Shown here: positions 1 to 60,840 of the stretch, one piece after another
Position numbering within the stretch: the stretch's first letter is position 1
Layout of the letters: each line of letters begins with the position of its first letter
Assembly: GCA_036172245.1 (NCBI GenBank)
Contig: JAYWIR010000059.1
Coordinates: 682,001-742,840, forward strand
Direction: 5' to 3'
DNA length: 60,840 nucleotides
Origin: Raillietiella orientalis
Lineage: Eukaryota
Position numbers and translations under genes: made by a program
The notes under the pieces: model-generated
The model's input: the letters and a program-made list of their open reading frames with translations, nothing else
Databases searched by the model: none
What the model was told of the DNA's origin: nothing

Positions 1-3000
1 GGATGGCTTACATCCAGATAAAGTTATGAACCCCCCTCATAAGACCTTCGCTTCCTTTCCCTGAAGAATAAGACCTCCTGAAAGATTGCCACTCTTTTTG
101 AAGTGCGAAACTCGAATGAACTGAGAATAACTCGTCCAGTATCCTTTACTCTCTGAACACGATAATTTAAGCATCAAACATGTGACTCGTTTCTTTATGT
201 TCCTGAAGTTTTCTGTGATGGCCGCTTCGTTGCTGATGCAATTCAAACGGTTTCCCAGAATTCCCTTCCCTCCCCTCTTTTGCTTTCTTATTTTGCAAGT
301 CAGTATAGGATTTGAGTGAACGGAGGGATTGCATAGAATAAAGAGAACAGGATCTTTACACTCTTTACCACCTTCATCTCCATCTTAGCTCATTTTCTCG
401 TTCTGTTCATATGAGCTTATGAAATCATTTCATATCGCATCGGCTGGTATGGGTTCTTCTTGGGTCTCGATGTTCTGGAGGAATGTCCCAATCTTTGCAT
501 CTACAGGTATCGCGGCTCTGTCGGCTGTTAGAGGCGACCGTAAAGCGCCTCTAACATCAACACATAGTTGTGGGATCTTTGGCCAGTGAAGCATACCTCT
601 TCATTTTGAGGATTTTGGGACCCTAGGGAACCGACATTACCGTGCTTCGGTTACCCGATCATCCGTAGTCGACAAGAAGGTAGCGACATCTTTGTATTTC
701 GTCTCCTTTCTTTGTCGAACACGTCTGAAAGCCAGGGGTGCTCTCCAAGGAACAGTTTTTACGCCAACACCAATGCCACTACGCACCTCAACACGTCCAT
801 GATCTAGTGTTGTCACCATCTGCAAATTCATATATCTTCAACATAATAAATGGGAAGCTTCAGCTGGAATGCACAAGTCCATTTTTACAATGCCCTTCGG
901 AATGCAGCTCGCAGGAAAAAAAAATGGTAAACGACAACTAATGTCATCTGTCATGTTTGTGACCCTACTTGTAGAGTTTGATGAAACCGAAAGCATGGTT
1001 TACGGTGTTACAGAGAAAGACATCTTGTGCCAGTGCTTCTTATTTCTATTGATATGATTCTTCCTCTCCCGAAGTTAGCAAATGGTCAATGTCAGTATTG
1101 AGGGCGGGCTGATCGCAAGAAAAAAATGAAAATAAAAAAGACTCTCCAGGACTCGTTAGGGAGCGCGAAAGACTTCATATCCTTATGGGTTCTCTTTGAA
1201 AATACGCGGTTTCTGGAAGGGAAGAAGGAAGAATTAGTCTCCAGACGACAACAGCCAGTGTTGGAGCCAATGAAACACACCGTTAAGGAACTTTCCCTCT
1301 ACTTCTGGTGGAGGATGCCACCTAACCTTTTATTAAACGGGGCCCTGTCGTGCATCCATTAGGAACAGGAAATAAATACAACCGAATCTTCAGTCACAGT
1401 TCTTCTGAGTGATAGGAAAAAAAGTTTCCTTTCGAATTCTTCCTGTAATGCTTCTGAAAAAGCCGAACATCTTCAGCAAAGTAGAGCTAACGAATCTCTA
1501 GTGTAAGACACACGTCAGAATGTGGCACTTCCTCTGGACTTGCAAAACTCTGCATCCTCTGTAGAGTATCCTCCTTCCACATGGTCTTTTCTTTTCAAAA
1601 AATAGTAGCCTGTAGAAGGTCGTTCCAAGGGAATTAGCAAGGGAATTAGTTCTGAATGTTTTTCTAAGAACTGAATAGCACTGCTTGCCCACCGAGTCGC
1701 TAAAAAAAGATGTCCTAAGAAGATCGACTTTGGATTACTTGAGATCATCCGTCAGTTTCTGAGGAACAATTCTGGATAATAATGAATAATGAATTAAAAA
1801 CCTAAATAATAATAATAATGAGTTAAAAACCGATTATGGATGCTTGTGATGGAATAAGGATCGAACTGGAATAAAGATTTAGGTTGCCCATTCAATAAAT
1901 ACTTAAAGAGATTAATGATGACCGGTGAATAGACCATGTTAAGGCCTGTGTGAGGCAGAAGTTTTTTTCTTTTGGATTTCCGCACTTTTACATGAAGTCT
2001 GACTGTCAGCAGCAGCAGAATTTCATCGTCGAGCCAATGGAAATTTATAAGGACTAGAAAGAGTGACTTCGGACCAGAGGCCATCCATGCCATACTTTCC
2101 TTGAGAATTCCTTGCTAATTTTGCTTCAGCTATGATAAGATAATCGGGATGCCTTTAACTACTGCAAATTATTGCAGGGGTTTCTTCCGTATAATATCTT
2201 TATACGATTTTACGAAGAAATTTCTTCCTTTGAATTTTCAGCGCTGAGAATGACAATTCGTTTTGCAAAGAACTGTGCTGATTCTGAAAGAATGAGGGAT
2301 GAATGAATGCTGCTATGCTTGAAGCTTGCCATCATTTGTCTTCATGGGCAGTTCAAACTTGCAGCTCCTTGGTTATTAAGATCCGGTTTCCTCAGAAACG
2401 ATTGCTGTGCTTGGAATTACTCGATTCTATTCTCAGAGGAAGCTGGAGATTTGGCCAGCTGCCTAACTAGGATGCAGATGGGAACCGTGAAAGTATTTCT
2501 TAAAAGTACTTTAAGTAGGACTTTTGAAATCAAGCAAAGTGCAAGTGACCTTTCGTATAGATGAACTGAGTAATGAAGATCAGTTTCAAAGAAAAGGTAC
2601 TTTGCTTTCAGAAGAAAGTTACAGACATCTTGAAAACCTGAAGTTAAAAATTACAGATGAAGATTTTCCTTTCCCTATTTTGCAGTGCACAATTAGCAAG
2701 ACGCAATGTTCGAAACAAATAATCTCGATGAAACTGAAAATCCTGATAAATCACTGGAATGCATTGCGTGGCTGAAGGAATCGGATAAAAGAAACAAAGG
2801 AAAAGGAACCCTTCAAATATTCCTCTGATTCTTTAGATTAAATCCTGAGAAACTAATCTTTTTGGTTTTATTTACCAGACTTTTTATCCTTTCCATTCAC
2901 CATTTATTCTCTTATCCGTAATCGTTGCAGCATCCTAAGATATCTTGGCTTTCATTTTCCCTAAGTGCCTTTTGGTGAGCGTTCACAAATTCGTTGCAAC

Positions 3001-3154
3001 GCTGATTCACAAACCATGTTTCAAGAGGCGCTCTTAAAGAAATTGACTTTGCTCCTATGGAATCCAACAGTGGGGAAGATTTGTTGTTGATGAAAGCCTG
3101 CATCCTTTGAATAGAGAACGGTAGCGCAGCAGGACCTTTTTTTTTTTTTGCCAA
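1..3154 (-). pseudogene. Degraded long coding-like tract of unknown origin
   Basis: Minus-strand ORF fragments share frames: 37-246 with 637-831, and 1092-1280 with 1515-1748 and 1794-2093. Manual translation through the gaps gives only scattered stops (about 7 in ~340 codons for 1-1025). No family recognised. Confidence 0.25.
1626..1649. repeat. 12-bp perfect tandem duplication
   Basis: CAAGGGAATTAG x2. Confidence 0.9.
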
Positions 3155-3620
3155 TTGGTACCCCGGAACGTGAACTCTGGGTGTGTATGGATGGGTGGGT
3201 ATCTTACCACAGCTGGAGGCAAGGCTACTAAAGCACAGGAAACATGACTGGCTTGTCTCTACAGAAAGGACCTCGAGTCAAACAGGAGCCCATAATCACT
3301 TTCAAAATCTTTTGCTGTCTGAGAAAACCAAAGAGAGTACGGACTGAAGTTTGCTGAGGGAGAGACATCTTAATTTGTGCGTAAAGAGGGAGAGAGCGAA
3401 GCTTCATTCGTTAAGTACAGAGTCCCTCTTTCTGATCCTGTCTGTACATCCGGACAGGGAGGATTATTCATCCGGAAAGAAAAGAAAGTGAGCTCACTTT
3501 GTCTAAGGAGGCGTTGTTGTGAGAGATAGATGTTAGGAGTAAGGAGACTCCTATTCTAAGCAACATCTAGGCTCGTAGCGGTAGAGAATTTCCTTCCTCC
3601 TTTTGCCTTCATTACAACTG

Positions 3621-4780
3621 CCCCCAGGCCCGACAAGCGGTGGGGTGAATTTACAAAAAGGAACTTTCAACTTTTAACAAACAACTTTAAGTTATTCTCT
3701 TTCTTTTGATGTTTTCTTCACCAGCAACACTGTTTTTGCACTGTTCATCTCACGTCACTTTCACTTTCACTCTTGTGCATCTTGTAAAATTTGGGTTCAT
3801 TATTCCTTTTGCCTGGACGTAGTCGTCAATTTTTCTCAGGATGTAGCGATACGTTACCGCAGTTCCTGATCCCTATCTCTTTCTGAACAAGTCCTTTCAA
3901 GATTTCGAATGCTAGTGCTCCTCTTCAGGATGTGTGCATCTTCGTCCTCCTTGTCACAATTGCTGTGATGAAGCAAGGCAAGCGTGGTTCGAACCATTGG
4001 GTTGTACAGGGAAACGTTTCCGTTCCCCTGAAACAAACTCGCCAGGACTTCTGCCTTCTTGAGTCTCTGTAGACCTGTCACCCCCTTCACTGCCTGCCAA
4101 TCAGGTGGGAGCGTGGGGCAGTGAACACGTGGGGTTGCGTTTCTTCCTCCCCACACGCCTTGCAGAGTCCGTCGTGGATATTCCCGGTCCAGTATTGAAG
4201 TCTGGAACCAAACCCTCCTTGATAGAACAACAGGAGGTGGTCTTAGGTGTTCGGGGGAAGGTCACTCCCGTAGAGTGCAACCCCGACCGCCGGCACGTTT
4301 GCGTGCGTAAGACCGTGTCGGCTCGAGGCTACATCGAGGGCGGAGGCGTCTTGATGTTTGTTTAAAGTTTCTTCCTTTATGTTGGCCTTGCTCATCAGCA
4401 GCCACGTCTGGTATGACAGCTGTTTCCACAGCTCCCGCGTTCTGTAACTGAAACTCCCTTTCATCTCCATGACGGAGCAAAACAGTCGCGCTTGGTGGCG
4501 ATTCCCAACTGTTCGCAATGCTCCATCTTCAACCTTCGCCTCTGGTGTATCTAGATGGAAGTCTCCCTCGGAACTTGGACAAAGTAGGGTATCACCAGGG
4601 CCGGTTCTTCATCACAAATCTCTTTGCTCCTAGGCACGATCTTGAATTAGTGAAGCCTCACCAATACCTGTTTCCTTTTCCTAGTGGGGTCGATGTTCGC
4701 TTACACTCTAGTGGCACCTATCAAGGCAGACAGCAGGTCTCTCAAGCAGACCTCCTTTTGCTTCATCACAATGAGATCAT
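3621..4780 (-). mobile_element. 5'-truncated, degenerate non-LTR retrotransposon (LINE) fragment: ORF2 C-terminus plus probable 3' UTR
   Basis: Reading through the stop at 4243 gives LLLFYQGGFGSRLQYWTGNIHDGLCKACGEEETQPHVF, then by frameshift HCPTLPPDW. This is a C-x2-C-x7-H-x3/4-C zinc finger that parallels PACARCGERESLFHLLVECPAVKILW in the LINE at 59.0-59.6 kb. Boundaries are approximate. Confidence 0.6.
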
Positions 4781-6084
4781 GTGACTGATTTGTGTTATCG
4801 GAAGTCATTTCCACAGCAACCAATAATTGTATGGGAAAACACTAGGTCTAAGCAGCTATTTACAAAACGTTTTCTAATCACATGCTTCGTGACATATGCG
4901 TGTTCGCTGCCCTCCCATACCTCACATTTCTGTTCGCGTCATTCAAGGCTCAGTTTTTCCTAACATTCCAAAGTCACCAAACTCTCGAGAAATGCAGTTT
5001 CCTAACATTTCCATGATCGGCGCTGCTGTCACTGCAGAGTTCTCACAGATGTGTGCTTGCTGCTATTGGGATTTTCAGTTGCTATCTGAATTCATATCTT
5101 TAGATTTGAGTCACGGTTTTCTATTTGGTCAGAATCCTTCATCCTTCCTACTGCTTGTCAGCAGAACAAGTGGAAAATTCTTTTAAAAATCTTGGCTCCA
5201 TGGATTCCGAAGCAAAAACTCTTATTTTCCAAGGTAGTGGGATCCCACGTTTTTATTCATTCACATTGTATTGCACATATGCGTAGATTATTTGTGAGAG
5301 ATCCCTTCCGGGAGTTACCCCATCAGAGTCCATAATGTTTACAAATTCATACATACCATGTATTTTTATTCATGAACACTGAATTTGCAGAGAATAGTCC
5401 AAGAATTGTAGTTACTTTTCATCATCGAAGACTCAGATAAAGCTGCTGAAAAGAAGAAAAGGAAAGAAGTAAAGACTTAAGTAAGGTAAGAGATGGTGAC
5501 GTGTATGCTATCGTTAGTGTTCATCATGGACATCTAATGCATTGAATACAAAACATGCACCAATTATGCCACTAAGACTCTGCTTCAAGTCATTGGAACG
5601 ACCAGCTTCTTTCAAGAGTCAGTATAATGAAAGCTTCACGACCAGTTACAGCTCACGTGTCCCTAATGCCCAGTTGGATGGACAGAAGATGACTGGCAGA
5701 GCGGAATGGAACTCACAGGGTAGAGCTGCTGAGAATTGCAGAATCCGCAATCCCGTCCTCAGCTTCCCAAACTGCCCATGCAAAGTGCAAGCTGTTCAGG
5801 AAGAGGGCAAACCAGCGAGGCTGCATCTTGCCGTGGACATCCTGAACTGTCCGAGATCATGCAACATGCAAAGAGAGATAGTACAAAAGTGAACATCTGG
5901 CGAGACTGATAGCGAGGTGCAGCATCGGAGTTTCCTCCTTCGTGAACACGAATCTGGAAATCGGTGCAATTGACTCCTCCACAGCTTCCCGCTCTGTCCC
6001 GGCATTATGCGGAAGCACTCCAGATATGCCCCGCTCTGGCCTCTTGCTGCGAACAGCATTCTCCTATAAGAATTTCTTGGGCTA

Positions 6085-6122
6085 TGTAGAAGGGGCAGTT
6101 GCTTGTAGAAGGGGCAGTTGCT
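6085..6122. repeat. 19-bp perfect tandem duplication
   Basis: TGTAGAAGGGGCAGTTGCT x2. Confidence 0.9.
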
Positions 6123-8399
6123 TGGCCGCTGGAATCCTCTGTTTTACCGAGGGATATGTGGAAAGCATCGTGTGCAATGCCCTTCTTACAGATGCTTGGA
6201 AGACGTTCGCATTGTGGTCGTGGATATCATTTCACGACCATATCACATTTTCGCATGAAGTAATTTAGACGGAGGACGTGTTATTAGCGGAACGGTCCAA
6301 TTCACTCACACGGATGAAAAGTATCCACCCTCCTTATCAATGAAGAAACATTCATTATAGGACACCCAGGGTTTAATACTGTGACACTGTTTCGTGTGCA
6401 CATGCTAGATGATCTCTAATATCTTTATATTTTTCTATATGTGTACATAATTATGTCTATAAGCGTTCGCATATACGTAGCTGCACATACTTATATTCCA
6501 TTTCTGGGTTTGACACGGTCGGGCAGGATTCATGAAAATCAGTTTACAAGAAAACGAGATGAGGATAAAATAGTTAATGCCAATGGGCAATTCATCTCAA
6601 AATTCGGAACCGAACAATCGAGAAACTGCGTAAGGACGTGAAGGTGTGACCATATAAATGCACTGAATTCCTCAAAAAGTAAGCAAAGAACAAACTGAAA
6701 TACCATAGTCAACGACATTCGATCAGATGCATGCAAACTCAGTTTACAGACAAACATTTAGTGAGCAGTGATTTTCGCACCTTTCATTTGCAACAAACGA
6801 ATGCTGAGGGAAATGATGAAGGAGAGAGGAATAACATGAAATCAAAAGACTGATTTCGTATCGAATCCTGAAGGGAGCGGAAATTATTCAAAACGCTGTC
6901 TTGCTCATTTTGTTGACCTATGGTGAATATGGATTTTATTAACTTCTGTCATTCAGGATGCACTTTCATTGATTTTTTTCTTCAAGTTAGTACATTTTTT
7001 GTACTCCAGCTGAAGAATGATCCGCAGGAGAATTCTCCTAAATTTATTATTCATAGCACTTGCAGATGTATATTTATAAAATACAGAATGCATTCATTGA
7101 TTCCTTGAGTTGAGTAAAAAGAATCTGAATGCCATAGTTGTCTTTTCCGTGACACATCGTTGTCCCCATTGAAACCTGAAGTTTAAATTATTGTGCCTCA
7201 CCTTTCATGTATTATCTATCACCTTGTCTCAGTTTCATTCCAATATCTTCAGTTTTTAGAGAAAAGTAAAAACCATGATTTTCAGTCAGTCTTAAATAGT
7301 CCTTTCCTTGATGACAGTATCTCAGAAGCATCATTTTCCTTCACATCCTCATGTGTTGAGAATCATAAGGGAGCCACATACTTCACTTTTCTCTTGCACA
7401 TCTTGTTGGTTTGATGCCTGTTTGATGCTTTCTCTTTGATACGCCTTTCATGATAATAAAATGCCACCTTCCCATTTTCCTCCTCCACCATTAACTCTAT
7501 CGTGCCTGCAATGCCTACGAGAATTCTCAGTCTTTCATCCCATGGGTTTCACCTCAGCTTCTTTGTCTCATTTTGTGATGTGTGTTCTTTGTGGTATGTG
7601 CGTTTCTTGAGCTCTTAAGGAATGCTTGTGCTTGAATTCTTTGCAAATATGAGAGCTTAGAACAGTGTCAACTCATTCCATTGAACTGTCTACTGTCTAT
7701 TCCTGCCAGATATCTTGGAATTCTCACATATTCACATAGGGAACACTCACACACTCTTACACAGAATCCAAATGCACTCTTATCGTATAATTTGCACCTC
7801 ACTCAGAGCATTCGGTATTATCTTTCAAACATCCGGTCATTTGTGGCTTGGGAAGACCGAAATGAAATTTTTGCTCCTTTGTCCCGGAAAGTCAAAGTTC
7901 GTGCTCCCTCGTATGGCATTGCGAATATCTGTTTGCTTTGCCTTAATCCTAAGTTTTCTTTTATTTTCTTGTCATGTGAGGGAAGAATACAATTTCTTAC
8001 CATTGCTGAATCTGCCTAATTCATTTTAGCATCATGAAAAAAGCACATCTGCAACATCAGACGAAAATTTATTGCTATTCATTCGCTCTGATTTTTAATC
8101 TTGTTTTTCCATCTCAGCCTAATTTTACTCTCTTTGTACTCCGAGATTCCAGAAATTATTTACAGCATACGACGGCACTAGAACCTAATGCTGGAATATT
8201 TTCCCTTTAAAAGATCATTGGAGTTGCATTTCTTTTTACTTTTTTTTTTCACTGAAACACTTCCACTGCACTCTCCAATCAGAAGCCATCGTACAAACTT
8301 CCGTTTTCAATCTCCATTCATGAATTTTCCCACTCACTGCTTGAGATCTGCTCAAGCACAATGCAAACCTCACTCATTGCTGTTTATGATCGAAACAAA

Positions 8400-10430
8400 T
8401 GCTCATTGAGGTAGTTGAGCGTTGTTTTTAAAGGCAAACATTCAAATGGAAGTTCACACAGGAAAGTACTAGAAAAATTCGTGAAAAAATATGAATACAC
8501 AAACTTTTCAGATATATTGCATTCTCAATGAGACTGAATTAGGTCAAGAGTGTCAGGATGCAAGTGAGGATGGTATGAGGACGAATGCATTCCCATAACC
8601 AAGATTGAGTGTCGAGTTTTGGTGTTTGAGATTTTGACGTATTTTGAACGGTAGTGAAGATTAAAAACGACATAGGCAATATGACTTCGTTTGATGTCAC
8701 AAGAGTCCATCGAAAGCAAGCAAAGACAAGCGTTTTTTTCTCTCAAAGCATCGACTTGGTCCAACACCAAGCAATAAACCAAGTTCATTTCATACCTGCC
8801 GATATTTAAAAACTTCCTGAGAAGGAAACTGCTTGCCGGGATACTTCCGGAAGAGTAGTCTGCAATGTCATTGATTTCAAAGATTATGGAGAATGCTGTA
8901 GCGAAGATTTGGGGGGGAATATATTATTCTTAATGATTGTACAAGTATTGTATTCTGAAACTTCTCCCTTCAAAATGCATGATTCAGAGACTGGACCTGA
9001 ATTGAAAGACTGTGGCTCATCTGAGTTTGAGATTCCATCATGCTTGCATCATTACAAGAAAAGGAAGAGACGGTGTATGGTGATATTCAGAATATGTATT
9101 GAGCCAGGTTTAGATGGGAATTAGAACAAATCTTCAGCAAACAATAAATTAAGATGAAGATGTGAAAAATAACCGGAAAAGGAGAAGATTGAATCTCTAA
9201 AGGAAACTTGAGAGATACATGACCTGTAAGACGTTTAGGAAACTCCAAGCAATTTTTCATTAAACCTCACAAGCATTCAAAGTAGATTAGGAAATTTCTC
9301 GTCATTATGATGCACCTAAATTTAGGTAACTACTGATTTTGAATTTTACTTTTTCTGGATAAGGAATTCTTTATGAGAACTTTAAAATTCTTCCAATCGA
9401 CACCCTGTAAGACATGGTGAATTTGTTAGCAAGAAAATTGACAAAACTAAGCTGCATGCAGACTCATTACGAAAGGTCATTTAAATTGTTTCACAGTAAG
9501 CAGCATCCTCAGCATTTCTCAAAATAAAAATGTTTCACGAGTATTTGAAATGATTTTCAAAAGTGGCACCTGTTGCACTGTTCAACCCTCTGGACTACCT
9601 GAAGAAGGCATTTCGCTAAACTGTCTAAGGAGTCTCAAGCTTTCGTTGGGTTTATCTCTCTGTATATGTTAATTCAAAAAGAATATTCAAAATACATATT
9701 CGGTTATTTACTATTAAAAGCGAATTCTGAAAAGCACTGTAACGATGGTAAGAAAAAAAAAAAAAAAAAACTGGGCACTCTCTTAGTTCAGAAAAATTTC
9801 CGAATGGAAGGGCCGCATACAAATCTTTGCCAGCAGACGAGATGTTCTTTCATTTGTGCCAAATTATAAGTTTTCTTGGATCTACGATTTCTGTACTCTT
9901 ACTGATTCACTTAAAGCAAACTAAGCACGAATAATCTTTAGTTAGAGAAATTTTATTCAAGACTATTTATGCTGAAGGAAACTGTCCATAAAAAACAAGT
10001 GCTACTTCACGTTAAATAAACTTCTCAAGCACAGAGTCCCATTTCACTGAAATTAAAAAAAAATCCACTCTCTCATTGAAAGCTTTGCAGAAGAGACTGT
10101 CAAATGGAAAATAACTTGGTAAATCATCAAAGGCAACCCATTTCTTTCTTGAATGGCTTACCTTTGATGACAAGGTAGCCCTTGATACCTCAAAGGTAAC
10201 CCATTCAAGAAAGAAGAGACTCGCGTATTTGATTCCAAGCATCATGTACCCAACGAAGAATATTCTTCACAGTAATTTTACCAATTCCTTTGACTGCTGA
10301 AGAACACACAGGCAAACCTGAGAGATCTAGCAGTTTCTTGCGTGTTTTGCTATTCAAAGGAACAAAAACGATGAGTGGGGTATGCACACTCATCGTTTTT
10401 GTTCCTTTGTTCGGGATATCACACACGGCT
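8400..10430 (-). pseudogene. Degraded coding tract with a possible XPG/FEN1-type H3TH motif (possibly a DNA-transposon remnant)
   Basis: LSGLPVCSSAVKGIGKITVKNILR in ORF 10205-10426 resembles the H3TH/HhH GIGxxT motif. It is followed by LEKFI*REVALVFYG and later LLSMDSCDI. Many stops and frameshifts; motif resemblance only. Confidence 0.25.
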
Positions 10431-10818
10431 ACTTTTACAGCCCAAGGAGTATCCTAGCCAAGAAAAAAGGGCGACAGCCCTCATATAACTTAGTAAATCA
10501 GTCCCCTTCTCAATTCTATGGATAAACCTGAATTGTGTGGCACAGTGTGAGTTCGGCTATTTTAAAAAGGAACACTAACAGAATTCAAGTAGGTTGAATT
10601 CGTGTGTTTATTTGCATATTATAAAAAAAGTTTTTTTTTCGCTCCTGAAACTGTTTAAATTGAATAAAATTAACAAAGCTACCTACACTTTTTTCGTACC
10701 TAATTTAAATAACAGATAAATAATTTCCATCTTTTCATTGATTTAAACAGAAATGAATATTCTGTTGTTCTAATGTTCAAGATAATTTTCATAAATATAT
10801 GATATTATCCATGTTTAA

Positions 10819-10863
10819 CCCACTGGGCTCGTATAACGCGGATCGCATCCTTCTCATTATACG
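10819..10863 (+). repeat. Left terminal inverted repeat
   Basis: CCCACTGGGCTCGTATAACGCGGATCGCATCCTTCTCATTATACG, preceded by TTAA. Confidence 0.85.
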
Positions 10864-13220
10864 GAGATGTATTTGAAAACAAAAATTGATACTGTGGATT
10901 GGATGAAAGTAGAAACAGCTGTTACATGTTCTCTGCAAAATGATGGATTGGAGATGCGTTGTACTTGTTAGTCAACAAGAACCTTCTATATGGTCACCGA
11001 TTTCCATGTTGAGTAATTAGAATTATGCTCTTTCAATTTTACAGCAGATTACTGTTTGACAAAGATTCCATCTTGATGAATGAAACCGGAACTGTCAGAG
11101 TGGAAGTGAGGCATATTCTGTGTTTGAGAAACCTCTAGTGTATTTGCTGAAAAAACCAGTATACTTTTCACATCAGTCACTTGAATTTAAAACCGTTTGA
11201 AACAGCAGCTGGAAAAATTTGATTCAGCTGGTCACAAGACAAAAAGAATTTCCACAGAAATACAAACAAAATACAAGTCTAACCAGCAGCAAAACAAATC
11301 CTAGATCTAAAAGTCCGCTCTTATCAATAAAAAGAACTGAATACTAAGCATTTTTCATTCAAATGGCAAAACTATGTGATGCATTTAATTCCATGTTTAG
11401 TAATATGCTTTGTAATTACACTCATCTTAGAATTCTTGAATTTTATTAAGAGTTATATATGGTTATTCTATCGGCTTTTCATTACTACTGTCATAAGTCC
11501 AATGCAGTCTTCTAACGCCTCCGATGACCATGAAGTGCGACTAAACTTTGAGAACGAGAGATTTCCATAGAGAAGAGCAGAACAGCAATGTATGCTTTTC
11601 CGGGTTTCCCTGGTTATAACTTGACTTGGAGATTGACACAGGCAAAACTCATCTTGCTGAGTCGTGTATCCTCACTGCCCCTTTTCGAAGTACCGTTAGA
11701 ATCGGCAGGGAAAAGATACATGACTGCACACTAAATTGGTGCACTAACCTCTGTGACGTGAACTAACAAGGCTATGATAACTGCATTTTCACGGTCCCCT
11801 TAGGAAACTTGGGTGGCAATTTTTTGATGTGCTTCTCCGCTTATTCAGCTTCCCTTTAAAGCATCAAGTAATTAAATCGTTGGGTGAAGAGCCCTCGCAC
11901 CAATAAGGTATAGTTGAACAGCTAACGTCGAAATGGATATTTCAGGTACATGTACGATAAATTCAAATTTCAAGATTCAATTGCTCATGGAACTTTCTTC
12001 AGCGCAACCGTTTGTTTATGAGAAAAATAAGAAATGAGTGAGATGATGCCTTTGATGATGCCACAGGTAAGAGAAAGGGAAAAAAGAAGGAAACAGTCCT
12101 ACGGATGATTCTCAGCCAAAAACGCGCCACTGAAGTTTTGCGTTTCAGATGAGGCAAACATGCTAGCCGTGTTGTGAAAAAAGTCCGGCGAGGATGGGAT
12201 CAAACCCTGCAGAGCCACTTGACAACGGCGTTGCCTCGATAACGCCGCTGTCAAGCAGAAAAGAGGAGAAAAAGTGTAAAGATAAAATTGTAAAACACGA
12301 TGCAGGCATCACAAGATCGCTCCTTGACCGTTTGGCTAGGATCTATCACAACACTCATCATCTCAGACTGTACATTGCTCCGTAATTTGAGGATGCAATT
12401 TGAGATTTTACAAAGATGTTGAGGAACTGCGTTCGCAATATGTTGGAACAAACAACAAAACAGATAGTGACTTCATGCGTGATTAGGGCAGATCATACTC
12501 AAATACACTCATCACACCTAGAACATTAACTCCCAAGCCCAGAACCGTCTCGATTCCAGCAAATCCCTATTTCAGAGTCCTGAATGCTGGGAGTGCATTC
12601 CCAAAGTTATCAAGAAGGAAAACAAGAAAAATTTTGCGAGTGTGAAAACTAGGCTCAAATCATGATTCGGACGTTGAGAAATCAGATCGCCAGCACCGCC
12701 TACGATTCAGTACCCATAAAACCAAAAGATATTTGTGAACTGGCGTGGAAATTCACCTCCAGTTGAGTGTCTAGAAAAAACGAAATGATCATTTAGTACT
12801 GGAGATGAAAGAGTAATAACATTTAAAAACAACTAATTCTGAAATTACCTAGAGAATTGAGATTTCTCCACAAACAGTCGAAGTAGTTTACGCAGAGCTT
12901 TCTTTCAATATGGCTGACTTTTCTGTATGAACAGCCATTTGAGATTAGAATATCCGGAAGCTGGAAGTGAATAGCCGACACAAGAGGCATCGGAAAACCG
13001 AAAACCTTGCCATAATCCATCCTCCATGATGTCATGAACTTCCTGAACCTTGGCTCGGTATTACTTGTTTGGTCTCATGAGGAACAAAGTTGCTAACGAG
13101 GAGTGCCTGTTTTTCCAAACTAGAATACGCAACCAAAACAGAGTTCTAGTCAAAACTGAAAATACAGAGCTGGAGAGAAACTCAAACCATCCTAATGTTT
13201 AAAGAATTAGAAAAAGGCCT

Positions 13221-13265
13221 CGTATAACGTATGGGATAGAATCCGCGTTATACGAGCCCTATGGG
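13221..13265 (-). repeat. Right terminal inverted repeat
   Basis: Reverse complement reads CCCATAGGGCTCGTATAACGCGGATTCTATCCCATACGTTATACG. Confidence 0.85.
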
Positions 13266-13469
13266 TCATATGATAGTATTTGTAAATGATATAAAATATA
13301 TCTCAAACCTCAGAACAGCCAAAATATGCATCACATTTTACTTGAAAGCCCAAAAAAAAACTAGAAGTGGTTATTTGCCATTGAACTTGAAGTAAAAAAA
13401 AGGGATTTGAAGTTTTGCTGTTATCTATGATGGAAATCCTTTTCTGTCTTCGCAGTTCTTCGACACGGT

Positions 13470-14125
13470 TCCACGCCCCTCGAGGGTGGGTAGTCTTCAA
13501 GATAGGGCGGACCCCGGGAGGGGTCCGCCCTATGAATCCAGGAAGGACTCGGAGTCCGTTCCTCTCACTCCTGGGGAGAGATCCCCGGAAATGGAGATCA
13601 CCTCCACCCTGGTTGTCTCCGAAGGGGAATCCAGAAGGGAATCTCTTTTCTTATTCTCTCCTAAGAGACCCTTGGAGGGGTTCGCTCCAGTTTTTCTTCT
13701 CTGAAGGGAACGTAGGTGACGCTTCCGAAATTCAGAAGGACACAGCTTCTCCTAAGGGATCGGCTCGCGTCTCTGCACTCTCTGGAGAGGTGGTGGCGAC
13801 ACAGCTACTCCATCAGTCCGACGCAGAGGGATCCCCCTCGGAATGGGGTGTCCACTCCTTCACAACTGGGTGGGAGCTCCCACTCCGTGATTCCTGGAAA
13901 GACCCGGAGGTCGACTGCTATTTGTCCCAGCCCTCATCGGGGGGCATCTAGTTTTAACCGCTACCAATGCTGCATCCGCATGAATGTAGGCCAACCAGAG
14001 TCATCTTGTGGGGTGAACTCGGGACCCACGACGCACTACCCACCCGTTGATTCCTTATGAGTACTCGAATCCACGACGGATGGTACTACGCGCGGAGACC
14101 ACCGTAACCACACGGCCTCCGACGC
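13470..14125. other. GC-rich hairpin-dense segment with a tRNA-like Pol III head on the minus strand (candidate SINE or structured RNA)
   Basis: Perfect 14-bp stem ATAGGGCGGACCCC-GGGA-GGGGTCCGCCCTAT at 13502-13533, followed by serial hairpins. Minus strand has an A-box-like AGGCCGTGTGG (14118-14108) and a B-box-like GATTCGAGTAC (14071-14061). Confidence 0.4.
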
Positions 14126-14272
14126 GGGCAAGTCAAGCAGTTTGAACGGTTTCGGCTACATCGATCTCGCTGCTGAATAATGCACCTTTTCGTGCTATTT
14201 TATTGACGAGGGGCGGAATAGAATTCAAACTACTGGAACCCTGCGTTCTTATTCTTCTCAAGAGCTGATTAA

Positions 14273-14305
14273 CAATTTTAATGACGGTGACCGTCATCAA
14301 AATTG
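14273..14305. repeat. 33-bp near-perfect palindrome
   Basis: CAATTTT-A-ATGACGGT-G-ACCGTCAT-C-AAAATTG. Confidence 0.85.
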
Positions 14306-15368
14306 ATCCGCAGCGCCGCACGGTGCTGATTTTCCGCGTTCTTCGAGGACGGTCGCCACTTTTCGTCATGCTAAGACACGTCTTTGTGTGTTGCACAGGG
14401 CTTAACTGTGCGCGTTTCTGCTGAAGTCACTCTGATACTTTAACAAGCCCTGAGCACGATTCTTCCAGTTAAAAGTGACCACCAGGTTTCCGAAGATTTA
14501 AAAACACGGATGAAAGAGAGCATCTGCGATGAGAAAGTTTTATTGTGCACAAGTTCAGCAAGGATAACTACTTGGGAAAAGTAGTGTCTTGAAAAGATGA
14601 CGCTGCGGATTAGAACGTTCTCAGAAGCGCATTGCAAAAAACGGAACGTGGAAGTAAAATACAGCTTTAGGCATTTTGAGGATTTACATTCGAACAAACA
14701 TCAGTCAGCATCCCCTTCTTATACCAGATGTCGAAAATGCCAATGCAAATCTATGTACTCCATTAATAATCTATGTACACACTGCCTTCATCGTTGCGGA
14801 AGATGGGAAACGATGTAATACGAAATTTACTTGATCCGTATGAAAATTTCTGCATGTTTGGAAATAAACGACTATGACTGTGACTCACATGAATGGGGAT
14901 TTCCTTCTACCATACAATCTTTATTTATCATACGAAATATTCATGGATGTATAGACTTCTGCAAGCAAGTCTCTGTGAATATGTGTATGGATTAACTACA
15001 TACAGATGTGAAAATATCTAACCATAGACAATGGAGAATCTCTAATGCTTCTGAGGTGCCTACCTGAGAGCACTCAGGTTATGTGCAATATTAAAATTCC
15101 TTCTTAACAACAACCACTCTCCGAGGGAAAGGAAATTAAAATCTAACAACTACAAAAGCAAACGGAGAATCATGCGCAATTGAAAACTCAAATAAAAAGA
15201 AAAACCATAGAAACCACATATTCCACAATCAGATTCTTTCTCATTAACGACAGACAAAATTCACAGCGTGGAATGGAAGTGTGCTGCAAAGAGAAAACAA
15301 AGAGGGAGAAAAAAAAAAAGGACACGAAAAAAAAAAACGTCCATCCAACAATGGAAGCAGCAGAGAAA

Positions 15369-16030
15369 GAGTGCATCCACCATTGCTGCGTGGCAAAGGA
15401 CAGCAACCCAGTCGACAAGGTAGGCGGTGGCCTTCAGTTGGAATGCTCGTGCCTCTGCTGTAATCATCCATTGAACCGACCCGACCACCGTCTACCACAC
15501 CCGCCCCTCTCTAAGGAGATCTATCCATCCCCCACGAAACGTACGACAACGAACATCCCTCATGTACTCCCTATCTCCCCAGGTCCACGTTCAAGATCGA
15601 AATATTTTAACGGTCGCTTTCCTCAAAAAGTTGTATCCTTGCGCAAAGGGCAGCAATGGGCATGTTTTCCATACCAAAGAGAATGGTAATTTATGAGTGC
15701 ATCCATCCCTGCTGCGTGGCAAAGGACAGCAACCCGGTCGACAAGGTAGGCGGTTACCTTCGGTCGGAACGCTCGTGTCACTGCTCGGTCCATCCAGTAA
15801 ATCCATCCATCGAAGCATCCCTTCCAGCGGCTTCCTATCCCTTCACTCTCTCCAGGAGCAATCCTTACCCTGCAAAACGTTCGGAAATGAATCTGCCCCA
15901 TGTTGTCCCCATCTCCCCGCGTCCTCATTGAAATTGTAAATTTCTTTCCGGTCGAGTTCCCCAGGAATTTGTGTTCGTGGGGATTTGTGCTTCGTCGCCG
16001 ATGCATGGTCGTCCCTATTGCATGGAAGTC
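15369..16030. repeat. Two diverged tandem copies of a ~326-bp unit
   Basis: GAGTGCATCCA...TGCTGCGTGGCAAAGGACAGCAACCC(A/G)GTCGACAAGGTAGGCGGT starts at 15369 and 15695; similarity decays toward the unit ends. Confidence 0.85.
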
Positions 16031-16249
16031 CCCAGTTTTGTCTTTTTTTTTTCGCAGGGGATCGAAAGTCCCGAAAGTTGTTCGAACATCCGGTCAGCGA
16101 CGTGATTTATGTGTTTTGTGTAGGTTGGGAATGTTGGTCCGTGGGAATTGCATTTTGTTTAAAAGTTGAGTCTGCAGCTCTGTTTTGAAGCTCGTGTTGT
16201 CCCCAATTGACCATGGTTGTAAGCGAAAGAGGTGGTAATGGCAATTTTT

Positions 16250-16430
16250 ATTAAAAAAAAAGTTGAAAGTGGGATCCCTCAAAGAAAAAAAAGAGATCAA
16301 AAGAAAAAAAACGAAAAGAAAAAAAAGAGAAAAAAAGAACCAAAAGAACAAAAGAAAAAAAATCCAAAAGAAAAAAAAGGGAAAGAGAAAAGGAAAAATA
16401 GATAGAAAAACAAATATAGGAAGGCAGAGA
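16250..16430. repeat. A-rich low-complexity tract
   Basis: Runs of A interrupted by single G or C. Confidence 0.9.
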
Positions 16431-16749
16431 GAGATACTCTTATTTTTTTGAAGTGGTTTTTTCATGGGGAATGAATCCGGAATTTCGAACCACCATTTGC
16501 TTCCATTGGCCCACGCAGTGGTTTCGCTTCCTCAGCACTTGCAATTGGAGTGAGCAGACACAAAACTGACGCTGGACATCGCAGCTCTTCCCGCTTCCCT
16601 CTAGAAGAAAAGGGCTCCTCTCCTCCTGGCGGGACAAACCCTTCTTTGCAAACTATCCGCTCTTCTTGGCACCCCACAACGATCCATCCTCCCCGTCCAC
16701 TGGCAAGGATCTTCGGATTGAAATGTATAGGGTTCCTGTACCTTGAATT

Positions 16750-17603
16750 TTCCCTTGAAGAGTCGCTTCAGTTCGCCAACTAACTTCCACAGGTACATCG
16801 CGACGAATATCTTCTGGATAGCACGAAGATCGCCCCGGGAGCTTCTCTATCCCCCCAGGATGCTCCTGGGCGTAGCTCCGTGACGTTCATTTCTCCCCTC
16901 TCCCATCCACAGAGTTGCACTTGGCTTGCCAAGTGATCTGGTTACTGACGTCAGTACGTTCGACTACCCAGCAATGAAATCGACAGTTTCTGATTGCGCT
17001 GCTTGATCCCTGGTCTTCCATCGCCACATTTCACCTCCAGATTGGCTCCCCCCTTCACGGTTGAGGCGCTGCTTCCCCCACAGCCCTCTTCGTGCGTCAG
17101 GAAGAGTTCAGCTCTCGCTACCGCCGAGCGGGCCTGTTGCTCTATGGCGAAATTTTGTTACCTACCTCTTGCTCCCGAAAACGTGGAGATTTCTTCACCT
17201 TGCTGGGACTCACTTCCCGTCTCCCCCATTCAACTGTTCGTTCCCTGAAGCGTGGATGTGCAAGCGATCTGGAGCGTGTGGATGTAGTTCCTGTCGTTCG
17301 AGTTACCCCGGCGATTCCGCCCGTCGTCAGTGGGCTGGCTTGGCCTGCGGTCTCTCCGCGTGCGATGCTTCGTTTTGTGTTGTCACACGCTTCCCTTGAA
17401 GATTTGCTTCTGCAGCCCGACGAAATTTGATTGCAACATCGCGACGATTCTCTTCTACGCACGACGATCGTTCCGGGGGAGCTACCCTTCCCCCCGAGGG
17501 TGCTCCTGGGCGTTGGAACGTGACGCTCATTTCGAGTCGCACATGGCGTACCGAGTGGTTTGGTTTGTCACGTCAGTACACTCTACTCCCTGGAATTGAA
17601 ATC
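16750..17603. repeat. Diverged direct repeat pair (~16750-16981 and ~17391-17603)
   Basis: Shared ordered blocks TTCCCTTGAAGA, ACATCGCGACGA, TGCTCCTGGGCGT, CGTGACG, ACGTCAGTAC and TGAAATC; start offset 641 bp. Confidence 0.8.
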
Positions 17604-17799
17604 CGTTCCTTATGGATGCGTGACATTGAAATGGTTGTATCGTTAAGGGCAATTGTTCCCGTTGGTGGAGGTGCTCCATGGATTTTTCCCATGTTCTGCC
17701 CAGGTCGACGGGAGTCCGCTCTCCAGAGGCCGTCAGTCTTGTCGACCTTCTTTTCTAAGGAGTGGCGATCGTTGTGGGTGCCTGTCTTCCTTTTTTGAT

Positions 17800-18420
17800 G
17801 CTTTTCAATGCTTTGCTGCTTTGGTTTTCCTCTCTTTTGAATTGAACTTTTTGTTGTGACTGGTGGTTTGTTTGTTCTGCAGTGCTGTCTGTTGTGTGCC
17901 GTTCTCGGATTTTACCTGGGTTTGTCCTGGTTGATTGGGTTTTCGATGTTCTTTTGTGTGTCAAAGCACAGCTTGCATGGGGGTTTATTTTGTTTTTTAT
18001 TTTGGTCACCTGAGTGCTTTGCGGGTTCGGTGATATGCCCATGGTGGGTGTGCATTTGGATTTGTTCTCCTTTGGTTCTCCTGTTTGGTGATTTTTGTTT
18101 CCATTGTTTGTCAAATTGTTTGTGATTTTTTGGTTGTGTCCCCTCAGCAGCCTGGTTGTTTTGCTGGCCGGCTGCGAGATTTTTGCAGGGAGTGTTTGTG
18201 ATGTGATGGCCAAGGCCTTTTTTTTTTTTTTCTTTGGTGCACGTTTGGCAGAGTGCTAACCGATGTGACGTTTTGTCTGTGGTATTGCCGGTGTATCTTG
18301 TTGACACCTTGGTTGTTGGTTCTGCTCATTTGTTTTTGTTATTGCTCATTCCTGGTCCCTCCTTGGTTTTTCGTTTGGCCTCCACCCCCATCCCCGTCGC
18401 ACTTATTTTTTTTTTGATCC
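17800..18420. repeat. T/G-rich strand-skewed low-complexity tract
   Basis: Strong A depletion on the + strand; recurrent TTTG/TTGG words. Confidence 0.7.
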
Positions 18421-21400
18421 ATCAATATGGGAAGTATTTTGCTCCTGTGGATCACTCCTGGAGAAGAGCTTTCGGACACATGGACCATCGGTTTGGAAGG
18501 ACTTGGGGCAGAACTTTCCTGGAAGTTGGAGTGGTGAGTTGTTTCTCATGTTTGTCGCATCGGCGGGTTATTGATGCGGGATAAGACTGTCACCAATTGT
18601 AATGAAACAAATTTTGTAATCAAGTTTCGCTTGGTTATGAGGTACTTCTACACGAATTGTCCCTGTAGATGTTTATTTTTTGAGATGTTAGGTTAGGTGA
18701 TTTCCATGTGAGTACCTGTAAATATGGTTTTGTGATGGATAACAAAAATGTCTGTTTTAGTGTGAAGTGGCAGTATTTTGAAAGAATCGTAATCATCTGA
18801 GATGTACTTACCTCATTTTGTTTCAGAACTTAGTTTTGTTGAAAATTTTCTTTCTAGGAACCGTGGGCAAAGGATTGGTAAAAGTTACTTATTGTTTCTG
18901 TTGCTCACAATAAAGCAGGAGTGGAGGTATTGAATTGAATTATGGAAGAAGTGTGAATAGATATGATGCTGAGGTTGTAAGGGGAATCGACTTTGTTTGC
19001 ATTTTCTTGAAAGGCAAACATGAATCAACGTTGAATGTACACTGACATATGCAATGTTGGCATACCAACCTACTGCTCCTTCTGATGGGTTGACCTTATG
19101 ATGCAGATCAAACATTTCTTTGCAATGTCAATTCCCAATGAAATTTTCATCATCTTAATTAGCTATATCTCAATTTCATTAGTGTTCCAATGGGTGCTCG
19201 CAATTGTTCACAAGTCCTAATGTTGAAACCTATTGCAGTTTGAAGAGGAGCTTTGGAAGCAGAGTTAATAGGAGTTCCTTTCTTCTATTTTATTTGGATA
19301 GATGCAAAATGATCTTTCATGAGATTCATTTGGTAATGAAGTGTATTCTCAGAACTCCCAGTTATTAAACTGAAGCTGTGAAACTGTTACACAGTTTCAT
19401 GGTGTTTTCTTTGAAATTTGCTTTCAATTTGTCTTCCACTGTAGGTGTTGCTGTGCATGTATGTTGAAAATCTGTTAGTTTCTGTTCGGTGTATGGTTAT
19501 TTGTTATCTTCCTGTGTTTGAGTTGCAGAGATAATGCAAAATTAAGATGAAACTCCTAGCAAAGAAAGAGTGAAGAAATAAATGATAGTGGAAAATTGAA
19601 TACAGTTTCTAAATTTTGTTGGTACTCTCAAGATAATTTCGGTTGTTGAAGCCATATGTTTTTTGGATTGGTTTCAGTGGGTCTGGTCTGATGGCACATT
19701 CGAAAAGATCATTTAATTTTCCGTCCATGAAACGACTATTGTATTTATCATTGTATATTCATTACTCTTGTTTGCGTATGTGTAATTTTGGTTTTGTTTG
19801 TTTCGGAATCAAGGAGTAATATTAAAGGGAAATAATAACAAATTGGGTTGAGTCCATGCTCACAAGCATTGATTTGTCTCTGTCTCCTTTGTTCACAGTT
19901 CCAACAGCACAGAAAACCAAACGCTCTTCTGAAAGGGCAACTAACTGCCAGTCAGAGCTGACCCAGATTGCACATGTCACAGGAAATCATGCTAGACACA
20001 GTGCTCAGTTATGTGGAACAAGTCGCTTCAGGAGATGCTACTGCAGTTGGCTAAATGAATCCTGAAGAATTTGAGGTGTTCAACACCAATGTCAAGGTTT
20101 GGAAACCAACTATCAATGGTCTTCATCTTATTTTGATCAGGATTTGCTGATGGTAATTTATGCAGCTCGGGTGTGTAGCACTGCAGTGTTGGTCGATGAA
20201 AAGCTGTGTTCACTGAATGCTGGAACATGAATAAATTCTTTCGAACAATCTTGGCATACGAAGTTTTTTATTGATGAGTAAGATACAATTCAAATGGGTA
20301 GCATTTTCATTTTTAATGCGGATAAAACGCTACGTATGCACGATGAAACATACAAAGAAAAAGTGTTTTGACAAGAATTCAAGTGTTTCAGCTTCTTAGG
20401 AAATTTTAGAAAACAGCATGGTGTCTTGTCACTGGGACTGGAAACATCAGTATGCTTGGTGCTCACAATCTCCTTGTCGAAAGGCTCCCTAATAGTGGAC
20501 TGCATGGTGTTGCAGGAGTACTGCTGTTGAGATGAGAAACTCACTTGCTGCAGTCCTATGTTGATGACCACCTGCATTTTTTGGTGTTGCCTTGGGCATC
20601 CATGTCTCTTGTCAAAGTACAAAACAGTTCAGGCATGTGTATCTGATGTGTGCTGTGCATGAATGCAATGTATCCTTTTTTCCGTGTTGCAAAAAAAAAG
20701 AATGAATTGGATGGTGTGGATGGCAGGGGCATGTTGAAGCAGCTGTGCTACCTCAAAGTCAGAAGGTGCAACAGAACATTGCTTCAAGAGCAAGGAGCAT
20801 TCTCACCGGCATCTTGTTTAGAAAGACTGAATGGAATATTGGTTCGAGATTTTCATGGACAAGGAAGGGAAGAATTCGGCATCATGGTTTTGGTGGAACG
20901 CTTAAATGCTTAGCGCTTTAGCGTGGGAAATGCCTTTCTTCAGTGGCATTGGTTCCAGTAGGTCTTCAGTGGAATAAGGAATGATGCAGCGGTCAGTTGA
21001 GATTTTCTCGTGGTTGGGGTCCTTGTTGAGGAAGATGATGAAGCGAGGTGGATCGTATAATTTAAGGTGACGTTGGGATTTTCGTGGAGCCCAGCGTTCC
21101 GTTTCTCCGGCTTTCCATAATTCCGTAGTTGCTGTGGTCATGTGGGGTCCAGCATGAGTGTCTCTCCCTTCCGCGTGTGGGCGGCGCCTCTCTTTTTGCG
21201 ATTGGTTAAGTACGGTGCGTAGCATTTGATATGTTTAGCTTCTGTGGTTTTTCCCCAGTTACCTTGGTAGTTGGTGTACCAATGTGTATCTCGGTGGTCG
21301 GGTTCTCTTTGCATGAGGTCTTTGTAGGGTTTTTCGCCGTACTTGTCATCTTTTGAGGATCCTTGTATTGTCTGTGGAGTCGGATTTTCCGAGTCTGATG

Positions 21401-23606
21401 CTGTCGATGTTGAAGCCATTCTGTTTATCGAATGGTTGTGGTTCGTTTTCGCAAAACCCTTTTTCTGTTTTTTCCCTCTTTTCTGTATGCGATGATCTGA
21501 AATGTATTGTGTTCCTTCTGCTTGATCTTGTATAGTAGGAAGTTTGTCGTTTGCCGGTGTTCGACCCTCCCTCGACCATACCATAGCATCTACCGAAGCA
21601 GCACCCATCCTGAACACCATTCTTCCCTAAAGATCGGATCTTTCCGTTAAATGCAAGCCCTGCTCCCAACTTTCGTAAAAAACGTAACGAAAATTAACAT
21701 TTTTGTGTTTCCGCAACTTCCCTAACTATTGGCCTCCTATTCATTAGCGTGCTTTCCAATTCGATTCCAACGACTCGGCATTCCAGAGTCCTCCTCTGCT
21801 TGCTTGCCTTAACGCACTCACTCTCTTTCCACTCTCAATTTTCATCTGATTGCTCACCCCCATCTCCAATCTTTGCTTTTATATACGTTCGCAAGTCCCA
21901 CTCTTCAAAGGAATTGTACACCTACTCCTCTTCCTATCATGAAAACCACATGTATGGCCCAAAGATACAATCACTGGGAAGTAACACACAGCATTTCTCT
22001 TAGAATAAGAGAAGAAACAATCAAATGAAAGTATCGAAAAACATAACGTTGACGGAATAATTAACAGCGATTGGAAATTGGCCTACTGCCATGCATTCCT
22101 TCATGCAGACCACCCAAACTGCCTCTGCTTATCAATACACTTCTCAGTTCCTTGAATGCTGTTGCTGTTCAGCTTCCCTCTTTACCGAGGTTTACTTGTT
22201 TTGCTTTTCGAAATGACCTTTCTGTGTTTCCTCCGCGGTTGTCTATCTGTTTGGGGTGAAGCACCGCTGCGTGCTCTTTGCGTACGGCATGTTGCGACTC
22301 TTTGGTGTGTGCGTGTTTGGTTTTCTACGGTTTCGAAAGTGCCGAGGTCAGGGTCACCCTGCGCACTAGCCAAGTGGTTTTTGCTGTTCTCAGAAATGTT
22401 TCTTAGGTAAACTTTGTCTTAGACGTCGTGTCTTGATGATTATCGTTGGGGAAATTCTGTGAGGAGACGTTAATGATGGTGGTAATTTGGGACGTGCTTC
22501 CTCTTGGATTGGGAAGGTGTTGTGTTCTGGTGCGCCTATTAGGTGTAGCAAAATCGGATTTTGCTTTTACGGAGAGTGCTGATACTGTTAGTCAAGAGTT
22601 GTGGCTTGTCGGCTGTGAAGTTTATTAGGTTGGCTGCTTTGTGTATGATACCGATTTGCATAAGCGCACGGTGAGTACGTTGCTTGGATTGCGGAAACAA
22701 ACTGCAATTTCGAGTATGTTTGAGTATGCAAAGTTGTACGGTGTGAGGATATGTTGCTGCGACAAATCCCGGAGTAGAGGAAGACTTTGGGAATATGAAA
22801 AATGGGGATTCCGAAGGAATGTGGAATCAGCTTACTAGGCAGCAAAAAAACTGATCACCTGTGTTTTGTAAATTAAAGAACACCACGTTATGTGTGTATG
22901 TGATCCACGTAATCACCACGAGATGCTGCATCTGACTGGTTCTACAGCGACACCCGGAATGTATGCCGCAGAAGACGTAATTGACTGTACTGTTCATCAT
23001 TTAGACAACAACCGAACGGTGGCACAAATTATAAACGAGGTGGGAATGGAGAAATGGGTTGTGCACGCGGTTTACTATTTTGAGTGTGCGATGGAATTCA
23101 TAGTCGAGGATTCCTACTGTGAATTTCGTGCACTAAGTATAAGCCTCGCCATGACTTCGTCACGCAGGCTTAAGAAAAAAAAGGCATTTCGGATTCCGCA
23201 TTGTGAAGCATCCTTTCGTAGGATGTGATCTCTGGACCTTGGTTTCGAGATGCTGATCACGCCCGAGTGCTCCAGAGTGTTGCTCGGTCGTTGCAGAAAG
23301 GTTGACCGCTGCAATGGCCCCAAACCTCATTGCTGGGAAGCGTAGTATTTAGGTTGAGACTGGAAAACTACTAAAGTGTATCTGAGGGCGGTTCTTCTAG
23401 TGTTTTCGTCACTAAAAGTCGGTGAAGTTTACGACCTCTACTATTCCATGTAGTAAAGAATGGGCAGTGCCTGTCAATGCAGAGAGCTTCATCAGAGTGA
23501 GACAGTCCAGTGCTGTGAAAGAGATGAGCCAGCCAAAGCCTCATACCATATGGTTAGGCAAGTAAACACGCCTGCAGCAGCAGGACGCAACGTTCTAAGG
23601 CGTTTC

Positions 23607-26600
23607 CTGTGCTACTTTTTGTATTTTGTAAGCAATTCGAAATCACTAGATTTCACAATGCCACTGTTGCGCCTGTTCCCGACGCATGCCTTTGCCGTGA
23701 GTGGAAAATTCTACTCATGGAGAGCCCCACGGCATTCCAATTTCCTGGATTAAGAGAAATAATAAGAGTCTCACACTTCATTAGGGCGGGGGAGTCTGGA
23801 TTCAGTGTTGTTTTAATATAACCCGTGTAGGAATTAAAAAGGGAATCTTCTCCTTAGCACTGATGCCTTATGTGGTCCAAATTTGCAAACCTTTGTGTTT
23901 TGTTTTCAATTCGAGCTCAGACGATTTGACCATTCCACTGTTAAGCATCTTCCCGACGCATCCATTTGAAGTGAGTCGCAAATTCTAGTCATGGAGAGCC
24001 CCACAGCATTAGAATTTCCTGGATTGAGAGAAACATTAAGAGTCCGACACATGATTAGGGCGGGGCACTTTGGACTCTGTGTTGCTTTCATGGTAACCAG
24101 AGTCGGAATTAGAAAAGGGATATTTTCCATCTCAATGATTCATAATGTGGTCCAAATTTGCAACTTCTTGTATTTTGTAAGCACTTCGAAATCAGCAGAT
24201 TTCACAATTCAACTGTTTCACCTCTTCACGACGCATCCATATGCCGTGAGCGCCAAAATCCCGTCATGGAGCGCCCAACAGTATTCCAATTTCCCCGATT
24301 CATGGAAACGTTAAAGAGAGACCGACACTTCATTCTGGCGAGGCACTTTGGACTCTATGTGGTTTTCATAGTAACTAGAGTATGATTCGGAAAGAGGATG
24401 TTTTCATTCGCACTGCTTCATTATGCAGTCCAAATATGCGAAACTTATGTTTTGTTATCAACTTGAAATTCGACGATTTCACTATTGTCCTAATGTGCCA
24501 CTTTACGACGCATCCATTTCCACTGAATGGCAAATTACACACATGGAGAGCAAAACTGCATTCCAATTTCCTGGATTCAGAGTGACATTAAGAATCCGAC
24601 ACTTGATTAGGGAGGGGCACCTTGGAATATGCGTTGTATTCATGGTAACGAGTGCCGGAATTAGAAAGCGAATGCTTTCCTTCGCACAGATTCATTATGT
24701 AGTCCAAATTAGCAACTTTTGTGTTCTGCAATCAATTCGAAAACAGCAGATTTCACCCTTGCACTGTTCCGTCTCTTCCCGATGCAACCACTTGCAGTAA
24801 ATGGAAAATTCCCGTCATGGAAACCCGCGTAGTATTCCAATTTCCAGGATTCGGATTGACATTAAGAAGACTTCATCACTTCATACTGGCGGGGCACTTT
24901 GGACTCTGAGTAGTTTACGTGGTAACCAGTGTCGGAATTAGAAAGGGAAGTTTTTTTTTTAGTCTGATTCATTGTACGGTACAAATTTACATGTTTCGCT
25001 GGTTTGTAAACAATTCGAAATCAGATTTCACCATTTTACATTTGGGCTTTTTCACGAAGCATCCATTTGCAGTGAGTGGCAAATTCACTGAATGGAAACG
25101 CACATCACTCCAATTTCCTGGTTTCAGAGGATGATTAACAAAGTACCTACATTTCCCTATGGTGGGACACTTTGCACTCCGTGTTGTTTTCATGGCAACC
25201 AGTATCGGAATTAGAAAGGGAAATTTTTCAATCGATCTGATTCATTTTATGGTACAAATATACACCTTCTGCTGGTTTGTAATCAATTCGAAGTGAGGAG
25301 ATTTCACCATTGCATATTTGCGCTTCTTCACGAAGCATCCCTTGGCAGGGCGAGGCAATCTACCGTCATGGATCACCACACTACCTTGCGATTTCCTGGT
25401 TTCAGAGGTGGATTAAAAAAAAGTCCGACATTTCATTAGGGCGGGGCACCTTTTACTCTGTGTTGTATTGACGGCAACCAGAATCGGAATTAGAAAAGGA
25501 ATTTTTAATACGATCTGATTCACGGTATGGTACAAGGTTACATTTTTGCTGCTTTGTAATCAATTTGAAATGTGGAGATTTCAGCATTGAACTTTTGCGC
25601 TTCTTCACGAAGCATCCATTTGCAGCGAGAGGCAAACTACCGACCTGGATCATCGCATAAACATGCAATTTCCTGGTTTCAGAAGTGGATTAAGAAGAGT
25701 CCGACATTCCATTAGGGTGTGACACTTTGCACTCCGTGTTGTTTTCATTGCAACCACTGTCGGATTTAGAAATGGAATTTTTTCATTCGATCGGATTCAT
25801 TTTATGGTACAAATAAACACCTTTTGCTAGTATGTAATCAATTCGAAGTGAGGAGATTTCACCATTGCACTTTTGCGCCTTTTCACGAAGCATCCTTTGG
25901 CAGCGCGAGGCAATTTACCGTTACGGATCACCGTACTACCTTGAGATTTCCTGGTTTCAGAGGTGGATTAAGAAAAGTCCGACATTTCATTAGGACGGGG
26001 CACCATTTACTCTGTGTTGTATTCATGGCAACCAGGGTCGGAATGAGAAAGGGAATTTTTTCATTCGATCTGATTCATTTTATGGTACAAATTTACATAT
26101 TTTGCTGGTTTGTAATCAATTCGAAGTGAGGAAATTTAACCATTGCACTTTTGCGCTTTTTCACGAAGCATCCATTGGCAGCGCGAGGCAATCTACCGTC
26201 ATGGATCTTCGCCTAAACATGCAATTCCCAGGTTTCAGTGGATGATGAAGAGTCCGACGTTTCATTAGGGTGGGACACTTTGCACTCCGTGTTGTTTTCA
26301 TGGCATCGAATGTCGGAATTACAAAGGGAATTTTGTAATTCGATCTCATTCATGGTGTGCTACAAAGTTACATCATTTGCTGCTTTGTAATCAATTTGGA
26401 ATGAGGAGATTTCACCATTGCACTTTTGCGCTTCTTCACGAAGCATCCATTGGCAGCGCGAGGCAATCTACCGTCATGGATCACCGCACTACCTTGCGAT
26501 TTCTTGGTTTCAGAGGTGGATTAAAAAAACTCCTACATTTGATTAGTGCGGGGAACTTTGAATTCTGTGTTTTTTTCATGGTAACCAGAGTCAGAAATAG

Positions 26601-28483
26601 AAAGGGTATGTTTTCCTGCGATTTCATTTATTAAGGAATTCAAATTAACATCTTTTGCTGGTTTGTAATCAATTCGGAGTGAGGAGATTTCACCATTGCA
26701 CTTTTGCGCTTCTTCAAGAAGCATCCATTGGCAGCGCGAGGCAATCTACCGTCATGGATCACCGCACTACCTTGAGATTTCTTGGTTTCAGAGGTGGATT
26801 AAGAAGAGACCGGCATTTCATCAGGGTGTGACACTTTGCACTCCGTGTTGTTTTCATGGCAACCACTGTCGGAATTAGAAAGTGAATTATTTAATTCGAT
26901 CTGATTCATTTTATGGTACAAATAAACATCTCTTGCTGGTATGTAATCAATTCGAAGTACGGAGATTTCACCATTGCACTTTTGCGCATGTTCACGACGC
27001 ATAAATTGGCAGCGCGAGGCAATCTACCCTCATCGATCACCGCACTGCCTTGCGATATCCTGGATTCAGAGGTGGATTAAGAAAAGTCCAACATTTGCTT
27101 AGCGCTGGGCACTTTGTACTCTGTGTTGTTTTCTTGGCAACCACTTTCGGAATTAGAAAGGAAATTTTTTAATTCGATCTGATTAATTTTATGGTACAAG
27201 TAAACATCTTTTCCTGGTATGTAATCAATTCGGAGTGAGGAGATTTCACTATTGCACTTTTACGCTTCTTCACGAAGCATCCATTGGCAGGGTGAGGGAA
27301 TCTACCGTCATGGATTACCGCACTACTTTGCGATTTCCTGTGTTTACAGGTGGATTAAGAAGTGTGCGACGTTTCATTAGGGTGGGACACTTTGCACTCC
27401 GTGTAGTTTTCATGGCAACCACTGTCGGAATTAGAAAGTGAATTACTTAATTCGACCTGATTCATTTTGAGGTACAAAAATACATGTTCTGCTGCTTTGT
27501 AATCAATTCGAAGTGAGGAGATTTCACCATTGCATTTTTGCAGTTCTTCACGAAGCATCCATTTGCAGCGACACGCAAAGTACCGACCGGGATCAACGCA
27601 TAAACTTACAATTTCTTGGTTTCAGAGGATGATTAATAAGAGTGCCACATTTCATTAGGGATGGGCACTTTTCACTGTGTGTGGTTTTCATAACAACCAG
27701 TGTCGGAATGAGAAAGGGAATTTCTTTATTTGATCTGATTCAATGTATGGTACAAATACACATCTTCTAGTTTGTAATCATTTCCAAGTGAGCAGATTTC
27801 ACCAATGCACTTTTGTGCTTTGTCATGAAGCATCCATTGGCAGCACGAGGCAATATGCCCTCATCGATCACCGCACTGCCTTGCGATTTCCTGGATTCAG
27901 AGGTGGATTAAGAGAAGTCCAACATTTCCTTAGGGCCGAGCACTTTGTACTCTGTGTTGTTTTCATGGCAACCAGTGTCGGAATTAGAATGGAAATTTTT
28001 TAATTCGATCTGATTCATTATATAATACAAATAAACATCTTTTGCTGGTATGTAATCAATTCGGAGTGAGGAGATTTCACCATTGCACTTTTTCGCTTCT
28101 TCATAAAGCATCTATTGCCAGGGCGAGGCAATCTACCGTCATGGATCACCGCACTACCTTGCGATTTCCTGCGTTTAGAGGTGGATGAAGAACAGTCCGA
28201 CATTTCATTAGGGCGAGGCTCTTTGCACTCCGTGTTGTTTTCATGGCAACCACTGTCGGAATTAGAAAGTGAATTATTTAATTCGATCTGATTCATGGTG
28301 TGGTACAAATTTACATCTTTTGCTGGTTTGTAATCAATTCGAAGTGAGGAGATTTCACCATGCACTGTTGCGCTTCTTCACGAAGCATCCATTGGCAGCG
28401 CGAGGATATCTAGCGTCATGGATCACCGCACTACCTTGCGATTTCCTGGTTTCAGAGGTGCATTAAAAAAAGTCCGACATTTC
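23607..28483 (+). repeat. Satellite block 1 (forward polarity; diverged left edge grading into subfamily A)
   Basis: Monomers read GATTTCACCATTGCAC on +; block ends at ...AGTCCGACATTTC (28483). Confidence 0.95.
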
Positions 28484-31400
28484 GAGAAAATGAATTAGAT
28501 CGAATAAGAAAATTCCCTTACTCATTCCGGCCATGGTTGCCATGAATACAACACAGAGTACAAAGTGCCCGGCCCTAATGAAATCTCGTACTTTTTTCAA
28601 ACCACCTCTGAAACCAGGAAATCGCAAGGAAGTGCGGTGATCCATGACGGTAGATTGTCTCGCGCTGCCAATGGATTCTTCGTGAACAAGAGCAAAAGAG
28701 CAATGGTGAAATCTCCTCACTTCGAATTGATGACAAACCAACAAAAGATGTTTATTTGTACCATAAAATGAATCAGATCGAATAAAAAAATTCCCTTTCT
28801 AATTCCGAAACTGGTTGCCATGAAAACAACACGGTGTGCAAAGTGCCCCGCCCTAATGAAATGTCGGACTGTACTTAATCCACCTCTAAACACAGGAAAT
28901 CGCAAGGTAGTGCGGTGATCCATGATAGATTGCCTCGCCCTGCCAATGGATGCTTCGTGAGGAAGGGCAAAAGTGGAATGGTGAAATCTCCGTACTTCGA
29001 ATTGATTAGAAACCAGCAAAAGATGTAAATTTGGACCACACCATGAATCAGATCGAATAAAAAAATTCCCTTTCTCATTCGGAACATGGTTGCCATGAAT
29101 ACAACACAGAGTAAAAGGTGCCCCGCCCTAATAAAATGTCGGACTTTTCTTAATCCACCTCTGAAATAGAGAAATCGCAAGGTAGTGCGGTGATCCATGA
29201 CACTAGATTGCCTCGCGCTGCCAACGGATGCTACGCGAAAAAGCGCTACAGTGCATGGTCAAATCTCCTAACCTCGAATTCATTACAAACCAGCAAAAGA
29301 TGTAACTTTGAACCATACCGAAAATCAGATTGAATAAGAAAATTCCCTTTCTCATTCCGACAATGGTTGCCATGAATACAACACTTAGTAAAAGGTGCCC
29401 CACCCTAATGAAATGTAGGACTTTTTTTAATCAACCTCGGAAAAGAGCAAATCGCAAGGTAGAGCGGTGATCCATGACGGCAGATTGCCTCGCGCCGACA
29501 ACGAACACTTCGTGAAAAAGCGCAAAAGAGCAATGGTGAAATCTCACTTCGAATTCATTACATACCAGCAAGAGATGTCAATTTTCACCATAAAATGATT
29601 CAGATCGAATAAAAAAATTCCCTATCTAATTCCGAAACTGGTTGCCATGAAAACAACACGATGTGCAAAGTGTCACACCCTAATGAAATGTCGGTCTCTT
29701 CTTATTCCACCTCTGAATCCAGGAAATCGCAAGGTAGTGCGGTGATCCATGACGGCAGATTGCCTCGCCCTGCCAAAGGATGCTCCGTGAAGAAGCGCAA
29801 AAGTGCAATGGTGAAATCTCCGTACTTCGAATTGATTACTTACCAGCAAAAGATGTTTATTTCTACCATACCGTGAACCAGATCGAATAAGAAAATTCCC
29901 TTTCTTATTCCGACCCTGGTTGCCATGAATACAACACAGAGTACAAAGTGCCCGGCCCTAAGCAAATGTTGGACTTTTCTTAATCCAGCTCTGAATCCAG
30001 GAAATGGCAAAGTAGTCCGGAGATCCATTACGGTATATTGCCTCGGCCTGCCAATAGATGCTTCATGAAGGAGCGAAAAAGAGCAATGGTGAAATCTCCG
30101 TACTTCGAATTGATTACAAACCAGCAAAAGATGCAAATTTGTACCATAAAATGAATCAGATCGAATAAAATAATGTACTTTATAAATCCGAGAGCGGTTG
30201 CCATGAAAACAACTCGGAGTGCAAAGTGTCCGACCCTAATCAAATGTCGGACTTTTCTTGATCCACCTCTGAAACCAGGAAATCGCACGGTAATGCGGTG
30301 ATCCATGACGGTAGATTGCCTCGCCCTGCCAATAGATGCTTCATGAAGAAGCGAAAAAGTGGAATGGTTTAATCTCCTCACTCCGAATTGATTACAAACC
30401 AGCAAAAGATGTTTATTTGTACCATACCGTGAATCAGATCGAATAAGAAAATTCCCTTTCTTATTCCGACCTTAGTTGCCATGAATACAATACAGAGTAC
30501 AAAGCGCCCGGCCCTAAACAAATGTTGGACTTTTCTAAATCCACCTCTGAATCCAGGAAATCGCAAGGTAGTGCGGTGATCCATGACGGTAGATTGCCTC
30601 GCCCTGCCAATGGATGCTTCGTGAAGACGCGTAACAGTCCATAGTGAAATCTCCGTACTTCGTATTGATTACAAACCAGCAAAAGATGTAAATTTGTACC
30701 ATAAAATAAATCAGAGCGAATAAAAAAATTTCCCTTTCCCATTCCGACCGTGGTTGCCATGAATACAAAACAGAGTAAAAGGTGCCCCGCTCTAATGAAA
30801 TCTCGGACTTTCTGTAATCCACCTTTGAAAAGAGGAAATCGCAAGGTAGTCCGGTGATCCATTACGGTAGATTGCCTCGCGCCGCCAACGAATGCTTGGT
30901 GAAAAAGCGCAAAAGAGCAATGGTGAAATCTCCTCACTTCGAATTCATTACATACCAGCAAAAGATGTAAATTTGTACCATAAAATAAATCAGATCGAAT
31001 AAAAAAATTCCCTTTCCCATTCCGAGCCTGGTTGCCATGAATACAAAACAGAGTAAAAGGTGCCCCGCTCTAATGAAATCTCGGACTTTCTGTAATCCAC
31101 CTCTGAAAAGAGGAAATCGCAAGGTAGTGCGGTGATCCATGATGGTAGATTGCCTCGCGCTGGCAATGGATGCTTCGTGAAAAAGCGCAATAGTGCAATG
31201 GTGAAATCTCCTCACTTCGAATTGATTACAAACCACCAAAAGATGTAAATTTGTACGATAAAATGAATCACATCGAATAAGAAAATTCCCTTTCTAATTC
31301 AGAAACTGGTTGCCATGAAAACAACACGATGTGCAAAGTGTCACACCCTAATGAAATGTCGGTCTCTTCTTAATCCATCTCTGCAACTAGGAAATCGCAA

Positions 31401-34400
31401 GGTAGTGCGGTGATCCATGACGGTAGATTGCCTCGCCCTGCCGATGGATGCTTCGTGAAGAAGCTCAAAAGAGCAATCGTGGAATCCCCGTAGTTCGAAT
31501 TGATTACAAACCAGCAAAAGATGTAAATTTGTAGCATAAAATGAAGCAGATCGAATAAGAAAATTCCCTTTCTCATTCCGACCTTGGTTGCCATGAATAC
31601 AATACAGAGTAAAAGGTGCCCCACCCTAATGAAATGTTGGACTTTTTTTAATGCACCTCTGAAAAGAGGAAATCGCAATGTAGTGCGGTAATGCATGACG
31701 GTAGATTGCCTCGCGCTGCTAATGGATACTTCGTTAAGACGCGCAAAAGAGCAGTGGTGAAATCTCCTCACTTCGAATTGATTACAAACCAGCAAAAGAT
31801 GTAACTTTGAACCATACCGTGAATCAGATCGAATAAAAAAATCCCCTTTCTCATTCCGACTTCGGTTGCCATGAATACAACACATAGTAAAAGGTGCCCC
31901 GCCCTAATGAAATGTCGGACTTTTCTTAATCCACCTGTGAAACTAAAAAATCGCAAGGTAATGCGGTGATCCATGACGGTAGATTGCCTCGAGCTGCCAA
32001 TGGATACTTCGTGAAGAAGCGCAAAAGTGCAATGGTGAAATCTGCGTACTTCGAATTGATTAGAAACCACCAAAGATGTAAATTTGTACAATACCGTTAA
32101 TCAGATCGAATAAAAAAATTCCCTGTTTCATTGCGACCATGGTTGCCATGAATTCAACACAGAGTAAAAGGTGCCCCGCGCTAATGAAATGTCGGACTTT
32201 TCTTAATCCACATCTGAAACCAGGAACTCGCAAGGAAGTGCGGTGATCCACGACGGTAGATTGCCTCGCGCTGCCAATGGATGCGTCGTGAAAAAGGGCA
32301 AAAGTGCAATGGTGAAATCTCCGTACTTCGAATTGATTACAAACCAGCAAAAGATGTAAATTTGTACCATAAAATGAATCAGATCGAATAAAATAATGTA
32401 CTTTCTAATTCCGACATTGGTTGCCATGAAAACAACACGGAGTGCAAAGTGTCCCACCTTAATCAAATGTCGGACTTTTCTTATTCCACCTCTGAATCCA
32501 GGAAATCGCAAGCTAATGCGGTGATCCATGACGGTAGATTGCCTCGCCCTGGCAATAGATGCTTTATGAAGAAGCGAAAAAGTGCAATGGTGAAATCTCC
32601 TCACTCCGAATTGATTACTTAACAGGAAAAGATGTTTATTTGTACCATACCGTGAATCAGATCGAATAACAAAATTCCCTTTCTTATTCCGACCCTGGTT
32701 GCCATGAATACAACACAGAGTACAAAGTGCCCGGCCCTAGCAAATGTTGGACTTTTCTTAATCCACCTCTGAATCCAGGAAATCGCAAGGTAGTCCGGTG
32801 ATCCATGACGGTAGATTGCCTCGCCCTGCCAATGGATGCTTCGTGAAAAAGCGCAAGAGTTCAATGGAGAAATCTCCTCACATCGAATTGATTACTAAGC
32901 AACAAAAGATGTAAATTTGTACGATAAAAAGAATCAAAGGGAATTAAAAATTTCGATTTTTAATTCCGAAAGTGGTTGCCATGAAAACAACACAGAGTAC
33001 AAAGTGCCCGGCCCTAAGGAAATGTTGGAATTTTCTTAATCCAGCTCTAAACACAGGAAATTCCAAGGTAGTGCGGTGATCCATGACGGTAGATTGCCTC
33101 GCGTTGCCAATGGATGCTTCTTGAAGAAGCGTAAAAGTGCAATAGTGAAATCACCTCACTCCGTATTGATTACATACCAGCAAAAGATGTTTATTTGTAT
33201 CATGAAATGAATCAGATCGAATAAAAAAATTCCCTTTCTAAATTCGACAGTGGTTGCAATGAAATCAACACGGAGTGCAAAGTGTCACACCCTGTCGAAA
33301 TGCCAGTTTCTTCTTAATCCACCTCTGAAACCAAGAAATCGCAAGGTAGTCGGGTGATCCATGACGGTAGATTGCCTCGCGCTGCCAATGGATGCTTCGT
33401 GAAGAAGCGCAAAAGTATAATGGTGAAATCTCCTTATTTCATGTTGATTATACGCCAGCAAAAGATATAACTTTGTACCATACCGTAAATCAGATCGAAT
33501 TAAAAAATTCCCTTTCTAATTCCGAAAGTGGTTGCCATGAAAACAACACAGAGTACAAAGAGACCGGCCCTAAGGAAATGTTGGACTTTACTGAATCCAC
33601 CTCTGAATCCAGGAAATCGCAAGGCAGTCCGGTGATCGATGAGGGTAGGTTGCCTCGTGCTGCCAATGGATGCTTCATGAATAAGCACAAAAGTGCAATG
33701 GTGAAATCTCCTCACCTGGAACTGATTACAAACCAGCAGAAGATGTGTATTTGTACCATACATGGAATCAGATCAAATAAAGAAATTCCCTTTCTTATTC
33801 CGACAGTGGTTGTTATGAAAACCAGACACAGTGTAAAGTGCCCCTCCCTAATGAAATGTGGCACTCTTATTAATCATCCTCTGAAACCAAGAAATTGTAA
33901 GTTTATGCGTTGATCCGGGTCGGTAGTTTGCGTCTCGCTGCAAATGGATGCTTCGTGAAGAACTGCAATAATGCAATGGTGAAATCTCCTCACTTCGAAT
34001 TGAGTACAAAGCAGCAGAACATGTATATTTGTACCTCAAAATGAATCAGATCGAATGAATAATTTTTCTTTCTAATTCCGACCCTGGTTGCCATGAATAC
34101 AACACAGAGTAAAAGGTGCCCCGCCCTAATGAAATGTCGGGCTTTTTTTAATCCACCTCTGTAACCAGGAAATCGTAAGGTAGTGCGGTGATCCTTGACG
34201 GTAGATTACCTCGCCCTGCCAATGGATGCTTCGTGAAAAAGCGCAAAAGTGCAATTTTGAAATCTCCTCACATCGAATTGATTACAAACCAGCAAAAGAT
34301 GTAAATTTGTACGATAAAATGAATCAGATCCAATAAAAAAATTCCCTTTCGCATTCCGACCCTGTTTGCCATGAATACAACACAGAGTAAAAGGTGCCAC

Positions 34401-37400
34401 GCCCGTTAGCAGCGACGACCGGGACCGGTAGATTTCCACGCTGCCAACGGATGCTTCGTGAAGAAGCGCAAAAGTGCAATGGTGAAATCTCCGTACTACG
34501 AATTGATTACAAACCAGCAAAAGATGTAAATTTATACCATACCGTGAATCAGATCGAATTACATAATTCGCATTTCAATTCCGACAGTGGTTGCCATGAA
34601 AACAACACGGCGTGCAAAGTGACTCGCCCTAATGAAATGTCGGACTGTTCTTCATCGACCTCTAAACGAAGGGAATTGCAACGTAGTGTGGTGATCCATG
34701 CCGGTAGATTGCTTCGCACTGCCAACGGATGTTTCGTGAAAAAGCTCAAAAGTGCCAAGGTGAAATCTCCGTACTACGAATTGATTACAAAACAGCAAAA
34801 AATGTAAATTTATACCATACCGTGAATCAGATCGAATTAAAAAATTCACTTTTTTACTCCGACAGTGGTTGCCATCAAAACAACACGGAATGCAACGTGT
34901 CTTACCCTAATCAAATGTCGTACTTTTCTTAATCCAACTCTGAAACCAGGAAATCGCTAGGTGGTACGGCTTTCCATGACGGTAGATTGCCTCGCGCTGC
35001 CAACGGATGCTTCGTGAAGAAGCGCAAAAGTGCAATGGTGAAATCTCCTCACTTCGAATTGATTACAAACCAGCAAAAGATGTAAATTTGTACCACACCA
35101 TGAATCGGATCGAATTAAAAAATTCACTTTTTAACTCCGACAGTGGTTGCCATGAAAACAACACGGAGTACAAAGTGCACCGCTCTAATGAAATGTCGGA
35201 ATTTTCTTAATCCACCTCTGAAACCAGGAAATCGCATGATGGTGCGGTGATCCATGACAATAGATTGCCTCGCGCTGCCAACGGATGCTTCGTGAAAAAG
35301 TGCAAAAGTGCATGGTGAAATCTCCGTACTACGAATTGATTACAAACCAGCAAAAAATGTAAATTTATACCATACCGTGAATCAGATCGAATTACATAAT
35401 TCGCATTTCAATTCCGACAGTGGTTGCAATGAAAACAACACATCGTGCAAAGTGCCCCGCCCTAATGAAATGTCGGACTGTTCTTCATCCACCTCTAAAC
35501 GCAGGAAATCGCAAAGTAGTGTGGTGATCCGTGCCGGTAGATTTCCTCGCGATGGCAACGGATGCTTCGTGAAGAAGCGCAAAAGTGCAATGGTGAAATC
35601 TCCGTACTTCGAATTGATTACAACCCAGCAAAAGATGTAAATTTGTACCATCAAATGAATCACATCGAATTAAATAATTCACTTTCCAATTCCGATAGTG
35701 GTTGCCATGAAAGCAATACGGAGTGCACAGTGTCCCACCCTAATCAAATGTCGGACATTTCTTAATCCACCTCCGAAACAAGGAAATCGCATGATAATGC
35801 GATTATCTATGACGGTAGATTGCCTCGCGCTGCCAACGTATGTTTCGTGAAAAAGCGCAACAGTGCCATGGTGAAATCTCCTCACTTCGAATTGATTACA
35901 AACCAGCAAAAGATGTAAATTTGTACCACACCATGAATCAGATCGAATTAAATAATACACTTTCTAATTCCGACAGTGATTGCCATGAAAAAAATACGGA
36001 GTGGAAAGTGTCCCACCCTAATCAAATGTCGGACTTTTCTTAATCCACCTCTAAACGCAGGAAATCGCAAGGTAGTGTGGTGATCCTTGCCGGTAGATTT
36101 CCACGCGCTGCCAACGGATGCTTCGTGAAGAAGCGCAACAGTGCATGGTGAAATCTCCTCACTTCGAATTGATTACAAACCAGCAAAAGATGTAAATTTG
36201 TACCACACCATGAATCAGATCGAATTAAATAATTCACTTTCTAATTCCAACAGTGGTTGCCATGAAAACAACACGGAGTGCAAAGTGTCCCACCCTAATC
36301 AAATGTCGGACTTTTCTTAATCCACCTCTAAACGCAGGAAATCGCAAGGTAGTGTGGTGATCCTTGCCGGTAGATTTCCACGCGCTGCCAACGGATGCTT
36401 CGTGAAGAAGCGCAAAAGTGCAATGGTGGAATCTCCCTTCTACGAATTGATTACAAACCACCAAAAGATGTAAATTTATAGCATACCGTGAATCAGATCA
36501 AATTAAATAATTCACTTTTCAATTCCGAAAGTGGTTGCCATGACAATAACACGGAGTGCAAAGTGACTCGCCCTAATGAAATGTCGGACTGTTCTTCATC
36601 GACCTCTAAACGCAGGAAATCGCAAGGTAGTGTGGTGATCCATGCCGGTAGATTTCCACGCGCTGCCAACGGATGCTTCGTGAAGAAGCGCAAAAGTGCA
36701 ATGGTGAAATCTCCGTACTACGAATTGATTACAAACCAGCAAAAGATGTAAATTTATACCATACCGTGAATCAGATCGAATTAAAAAATTCACTTTTTAA
36801 CTCCGACAGTGGTTGCCATCAAAACAACACGGAGTGCAACGTGTCATACCCTAATCAAATGTCGGACTTTTCTTAATCCACCTCTGAAACCAGGAAATCG
36901 CATGATGGTGCGGTGATCCATGACGGTAGATTGCCTCGCGCTGCCAACGGATGCTTCGTGAAAAAGTGCAACAGTGCATGGTGAAATCTCCTCACTTCGA
37001 ATTGATTACAAACCAGCAAAAGATGTAAATTTGTACCACACCATGAATCAGATCGAATTAAATAATTCACTTTCTAATTCCGACAGTGGTTGCCAAGAAA
37101 AGAACACGGAGTGCAAAGTGTCCCACCCTAATCAAATGTCGGACTTTTCTTAATCCACCTCTAAACGCAGGAAATCGCAAGGTAGTGTGGTGATCCTTGC
37201 CGGTAGATTTCCACGCGCTGCCAGCGGATGCTTCGTGAAGAAGCGCAAAAGGCCAATGGTGGAATCTCCGAACTACGAATTGATTACAAACCACCAAAAG
37301 ATGTAAATTTATACCATATTGTGAATCTGATCGAATTAAATAATTCCCATTTCAATTCCGACAGTGTTGCCATGAAAACAACACATCGTGAAAAGTGCCC

Positions 37401-40400
37401 CGCCCTAATGAAATGTCGGACTGTTCTTCAGCCACCTCTAAACGCAGGAAATCGCAAAGTAGTGTGGTGATCCGTGCCGGTAGATTTCCACGCGCTGCCA
37501 ACGGATGCTTCGTGAAGAAGCGCAAAAGTGCAATGGTGAAATCTCCGTACTACGAATTGATTACAAACCAGCAAAAGATGTAAATTTATACCATACCTTG
37601 AATCGGATCGAATTAAAAAATTCACTTTTTAACTCCGACAGTGGTTGCCATGAAAACAACACGGAGTACAAAGTGCACCGCTCTAATGAAATGTCGGAAT
37701 TTTCTTAATCCACCTCTGAAACCAGGAAATCGCATGATGGTGCGGTGATCCATGACAATAGATTGCCTCGCGCTGCCAACGGATGCTTCGTGAAAAAGTG
37801 CAAAAGTGCATGGTGAAATCTCCGTACTACGAATTGATTACAAACCAGCAAAAAATGTAAATTTATACCATACCGTGAATTAGATCGAATTACATAATTC
37901 GCATTTCAATTCCGACAGTGGTTGCAATGAAAACAACACATCGTGCAAAGTGCCCCGCCCTAATGAAATGTCGGACTGTTCTTCATCCACCTCTAAACGC
38001 AGGAAATCGCAAAGTAGTGTGGTGATCCGTGCCGGTAGATTTCCTCGCGATGGCAACGGATGCTTCGTGAAGAAGCGCAAAAGTGCAATGGTGAAATCTC
38101 CGTACTTCGAATTGATTACAACCCAGCAAAAGATGTAAATTTGTACCATCAAATGAATCACATCGAATTAAATAATTCACTTTCCAATTCCGATAGAGGT
38201 TGCCATGAAAGCAATACGGAGTGCACAGTGTCCCACCCTAATCAAATGTCGGACTTTTCTTAATCCACCTCCGAAACAAGGAAATCGCATGATAATGCGA
38301 TTATCTATGACGGTAGATTGCCTCGCGCTGCCAACGTATGTTTCGTGAAAAAGCGCAACAGTGCCATGGTGAAATCTCCTCACTTCGAATTGATTACAAA
38401 CCAGTAAAAGATGTAAATTTGTACCACACCATGAATCAGATCGAATTAAATAATTCACTTTCCAATTCCGATAGTGGTTGCCATGAAAGCAATACGGAGT
38501 GCACAGTGTCCCACCCTAATCAAATGTCGGACATTTCTTAATCCACCTCCGAAACAAGGAAATCGCATGATAATGCGATTATCTATGACGGTAGATTGCC
38601 TCGCGCTGCCAACGTATGTTTCGTGAAAAAGCGCAACAGTGCCATGGTGAAATCTCCTCACTTCGAATTGATTACAAACCAGCAAAAGATGTAAATTTGT
38701 ACCACACCATGAATCAGATCGAATTAAATAATTCACTTTCTAATTCCGACAGTGATTGCCATGAAAAAAATGCGAAGTGCAAAGTGTCCCACTCTAATCA
38801 AATGTCGGACTTTTCTTAATCCACCTCTAAACGCAGGAAATCGCAAGGTAGTGTGGTGATCCATGCCGGTAGATTTCCACGCGCTGCCAACGGATGCTTC
38901 GTGAAAAAGCGCAAAAGTGCAATGGTGAAATCTCCGTAATTCGAATAGATTACAAACCAGCAAAAGGTGTAAATTTCTACCATAAAATGAATCAGATCGA
39001 ATTAAATAATCCACTTTCTAATTCCGATAGTGGTTGCCAGGAAGACAACACGCAGTGCAAAGTGTTCCGCCCTAATGAAATGTCGGACTTTTCTTAATCC
39101 ACCTCTGAAACCAGGAAATCGCATGATGGTGCGGTGATCCATGACGGTAGATTGCCTCGCGCTGCCAGCGGATGCTTCGTGAAGAAGCGCAAAAGGCCAA
39201 TGGTGGAATCTCCGAACTACGAATTGATTACAAACCACCAAAAGATGTAAATTTATACCATATTGTGAATCTGATCGAATTAAATAATTCCCATCTCAAT
39301 TCCGACAGTGGTTGCCATGAAAACAACACATCGTGAAAAGTGCCCAGCCCTAATGAAATGTCGGACTGTTCTTCATCCACCTCTAAACGCAGGAAATCGC
39401 AAAGTAGTGTGGTGATCCGTGCCGGTAGATTTCCACGCGCTGCCAACGGATGCTTCGTGAAGAAGCGCAAAAGTGCAATGGTGAAATCTCCGTACTACGA
39501 ATTGATTACAAACCAGCAAAAGATGTAAATTTATACCATACCGTCAATCAGATCGAATTACATAATTCGCATTTCAATTCCGACAGTGGTTGCCATGAAA
39601 ACAACACTTCGTGCAAAGTACCCCGCCCTAATGAAATGTCGGACTGTTCTTCACACAACACGGAGTGCACCGTGTCCCACCCTAATCAAATGTCGGACTT
39701 TTCTCAATCCACCTCTAAACGCAGGAAATCGCAAGGTAGTGTGGTGATCCATGCCGGTAGATTGCCTCGCCCTGCCAAAGGATGCTTCATGAAGATGCGC
39801 AATAGTGCAATGGTGGAATCTCCTCACTAAGAATTGATTACAAACCAGCAAAAGATGTAAATTTATACCATATCGTGAATCAGATGGAATTAAATAATTC
39901 ACTTTTCAATTTTGACAGTGGTTGCCATGAAAACAACGCGGAGTGCAAAGAGCCCCGCCCTAATGAAATGTCGGACTTTTCTTAATCCACCTCTGAAACC
40001 AGGAAATCGGAAGGATGTGCGGTTATCCATGACGGTAGATTGCCTCGCACTGCCAACGTATGTTTCGTGAAAAAGCGCAATAGTGCCATGGTGAAATCTC
40101 CGTACTTCGAATTGATTACAAACCAGCAAAAGATGTAAATTTATACCATACCTTGAATGAGATCGAATAAAAAAATTCACTTTTTAACTCCGACAGTGGT
40201 TGTCATCAAAACAACACGGACTGCAACGTGTCCCACCCTAATCAAATGTCGGACTTTCCTTAATCCACCTCTAAACGCAGGAAATCGCTAGGTAGTGTGG
40301 TGATCCATGCCGGTAGATTTCCACGCGCTGCCAACGGATGCTTCGTGAAGAAGCGCAAAAGTGCAATGGTGGAATCTCCGTACTACGAATTGATTACAAA

Positions 40401-43400
40401 CCACCAAAAGATGTAAACTTATAGCATACCGTGAATCAGATCGAATAAAAAATTCACTTTTCAATTCCGAAAGTGGTTGCCATGACAACAACACGGAGTG
40501 CAAAATTCCCCGCCCTAATGAAATGTCGGACTTTTCTTAATCCACCTCTGAAACTAGGAAATCGCAAGGTGGTGCGGTTATCCATGACGGTAGTTTGCCT
40601 TGCGCTGCCAACGGATGCTTCGTGAAAAAGCGCTACAGTGCATGCTGAAATCTCCTCATTTCGAATTGATTACAAACCAGCAAAAGATGTAAATTTGTAC
40701 CACACTATGAATCAGATCGAATTAAATAATTCACTTTCTATTTCCGATAGTGGTTGCCATGAAAACAACACGGAGTGCAAAGTGCACCGCCCTAATGAAA
40801 TGTCGGACTCTTCTTAGTCCACCTCCGAAACCAGTAAATCGCATGATAATGCGATTATCCATGACGGTAGACTGCCTCGAGCTGCCAACGGATGCTTCTT
40901 GAAAAAGCGCAACAGTGCATGGTGAAATCTTCTCACTTCGAATTGATTACAAACCAGCAAAAGATGTAAATTTATACCATACCTTGAATCAGATCGAATA
41001 AAAAAATTCACTTTTTAACTCCGACAGTGGTTGTCATCAAAACAACACGGAGTGCAACGTGTCCCACCCTAATCAAATGTCGGACTTTTCTTAATCCACC
41101 TCTGAAACTAGGAAATCGCAAGGTGGTGCGGTTATCCATGACGGTAGATTGCCTCGCCCTGCCAATGGATGCTTCATGAAGATGCGCAATAGTGTACAGC
41201 TTCATGTCGTGAATGTGCTACTAGCTGCAATTGGATGCTTCTTGAAGAAGCGCAAAAGTGCAATGGTGAAATGTCCTCATTTCGATTTGATTACAAACCA
41301 GCAAAAGATGTCACTTTCCACTACATAATAATTAAGATCGAAGAAAAACATTTTCTTTCCAATTCCGACAGTTGTGACTATGAAAACAACACAAAATTCA
41401 AAGTGACCCGCAATAATGAAATATTCGATTCTTTATAATCATCCTCTGAAACCAGAAAATTGAAAGGATCTGCGGTTATCCATGACGGTAGCATGCCTCT
41501 CGCTGGAAATGGATGCGTGTTGAAGTAGCGTAAAATGAAATGCTGAAATCTACTCCTTCCGAATTGATTACAAACCACGAAAAGATGGAAATTTTGACAA
41601 CATACCAATGAGATTGAAGGAAAGCTTTCCTTTCAAATTCCGACACTGGTTTCCATGAAAACAACACACAGCCCAAAGTGAGCCGCTCTAATGAAATATC
41701 GGATTCCTTTTAATCATCCTCTGAAACTAGAAAATTAAAAGGATGTGCTGTGATCCATGACGGTAGCATGCCTCTCGCTGGAAATGGATGCGTGTTGAAG
41801 TAGCGTAAAATGCAATGCTGAAATCTACTCATTCCGAATTGATTACAATCCCGCAAAAGATGAACATTTGAACCACACAATCGATCAGATCTAATGAGAA
41901 CATTCCCATTCTAATTCCTACGCTGGTTACCAAGAAAACAACACAGACTACAAAGTGCCCCGCTGTAATGAAATGGCGGACTCTTATTCATTATCCTCTG
42001 TAATCAGGAAATTGGAAGCATGGGCGGCTCCATTTCGTAAATGTGCCACTCGCTGCAATTGGATGCTTCTTGAAGAAGCGCAAAAATGCAATGGTGAAAT
42101 GTCCTCATTTCGATTTGATTACAAACCAGCAAAAGATGTAGGTTTCCACCACATAATAATTAAGATCGAAGAAAAAACATTTTCTTTCCAATTCCGACAG
42201 TTGTTACCATGAAAACAACACAAAATTCAAAGTGACCCGCAATAATGAAATATTCGATTCTTTATAATCATCCTCTGAACCCAGAAAATTCAAAGGATGT
42301 GCGGTGATCCATGACGGTAGCATGCCTCTCGCTGGAAATGGATGCGTGTTGATGTAGCGTAAAATGCAATGCTGAAATCTACTCATTCCGAATTGATTAC
42401 AAACCACGAAAAGAAGTAAATTTTCACAACATACAAATTAGATTGAAGGAAAACATTCCTTTCCAATTCCGACACTGGTTTCCATGAAAACAACACATAG
42501 TCCAAAGTGAGCCGCTCTAATGAAATATCGGATTCTTTTTAATCATCCTCTGAAACTAGAAAATTGAAAGGATATGCTGTGATCCATGACGGTAGCATGC
42601 CTCTCGCTGGAAATAATGCGTCTTGAAGTAGCGTAAAATCCAAAGCTGAAATCTACTCATTCCAAATTGATTACAAACCACGAAAACATGGAAATTTTGA
42701 CAACATACCAATGAGATTGAAGGAAAACATTCCCTTTCTAATTCCGACACTGGTTACCATGTAAACAGCACAGAGTGCAGAGTGACCCGCGCTATTGAAA
42801 TTTCCGACTCATCTTAATCATTCTCCGAAACCAGGATGTTGCTACGATGTGCGGCTCGATGTCGTGAATTTGGCACTCACTCCAAATGGCTGTTTCTTGA
42901 GTAAGCGCAAAATTGCAATGGTGAAATCTGCCCATTTCGTATCGATTACAAAGCTGCAAATAATGTAAATTTGGATCACATAATGAATGTGATCGAAGAA
43001 ATACATTTGCTTTCTAATTCCGACAGTTGTTGACATGCAAACAACACAGAGTCAAAATTGACCCGCTCTTATCAATTATTGGATTCTTTTTAATCATCCT
43101 CTGAAACTAGAAAATTGCTACGATGTGCGCTGAATCATGACGGCAGCATGCCTCTTGCTGGGAATAGATGCGAGGTGAAGTAGCGTAAAATGCAATGCTG
43201 AAATCTCCTTATTCCGAATTGATTACCAACCACGAAGAGATGGAAATTTTGACAACATACGAATGAGATTGAAGTTAAACATTCCTTTCTAATTCCGATA
43301 CTGGTTTCCATGAAAACAACACAGACTCCAAACTGACCCGCTCTAATGAAATATTCGATTCTTTATAATCATCCTCTGAAACCAGAAAATTGAAAGGATG

Positions 43401-46400
43401 TGCGTTGATCCATGAAGGTAGGATGCCTTTCGCTGGAAATGGATGCGAGGTGAAGTAGCGTAAAATGCAATGCTGAAATCTCCTCATATGAAATTGATTA
43501 CAAACCAGCAAAAGATGTACATTTGGACCACATAATGAATCATATCTAATGAGAACATTCCCATTCTAATTCCGACGCTGGTTACCAAGAAAACAACACA
43601 GACTACAAAGTGCCCCGCTGGAATGAAATGTCGGACTCTTATTCATTATCCTCTGTAATCAGGAAATTGCAAGCATGGGCGGCTCCATTTCGTGAATGTG
43701 CCACTCGCTGCAATTGGACGCTTCTTGAAGAAGCGCAAAAGTGCAATGGTGAAATGTCCTCATTTCGATTTGATTACAAACCAGCAAAAGATGTCAGTTT
43801 CCACCACATAATAATTAAGATCGAAGAAAAACATTTTCTTTTTAATTCCGATAGTTGTGACCATGAAAACAACAGAGAATTCAAAATGACCCGCAATAAT
43901 GAAATATTCGATACTTTATAATCATCCTCTGTAACCAGAAAATCGAAAGGATGTGCGGTGATCCATGACGCTAGCATGCCTCTCACTGGAAGCGGATGCG
44001 TCTTGAAGTAGCGTAAAATGCAATGCTGAAATCTACTCATTCCAAATTGATTACAAACCACGAAAAGATGGAAATTTTGACAACATACCAATGAGATTGA
44101 AGGAAAACATTCCCTTTCTAATTCCGACACTGGTTACCATGTAAACAGCACAGAGTGCAGAGTGACCCGCGCTATTGAAATTTCCGACTCATCTTAATCA
44201 TTCTCCGAAACCAGGATGTTGCTACGATGTGCGGCTCGATGTCGTGAATTTGGCACTCACTCCAAATGGGTGTTTCTTGAGTAAGCGCAAAATTGCAATG
44301 GTGAAATCTGCCCATTTCGTATTGATTACAAAGCTGCAAATAATGTAAATTTGGATCACATAATGAATGTGATGGAAGAAATACATTTGCTTTCTAATTC
44401 CGACAGTTGTTGACACGCAAACAATACAGAGTCAAAATTGACACGCTCTTATCAATTATTGGATTCTTTTTAATCATAATCGGAAACTAGAAAATTGCAA
44501 CGATGTGCGCTGAATCATGACGGTAGCATGCCTCTCGCTGGAAATGGATGCGTGGTGAAGTTGCGTAAAATGCAATGCTGAAATCTCCTTATTCCGAATT
44601 GATTACCAACCACGAAGAGATGGAAATTTTGACAACATATCAATGAGATTGAAGTTAAACATTCCTTTCTAATTCCGATACTGGTTTCCATGAAAACAAC
44701 ACAGATTCCAAACTGACCCGATTTAATGAAATATCGCATACTTTTTAATCATGCTCTGAAACTAGGAAATTGAAAGGATGTGCGTTGATCCATGAAGGTA
44801 GGATGCCTCTCGCTGGAAATGGTTGCGTGGTGAAGTAGCGTAAAATGCAATGCTGAAATCTCCTCATATCGAATTGATTACAAACCAGCAAAAGAAGTAA
44901 ATTTTGACCACATAACGAATCAAATCTAATGAGAACATTCCCATTCTAATTCCGACGATCGTTAACAAGAAAACAACACAGACTACAAAGTGCCCCGCTG
45001 GAATGAAATGTCGGACTCTTATTCATTATTCTCTGTAATCAGGAAATTGGAAGCATGGGCGGCTCCATTTCGTGAATGTGCCACTAGCTGCAATTGGATG
45101 CTTCTTGAAGAAGCGCAAAAGTGCAATGGTGAAATGTCCTCATTTCGATTTGATTACAAACCAGCAAAAGATGTCACTTTCCACCACATAATAATTAAGA
45201 TCGAAGAAAAACATTTTCTTTCCAATTCCGACAGTTGTTACCATGAAAACAACACAGGATTCAAAGTTACCCGCATTAATAAAATATTCGATTCTTTATA
45301 ATCATCCTCTGAAACCAGAAAATTGAAAAGATGTGCGGTGATCCATGACGGTAGCATGCCTCTCGCTGGAAATGGATGTGTGTTGATGTAGCGTAAAATG
45401 CAATGCTGAAATCTCCTCATTCCGAATTGATTACAAACCACGAAAAGATGGAAATTTTGACAACATACCAATGAGATTGAAGGAAAACATTCCCTTTCTA
45501 ATTCCGACACTTGTTACCATGTAAACAGCACAGAGTCCAGAGTGAACCGCGCTATTGAAATTTCCGACTCATCTTAATCATTCTCCGAAACCAGGATGTT
45601 GCTAGGATGTGCGGCTCGATGTCGTGAATTTGGCACTCACTCCAAATGGGCGTTTCTTGAGTAAGCGCAAAATTGCAATGCTGAAATCTGCCCATTTCGT
45701 ATTGATTACAAAGCTGCAAATAATGTAAATTTGGATCACACAATGAATGTGATCGAAGAAATACATTTGCTTTCTAATTCCGACAGTTGTTGACATGCAA
45801 ACAACACAGAGTCAAAATTGACCCGCTCTTATCAATTATTGGATTCTTTTTAATCATCCTCTGAAACTAGAAAATTGCTACGATGTGCGCTGAATCATGA
45901 CGGCAGCATGCCTCTCGCTGGAAATAGATGCGAGGTGAAGTACCGTAAAATGCAATGCTGAAATCTCCTTATTCCGAATTGATTACCAACCACGAAGATA
46001 TGGAAATTTTTAAAACATACCAATGAGATTGAAGTTAAACATTCCTTTCTAATTCCGATACTGGTTTCCATGAAAACAACACAGACTCCAAACTGACCCG
46101 CTTTAATGAAATATTCGATTCTTTATCATCATCCTCTGAAACCAGAAAATTGAAAGGATCTGCGGTTATCCATGACGGTAGCATGCCTCTTGCTGGAAAT
46201 GGATGCGTGTTGAAGTAGCGTAAAATGAAATGCTGAAATCTACTCCTTCCGAATTGATTACAAACCACGAAAAGATGGAAATTTGCACCACATAGAGAAT
46301 CAGATCTAAGGAAAACATTGTCTTTCTAATTCCGTCTGTGGTTTGCGTGAAAACAACACAGAGTCCAAAGTGCCCAACTCTAATGAAATGTCGGATTCTT

Positions 46401-49400
46401 ATTCATCAATTTCTGCAACTAGGAAATTGGTAGGATGTGCAGCTTCATGTCTTGAATGTGCCAGTCGCTGCAAATGGATGCTTCTTGAAGAAGCGCAAAA
46501 GAGCAATGTTGAAATGTCCTCATTTCGAATTGATTACAAAACAGGAAAAGATGTAAATTTGGACCATTGAATAAATAACATCGAAGAAAACATTCTCTTT
46601 CTAATTCCTAAATTTGTTACCATGAATACGACACAGAGACCAAAGTGACCCGCTCTAATGAAATAACGGATTTATTTTAATCATGCTCTGAAACCAGGAA
46701 ATTGCAAGGATGTGCGTTGATCCATGAAGGTAGGATGACTCTCGCTGGAAATGGATGCGTGGTGAAGTAGCGTAAAATGCAATGCTGAAATCTCCTCATA
46801 TGAAATTGATTACAAACCAGCAAAAGATGTACATTTGGACCACATAATGAATCATATCTAATGAGAACATTCCCATTCTAATTCCGACGCTGGTTACCAA
46901 GAAAACAACACAGACTACAAAGTACCCCGCTGGAATGAAATGTCGGACTCTTATTCATTATCCTCTGTAATCAGGAAATTGCAAGCATGGGCGGCTCCAT
47001 TTCGTGAATGTGCCACTCGCTGCAATTGGATAACTTCTTGAAGAAGCGCAAAAGTGCAATGGTGAAATGTACTCATTTCGAATTGATTACAAACCAGCAA
47101 AAGATGTCAGTTTCCGCCACATAAGAATTAAGATCGAAGAAATACATTTTCTTTCCAATTCGGACTGTTGTTACTATGAAAACAACACAGAATTCAAAGT
47201 GACCCGCTCTAATGAAGTATTCGATTCTTTATGAACATCCTCTGAAATTACAACATTTTAAGGATGTGCGGTGTTCCATGAGGGTAGCATGCCTCTCCCT
47301 GAAAATGGATGCGTGGTGAAGCAGCGTAAAATGCAATGCTGAAATCTCCTCATTCCGAATTGATTACAAACCAGCAAGAGATGTAAATTTGGACTATATA
47401 ATGATTCAGATCTAAGGAAAACATTCCTTTTCTAATTTCGACACTGGATACCATGAGAACAACAGAGACTACAAAGTGCCTTGCTGGAATGAAATGTCGG
47501 ACTCTTATTGATCATCCTCCTAAACCTGGAAATTGGAAGGATGTGCCGCTCCATGTCGAGAATGTGCCACGCGCTGCAAATGGATGCTTCCTGAAGAAGC
47601 GCAAAAGCGCTATGTCTAAATGTCCTCATTTCGAATTGACTACAATCCAGCAAAAGATGTGGATTTGGACCACATAATGAATAAGATCGAAGAAAAGCAT
47701 TCCCTGTCTAATTCTGGCACTGGTTACCATGCTAAGAACACATAGTACAAAGTGCTTCGCGCTATTTAAATGTCCCACTGTTCTTAATCATTCTCCGAAA
47801 CCAGGACATTGCAAGGTTATGCGGCTTATGTCGTGAATTTGACAGTCACTAGAAATGGAGATTTCTTGAAGAGGCGCAAAAGTGTAATGGTGAAATCTGC
47901 TTCTTTTAAATTGATTTAAAACCATCAGAGAATTTAAATTTGGACTACATCATGAATCAGATAGAAAGAAAAAATTGACTTACTAATTCCGAATCTGGTT
48001 ACCATGAAAACTACACAGACTGCAAATTGCCATGGCTTAATGCAATGTGGGACACTTCTTGAATATCCTCTGAAACCAGGAGAGTATAAGGGTGTGCGGT
48101 GATCCATGACGGTACTTTGCCCCTCACTGCAAATGGATGCACCTTGATGAAGGGGAAAGGTGCAATGGTGAAATCTTCTCGTTTCTAATTGCCGAAAATC
48201 CTTCACAAGATGTGAATTCGGACCACATAATGAATCAGATCGAAGGAAAAAATCCTCTTTGTAATTCCGACATTGGTTACCATGAAAAGAACACAGCCTG
48301 CAAAGCGCCCCGCCCCAATGAAATGTCACAATCTTCTTAAATATCCTGTGCAACCGAGAAATTGTAAAGATGTCCTGTGATCCATTACGGTACTTTGCTT
48401 CTCACTGCAAATGGATTCTCATTGAAGAAGGGCAAAGTTGCAATGGTGAAATCTGCTCATTTCGAATTGATTGAAAACCATCAGAAGATGCAAATTTATA
48501 CGACATAATCAATCAGATCGAAGAAGAAAATTTCCTATGTACTTCCGACAATGGTTACCATGAAAACAACACAGACTACAAAGTGCCCCGCCCTAATAAA
48601 TAGTCGGAATCTTTTTATATATCCTGTGCAACCAGGAAATTGTAAGGTTGTGCGGTGATCCATGACGGTACTTTCCCTCTGACAGCAAATGGATCCTCCT
48701 TGAACAAGCGCAAGAGTGCACTGATAGGAAATGCTCATTTCGAATTAATTTAAAACATGCAGAAGATGTAAATTAAGACCACAAAGTGAATCACATCGAA
48801 GGAAAGAGTTCCCCTTCTAATACGGATACTGGTAAATATGAAAACAACCGACTGCTAAGTGCCTAACCCTAATGAAATTTCGGACACTTCTTGAACATCC
48901 TCTGAAACCAGGAGATCATAAGGTTGTGCGGTGATCCATGACGGCACTTTTCCCCTCACTGCAAATGGATGCTCCTTGAAGAAGCGCAAAGGTGCAGAGG
49001 TGAAATCTGATCATTCGAATTGATTGAAAACCATCAGAAGATGTAAATTTCAACCACATAATCAATCAGATCGAAAGAGAAAATTTCCTTTGTAATTCCG
49101 AAACTGGTTACCACGAAAACAACACAGAGTGCAAAGTGGCCCGCCCTAATGAAATGTCGGAATCTTCTAAAACACACTGTGAAACCAAGAAATTGTAAGG
49201 TTGTGCGGTTATCCATGACTGTAGTTTGCTTCTCACGGCAAATGGATGCTCCTTGAAGAAGCGCAAGAGTGCACTGATGGAATATGTTCTTTCGAATTAA
49301 TTGAAAACAAGCAGAACATATAAATTAGGACCACAAAATGAATCACATCGATGGAAAGAGTGCTTTTTCTAATTCCTACACTGGTAACCAAGGAAACAAC

Positions 49401-51868
49401 ACGGACTGCAAAGCGCCCAACCTTAATGAAATGTCGGACACATTTTAAACATCCTGTGAAACCAGGAAATTGTAAGGTTGTGCGGTGATCCCTGACGGTA
49501 CTGTGCTTCCCACTGCAGATGGATTCTCCTTGAAGAAGCGCAAGGGTGCAATGCTGAAATCTGATCATTCGAATTGATTAAAAACCATCAGAAGATGTTA
49601 ATTTCAACCACATAATCAATCAGATCGAAGAAAAAATTCTCTTTCTAATTCCGACACTGGTTACCATGAAAACAACACAGACTGCGAAGTATCCCGCCCT
49701 AATGAAATCTCGCACTCTTCTTAGATATCCTGTGAAGCCAGTCACCTGTAAGGTTGTGCGGTGATCCATGACGCTACGTTGGCTCTGACAGCAAATGGAT
49801 CTTCCTTGAAGAAGAGCAAGCGTGCACTGATGGAATATGCTCATTTCGATTTAATTGAGAAGAAGCAGAACATGTAAATTAGGACCACAAAATGAATCAC
49901 ATCGAAGCAAAGAGTCTCCTTTCTAATTCCGACACTGGTAACCATAAAAACAACCTAATGCAAAGTACGTAACCATAAATAAATGTGGGACTCTTTTTAA
50001 ACATCCTCTGAAACCAGGAAATTGAAAGGTTGTGCGGTGAAACATGACGGTACTTCGCCTCTCACTGCAAATGGTTCCCCCGTGAAGAAAGGCAAAGGTG
50101 CAATGGGAAAGAAGATGAGTTGGAATTGATAAGAAACCCTCAAAAGTTGCAAATTTGCACCACACAATGAATCCGTTCAAAGGAAAGAATTCCCTTTCTA
50201 ATTCCTAGACTGGTTACCATGAAAACAACACAGAACGCAAAGTGCCCAACCCTAATGAAATGTCGGAATCTTCTTAAACATCCTCCGAAACCAGCAGATT
50301 CTAAGGTTGTGCGGTGATCCATGACGGTACTTTGCCCCTCACTGCAAATGGGTGCTTCTCGAAGAAGCCTAAATGTGCACTGATGAAATCTGCTCATTCC
50401 AAATTGATTAAAAACCATCAGAAGATGTGAATTTGGACCACTAAATGGATCAGATCGAAAGAAAAAATTCTCTTTCTATTTCCTTAACCGGTTACCATGA
50501 AAACAACACGGACTGCAAAGTGCCCAACCTTAATGAAATGTCGTCCACATTTTAAACATCCTTTGAAACCAGGAAATTGTAACGTTGTGGGGTGATCCAT
50601 GACGGTACTATGCCTCTCACTGCAAATGGGTGCTTCTCGAAGAAGCCTAAATGTGCACTGATGAAATCTGCTCATTCCAAATTGATTAAAAACCATCAGA
50701 AGATGTGAATTTGGACCACTAAATGGATCAGATCGAAAGAAAAAATTCTCTTTCTATTTCCTTAACCGGTTACCATGAAAACAACACGGACTGCAAAGTG
50801 CCCAACCTTAATGAAATGTCGTCCACATTTTAAACATCCTTTGAAACCAGGAAATTGTAACGTTGTGGGGTGATCCATGACGGTACTATGCCTCTCACTG
50901 CAAATAAATGCACCTTGATAAAGGGGAAAGGTGCAATGGTGAAATCTTCTCGTTTCGAATTGACTAAAATCCTTCACAAGATGCAAATTCGGACCACATA
51001 ATGAATCAGATCGAAGGAAAAAATCCTCTTTGTAATTCCGACATTGGTTACCATGAAAACAACACAGCCTGCAAAGTGCACGCCCTAATGAAATGTCGCA
51101 ATCTTCTTAAATATCCTGTGCAACCAGGAAATTGTAAAGATGTCCTGTGATCCATGACGGCATTTTGCTTCTCACTGCAAATGGATTCTCCTTGAAGAAG
51201 GTCAAAGGTGCAATGGGGAAATCTGCTCATTTCGAATTGATTAAATACCATCAGAAGATGTAAATTTGGACCACAAAATGAATCACATCAAAGGAAAGAA
51301 TTCCCTTTCTGATTGCGACACTGGTAACCCTGGAAATAACAGGGACTGCAAAGTGCCCAACCCTAATGAAATGTCGTGCACATTTTAAACATCCTTTGAA
51401 ACCAGGAAATTGTAACGTTCTGCGGTGATCCATGACGGTACTATGCCTTTCACTGCAAATGGATGCACCTTGACAAAGGGGAAAGGTGCAATGGTGGAAT
51501 CTTCTCTTTTCGGATTGACTAAAATCCTTCACTAGATGCAAATTCGGACCAAATAATGAATCAGATCGAAGGAAAAAATCCTCTTTGTATTTCCGACCTG
51601 TTTACCGTGAAAACAACACAGACTGCAAAGTACCTCGCCCTAAAGAAATGTCGGAATCTTCTTAAATATCCTGTGCAAGCAGCAAATTTTAAGGTTGTGC
51701 GGTGATGCATGACGGCACTTTGTTTCTCACTGCAAATGGATGCTCCTTGAAAAAGGGCAAAGGTGCAATGGTGTAATCCTCTCATTTCGAATTGATTAAA
51801 AACCATCAGAAGATGTAAATTCGGACCACAAAATGAATCAGATCGAAGGAAAAAATCCTCTTTGTAAT
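28484..51868 (-). repeat. Satellite block 2 (reverse polarity; subfamilies A ~28.5-34.4 kb, B ~34.4-41.2 kb, C ~41.2-47.9 kb, D ~47.9-51.9 kb)
   Basis: Monomers read GTGCAATGGTGAAATC on +. Diagnostic words: B GCCAACGGATG and AAACGCAGG; C TAGCATGCCTCTCGCTGGAAATGG; D AAACCATCAGAAGATG. Confidence 0.95.
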
Positions 51869-52609
51869 CAATTCGAAATCAGGAGATTTCACCATTGCAC
51901 TTTTGTGCCTCTTCACGAACCATCCATTTGCAGTGAGTGGCCAATTCACGTCATGGAGAGCCGCAGAACCTCCCAATTTCCTGGTTTCAGAGGATCATTA
52001 TGAAGAGTCCGACATTTCATTTGAATGGGGCTCTTCTGACACTGTGTTGTTCATTTGGGAAACTGTGTCGGAATTAGAAAGGGTATGTTTTCGTTCGATC
52101 TGATTCATTATGTGGTCCAAATTTGCATTTTTTGCTGGTCTGTAATCAAATCTAAATGAGGAGATTTCACCATTGCACTTTTGGGCTTCTCCAAGAAGCA
52201 TCCATTTGAAGCGAAGGGCATATTCACGACATAAAGCCGCACATGCTTTTAATTTCCTGGTTTCAGTGGAGGATGAATAAGGGTACGACAATTTAGTAGC
52301 GCGGGTCACTGTGGACTCTGTGTTGTTTTCATGGTAACCAGTGTCGGAATTAAAAAGGGAATGTTTTTCTTGGATTTGATTTAGTATGTGCTCGAAGTTT
52401 ACATCTTTTCCTAGTTTGTATTCAATTCGAAATGAACTGATTTCACAATTGCACTTTTGCGCTTCTTCAAGAAGCATTTATTTGTATTGAGTGGCAAATT
52501 TGCGACATGGAGCCGCACATCCTACCAATTTCCTGGTTTCATAGGTTGATTAAGATGAGGCCGATAGTTCATTATTGCGGGCCACTTTGGTCTGTGTGTT
52601 GTTTTCATG
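51861..52609 (+). repeat. Satellite block 3 (forward polarity, diverged, about 2.7 monomers)
   Basis: TTTGTAATCAATTCGAAATCAGGAGATTTCACCATTGCAC resumes on +; block ends at GTTTTCATGG (52609). Confidence 0.95.
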
Positions 52610-52638
52610 GGATCCAGGGTAAAGTTCGACGTTTTGAA

Positions 52639-54565
52639 CCGGTCAAGCCGGGGCCTTTATTGACAAATTTACAGCAGTTGCGGTACAAGGCCCGCTGCGG
52701 CCAGTAGTTCTCTGGAGATGTCGAGTGGTCGGTGCATTGACCGTCTGAGCACTTCCCGGCAACGGATGGGGATGTTGAAAAACAAAAATATTGAAAAAAT
52801 AAAAAGTACAAACACTTGTGAATTGGAGTGCCGGGAAGGGATGACTGCCTGTTGCGTGGAGCTTCCATAGTTTGCACGATGCCAACGAGGTCCTGGTACA
52901 GATTTCTTACTTAAGGTCATCGGGATGCTATCTGCAGAAAGCGAGCAGCAAACTGGATGGCATCCGTATTTTTAATATCCTCTGCTTGGTCAGATCCACC
53001 CCAAGCTGCCACGATTCGGCGAACGCAGCAGAGAGCTGCGATTACAGCTGCTGGCTGCAGGGCTTCCCGCACGAAGAGGAGCCGAAAATCGTCTCTGGGA
53101 AGGCTACCTTCCAGGATCCCTAAGGTGAATCCGAAGCGTTCCCGCAGGGACCGCAGGGCAGCACAGTCAATTAAAGGTGCAAGAAAGTCTCCCGCTCCTC
53201 ACACCGGGCAGAGTTTGAGTTTAAACTTCCCTGAGTCAAGTGATCAAGGCGTGCATTGCAGAGGAGTCCCCAGTGCAACAGCATCGGCGCCGACTCTTGC
53301 CATTTTAGGGGAAGGATCCTTGTTTCAGTTATTACTGGGGGCCGCTTCAGGTCAACATTCGTGATGCTGAGCAGCTCGCCTTATTTTTTCAGTCCTTGCG
53401 GAAGGACGCTATGGGTTGTGGCGTCCGCCAGCTGTCTTATTGTCCAACCGCGCAACAATTTTTCGCTGCCTATGATACTACAAGAAACCTGCCACCTTGC
53501 CGTCCGGCTGCTTACGGTTGCCCTACGTAGGAAGTTTAGCACCGTCTACAGGCAGGTCGTCTTTGCCAACGTGCTTCTGCCTGGACACTATCAGGATCTC
53601 GCGTAGAGTGCAGCGGGCGTATCGGCCGCGTCGCAGGCTATTCCATGTCTCGTGGTTCCTCTTATCCACTACCGCCCCCGTGCCAACTGTTTCTTGCAGC
53701 CATGTGCTGGAATTGACGGGCTGCAGATCATTCACGCATTCTCCCTCGCCAGGGTGGCTACTCGTCCGAGGAGAAGGCCGCATCTTCTTGTCTTCCTTCC
53801 ACGACACAATAGAAGAAATGCCAGTCTTCCCGTTGCAGATGAAGGTCTGCCGAGGAGGCGGGCAGGAACACACCAGGGGGTGCTCCACAGCTTGGCTGCG
53901 ATGGCCAAGGTTCGCCATCGTAGCTGAATTTCCATGCGCTCCAGCGTCAGGAGGCCTAGACCACCATCACGACGCGGAGCGCACAAGTCCCTCAGAGGTA
54001 GTTGGGGCCTCCCTTTACCCCAAAGGGTGATGCGCAGGAGGTCCTTCGTTCTCATCTTAATCTCTAAGGGGGCAAGGCAAAGAAAAAGCAAGGGGCGGAG
54101 GATTGAGGCCGCAAATGCGTTCCAAACCGCAGCTTCTTCCGGCAAGTAAAACTTGCCTTCCAGAAACGGGCTGATCGCCGTCTCAACCTTTTGGAGGCAG
54201 TTCGACCACGCTTCCGCAGAAGAATAGTTCCTCAACGGCACACCCAGGTACTCCAGGCACCTGACCTTGAGGATCCCCAAACGGATCCGGTCCTGCTGCC
54301 CAGCCCAGGCCGCACCAACTGGCACCACCATCGACCTCGCTCTGTTCACCGTAAGTAGGGTCCCGCGGCTAAGCAGATCGAAGAAATCCCCGACCGCCTT
54401 CGCCGGGGTGTACATAGGTAAGAGGAGCAGTAGATCGTCGGCATACGTTGCTACGGCTGGCGTGCCGATGCACGAGCTCGGCAAGGGGGCCAAATCACCC
54501 TATACACTCTCAGCACCAACACAAAGTAGGTGATAAAGAGCAAGGGACTGAGGCTGTCGCCCTGC
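52639..54565 (-). mobile_element. L1/Tx1-type LINE segment 1: 3' half of RT, C-terminal domain and 3' UTR (disrupted)
   Basis: QGDSLSP at the 54565 breakpoint, ATYADDLLLLL, YLGVPL, LCAPRRDGGLGL and a frameshifted zinc finger near 53.2 kb. AATAAA on the minus strand at 52661-52656. Co-linear with the copy at 59.0-60.7 kb. Confidence 0.93.
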
Positions 54566-55020
54566 AGGAAAAGATTACGATTCTTTCCTCCTGCGCAGTC
54601 GTCCTCTCGCGGATGGAGCGAGAAGCTGCTGCTGCGGCTAAAAGGACGAAAGTCCCAGCCGCAGTTGCAGGGAGCGCTAGGAAAAAGGCAGCGAACGATT
54701 TCCCTAATTCCGGGAAATAGCAGCAGCGCCTGGCAAGCCCTCGACTGTCGGATTGTGATCCAGAGTCCGACAAAAAGAGCACACAGCGCGACAACCGCCC
54801 GAAACTGCGCAATCGCCTCCCGAAGACCCGCAAGCGCGTGGTTGCCGAGGAGGAATTCTTGCTGGGGAGCAAAGAGGAGGAAAAGGACCTCACCTTCGAG
54901 CTACCGGCAACAAGCAGTGCGGCTTCGAATGGAGATGTCCAGTCTCAGAGATCGACCGCTCTGTCTCGTGACCACTCGCCGGACAAGGCGAGAAATCTGT
55001 GCTCACCTTCCCAGCCTTAA
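54566..55020 (+). pseudogene. Probable C-terminal tail of LINE ORF1 (one in-frame TAG at 54718)
   Basis: K/R/S/E-rich frame (ORFs 54448-54720 and 54838-55020 are in frame) ending in a TAA that overlaps the ATG of the APE frame. Confidence 0.55.
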
Positions 55021-56057
55021 TGCAGGAAGTCGCCTCTTTTCGTCGATTTAGCGTAGCCTGTTGAAACGTCAATGGGCTGCGCAGGGACGTCAAGAGGCGC
55101 GACGTGTCAGACACCCTGCGACATTTGGATTTGGCGATCCTTCAGGAGATGCATTACATCTCCGATGCGGAGGTTGCGGAAATCGAACAGCGAGCGGGTG
55201 GCACCCTATACTGGCGAGAAGGTTCTGCACAATCGTGCGGAGTCGGTTTTCTCGTCAATAGTAGGATAGCGGGAGCGGTGCGCAGCGTTCGATTCGACCA
55301 GGAAGGGCGAATGGGCCAACTTGTACTCAAGTGGTCAGATTCAATCGACCTCGTCGTAACGAACGTCTACGCGCCGAGCGGCTTTCATCGACGTGTCGAA
55401 AGAATCGAGTTCTTCGACGTGCTGGAGAGCCAATGGCTCAGAAACTCCGGAGCAAGAGTGGCGCATCTCGTCGCAGGAGACTTCAAAGTCCACCTGCATT
55501 CCAACGAGACGCGGTCTCTGGCGGAACGGTCGCGGGTGGAAGAGGCATGCGCGTCGGTGCACGCGCGTAACTTGGAAGCCGGCGAGCCTGGACTGGAAAG
55601 GTGCGTGGATCACCTCTATCTCGATGAACACCTACTCTCGCGAGTGGGAAGGAAAGGCAGGGTGCCGTCCACGTTATCGGACCATGATAGGCTGGAGTTC
55701 GAGCTACTCCCGCCGGGCAAGGGACCTCCAAACAATGTTTGGAGGATGCTGGCGGATTGGCTGAGTCACCCGGAAGCGGCGGAGCATCTTCGTCAGTTCC
55801 TTCGCTTTGCCATCCGGGAACTCGCAGACTGAGACCATCTTAAAAGATCGGTTCGCGAGTTTTGAGACCGGTTCCCCCTGCACCTGCTACCACGCGGCTT
55901 CGGGGAAGGCGTGGCCAATAGCATAGCATTTCTGCAGGCGCGCACCTTCTCGAGACGTGCGGAAGTGCGGCAACTCGCAGAGTACAAGGCGAGGGCCCAG
56001 CGCCAGGTCTGGCAGTCTGGAGCGGCTATTCTGCTCGACGACCAAGGCCGGGAATGT
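55020..56057 (+). pseudogene. LINE ORF2 N-terminus: apurinic/apyrimidinic-like endonuclease (APE), disrupted and truncated
   Basis: M(55020)QEVASFRRFSVAC*NVNGL...ILQEMH...GVGFLV...TNVYAP...VAGDF...VDHLYL...LSDH. In-frame TGA at 55062, 55830 and ~55863. Confidence 0.93.
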
Positions 56058-56173
56058 CGAATTTTTCCAGTTCAGCGCGGATGGCGTTCTCATCCATCCG
56101 CACTGTTGTCCCTGTTAAGTGGACCACAATGGAGTGGTCCACCTGTTAGGTGGACCACTCCATTGTGGTCCAC
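56058..56173. repeat. Inverted duplicate of an ORF1 segment plus a perfect 26-bp-arm palindrome
   Basis: 56058-56141 is the reverse complement of 56710-56793 (82/84). 56119-56144 and 56148-56173 are perfect inverted repeats around a GTT loop. Confidence 0.95.
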
Positions 56174-56294
56174 CTGTCATCCACTTCGCCTTAGAAGGCG
56201 GCGAATGGCGGACGCAATTGTTGTGCGCTCCATGCATGGGAAGTTTTTCTTTACCGGTGTTTCGTGTGTGTTTCCCGACCGTTGACAAGCAGAA

Positions 56295-57908
56295 ATGCCT
56301 TTGAACGCCGCAGTTTCAGGTGAGGGAGGCGGGAAGACCGAGTCTCCCAAGCCAAAGGAGGTGGGATCACGCTTCACCACTACTTCTGAACCCGCCACTA
56401 CGGCGAGGGCCTGGAGCGCGGTAGCAGCGAAGAAAACGCCCGATGTCGCTACCGAAATACAATCCTACATACAGCAGGGCTAGAATCCGGCCCACCTGTA
56501 CAAGGTAGGAAATTTATATTCAACGTTAAGGGCGCGAAAGTTCAGCAATGCCATCAAAAAGATGGGCATTGCCGACCATGAAATTCTTTGCCTGTCAATA
56601 CGGAGAGGAGGGCAGTTGGCGGAGCTCATCTGCAAGGATGCAGCTCTTACCCACAAGATGCTCTGCACGCCCGTACAATTTGAGGGCAGGAATTTACTCC
56701 CACACACATTGGACCACTCCATTGTGGTCCACCTAACAGGGACAACTGTGCGGATGGATGAGAACGCCATCCGCGCTGAACTGGAAAAATTCGCAAGCGT
56801 TTTCGCGATGTGGAGAAAGCCCAACACCTTCGGAGTCAATGGTGCATTTAGTGGGCGAGTAGGCGTGCGCGTGACTCTTCGAGAAAGCGTACAGCTTCCC
56901 CACAAGCTCCAAATTGGCGACCAGTTCGTCGACATTTGGTTTGTGGGGAAACCTAAATTTTGTGGAAACTGTAAGTCGTTCGGGCATTTGAAAAAGCGGT
57001 GCCCGGACGCAGTTTGCCCAACGTGCGGCGCGAAGGGCCACACCAAACTGGTGTGCCCGATGAACGTCGCTCCAACGCCGGAACTTCCGCAAAAGAAGGA
57101 AGGGAAGGCAAAACTAGTAATAAACCCCACAAAAGGGGATCAGCCGTCGGCTCCGACAAAAGTCGCGCAGCAGGAAAGGGACTCGGTACAGGAGCTCCCG
57201 GAAAAGACTGCCGACGAGGAAAGCTGGCAGCTGGTCACCCGTAAAATAAAAATCCTCAAAAAAACCGCGCCCACACCGGCGAAAGTGGTGAAGGGCAAGG
57301 GGAAGGTCGCGCCACGCCCAACAATCAAAGCGTGCAGCGTGGCCATCAAACGCGTGCCGGCGATCGATACTCGCTCCGCTGACAGATCGATGCGATGTGA
57401 CGTCACGCCAGCTGTTCAAACCGCCGCCGCGCGAACGCCGACGCCGTGACAAAGTCGCGAGCCCAGCGTGAGCAGCGACGACCGGGACTTTAACAAGGCG
57501 GCGGAAGAGTTGGCAACCATGCTCCAGCAACCTCCCAATGCCCAGAAGAAGGCCTTGAGGCGTCTGGCTGAGGCGAAACGACCGGAGACTTCCGAGTCCG
57601 AAGCCGAAGCCGGCAACGCTCCGGCTGTCGCTCTCCCGAAGCGCAAAGCGGGCCGCAAGGTAGGCAACCCGCGGCGCTCCGCACCTCCACCGGCGGAGAA
57701 GGAAATGCGGTCGCACCACGACGACGGGGAGGCGAAGTCCGCGAGGTCTCGCGACTCCTCGCCGGAGACGTCCCTGGCCAAGCAGGATCCTCCAACCACC
57801 AGCACAACCACCAACGGACCGCCTCCTTGCGAGGAACAGCCCGTCGCAATGGATACACAACTCCCGCCTGCTGAACAGCAGGCGGAGGACGATAAGCAAA
57901 CACCATAA
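56295..57908 (+). pseudogene. LINE ORF1 gag-like protein (537 codons, two in-frame stops)
   Basis: ORFs 56295-56483, 56562-57449 and 57468-57908 are one frame. Two CCHC knuckles CGNCKSFGHLKKRC and CPTCGAKGHTKLVC, then a low-complexity tail. Confidence 0.88.
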
Positions 57909-58804
57909 ACCCACCAACGCGTGGACTCTCCTCCTGCCAGCGACTGCGCGTAATCTGTTGGAACGTCAACGGGTTGCGCGACGACGGCAAGAGGAGAGAA
58001 GTGGCCGCCAGCCTGCAGGACGTCGACCTGGCGGTTCTGCAGGAGACGCACGTGCTCCACGCAGGGGAGGCCCAGGAATTAGAACGGATCGCAGGCCGGC
58101 GGCTCGTATACCAAAACGGGAGAGACCGCACCCGCGGTGTGGCTTTAATGCTGAAGCCAGCCGTCGTTAATGCGCTGCGCGACGTGCACTTCCACGGGGA
58201 AGGTCAAATCGGGCAGCTTGTTGCCAAGTGGTCCGACGCGATCGACCTCGTCGTGACCAACGTGTACGCGCCCGGCACGAGCCACAGGCGCGGGGAACGC
58301 ACTGCGTTCTTCGAAGGCCTGAGGCGAGATTGGCTGGCCGAAAAAGACATCCGAAGGGCGCACCTCATTGCCGGGGACTTTAACGTCCGCCTGCTGGCAG
58401 GTGCGCCCGACATTCGCGCACAGCTGGTCAACGAGATGTGAGCTGCTATGCACGCGCGCAACCTGTTGGCCGGTGACGCCTGGACGGAGACGAGGATCGA
58501 CCACATGTTCCTCGACAACCACATGTGTTCGCGGCTGGGAAATCGAGGGGCAGTGCCATCCGAACTTTCCGACCATCCCCGGCTCGTGGTAGAAATACAC
58601 CGGCGCGGTAGAGGTCCACCTCCACAGCGTGGCGTTTGCCAGGGGACTGGTTGCGCCTCGCAGGAGCAGCGCAACATCTTCGCTCGTTCCTGCAAAGCTT
58701 CCACCTGCAGTCGCTCGCGGACTGGGACGACTTCAAGAGCTCAGGCCGCGAGTTCTGCGACCAGTTACCCCTGAACCGTCTCCCTCCAGGTTTCGGCGAT
58801 GCCA
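57905..58804 (+). pseudogene. LINE ORF2 APE endonuclease domain (stop at 58439, frameshift near 58625)
   Basis: LRVICWNVNGL...VLQETH...GVALML...TNVYAP...IAGDFN...RIDHMF...LSDH. Confidence 0.93.
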
Positions 58805-60840
58805 CCCGGATACACCGGGACGTTTATTAAAAACATTCCAACGGTCACTACAGAACGTGGTACAAGGCCCCACTGACGGCTACGCAATACCGGAACTGCC
58901 GGGACACCGAGACGCAGCACGGTGTGGCTCTCCTCGGAAGTGGAGGGGGATGGAAGAGAAAACAAAAATAAAATAAAAGAGAAAAACAAACCACAAAAAA
59001 AAAGTTTGGAGGGCTGGGAAGGGATCACAGAAAACTGCTGGGAGTGCCCATCCTTTGCAGGATTCCTTCTAGTTCCATTTTCAGTTTTCCTAGGTTGGGC
59101 CATCGGGTAGCTCTCTGCAGGAAGCGAGAAGCATACTCGATGACGTCCCTCACGATGCAGTCTTCATCTTCGGCATCACTCCAGGCGGCCACGATACCAC
59201 GAATGCAGCAAAGTGCTGCCAGGGCTGCGGCTGGACTGAGGGCGTCCCGCACGAAGACAAGACTGAAGACACATCCAACATTGCCACCATCCGGTATCTG
59301 GAGGGTCGTTTTTAGACGATCCCAAAGAATCTTGACGGCAGGGCATTCAACTAAGAGGTGGAAGAGCGACTCCCGCTCCCCACACCTGGCACACGCAGGA
59401 TTTACTCTCCCCCGCGTCAAGTGGAAGCGGAGCGCGTTGCAGGGTAGACCCCAATGCAGCCACAGAAGCGCCGATTCTTGCCACTTCAGGGGAAGAATCC
59501 TGGATCCAAGTAGAACCGGGGGCCAATTCAGGTCATCCAATCGAATGCCGAGCTGCTCGCCCCATCTTCTTAATCCACGCGGCTGGAGACTAGGGGTCGT
59601 TGCATCTGTCAACTCTCCCATGGTCCAGCCGCTCATCATCTACCCACTGCCTGCGATACGGCAGCAGACTTGCCACCTTGGCTTCCGGCTTTCGTGAAGC
59701 GCCCTTTGGATGAAGGGCATCGCCGTAACAAGGGGTGTGCCTTCCGACCACGTGCAACTCGGTGCAAATTCAAGAATTTCACGGAGAATTCGGCGGGCGT
59801 ATAAGCCGACTCGCAGGCAGTTCATCCGGTCTTCGCACCTCTGGTTCTGCTTGGCCCAGGTGCCAGCAGTCTCTTCCAGCCAAGCGGAGGAGTTGGCAGG
59901 GCCACAAACCATCCAGTCATTCCCCTTTGCCAGAGTTGCCATGCGGCCGAGCAGTAGACAGCATCTTCGAATCTTCCGGCCAGGGCACAGAAGAAACGAT
60001 GCGAGTCCTTCGCACCGGGACACACGGCTGGCCAGGAGGCGGGCCGGAGTGCACTATGGGGTGCTTTAGATTTTCGCTGCGATGGCCAGGATACGCCATC
60101 GCAGCTGTTTCTCCACGCGCTCAAGCGTCAGGAGGCCAAGACCGCCGTCCCGACGCGGAGCGCACAAGTCCTTCAAAGGGACTCGGGGCCTCCCCTTGCC
60201 CCAAAGGGCGATGCGGAGGAGGTCCTTCGTCCTCTTTTTGACAACTCCTGGGGCGGGGCAAACAAAAAGCAAGGGGCGGAGGATGGGGCCCGCGAAGGCG
60301 TTCCAAACCGCGGCCCGTACCGGTAAGTGAAACTTGCCTTCCAGGAACGGACCGATCGCCATCTCGACTTTTTGGAGGCCGCTGGACCACGCTTCCGCAG
60401 GGGAGAAGTCCCCCAACGGCACACCGAGGTACTTGATGCACCTCACCGTGGGGATCCCAAGACGGACCCAGTCCGGCTGCCCTGCCCACGTCGCTCCAAC
60501 TGGCAACACTGACGACTTCGCCCTGTTAACCTGTATTCCGGCCCCACGGCTAAGCAGGTCGAACAAATCTCCGACCGCCTTCGCCGGGGTGGACATAGGT
60601 AAGAGGAGCAGAAGATCGTCGGCATACGGTGCTACGGCTGGCGTGCCTGGGCACGAGCTCGGCAAGGGGGCCAAAGTCACCCTGTACGCTCTCAGCACCA
60701 ACTCAGCGTAGGTGCTAAAAAGCAGGGGGCTGAGGCTGTCGCCCTGCCTTATGCCCCGCCGCACCGGCACGCCATACACCTTTTGTCCACTGAAAGTAAT
60801 CGAGATTATCGCGTTCCGCCAGCAAGAGCGCAGGTAGGTA
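58805..60840 (-). mobile_element. L1/Tx1-type LINE segment 3: RT, C-terminal zinc finger and 3' UTR; continues beyond the window
   Basis: RRGIRQGDSLSPLLF, APYADDLLLLL, KYLGVPL, LCAPRRDGGLGL and CARCGERESLFHLLVEC. Stops at 60066, 60054 and 59640. AATAAA on the minus strand at 58828-58823. Confidence 0.95.

What the first reader, a model, noticed from the sequence alone, without database searches (positions are those of the whole stretch)
34404..34425. 22-bp LINE ORF1-matching filler exactly at the junction of satellite subfamilies A and B
Seen: about 70 bp of the monomer is missing here and replaced by CGTTAGCAGCGACGACCGGGAC. This matches 57467-57488 (CGTGAGCAGCGACGACCGGGAC, 21/22, with an 18-bp exact core) inside LINE ORF1, 23 kb away and on the same strand. 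The satellite variant type changes at this point. Inference: either a templated insertion during break repair, or the scar of a LINE that inserted in the array and was almost wholly deleted. Either would link the LINE family to satellite turnover.
Basis: partly seen in the sequence, partly recalled or inferred. Interest (0 to 1): 0.75.

Follow-up and report, generated by a model that had tools for sequence, protein, structure and literature searches.

The report
LINE-derived filler at satellite rearrangement junction
A 20-letter piece copied from a nearby jumping gene (a LINE) seals a broken-and-rejoined spot in a tandem satellite repeat, most likely one end of a 5.9-kb flipped segment; it is a real but ordinary kind of DNA-repair scar.

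Summary
34404-34425 matches 57467-57488 on the same strand at 21 of 22 bases, with 18 exact. Null 22-mers never exceeded 15. It is the only stretch of 12 bases or more that does not match the 278-bp monomer anywhere in the 29-kb array.

The donor-like site lies in a non-LTR retrotransposon ORF1. The frame is open through it, and a 472-aa relative aligns across it. The variant type changes exactly here, though A and B are close sub-variants.

The new point is that the "missing" 70 bp are not lost. HMM positions 211-278 lie inverted at 28416-28483, at the other end of block A, and only TAAT is absent. So the junction is probably one end of a 5.9-kb inversion (about 0.6) rather than a plain deletion.

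Best reading: breaks rejoined without homology, and one joint was patched with 20 nt copied or captured from LINE DNA or cDNA. A LINE insertion later deleted down to 20 nt is less likely.

No reads or whole genome could be used. This is a known kind of repair scar, of modest interest.

The parts
34404..34425 (+). Filler. The 22-nt match to LINE ORF1 covers 34404-34425. 34405-34424 (20 nt) is unambiguously foreign. The C at 34404 and the C at 34425 could each belong to the satellite or to the LINE (1-nt overlaps).
57467..57488 (+). Donor-like site in LINE ORF1 (codons 328-335, SVSSDDRD). It differs from the filler by G instead of T at 57470, which is a synonymous GTG/GTT Val change.
56484..57905 (+). 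Non-LTR retrotransposon ORF1 frame of 474 codons. It has two CCHC knuckles and one in-frame TGA at 57447-57449. It is the only ORF1 copy in the window.
57896..58438 (+). Apurinic-type endonuclease domain of the same element (start of ORF2). The element is broken off after about 58.8 kb, and no RT of this copy is in the window.
34199..34404 (+). Truncated A-type monomer, HMM positions 1-206, ending in GCCC.
28416..28483 (-). Partial monomer, HMM positions 211-278, in inverted orientation at the other end of block A. It complements the truncated monomer at 34199-34404; only TAAT (positions 207-210) is absent from both.
28484..28486 (.). Head-to-head joint between the (-) block R1 and the (+) block A. 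At most 3 nt (GAG) are unassigned. Proposed partner junction of the inversion.
28487..34404 (+). Block A, 21 heterogeneous monomers plus the partial first monomer. Proposed inverted 5.9-kb segment.
23616..28483 (-). Block R1, satellite in inverted orientation. Its six leftmost units (23616-25086), next to the non-satellite flank, are the most degenerate: 0.63-0.72 mean identity to each of blocks A-D.
34426..41199 (+). Block B, 24 more homogeneous monomers plus a 58-bp end. It includes recent duplications (35258 and 37756 are 100% identical). It starts at HMM position 1, directly after the filler.
34439..34450 (+). Satellite stretch whose reverse complement matches 34403-34414 at 11 of 12 bases. 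A possible fold-back component of the first filler bases, or chance.

Best explanation
The 20-22 nt are a patch of LINE ORF1 sequence at a joint made without homology in a 278-bp satellite array.

Shown:
- The patch is foreign to the satellite.
- It matches the LINE far beyond chance.
- The LINE frame is intact through the donor-like site, so the patch is a copy and not a moved piece.
- Each side of the patch shares at most 1 nt with its neighbour.
- The joint links an older, heterogeneous block (A) to a younger, homogenised block (B).

Inferred, about 0.6: the joint is one of the two junctions of a 5.9-kb inversion of block A. One break split a monomer between HMM positions 206 and 211. Its two halves now lie at 34404 and, inverted, at 28483, and only TAAT was lost. 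The other break fell at a head-to-head (-)(+) meeting of arrays, which is a quasi-palindrome centre and so a likely site of breakage. End joining sealed the first joint with 3 nt or fewer of extra sequence (28484-28486). It sealed the second joint with the LINE patch.

Inferred and not resolved here, roughly 55:45: the patch was either copied from chromosomal LINE DNA nearby by template switching or synthesis-dependent repair (the copy at 57.5 kb is 23 kb away on the same strand), or it was captured from a LINE cDNA or RNA-templated fragment made elsewhere. The single G/T difference is either a later mutation or a mark of another donor copy.
For: - The match is 21 of 22 with 18 exact, the only 2 hits in the window, and 0 of 100 shuffles reached 2 hits.
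- Null longest matches were at most 15 in 2000 and at most 14 in 2000, against 18 observed.
- Among 110 monomer hits across 23616-52620, the only unmatched gap of 12 bp or more is 34406-34425. The next largest gaps are 8, 8 and 7 bp.
- No k-mer of the filler of 10 nt or more occurs elsewhere in the window except in the LINE.
- The ORF1 frame is continuous through the site. Relative P0004 (472 aa) aligns over query residues 60-402, through the site, at 38% identity and E 1e-57. Relative P0012 carries zf-CCHC and RVT_1. An endonuclease domain follows directly. The window holds a single ORF1 copy.
- The variant switch falls exactly at the joint.
- For the inversion: the halves complement each other, HMM 1-206 at 34199-34404 and HMM 211-278 inverted at 28416-28483.
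- For the inversion: r27589 and m33643 are 94% identical, while each is 83% or less to all other monomers. Their neighbours are colinear at 0.86, 0.94 and 0.87, and this is the best of 32 diagonals.
- For the inversion: 13 of 36 private shared variants fall in two colinear pairs, which would sit 5 monomers apart in the reconstructed array.
- The right end of the array shows the same pattern. D ends at HMM 156 and the inverted R2 runs from HMM 90 to 161.
- Known precedents: class 2 templated sequence insertions (PMC5110952, abstract and section 9); distant templated insertions and short fold-back inversions at breaks (PMC11724301, abstract); donors enriched within 100 kb and in transcribed loci (bioRxiv 10.1101/2022.09.30.509517, abstract).
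Against: - No read or second-haplotype support could be obtained. The one run found has no cover over 34350-34429, and no genome is held.
- The copy number of the LINE family is unknown, so the nearness of the donor-like copy cannot be weighed.
- The inversion is not proven. With all 6 candidate start-type ends counted, a 4-bp complement has about a 10% chance (my estimate).
- A distance-decay test across the proposed old joint gave rho +0.098. The inversion model predicts a negative value. The effect is tiny, although the nearest bin had the highest residual, +0.0077.
- Apart from the two top pairs, private variants show no trend (P 0.21, or 0.32 without the top pair).
- The inversion model needs an earlier head-to-head junction and a break exactly at it.
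- Overlaps of 1 nt are less than polymerase priming usually uses. This fits ligation of a ready-made fragment as well as it fits copying.
Confidence: 0.72

Rival explanations
1. A plain deletion inside a continuous + array (72 bp plus any whole number of 278-bp monomers), sealed with the same LINE-derived filler. In this reading the inversion junction at 28484 is an unrelated event: R1 itself was flipped, with its outer break at the array edge. The fit between positions 206 and 211 is then chance.
For: The net loss of phase is 51 bp, a 227-bp unit. R1's own end (HMM 90-99) and A's start (HMM 116-120) are roughly contiguous. The last monomers of A are the most divergent of the block, with mean identity to A of 0.779-0.816. 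The distance-decay test had the sign this model predicts (rho +0.098).
Against: It leaves the 4-bp complement of the two half monomers to chance, about 2% for the single natural partner. Its own contiguity is loose, with 17-30 bp lost. It places the 94% pair about 34 monomers apart and puts the six most degenerate monomers inside the old array.
Confidence: 0.2
2. The scar of a LINE insertion. A 5'-truncated copy of this LINE entered the array by target-primed reverse transcription, or at a break. Later deletion removed everything except 20 nt of ORF1, along with satellite DNA.
For: The fragment is in sense orientation, and its left edge could be a 5' truncation point with 1-nt microhomology. 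LINE fragments of at least two families crowd the right flank of the array. Endonuclease-independent L1 insertions with target deletions are known (PMC1920257, abstract and section 11).
Against: There is no poly(A), no LINE 3' end and no target-site duplication. At least two events are needed, with a deletion edge only 20 nt from the LINE's 5' junction. No other LINE-like sequence lies in the array.
Confidence: 0.08
3. No LINE is involved. The filler was made by local polymerase stutter or fold-back synthesis (theta-type end joining), and its likeness to the LINE is chance.
For: 34403-34414 matches the reverse complement of 34439-34450 at 11 of 12 bases. Only 1 of 300 random LINE 22-mers placed there did as well. 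GACCGG occurs twice in tandem at 34417-34428.
Against: An 18-nt exact match within 60 kb was never approached by the nulls. The hairpin is unremarkable: -12.1 kcal/mol, z -1.67, and 11 of 200 shuffles fold as well. A simple fold-back from the right end would put the inverted copy next to the right flank, not 24 nt away (my reasoning). At most the first 3 nt (GTT) need this source.
Confidence: 0.03
4. Assembly artefact: a false join of two satellite blocks.
For: The joint coincides with a change of block type. No reads could be laid across it.
Against: A false join does not create 20 nt of LINE coding sequence between two monomers. R1 and A are not mirror images, so this is not a fold-back chimera.
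Confidence: 0.04

Closest known systems
Class 2 templated sequence insertions: DNA patches from distant loci at repaired double-strand breaks (Onozawa and Aplan, PMC5110952; abstract and section 9 read)
   Same: The inserted sequence matches a distant genomic site. There is no target-site duplication and no poly(A). The junction has the features of non-homologous end joining, with loss of sequence and 0-1 nt of microhomology. The donor is left intact.
   Different: The patch here is only 20 nt. It sits in a satellite array and probably at an inversion breakpoint. The donor is a LINE coding region 23 kb away on the same chromosome. An RNA origin, proposed for that class, is not shown here.
Endonuclease-independent (non-classical) L1 insertions at breaks (Sen et al. 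2007, PMC1920257; abstract and section 11 read)
   Same: LINE sequence without endonuclease hallmarks, associated with loss or rearrangement of target DNA. Short extra pieces from elsewhere occur at junctions (4-312 bp in that study).
   Different: Those loci carry a recognisable L1 body, whereas here only 20 nt of internal ORF1 remain. The LINE belongs to another family in another organism. I did not read the size range of their L1 segments.
Templated insertions and fold-back inversions at breaks in yeast and human cells (Yu et al. 2024, PMC11724301, abstract; Min et al. 2022, bioRxiv 10.1101/2022.09.30.509517, abstract)
   Same: Very short inserts (about 5-34 bp). Inserts come from distant loci, donors are enriched within 100 kb and in transcribed regions, and there is a link with inversions.
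   Different: Those are experimental or somatic events. This is a fixed or segregating germline scar. The enzymes involved cannot be inferred from sequence.
Replication-based template switching (FoSTeS/MMBIR), in which breakpoint insertions are copied from nearby sequence (recalled from memory; no paper read here)
   Same: An inversion together with a short insert templated by sequence tens of kb away on the same chromosome.
   Different: Microhomology at the two edges is only 1 nt. No duplication or triplication accompanies the inversion.

Membership tests
Templated or captured filler at an end-joining junction (class 2 TSI-like) | The insert matches another genomic site beyond chance. | tested here: met
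   18 nt exact and 21 of 22. Nulls reached at most 15 and at most 14, in 2000 trials each.
Templated or captured filler at an end-joining junction (class 2 TSI-like) | No target-site duplication, no poly(A), and little or no microhomology, with loss of target sequence. | tested here: met
   The flanks GCCACGCCC and CGGTAGATT share no repeat. There is no A-run. The overlaps are 1 nt. Model positions 207-278 are absent at the joint.
Templated or captured filler at an end-joining junction (class 2 TSI-like) | The donor site is left intact, so the insert is a copy and not a transfer. | tested here: met
   The ORF1 frame is open and homologous through 57467-57488.
Templated or captured filler at an end-joining junction (class 2 TSI-like) | An empty (pre-event) allele exists. 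| not testable with these tools
   No genome is held. The single run found gives no cover of the joint.
Classical target-primed LINE insertion | The LINE's 3' end with its tail is present and flanked by target-site duplications. | tested here: not met
   The fragment is internal ORF1 only. There is no tail and no duplication.
Local theta-type templated insertion (template within the flanks) | The insert is copied from sequence within about 100 bp of the break. | tested here: inconclusive
   No flank k-mer of 10 nt or more matches the filler. However, 34403-34414 is an 11-of-12 inverted match to 34439-34450, matched by 1 of 300 nulls. This covers at most the first 10 filler bases and cannot explain the 18-mer.
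Non-LTR retrotransposon (the donor element) | An ORF1 with CCHC knuckles, followed by an ORF2 that begins with an apurinic-type endonuclease, then a reverse transcriptase. | tested here: inconclusive
   The knuckles are below Pfam's cut-off in this copy (zf-CCHC_6, 18.2 bits against a cut-off of 22). Relative P0004 scores zf-CCHC at 29.9 bits. Exo_endo_phos scores 47.4 bits directly downstream. The RT of this copy is not in the window. Relative P0012 carries RVT_1.
Simple two-break inversion (block A) | Two junctions whose four ends pair up into two continuous ancestral sequences. | tested here: inconclusive
   One pairing is tight: HMM 206 and 211, with only TAAT lost. The other pairing cannot be checked, because it would be an older head-to-head joint. 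Support from the 94% colinear pair is moderate. The distance-decay test gave no support.

The most novel reading that the evidence does not exclude
Breaks in this satellite, especially at the quasi-palindromic centres where inverted blocks meet, are repeatedly healed with sequence supplied by an active or transcribed LINE next to the array, as cDNA or by template switching. LINE-derived patches would then mark many block boundaries across the genome's arrays and could be used to date rounds of array reshuffling. The equal 4-bp losses at the two inner inversion breakpoints (TAAT at the left, and apparently TCCG at the right) might point to a nuclease that makes a 4-nt stagger.
Probability: 0.08. 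Interest if true: 0.55.

Novelty: new member of a known kind. Interest (0 to 1): 0.3.

Why it matters
The scar gives a base-level view of how one satellite array was rebuilt. Blocks are joined by breaks and end joining, not only by unequal crossing-over. One such joint carries a datable tag of foreign sequence.

If the inversion reading is right, the case is also a warning. A "deleted" piece of a repeat unit may simply lie inverted a few kb away, so phase bookkeeping across all irregular joints should come before any claim of deletion.

As a phenomenon it adds an example to a known class. It does not show that LINEs drive satellite turnover.

Tried and rejected
- Whole-genome search for the 18-mer: no genome is held for this window.
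- Read support: one run was found with a 0.12 share of words. Of its contigs, 88 were laid on 34280-34550. They cover only conserved satellite parts and give zero depth over 34350-34429. This says nothing either way about the joint.
- Other copies of the ORF1 C-terminal part: word-indexed protein searches with the 152-aa segment found nothing among longer proteins or among proteins of similar length.
- Earlier scan notes: nothing by place or by sequence.
- Literature search for a 278-bp satellite: one unrelated hit.
- Searches for "satellite DNA" plus "filler DNA" (5 papers) and for satellite, templated insertion, monomer and retrotransposon together (2 papers): judging from the listings only, none describes a LINE-derived filler at a satellite block boundary.
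- A single large inversion of all the + blocks (A to D), and a mirror-image fold-back duplication at 28484: rejected because the phases do not fit (my reasoning).
- A first misreading of a BLAST table suggested that R1's end aligned to the filler joint. On re-reading, those alignments are bounded only by the query end and by register breaks.
- Scanning prokaryote or metagenome collections for the 18-mer was not done. About 17 chance hits are expected in 596 Gb, so it would say nothing about this genome.
- The LINE clade was not determined.
Full report
**The observation.** The window holds a 278-bp satellite from 23616 to 52620, followed by a cluster of broken non-LTR retrotransposons. At 34404-34425 the sequence reads CGTTAGCAGCGACGACCGGGAC. 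At 57467-57488 it reads the same except for G in place of the fourth base. The 18-mer AGCAGCGACGACCGGGAC occurs exactly twice in the window at up to 2 mismatches, both times on the + strand, and 0 of 100 shuffles gave two hits. As a stricter null I measured the longest exact match of 22-mers to the whole window on both strands. For 2000 permutations of the filler the maximum was 15 (once). For 2000 second-order Markov 22-mers with LINE composition the maximum was 14 (twice). The observed value is 18. The match is not chance.

**Is the filler foreign to the satellite?** I built a profile of the monomer from 86 + strand units and scanned the window without filters. There were 112 hits. Two were noise outside the array (E above 1), and 110 tile 23616-52620. 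Between successive hits, the only gap of 12 bp or more is 34406-34425 (20 bp). The next largest gaps are 8, 8 and 7 bp. The monomer at 34199 aligns to model positions 1-206 and ends in GCCC at 34404. The next monomer starts at position 1 at 34426. So 72 model positions are replaced by 20 nt, plus one C on each side that either partner could supply. No word of the filler of 10 nt or more occurs anywhere else in the window except in the LINE.

**What is the donor-like site?**
- The frame 56484-57905 (+) is open for 474 codons apart from one TGA at codon 322.
- It carries two CCHC knuckles. The Pfam zf-CCHC_6 score is 18.2 bits, below that model's cut-off of 22.
- It overlaps the start of a frame with an Exo_endo_phos endonuclease domain (47.4 bits).
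- Read through with X at the stop, it found 174 proteins at E of 1e-3 or better among 1.84 billion representatives, 3 of them at E of 1e-30 or better.
- One of these, P0004 (472 aa), aligns over residues 60-402 at 38% identity (E 1e-57). The alignment runs straight through the stop and through residues 328-335 (SVSSDDRD), which the 22-mer encodes, and a conserved F-x-KA-x-E-x-L follows directly.
- A weaker relative, P0012, carries zf-CCHC and RVT_1.

The 22-mer is therefore an ordinary part of a LINE ORF1, and the satellite is the recipient. The one difference (GTG in the LINE, GTT in the filler) is synonymous. I read nothing into that. The window holds only this one ORF1 copy. The element is cut off after the endonuclease, and no RT of this copy is present.

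**Does the variant type change here?** Yes, but the two types are close. Mean pairwise identity is 0.829 within 28648-34425 (A), 0.877 within 34426-41199 (B) and 0.823 between them. Both are about 0.73 to the blocks further right. A leave-one-out log-odds score is positive for 20 of 21 A monomers (the exception is -4.3) and negative for 24 of 24 B monomers. It jumps from +51.7 to -84.6 across the filler. The best unsupervised change-point within A+B is just before 34426, with a score of 0.0327 against 0.0298 for the next candidate. Average-linkage clustering does not split A from B at up to six clusters. B contains recent duplicates: 35258 and 37756 are 100% identical, and 34980 and 37478 are 97% identical.

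**The array is a patchwork.** Five joints are irregular:
- a head-to-head inversion at 28484;
- the filler joint;
- a 54-bp internal duplication at 39654;
- an out-of-register joint at 41199/41208 (position 58 to about 271);
- a tail-to-tail inversion at 51861-51868.

Only the filler joint carries foreign sequence.

**Where are the missing 70 bp?** The (-) block R1 ends at its right with a partial monomer, 28416-28483, which covers model positions 211-278 in inverted orientation. The truncated monomer at the filler joint covers positions 1-206. The two pieces complement each other, and only TAAT (207-210) is absent from both. They lie at the two ends of block A.

The simplest reading is that A (5.9 kb) is an inverted segment of a once continuous (-) array made of R1 plus A. 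One break fell inside that monomer. The other fell where the (-) array met the + array head to head. Such a meeting point is a quasi-palindrome centre and a plausible site of breakage; that last step is my inference from general knowledge. One new joint (28484-28486) has 3 unassigned nt or fewer. The other carries the LINE patch.

The right end of the array shows the same pattern. Block D ends at position 156. The inverted block R2 runs from position 90 at the joint to position 161 at the flank. An 8-bp overlap, TTTGTAAT, lies at 51861-51868.

**Evidence on the inversion beyond phase.**
- The odd monomer at 33643, which is 81% or less identical to every other + monomer, is 94% identical to the (-) monomer at 27589, which is itself 83% or less to all others.
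- Their neighbours are colinear at 0.86, 0.94 and 0.87. This diagonal is the best of 32, with mean 0.845 and best run of four 0.876.
- Of 36 variants private to exactly one A and one R1 monomer, 9 and 4 fall in these two adjacent pairs. In the reconstructed array the pairs would be direct repeats 5 monomers apart, which is a typical short-range duplication.

Against the inversion:
- Residual identity between A and R1 monomers does not fall with reconstructed distance. Spearman rho is +0.098, whereas the model predicts a negative value. The effect is under 1% identity, although the nearest bin has the highest residual.
- Without the top pairs, the private variants show no trend (P 0.21, and 0.32).
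- If all six start-type ends in the array are counted as possible partners, a 4-bp complement has about a 10% chance. For the single natural partner the chance is about 2%.

The rival, in which R1 itself was inverted and the filler joint is an independent deletion, needs a looser contiguity (positions 90-99 to 116-120) and leaves the tight contiguity to chance. I put the inversion of A at about 0.6 and this rival at about 0.2.

**How did the patch get there?** The two edges share only 1 nt with their neighbours. There is no target-site duplication, no A-tail and no LINE 3' end. That fits end joining with a filler, which is a known class:
- class 2 templated sequence insertions (PMC5110952, abstract and section 9);
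- endonuclease-independent L1 insertions, with extra pieces of 4-312 bp and target deletions (PMC1920257, abstract and section 11);
- very short fold-back and distant templated insertions at breaks (PMC11724301, abstract);
- donors enriched within 100 kb and in transcribed loci (bioRxiv 10.1101/2022.09.30.509517, abstract).

Whether the template was the LINE copy 23 kb away or a cDNA or RNA from another copy cannot be settled without the genome. A matching copy inside the same 60 kb favours cis if the family is small, and says little if it is large.

A full LINE insertion later trimmed to 20 nt needs at least two further events, and I give it about 0.08.

**An unexplained detail.** 34403-34414 (CC plus the first 10 filler bases) matches the reverse complement of 34439-34450 at 11 of 12 bases. 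Only 1 of 300 random LINE 22-mers put in the filler's place did as well. The hairpin itself is unremarkable: -12.1 kcal/mol, z -1.67, and 11 of 200 shuffles fold as well. The geometry does not fit a simple fold-back from either end. It could explain the GTT that departs from the LINE, or it could be chance noticed after the fact.

**What could not be done.** No genome is held. The one public run found shares 12% of sampled words. Its 88 laid contigs cover only conserved satellite parts and none covers the joint. Protein word searches with the ORF1 tail found nothing. Earlier scan notes held nothing.

**Verdict.** This is a genuine LINE-derived filler at a repair joint, probably an inversion breakpoint. 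It is one more example of a known kind of scar. It does not by itself tie the LINE family to satellite turnover.

Noticed in passing
window 51861-52620 and 51713-51868: The terminal 0.76 kb of the array (R2) is inverted. Block D ends at model position 156. R2 runs from position 90 at the joint to position 161 at the flank. An 8-bp overlap, TTTGTAAT, lies at the joint, and about 4 bp (TCCG) appear to be lost. The pattern is the same as at block A.
   Followed up: partly
window 41142-41207: The B-to-C block boundary is an out-of-register joint (model position 58 to about 271) with 8 poorly matching bases and no foreign filler.
   Followed up: partly
window 39423-39753: A 332-bp unit in which model positions 179-231 occur twice, a 54-bp internal duplication. 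This unit is the closest relative (95%) of the first B monomer, the one directly after the filler.
   Followed up: no
window 56058-56141 versus 56710-56793, and 56119-56173: An 84-bp piece of the LINE ORF1 is repeated in inverted orientation (97.6% identical) about 570 bp upstream, beside a 55-bp near-palindrome. It may be a 5' inversion of the element or another repair scar.
   Followed up: no
window 53157-54565 versus 59337-60747: Two (-) strand LINE 3' parts (RT C-terminus and zf-RVT) are 75% identical to each other, while + strand endonuclease domains lie at 55065 and 57896. The right flank is a nest of old LINE fragments from at least two families.
   Followed up: partly
window 42590-46175: Block C has a higher-order period of 5 monomers (about 1.38 kb). 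Units five apart are 95-98% identical, while neighbouring units are 71-85%.
   Followed up: no
window 23616-25086 and 51861-52620: The degenerate (-) monomers at the left edge of the array resemble the (-) monomers at the right edge (0.75-0.89, the highest value over only 89 bp) more than they resemble any + block. This may be the remains of an older (-) array that was split by the central blocks.
   Followed up: no
window 28139-28414: The first full monomer of R1 next to the inversion joint is 95% identical to B-type monomer 36091 and 92-93% to three other B monomers. The homogenised B type may therefore have been seeded from this neighbourhood.
   Followed up: no
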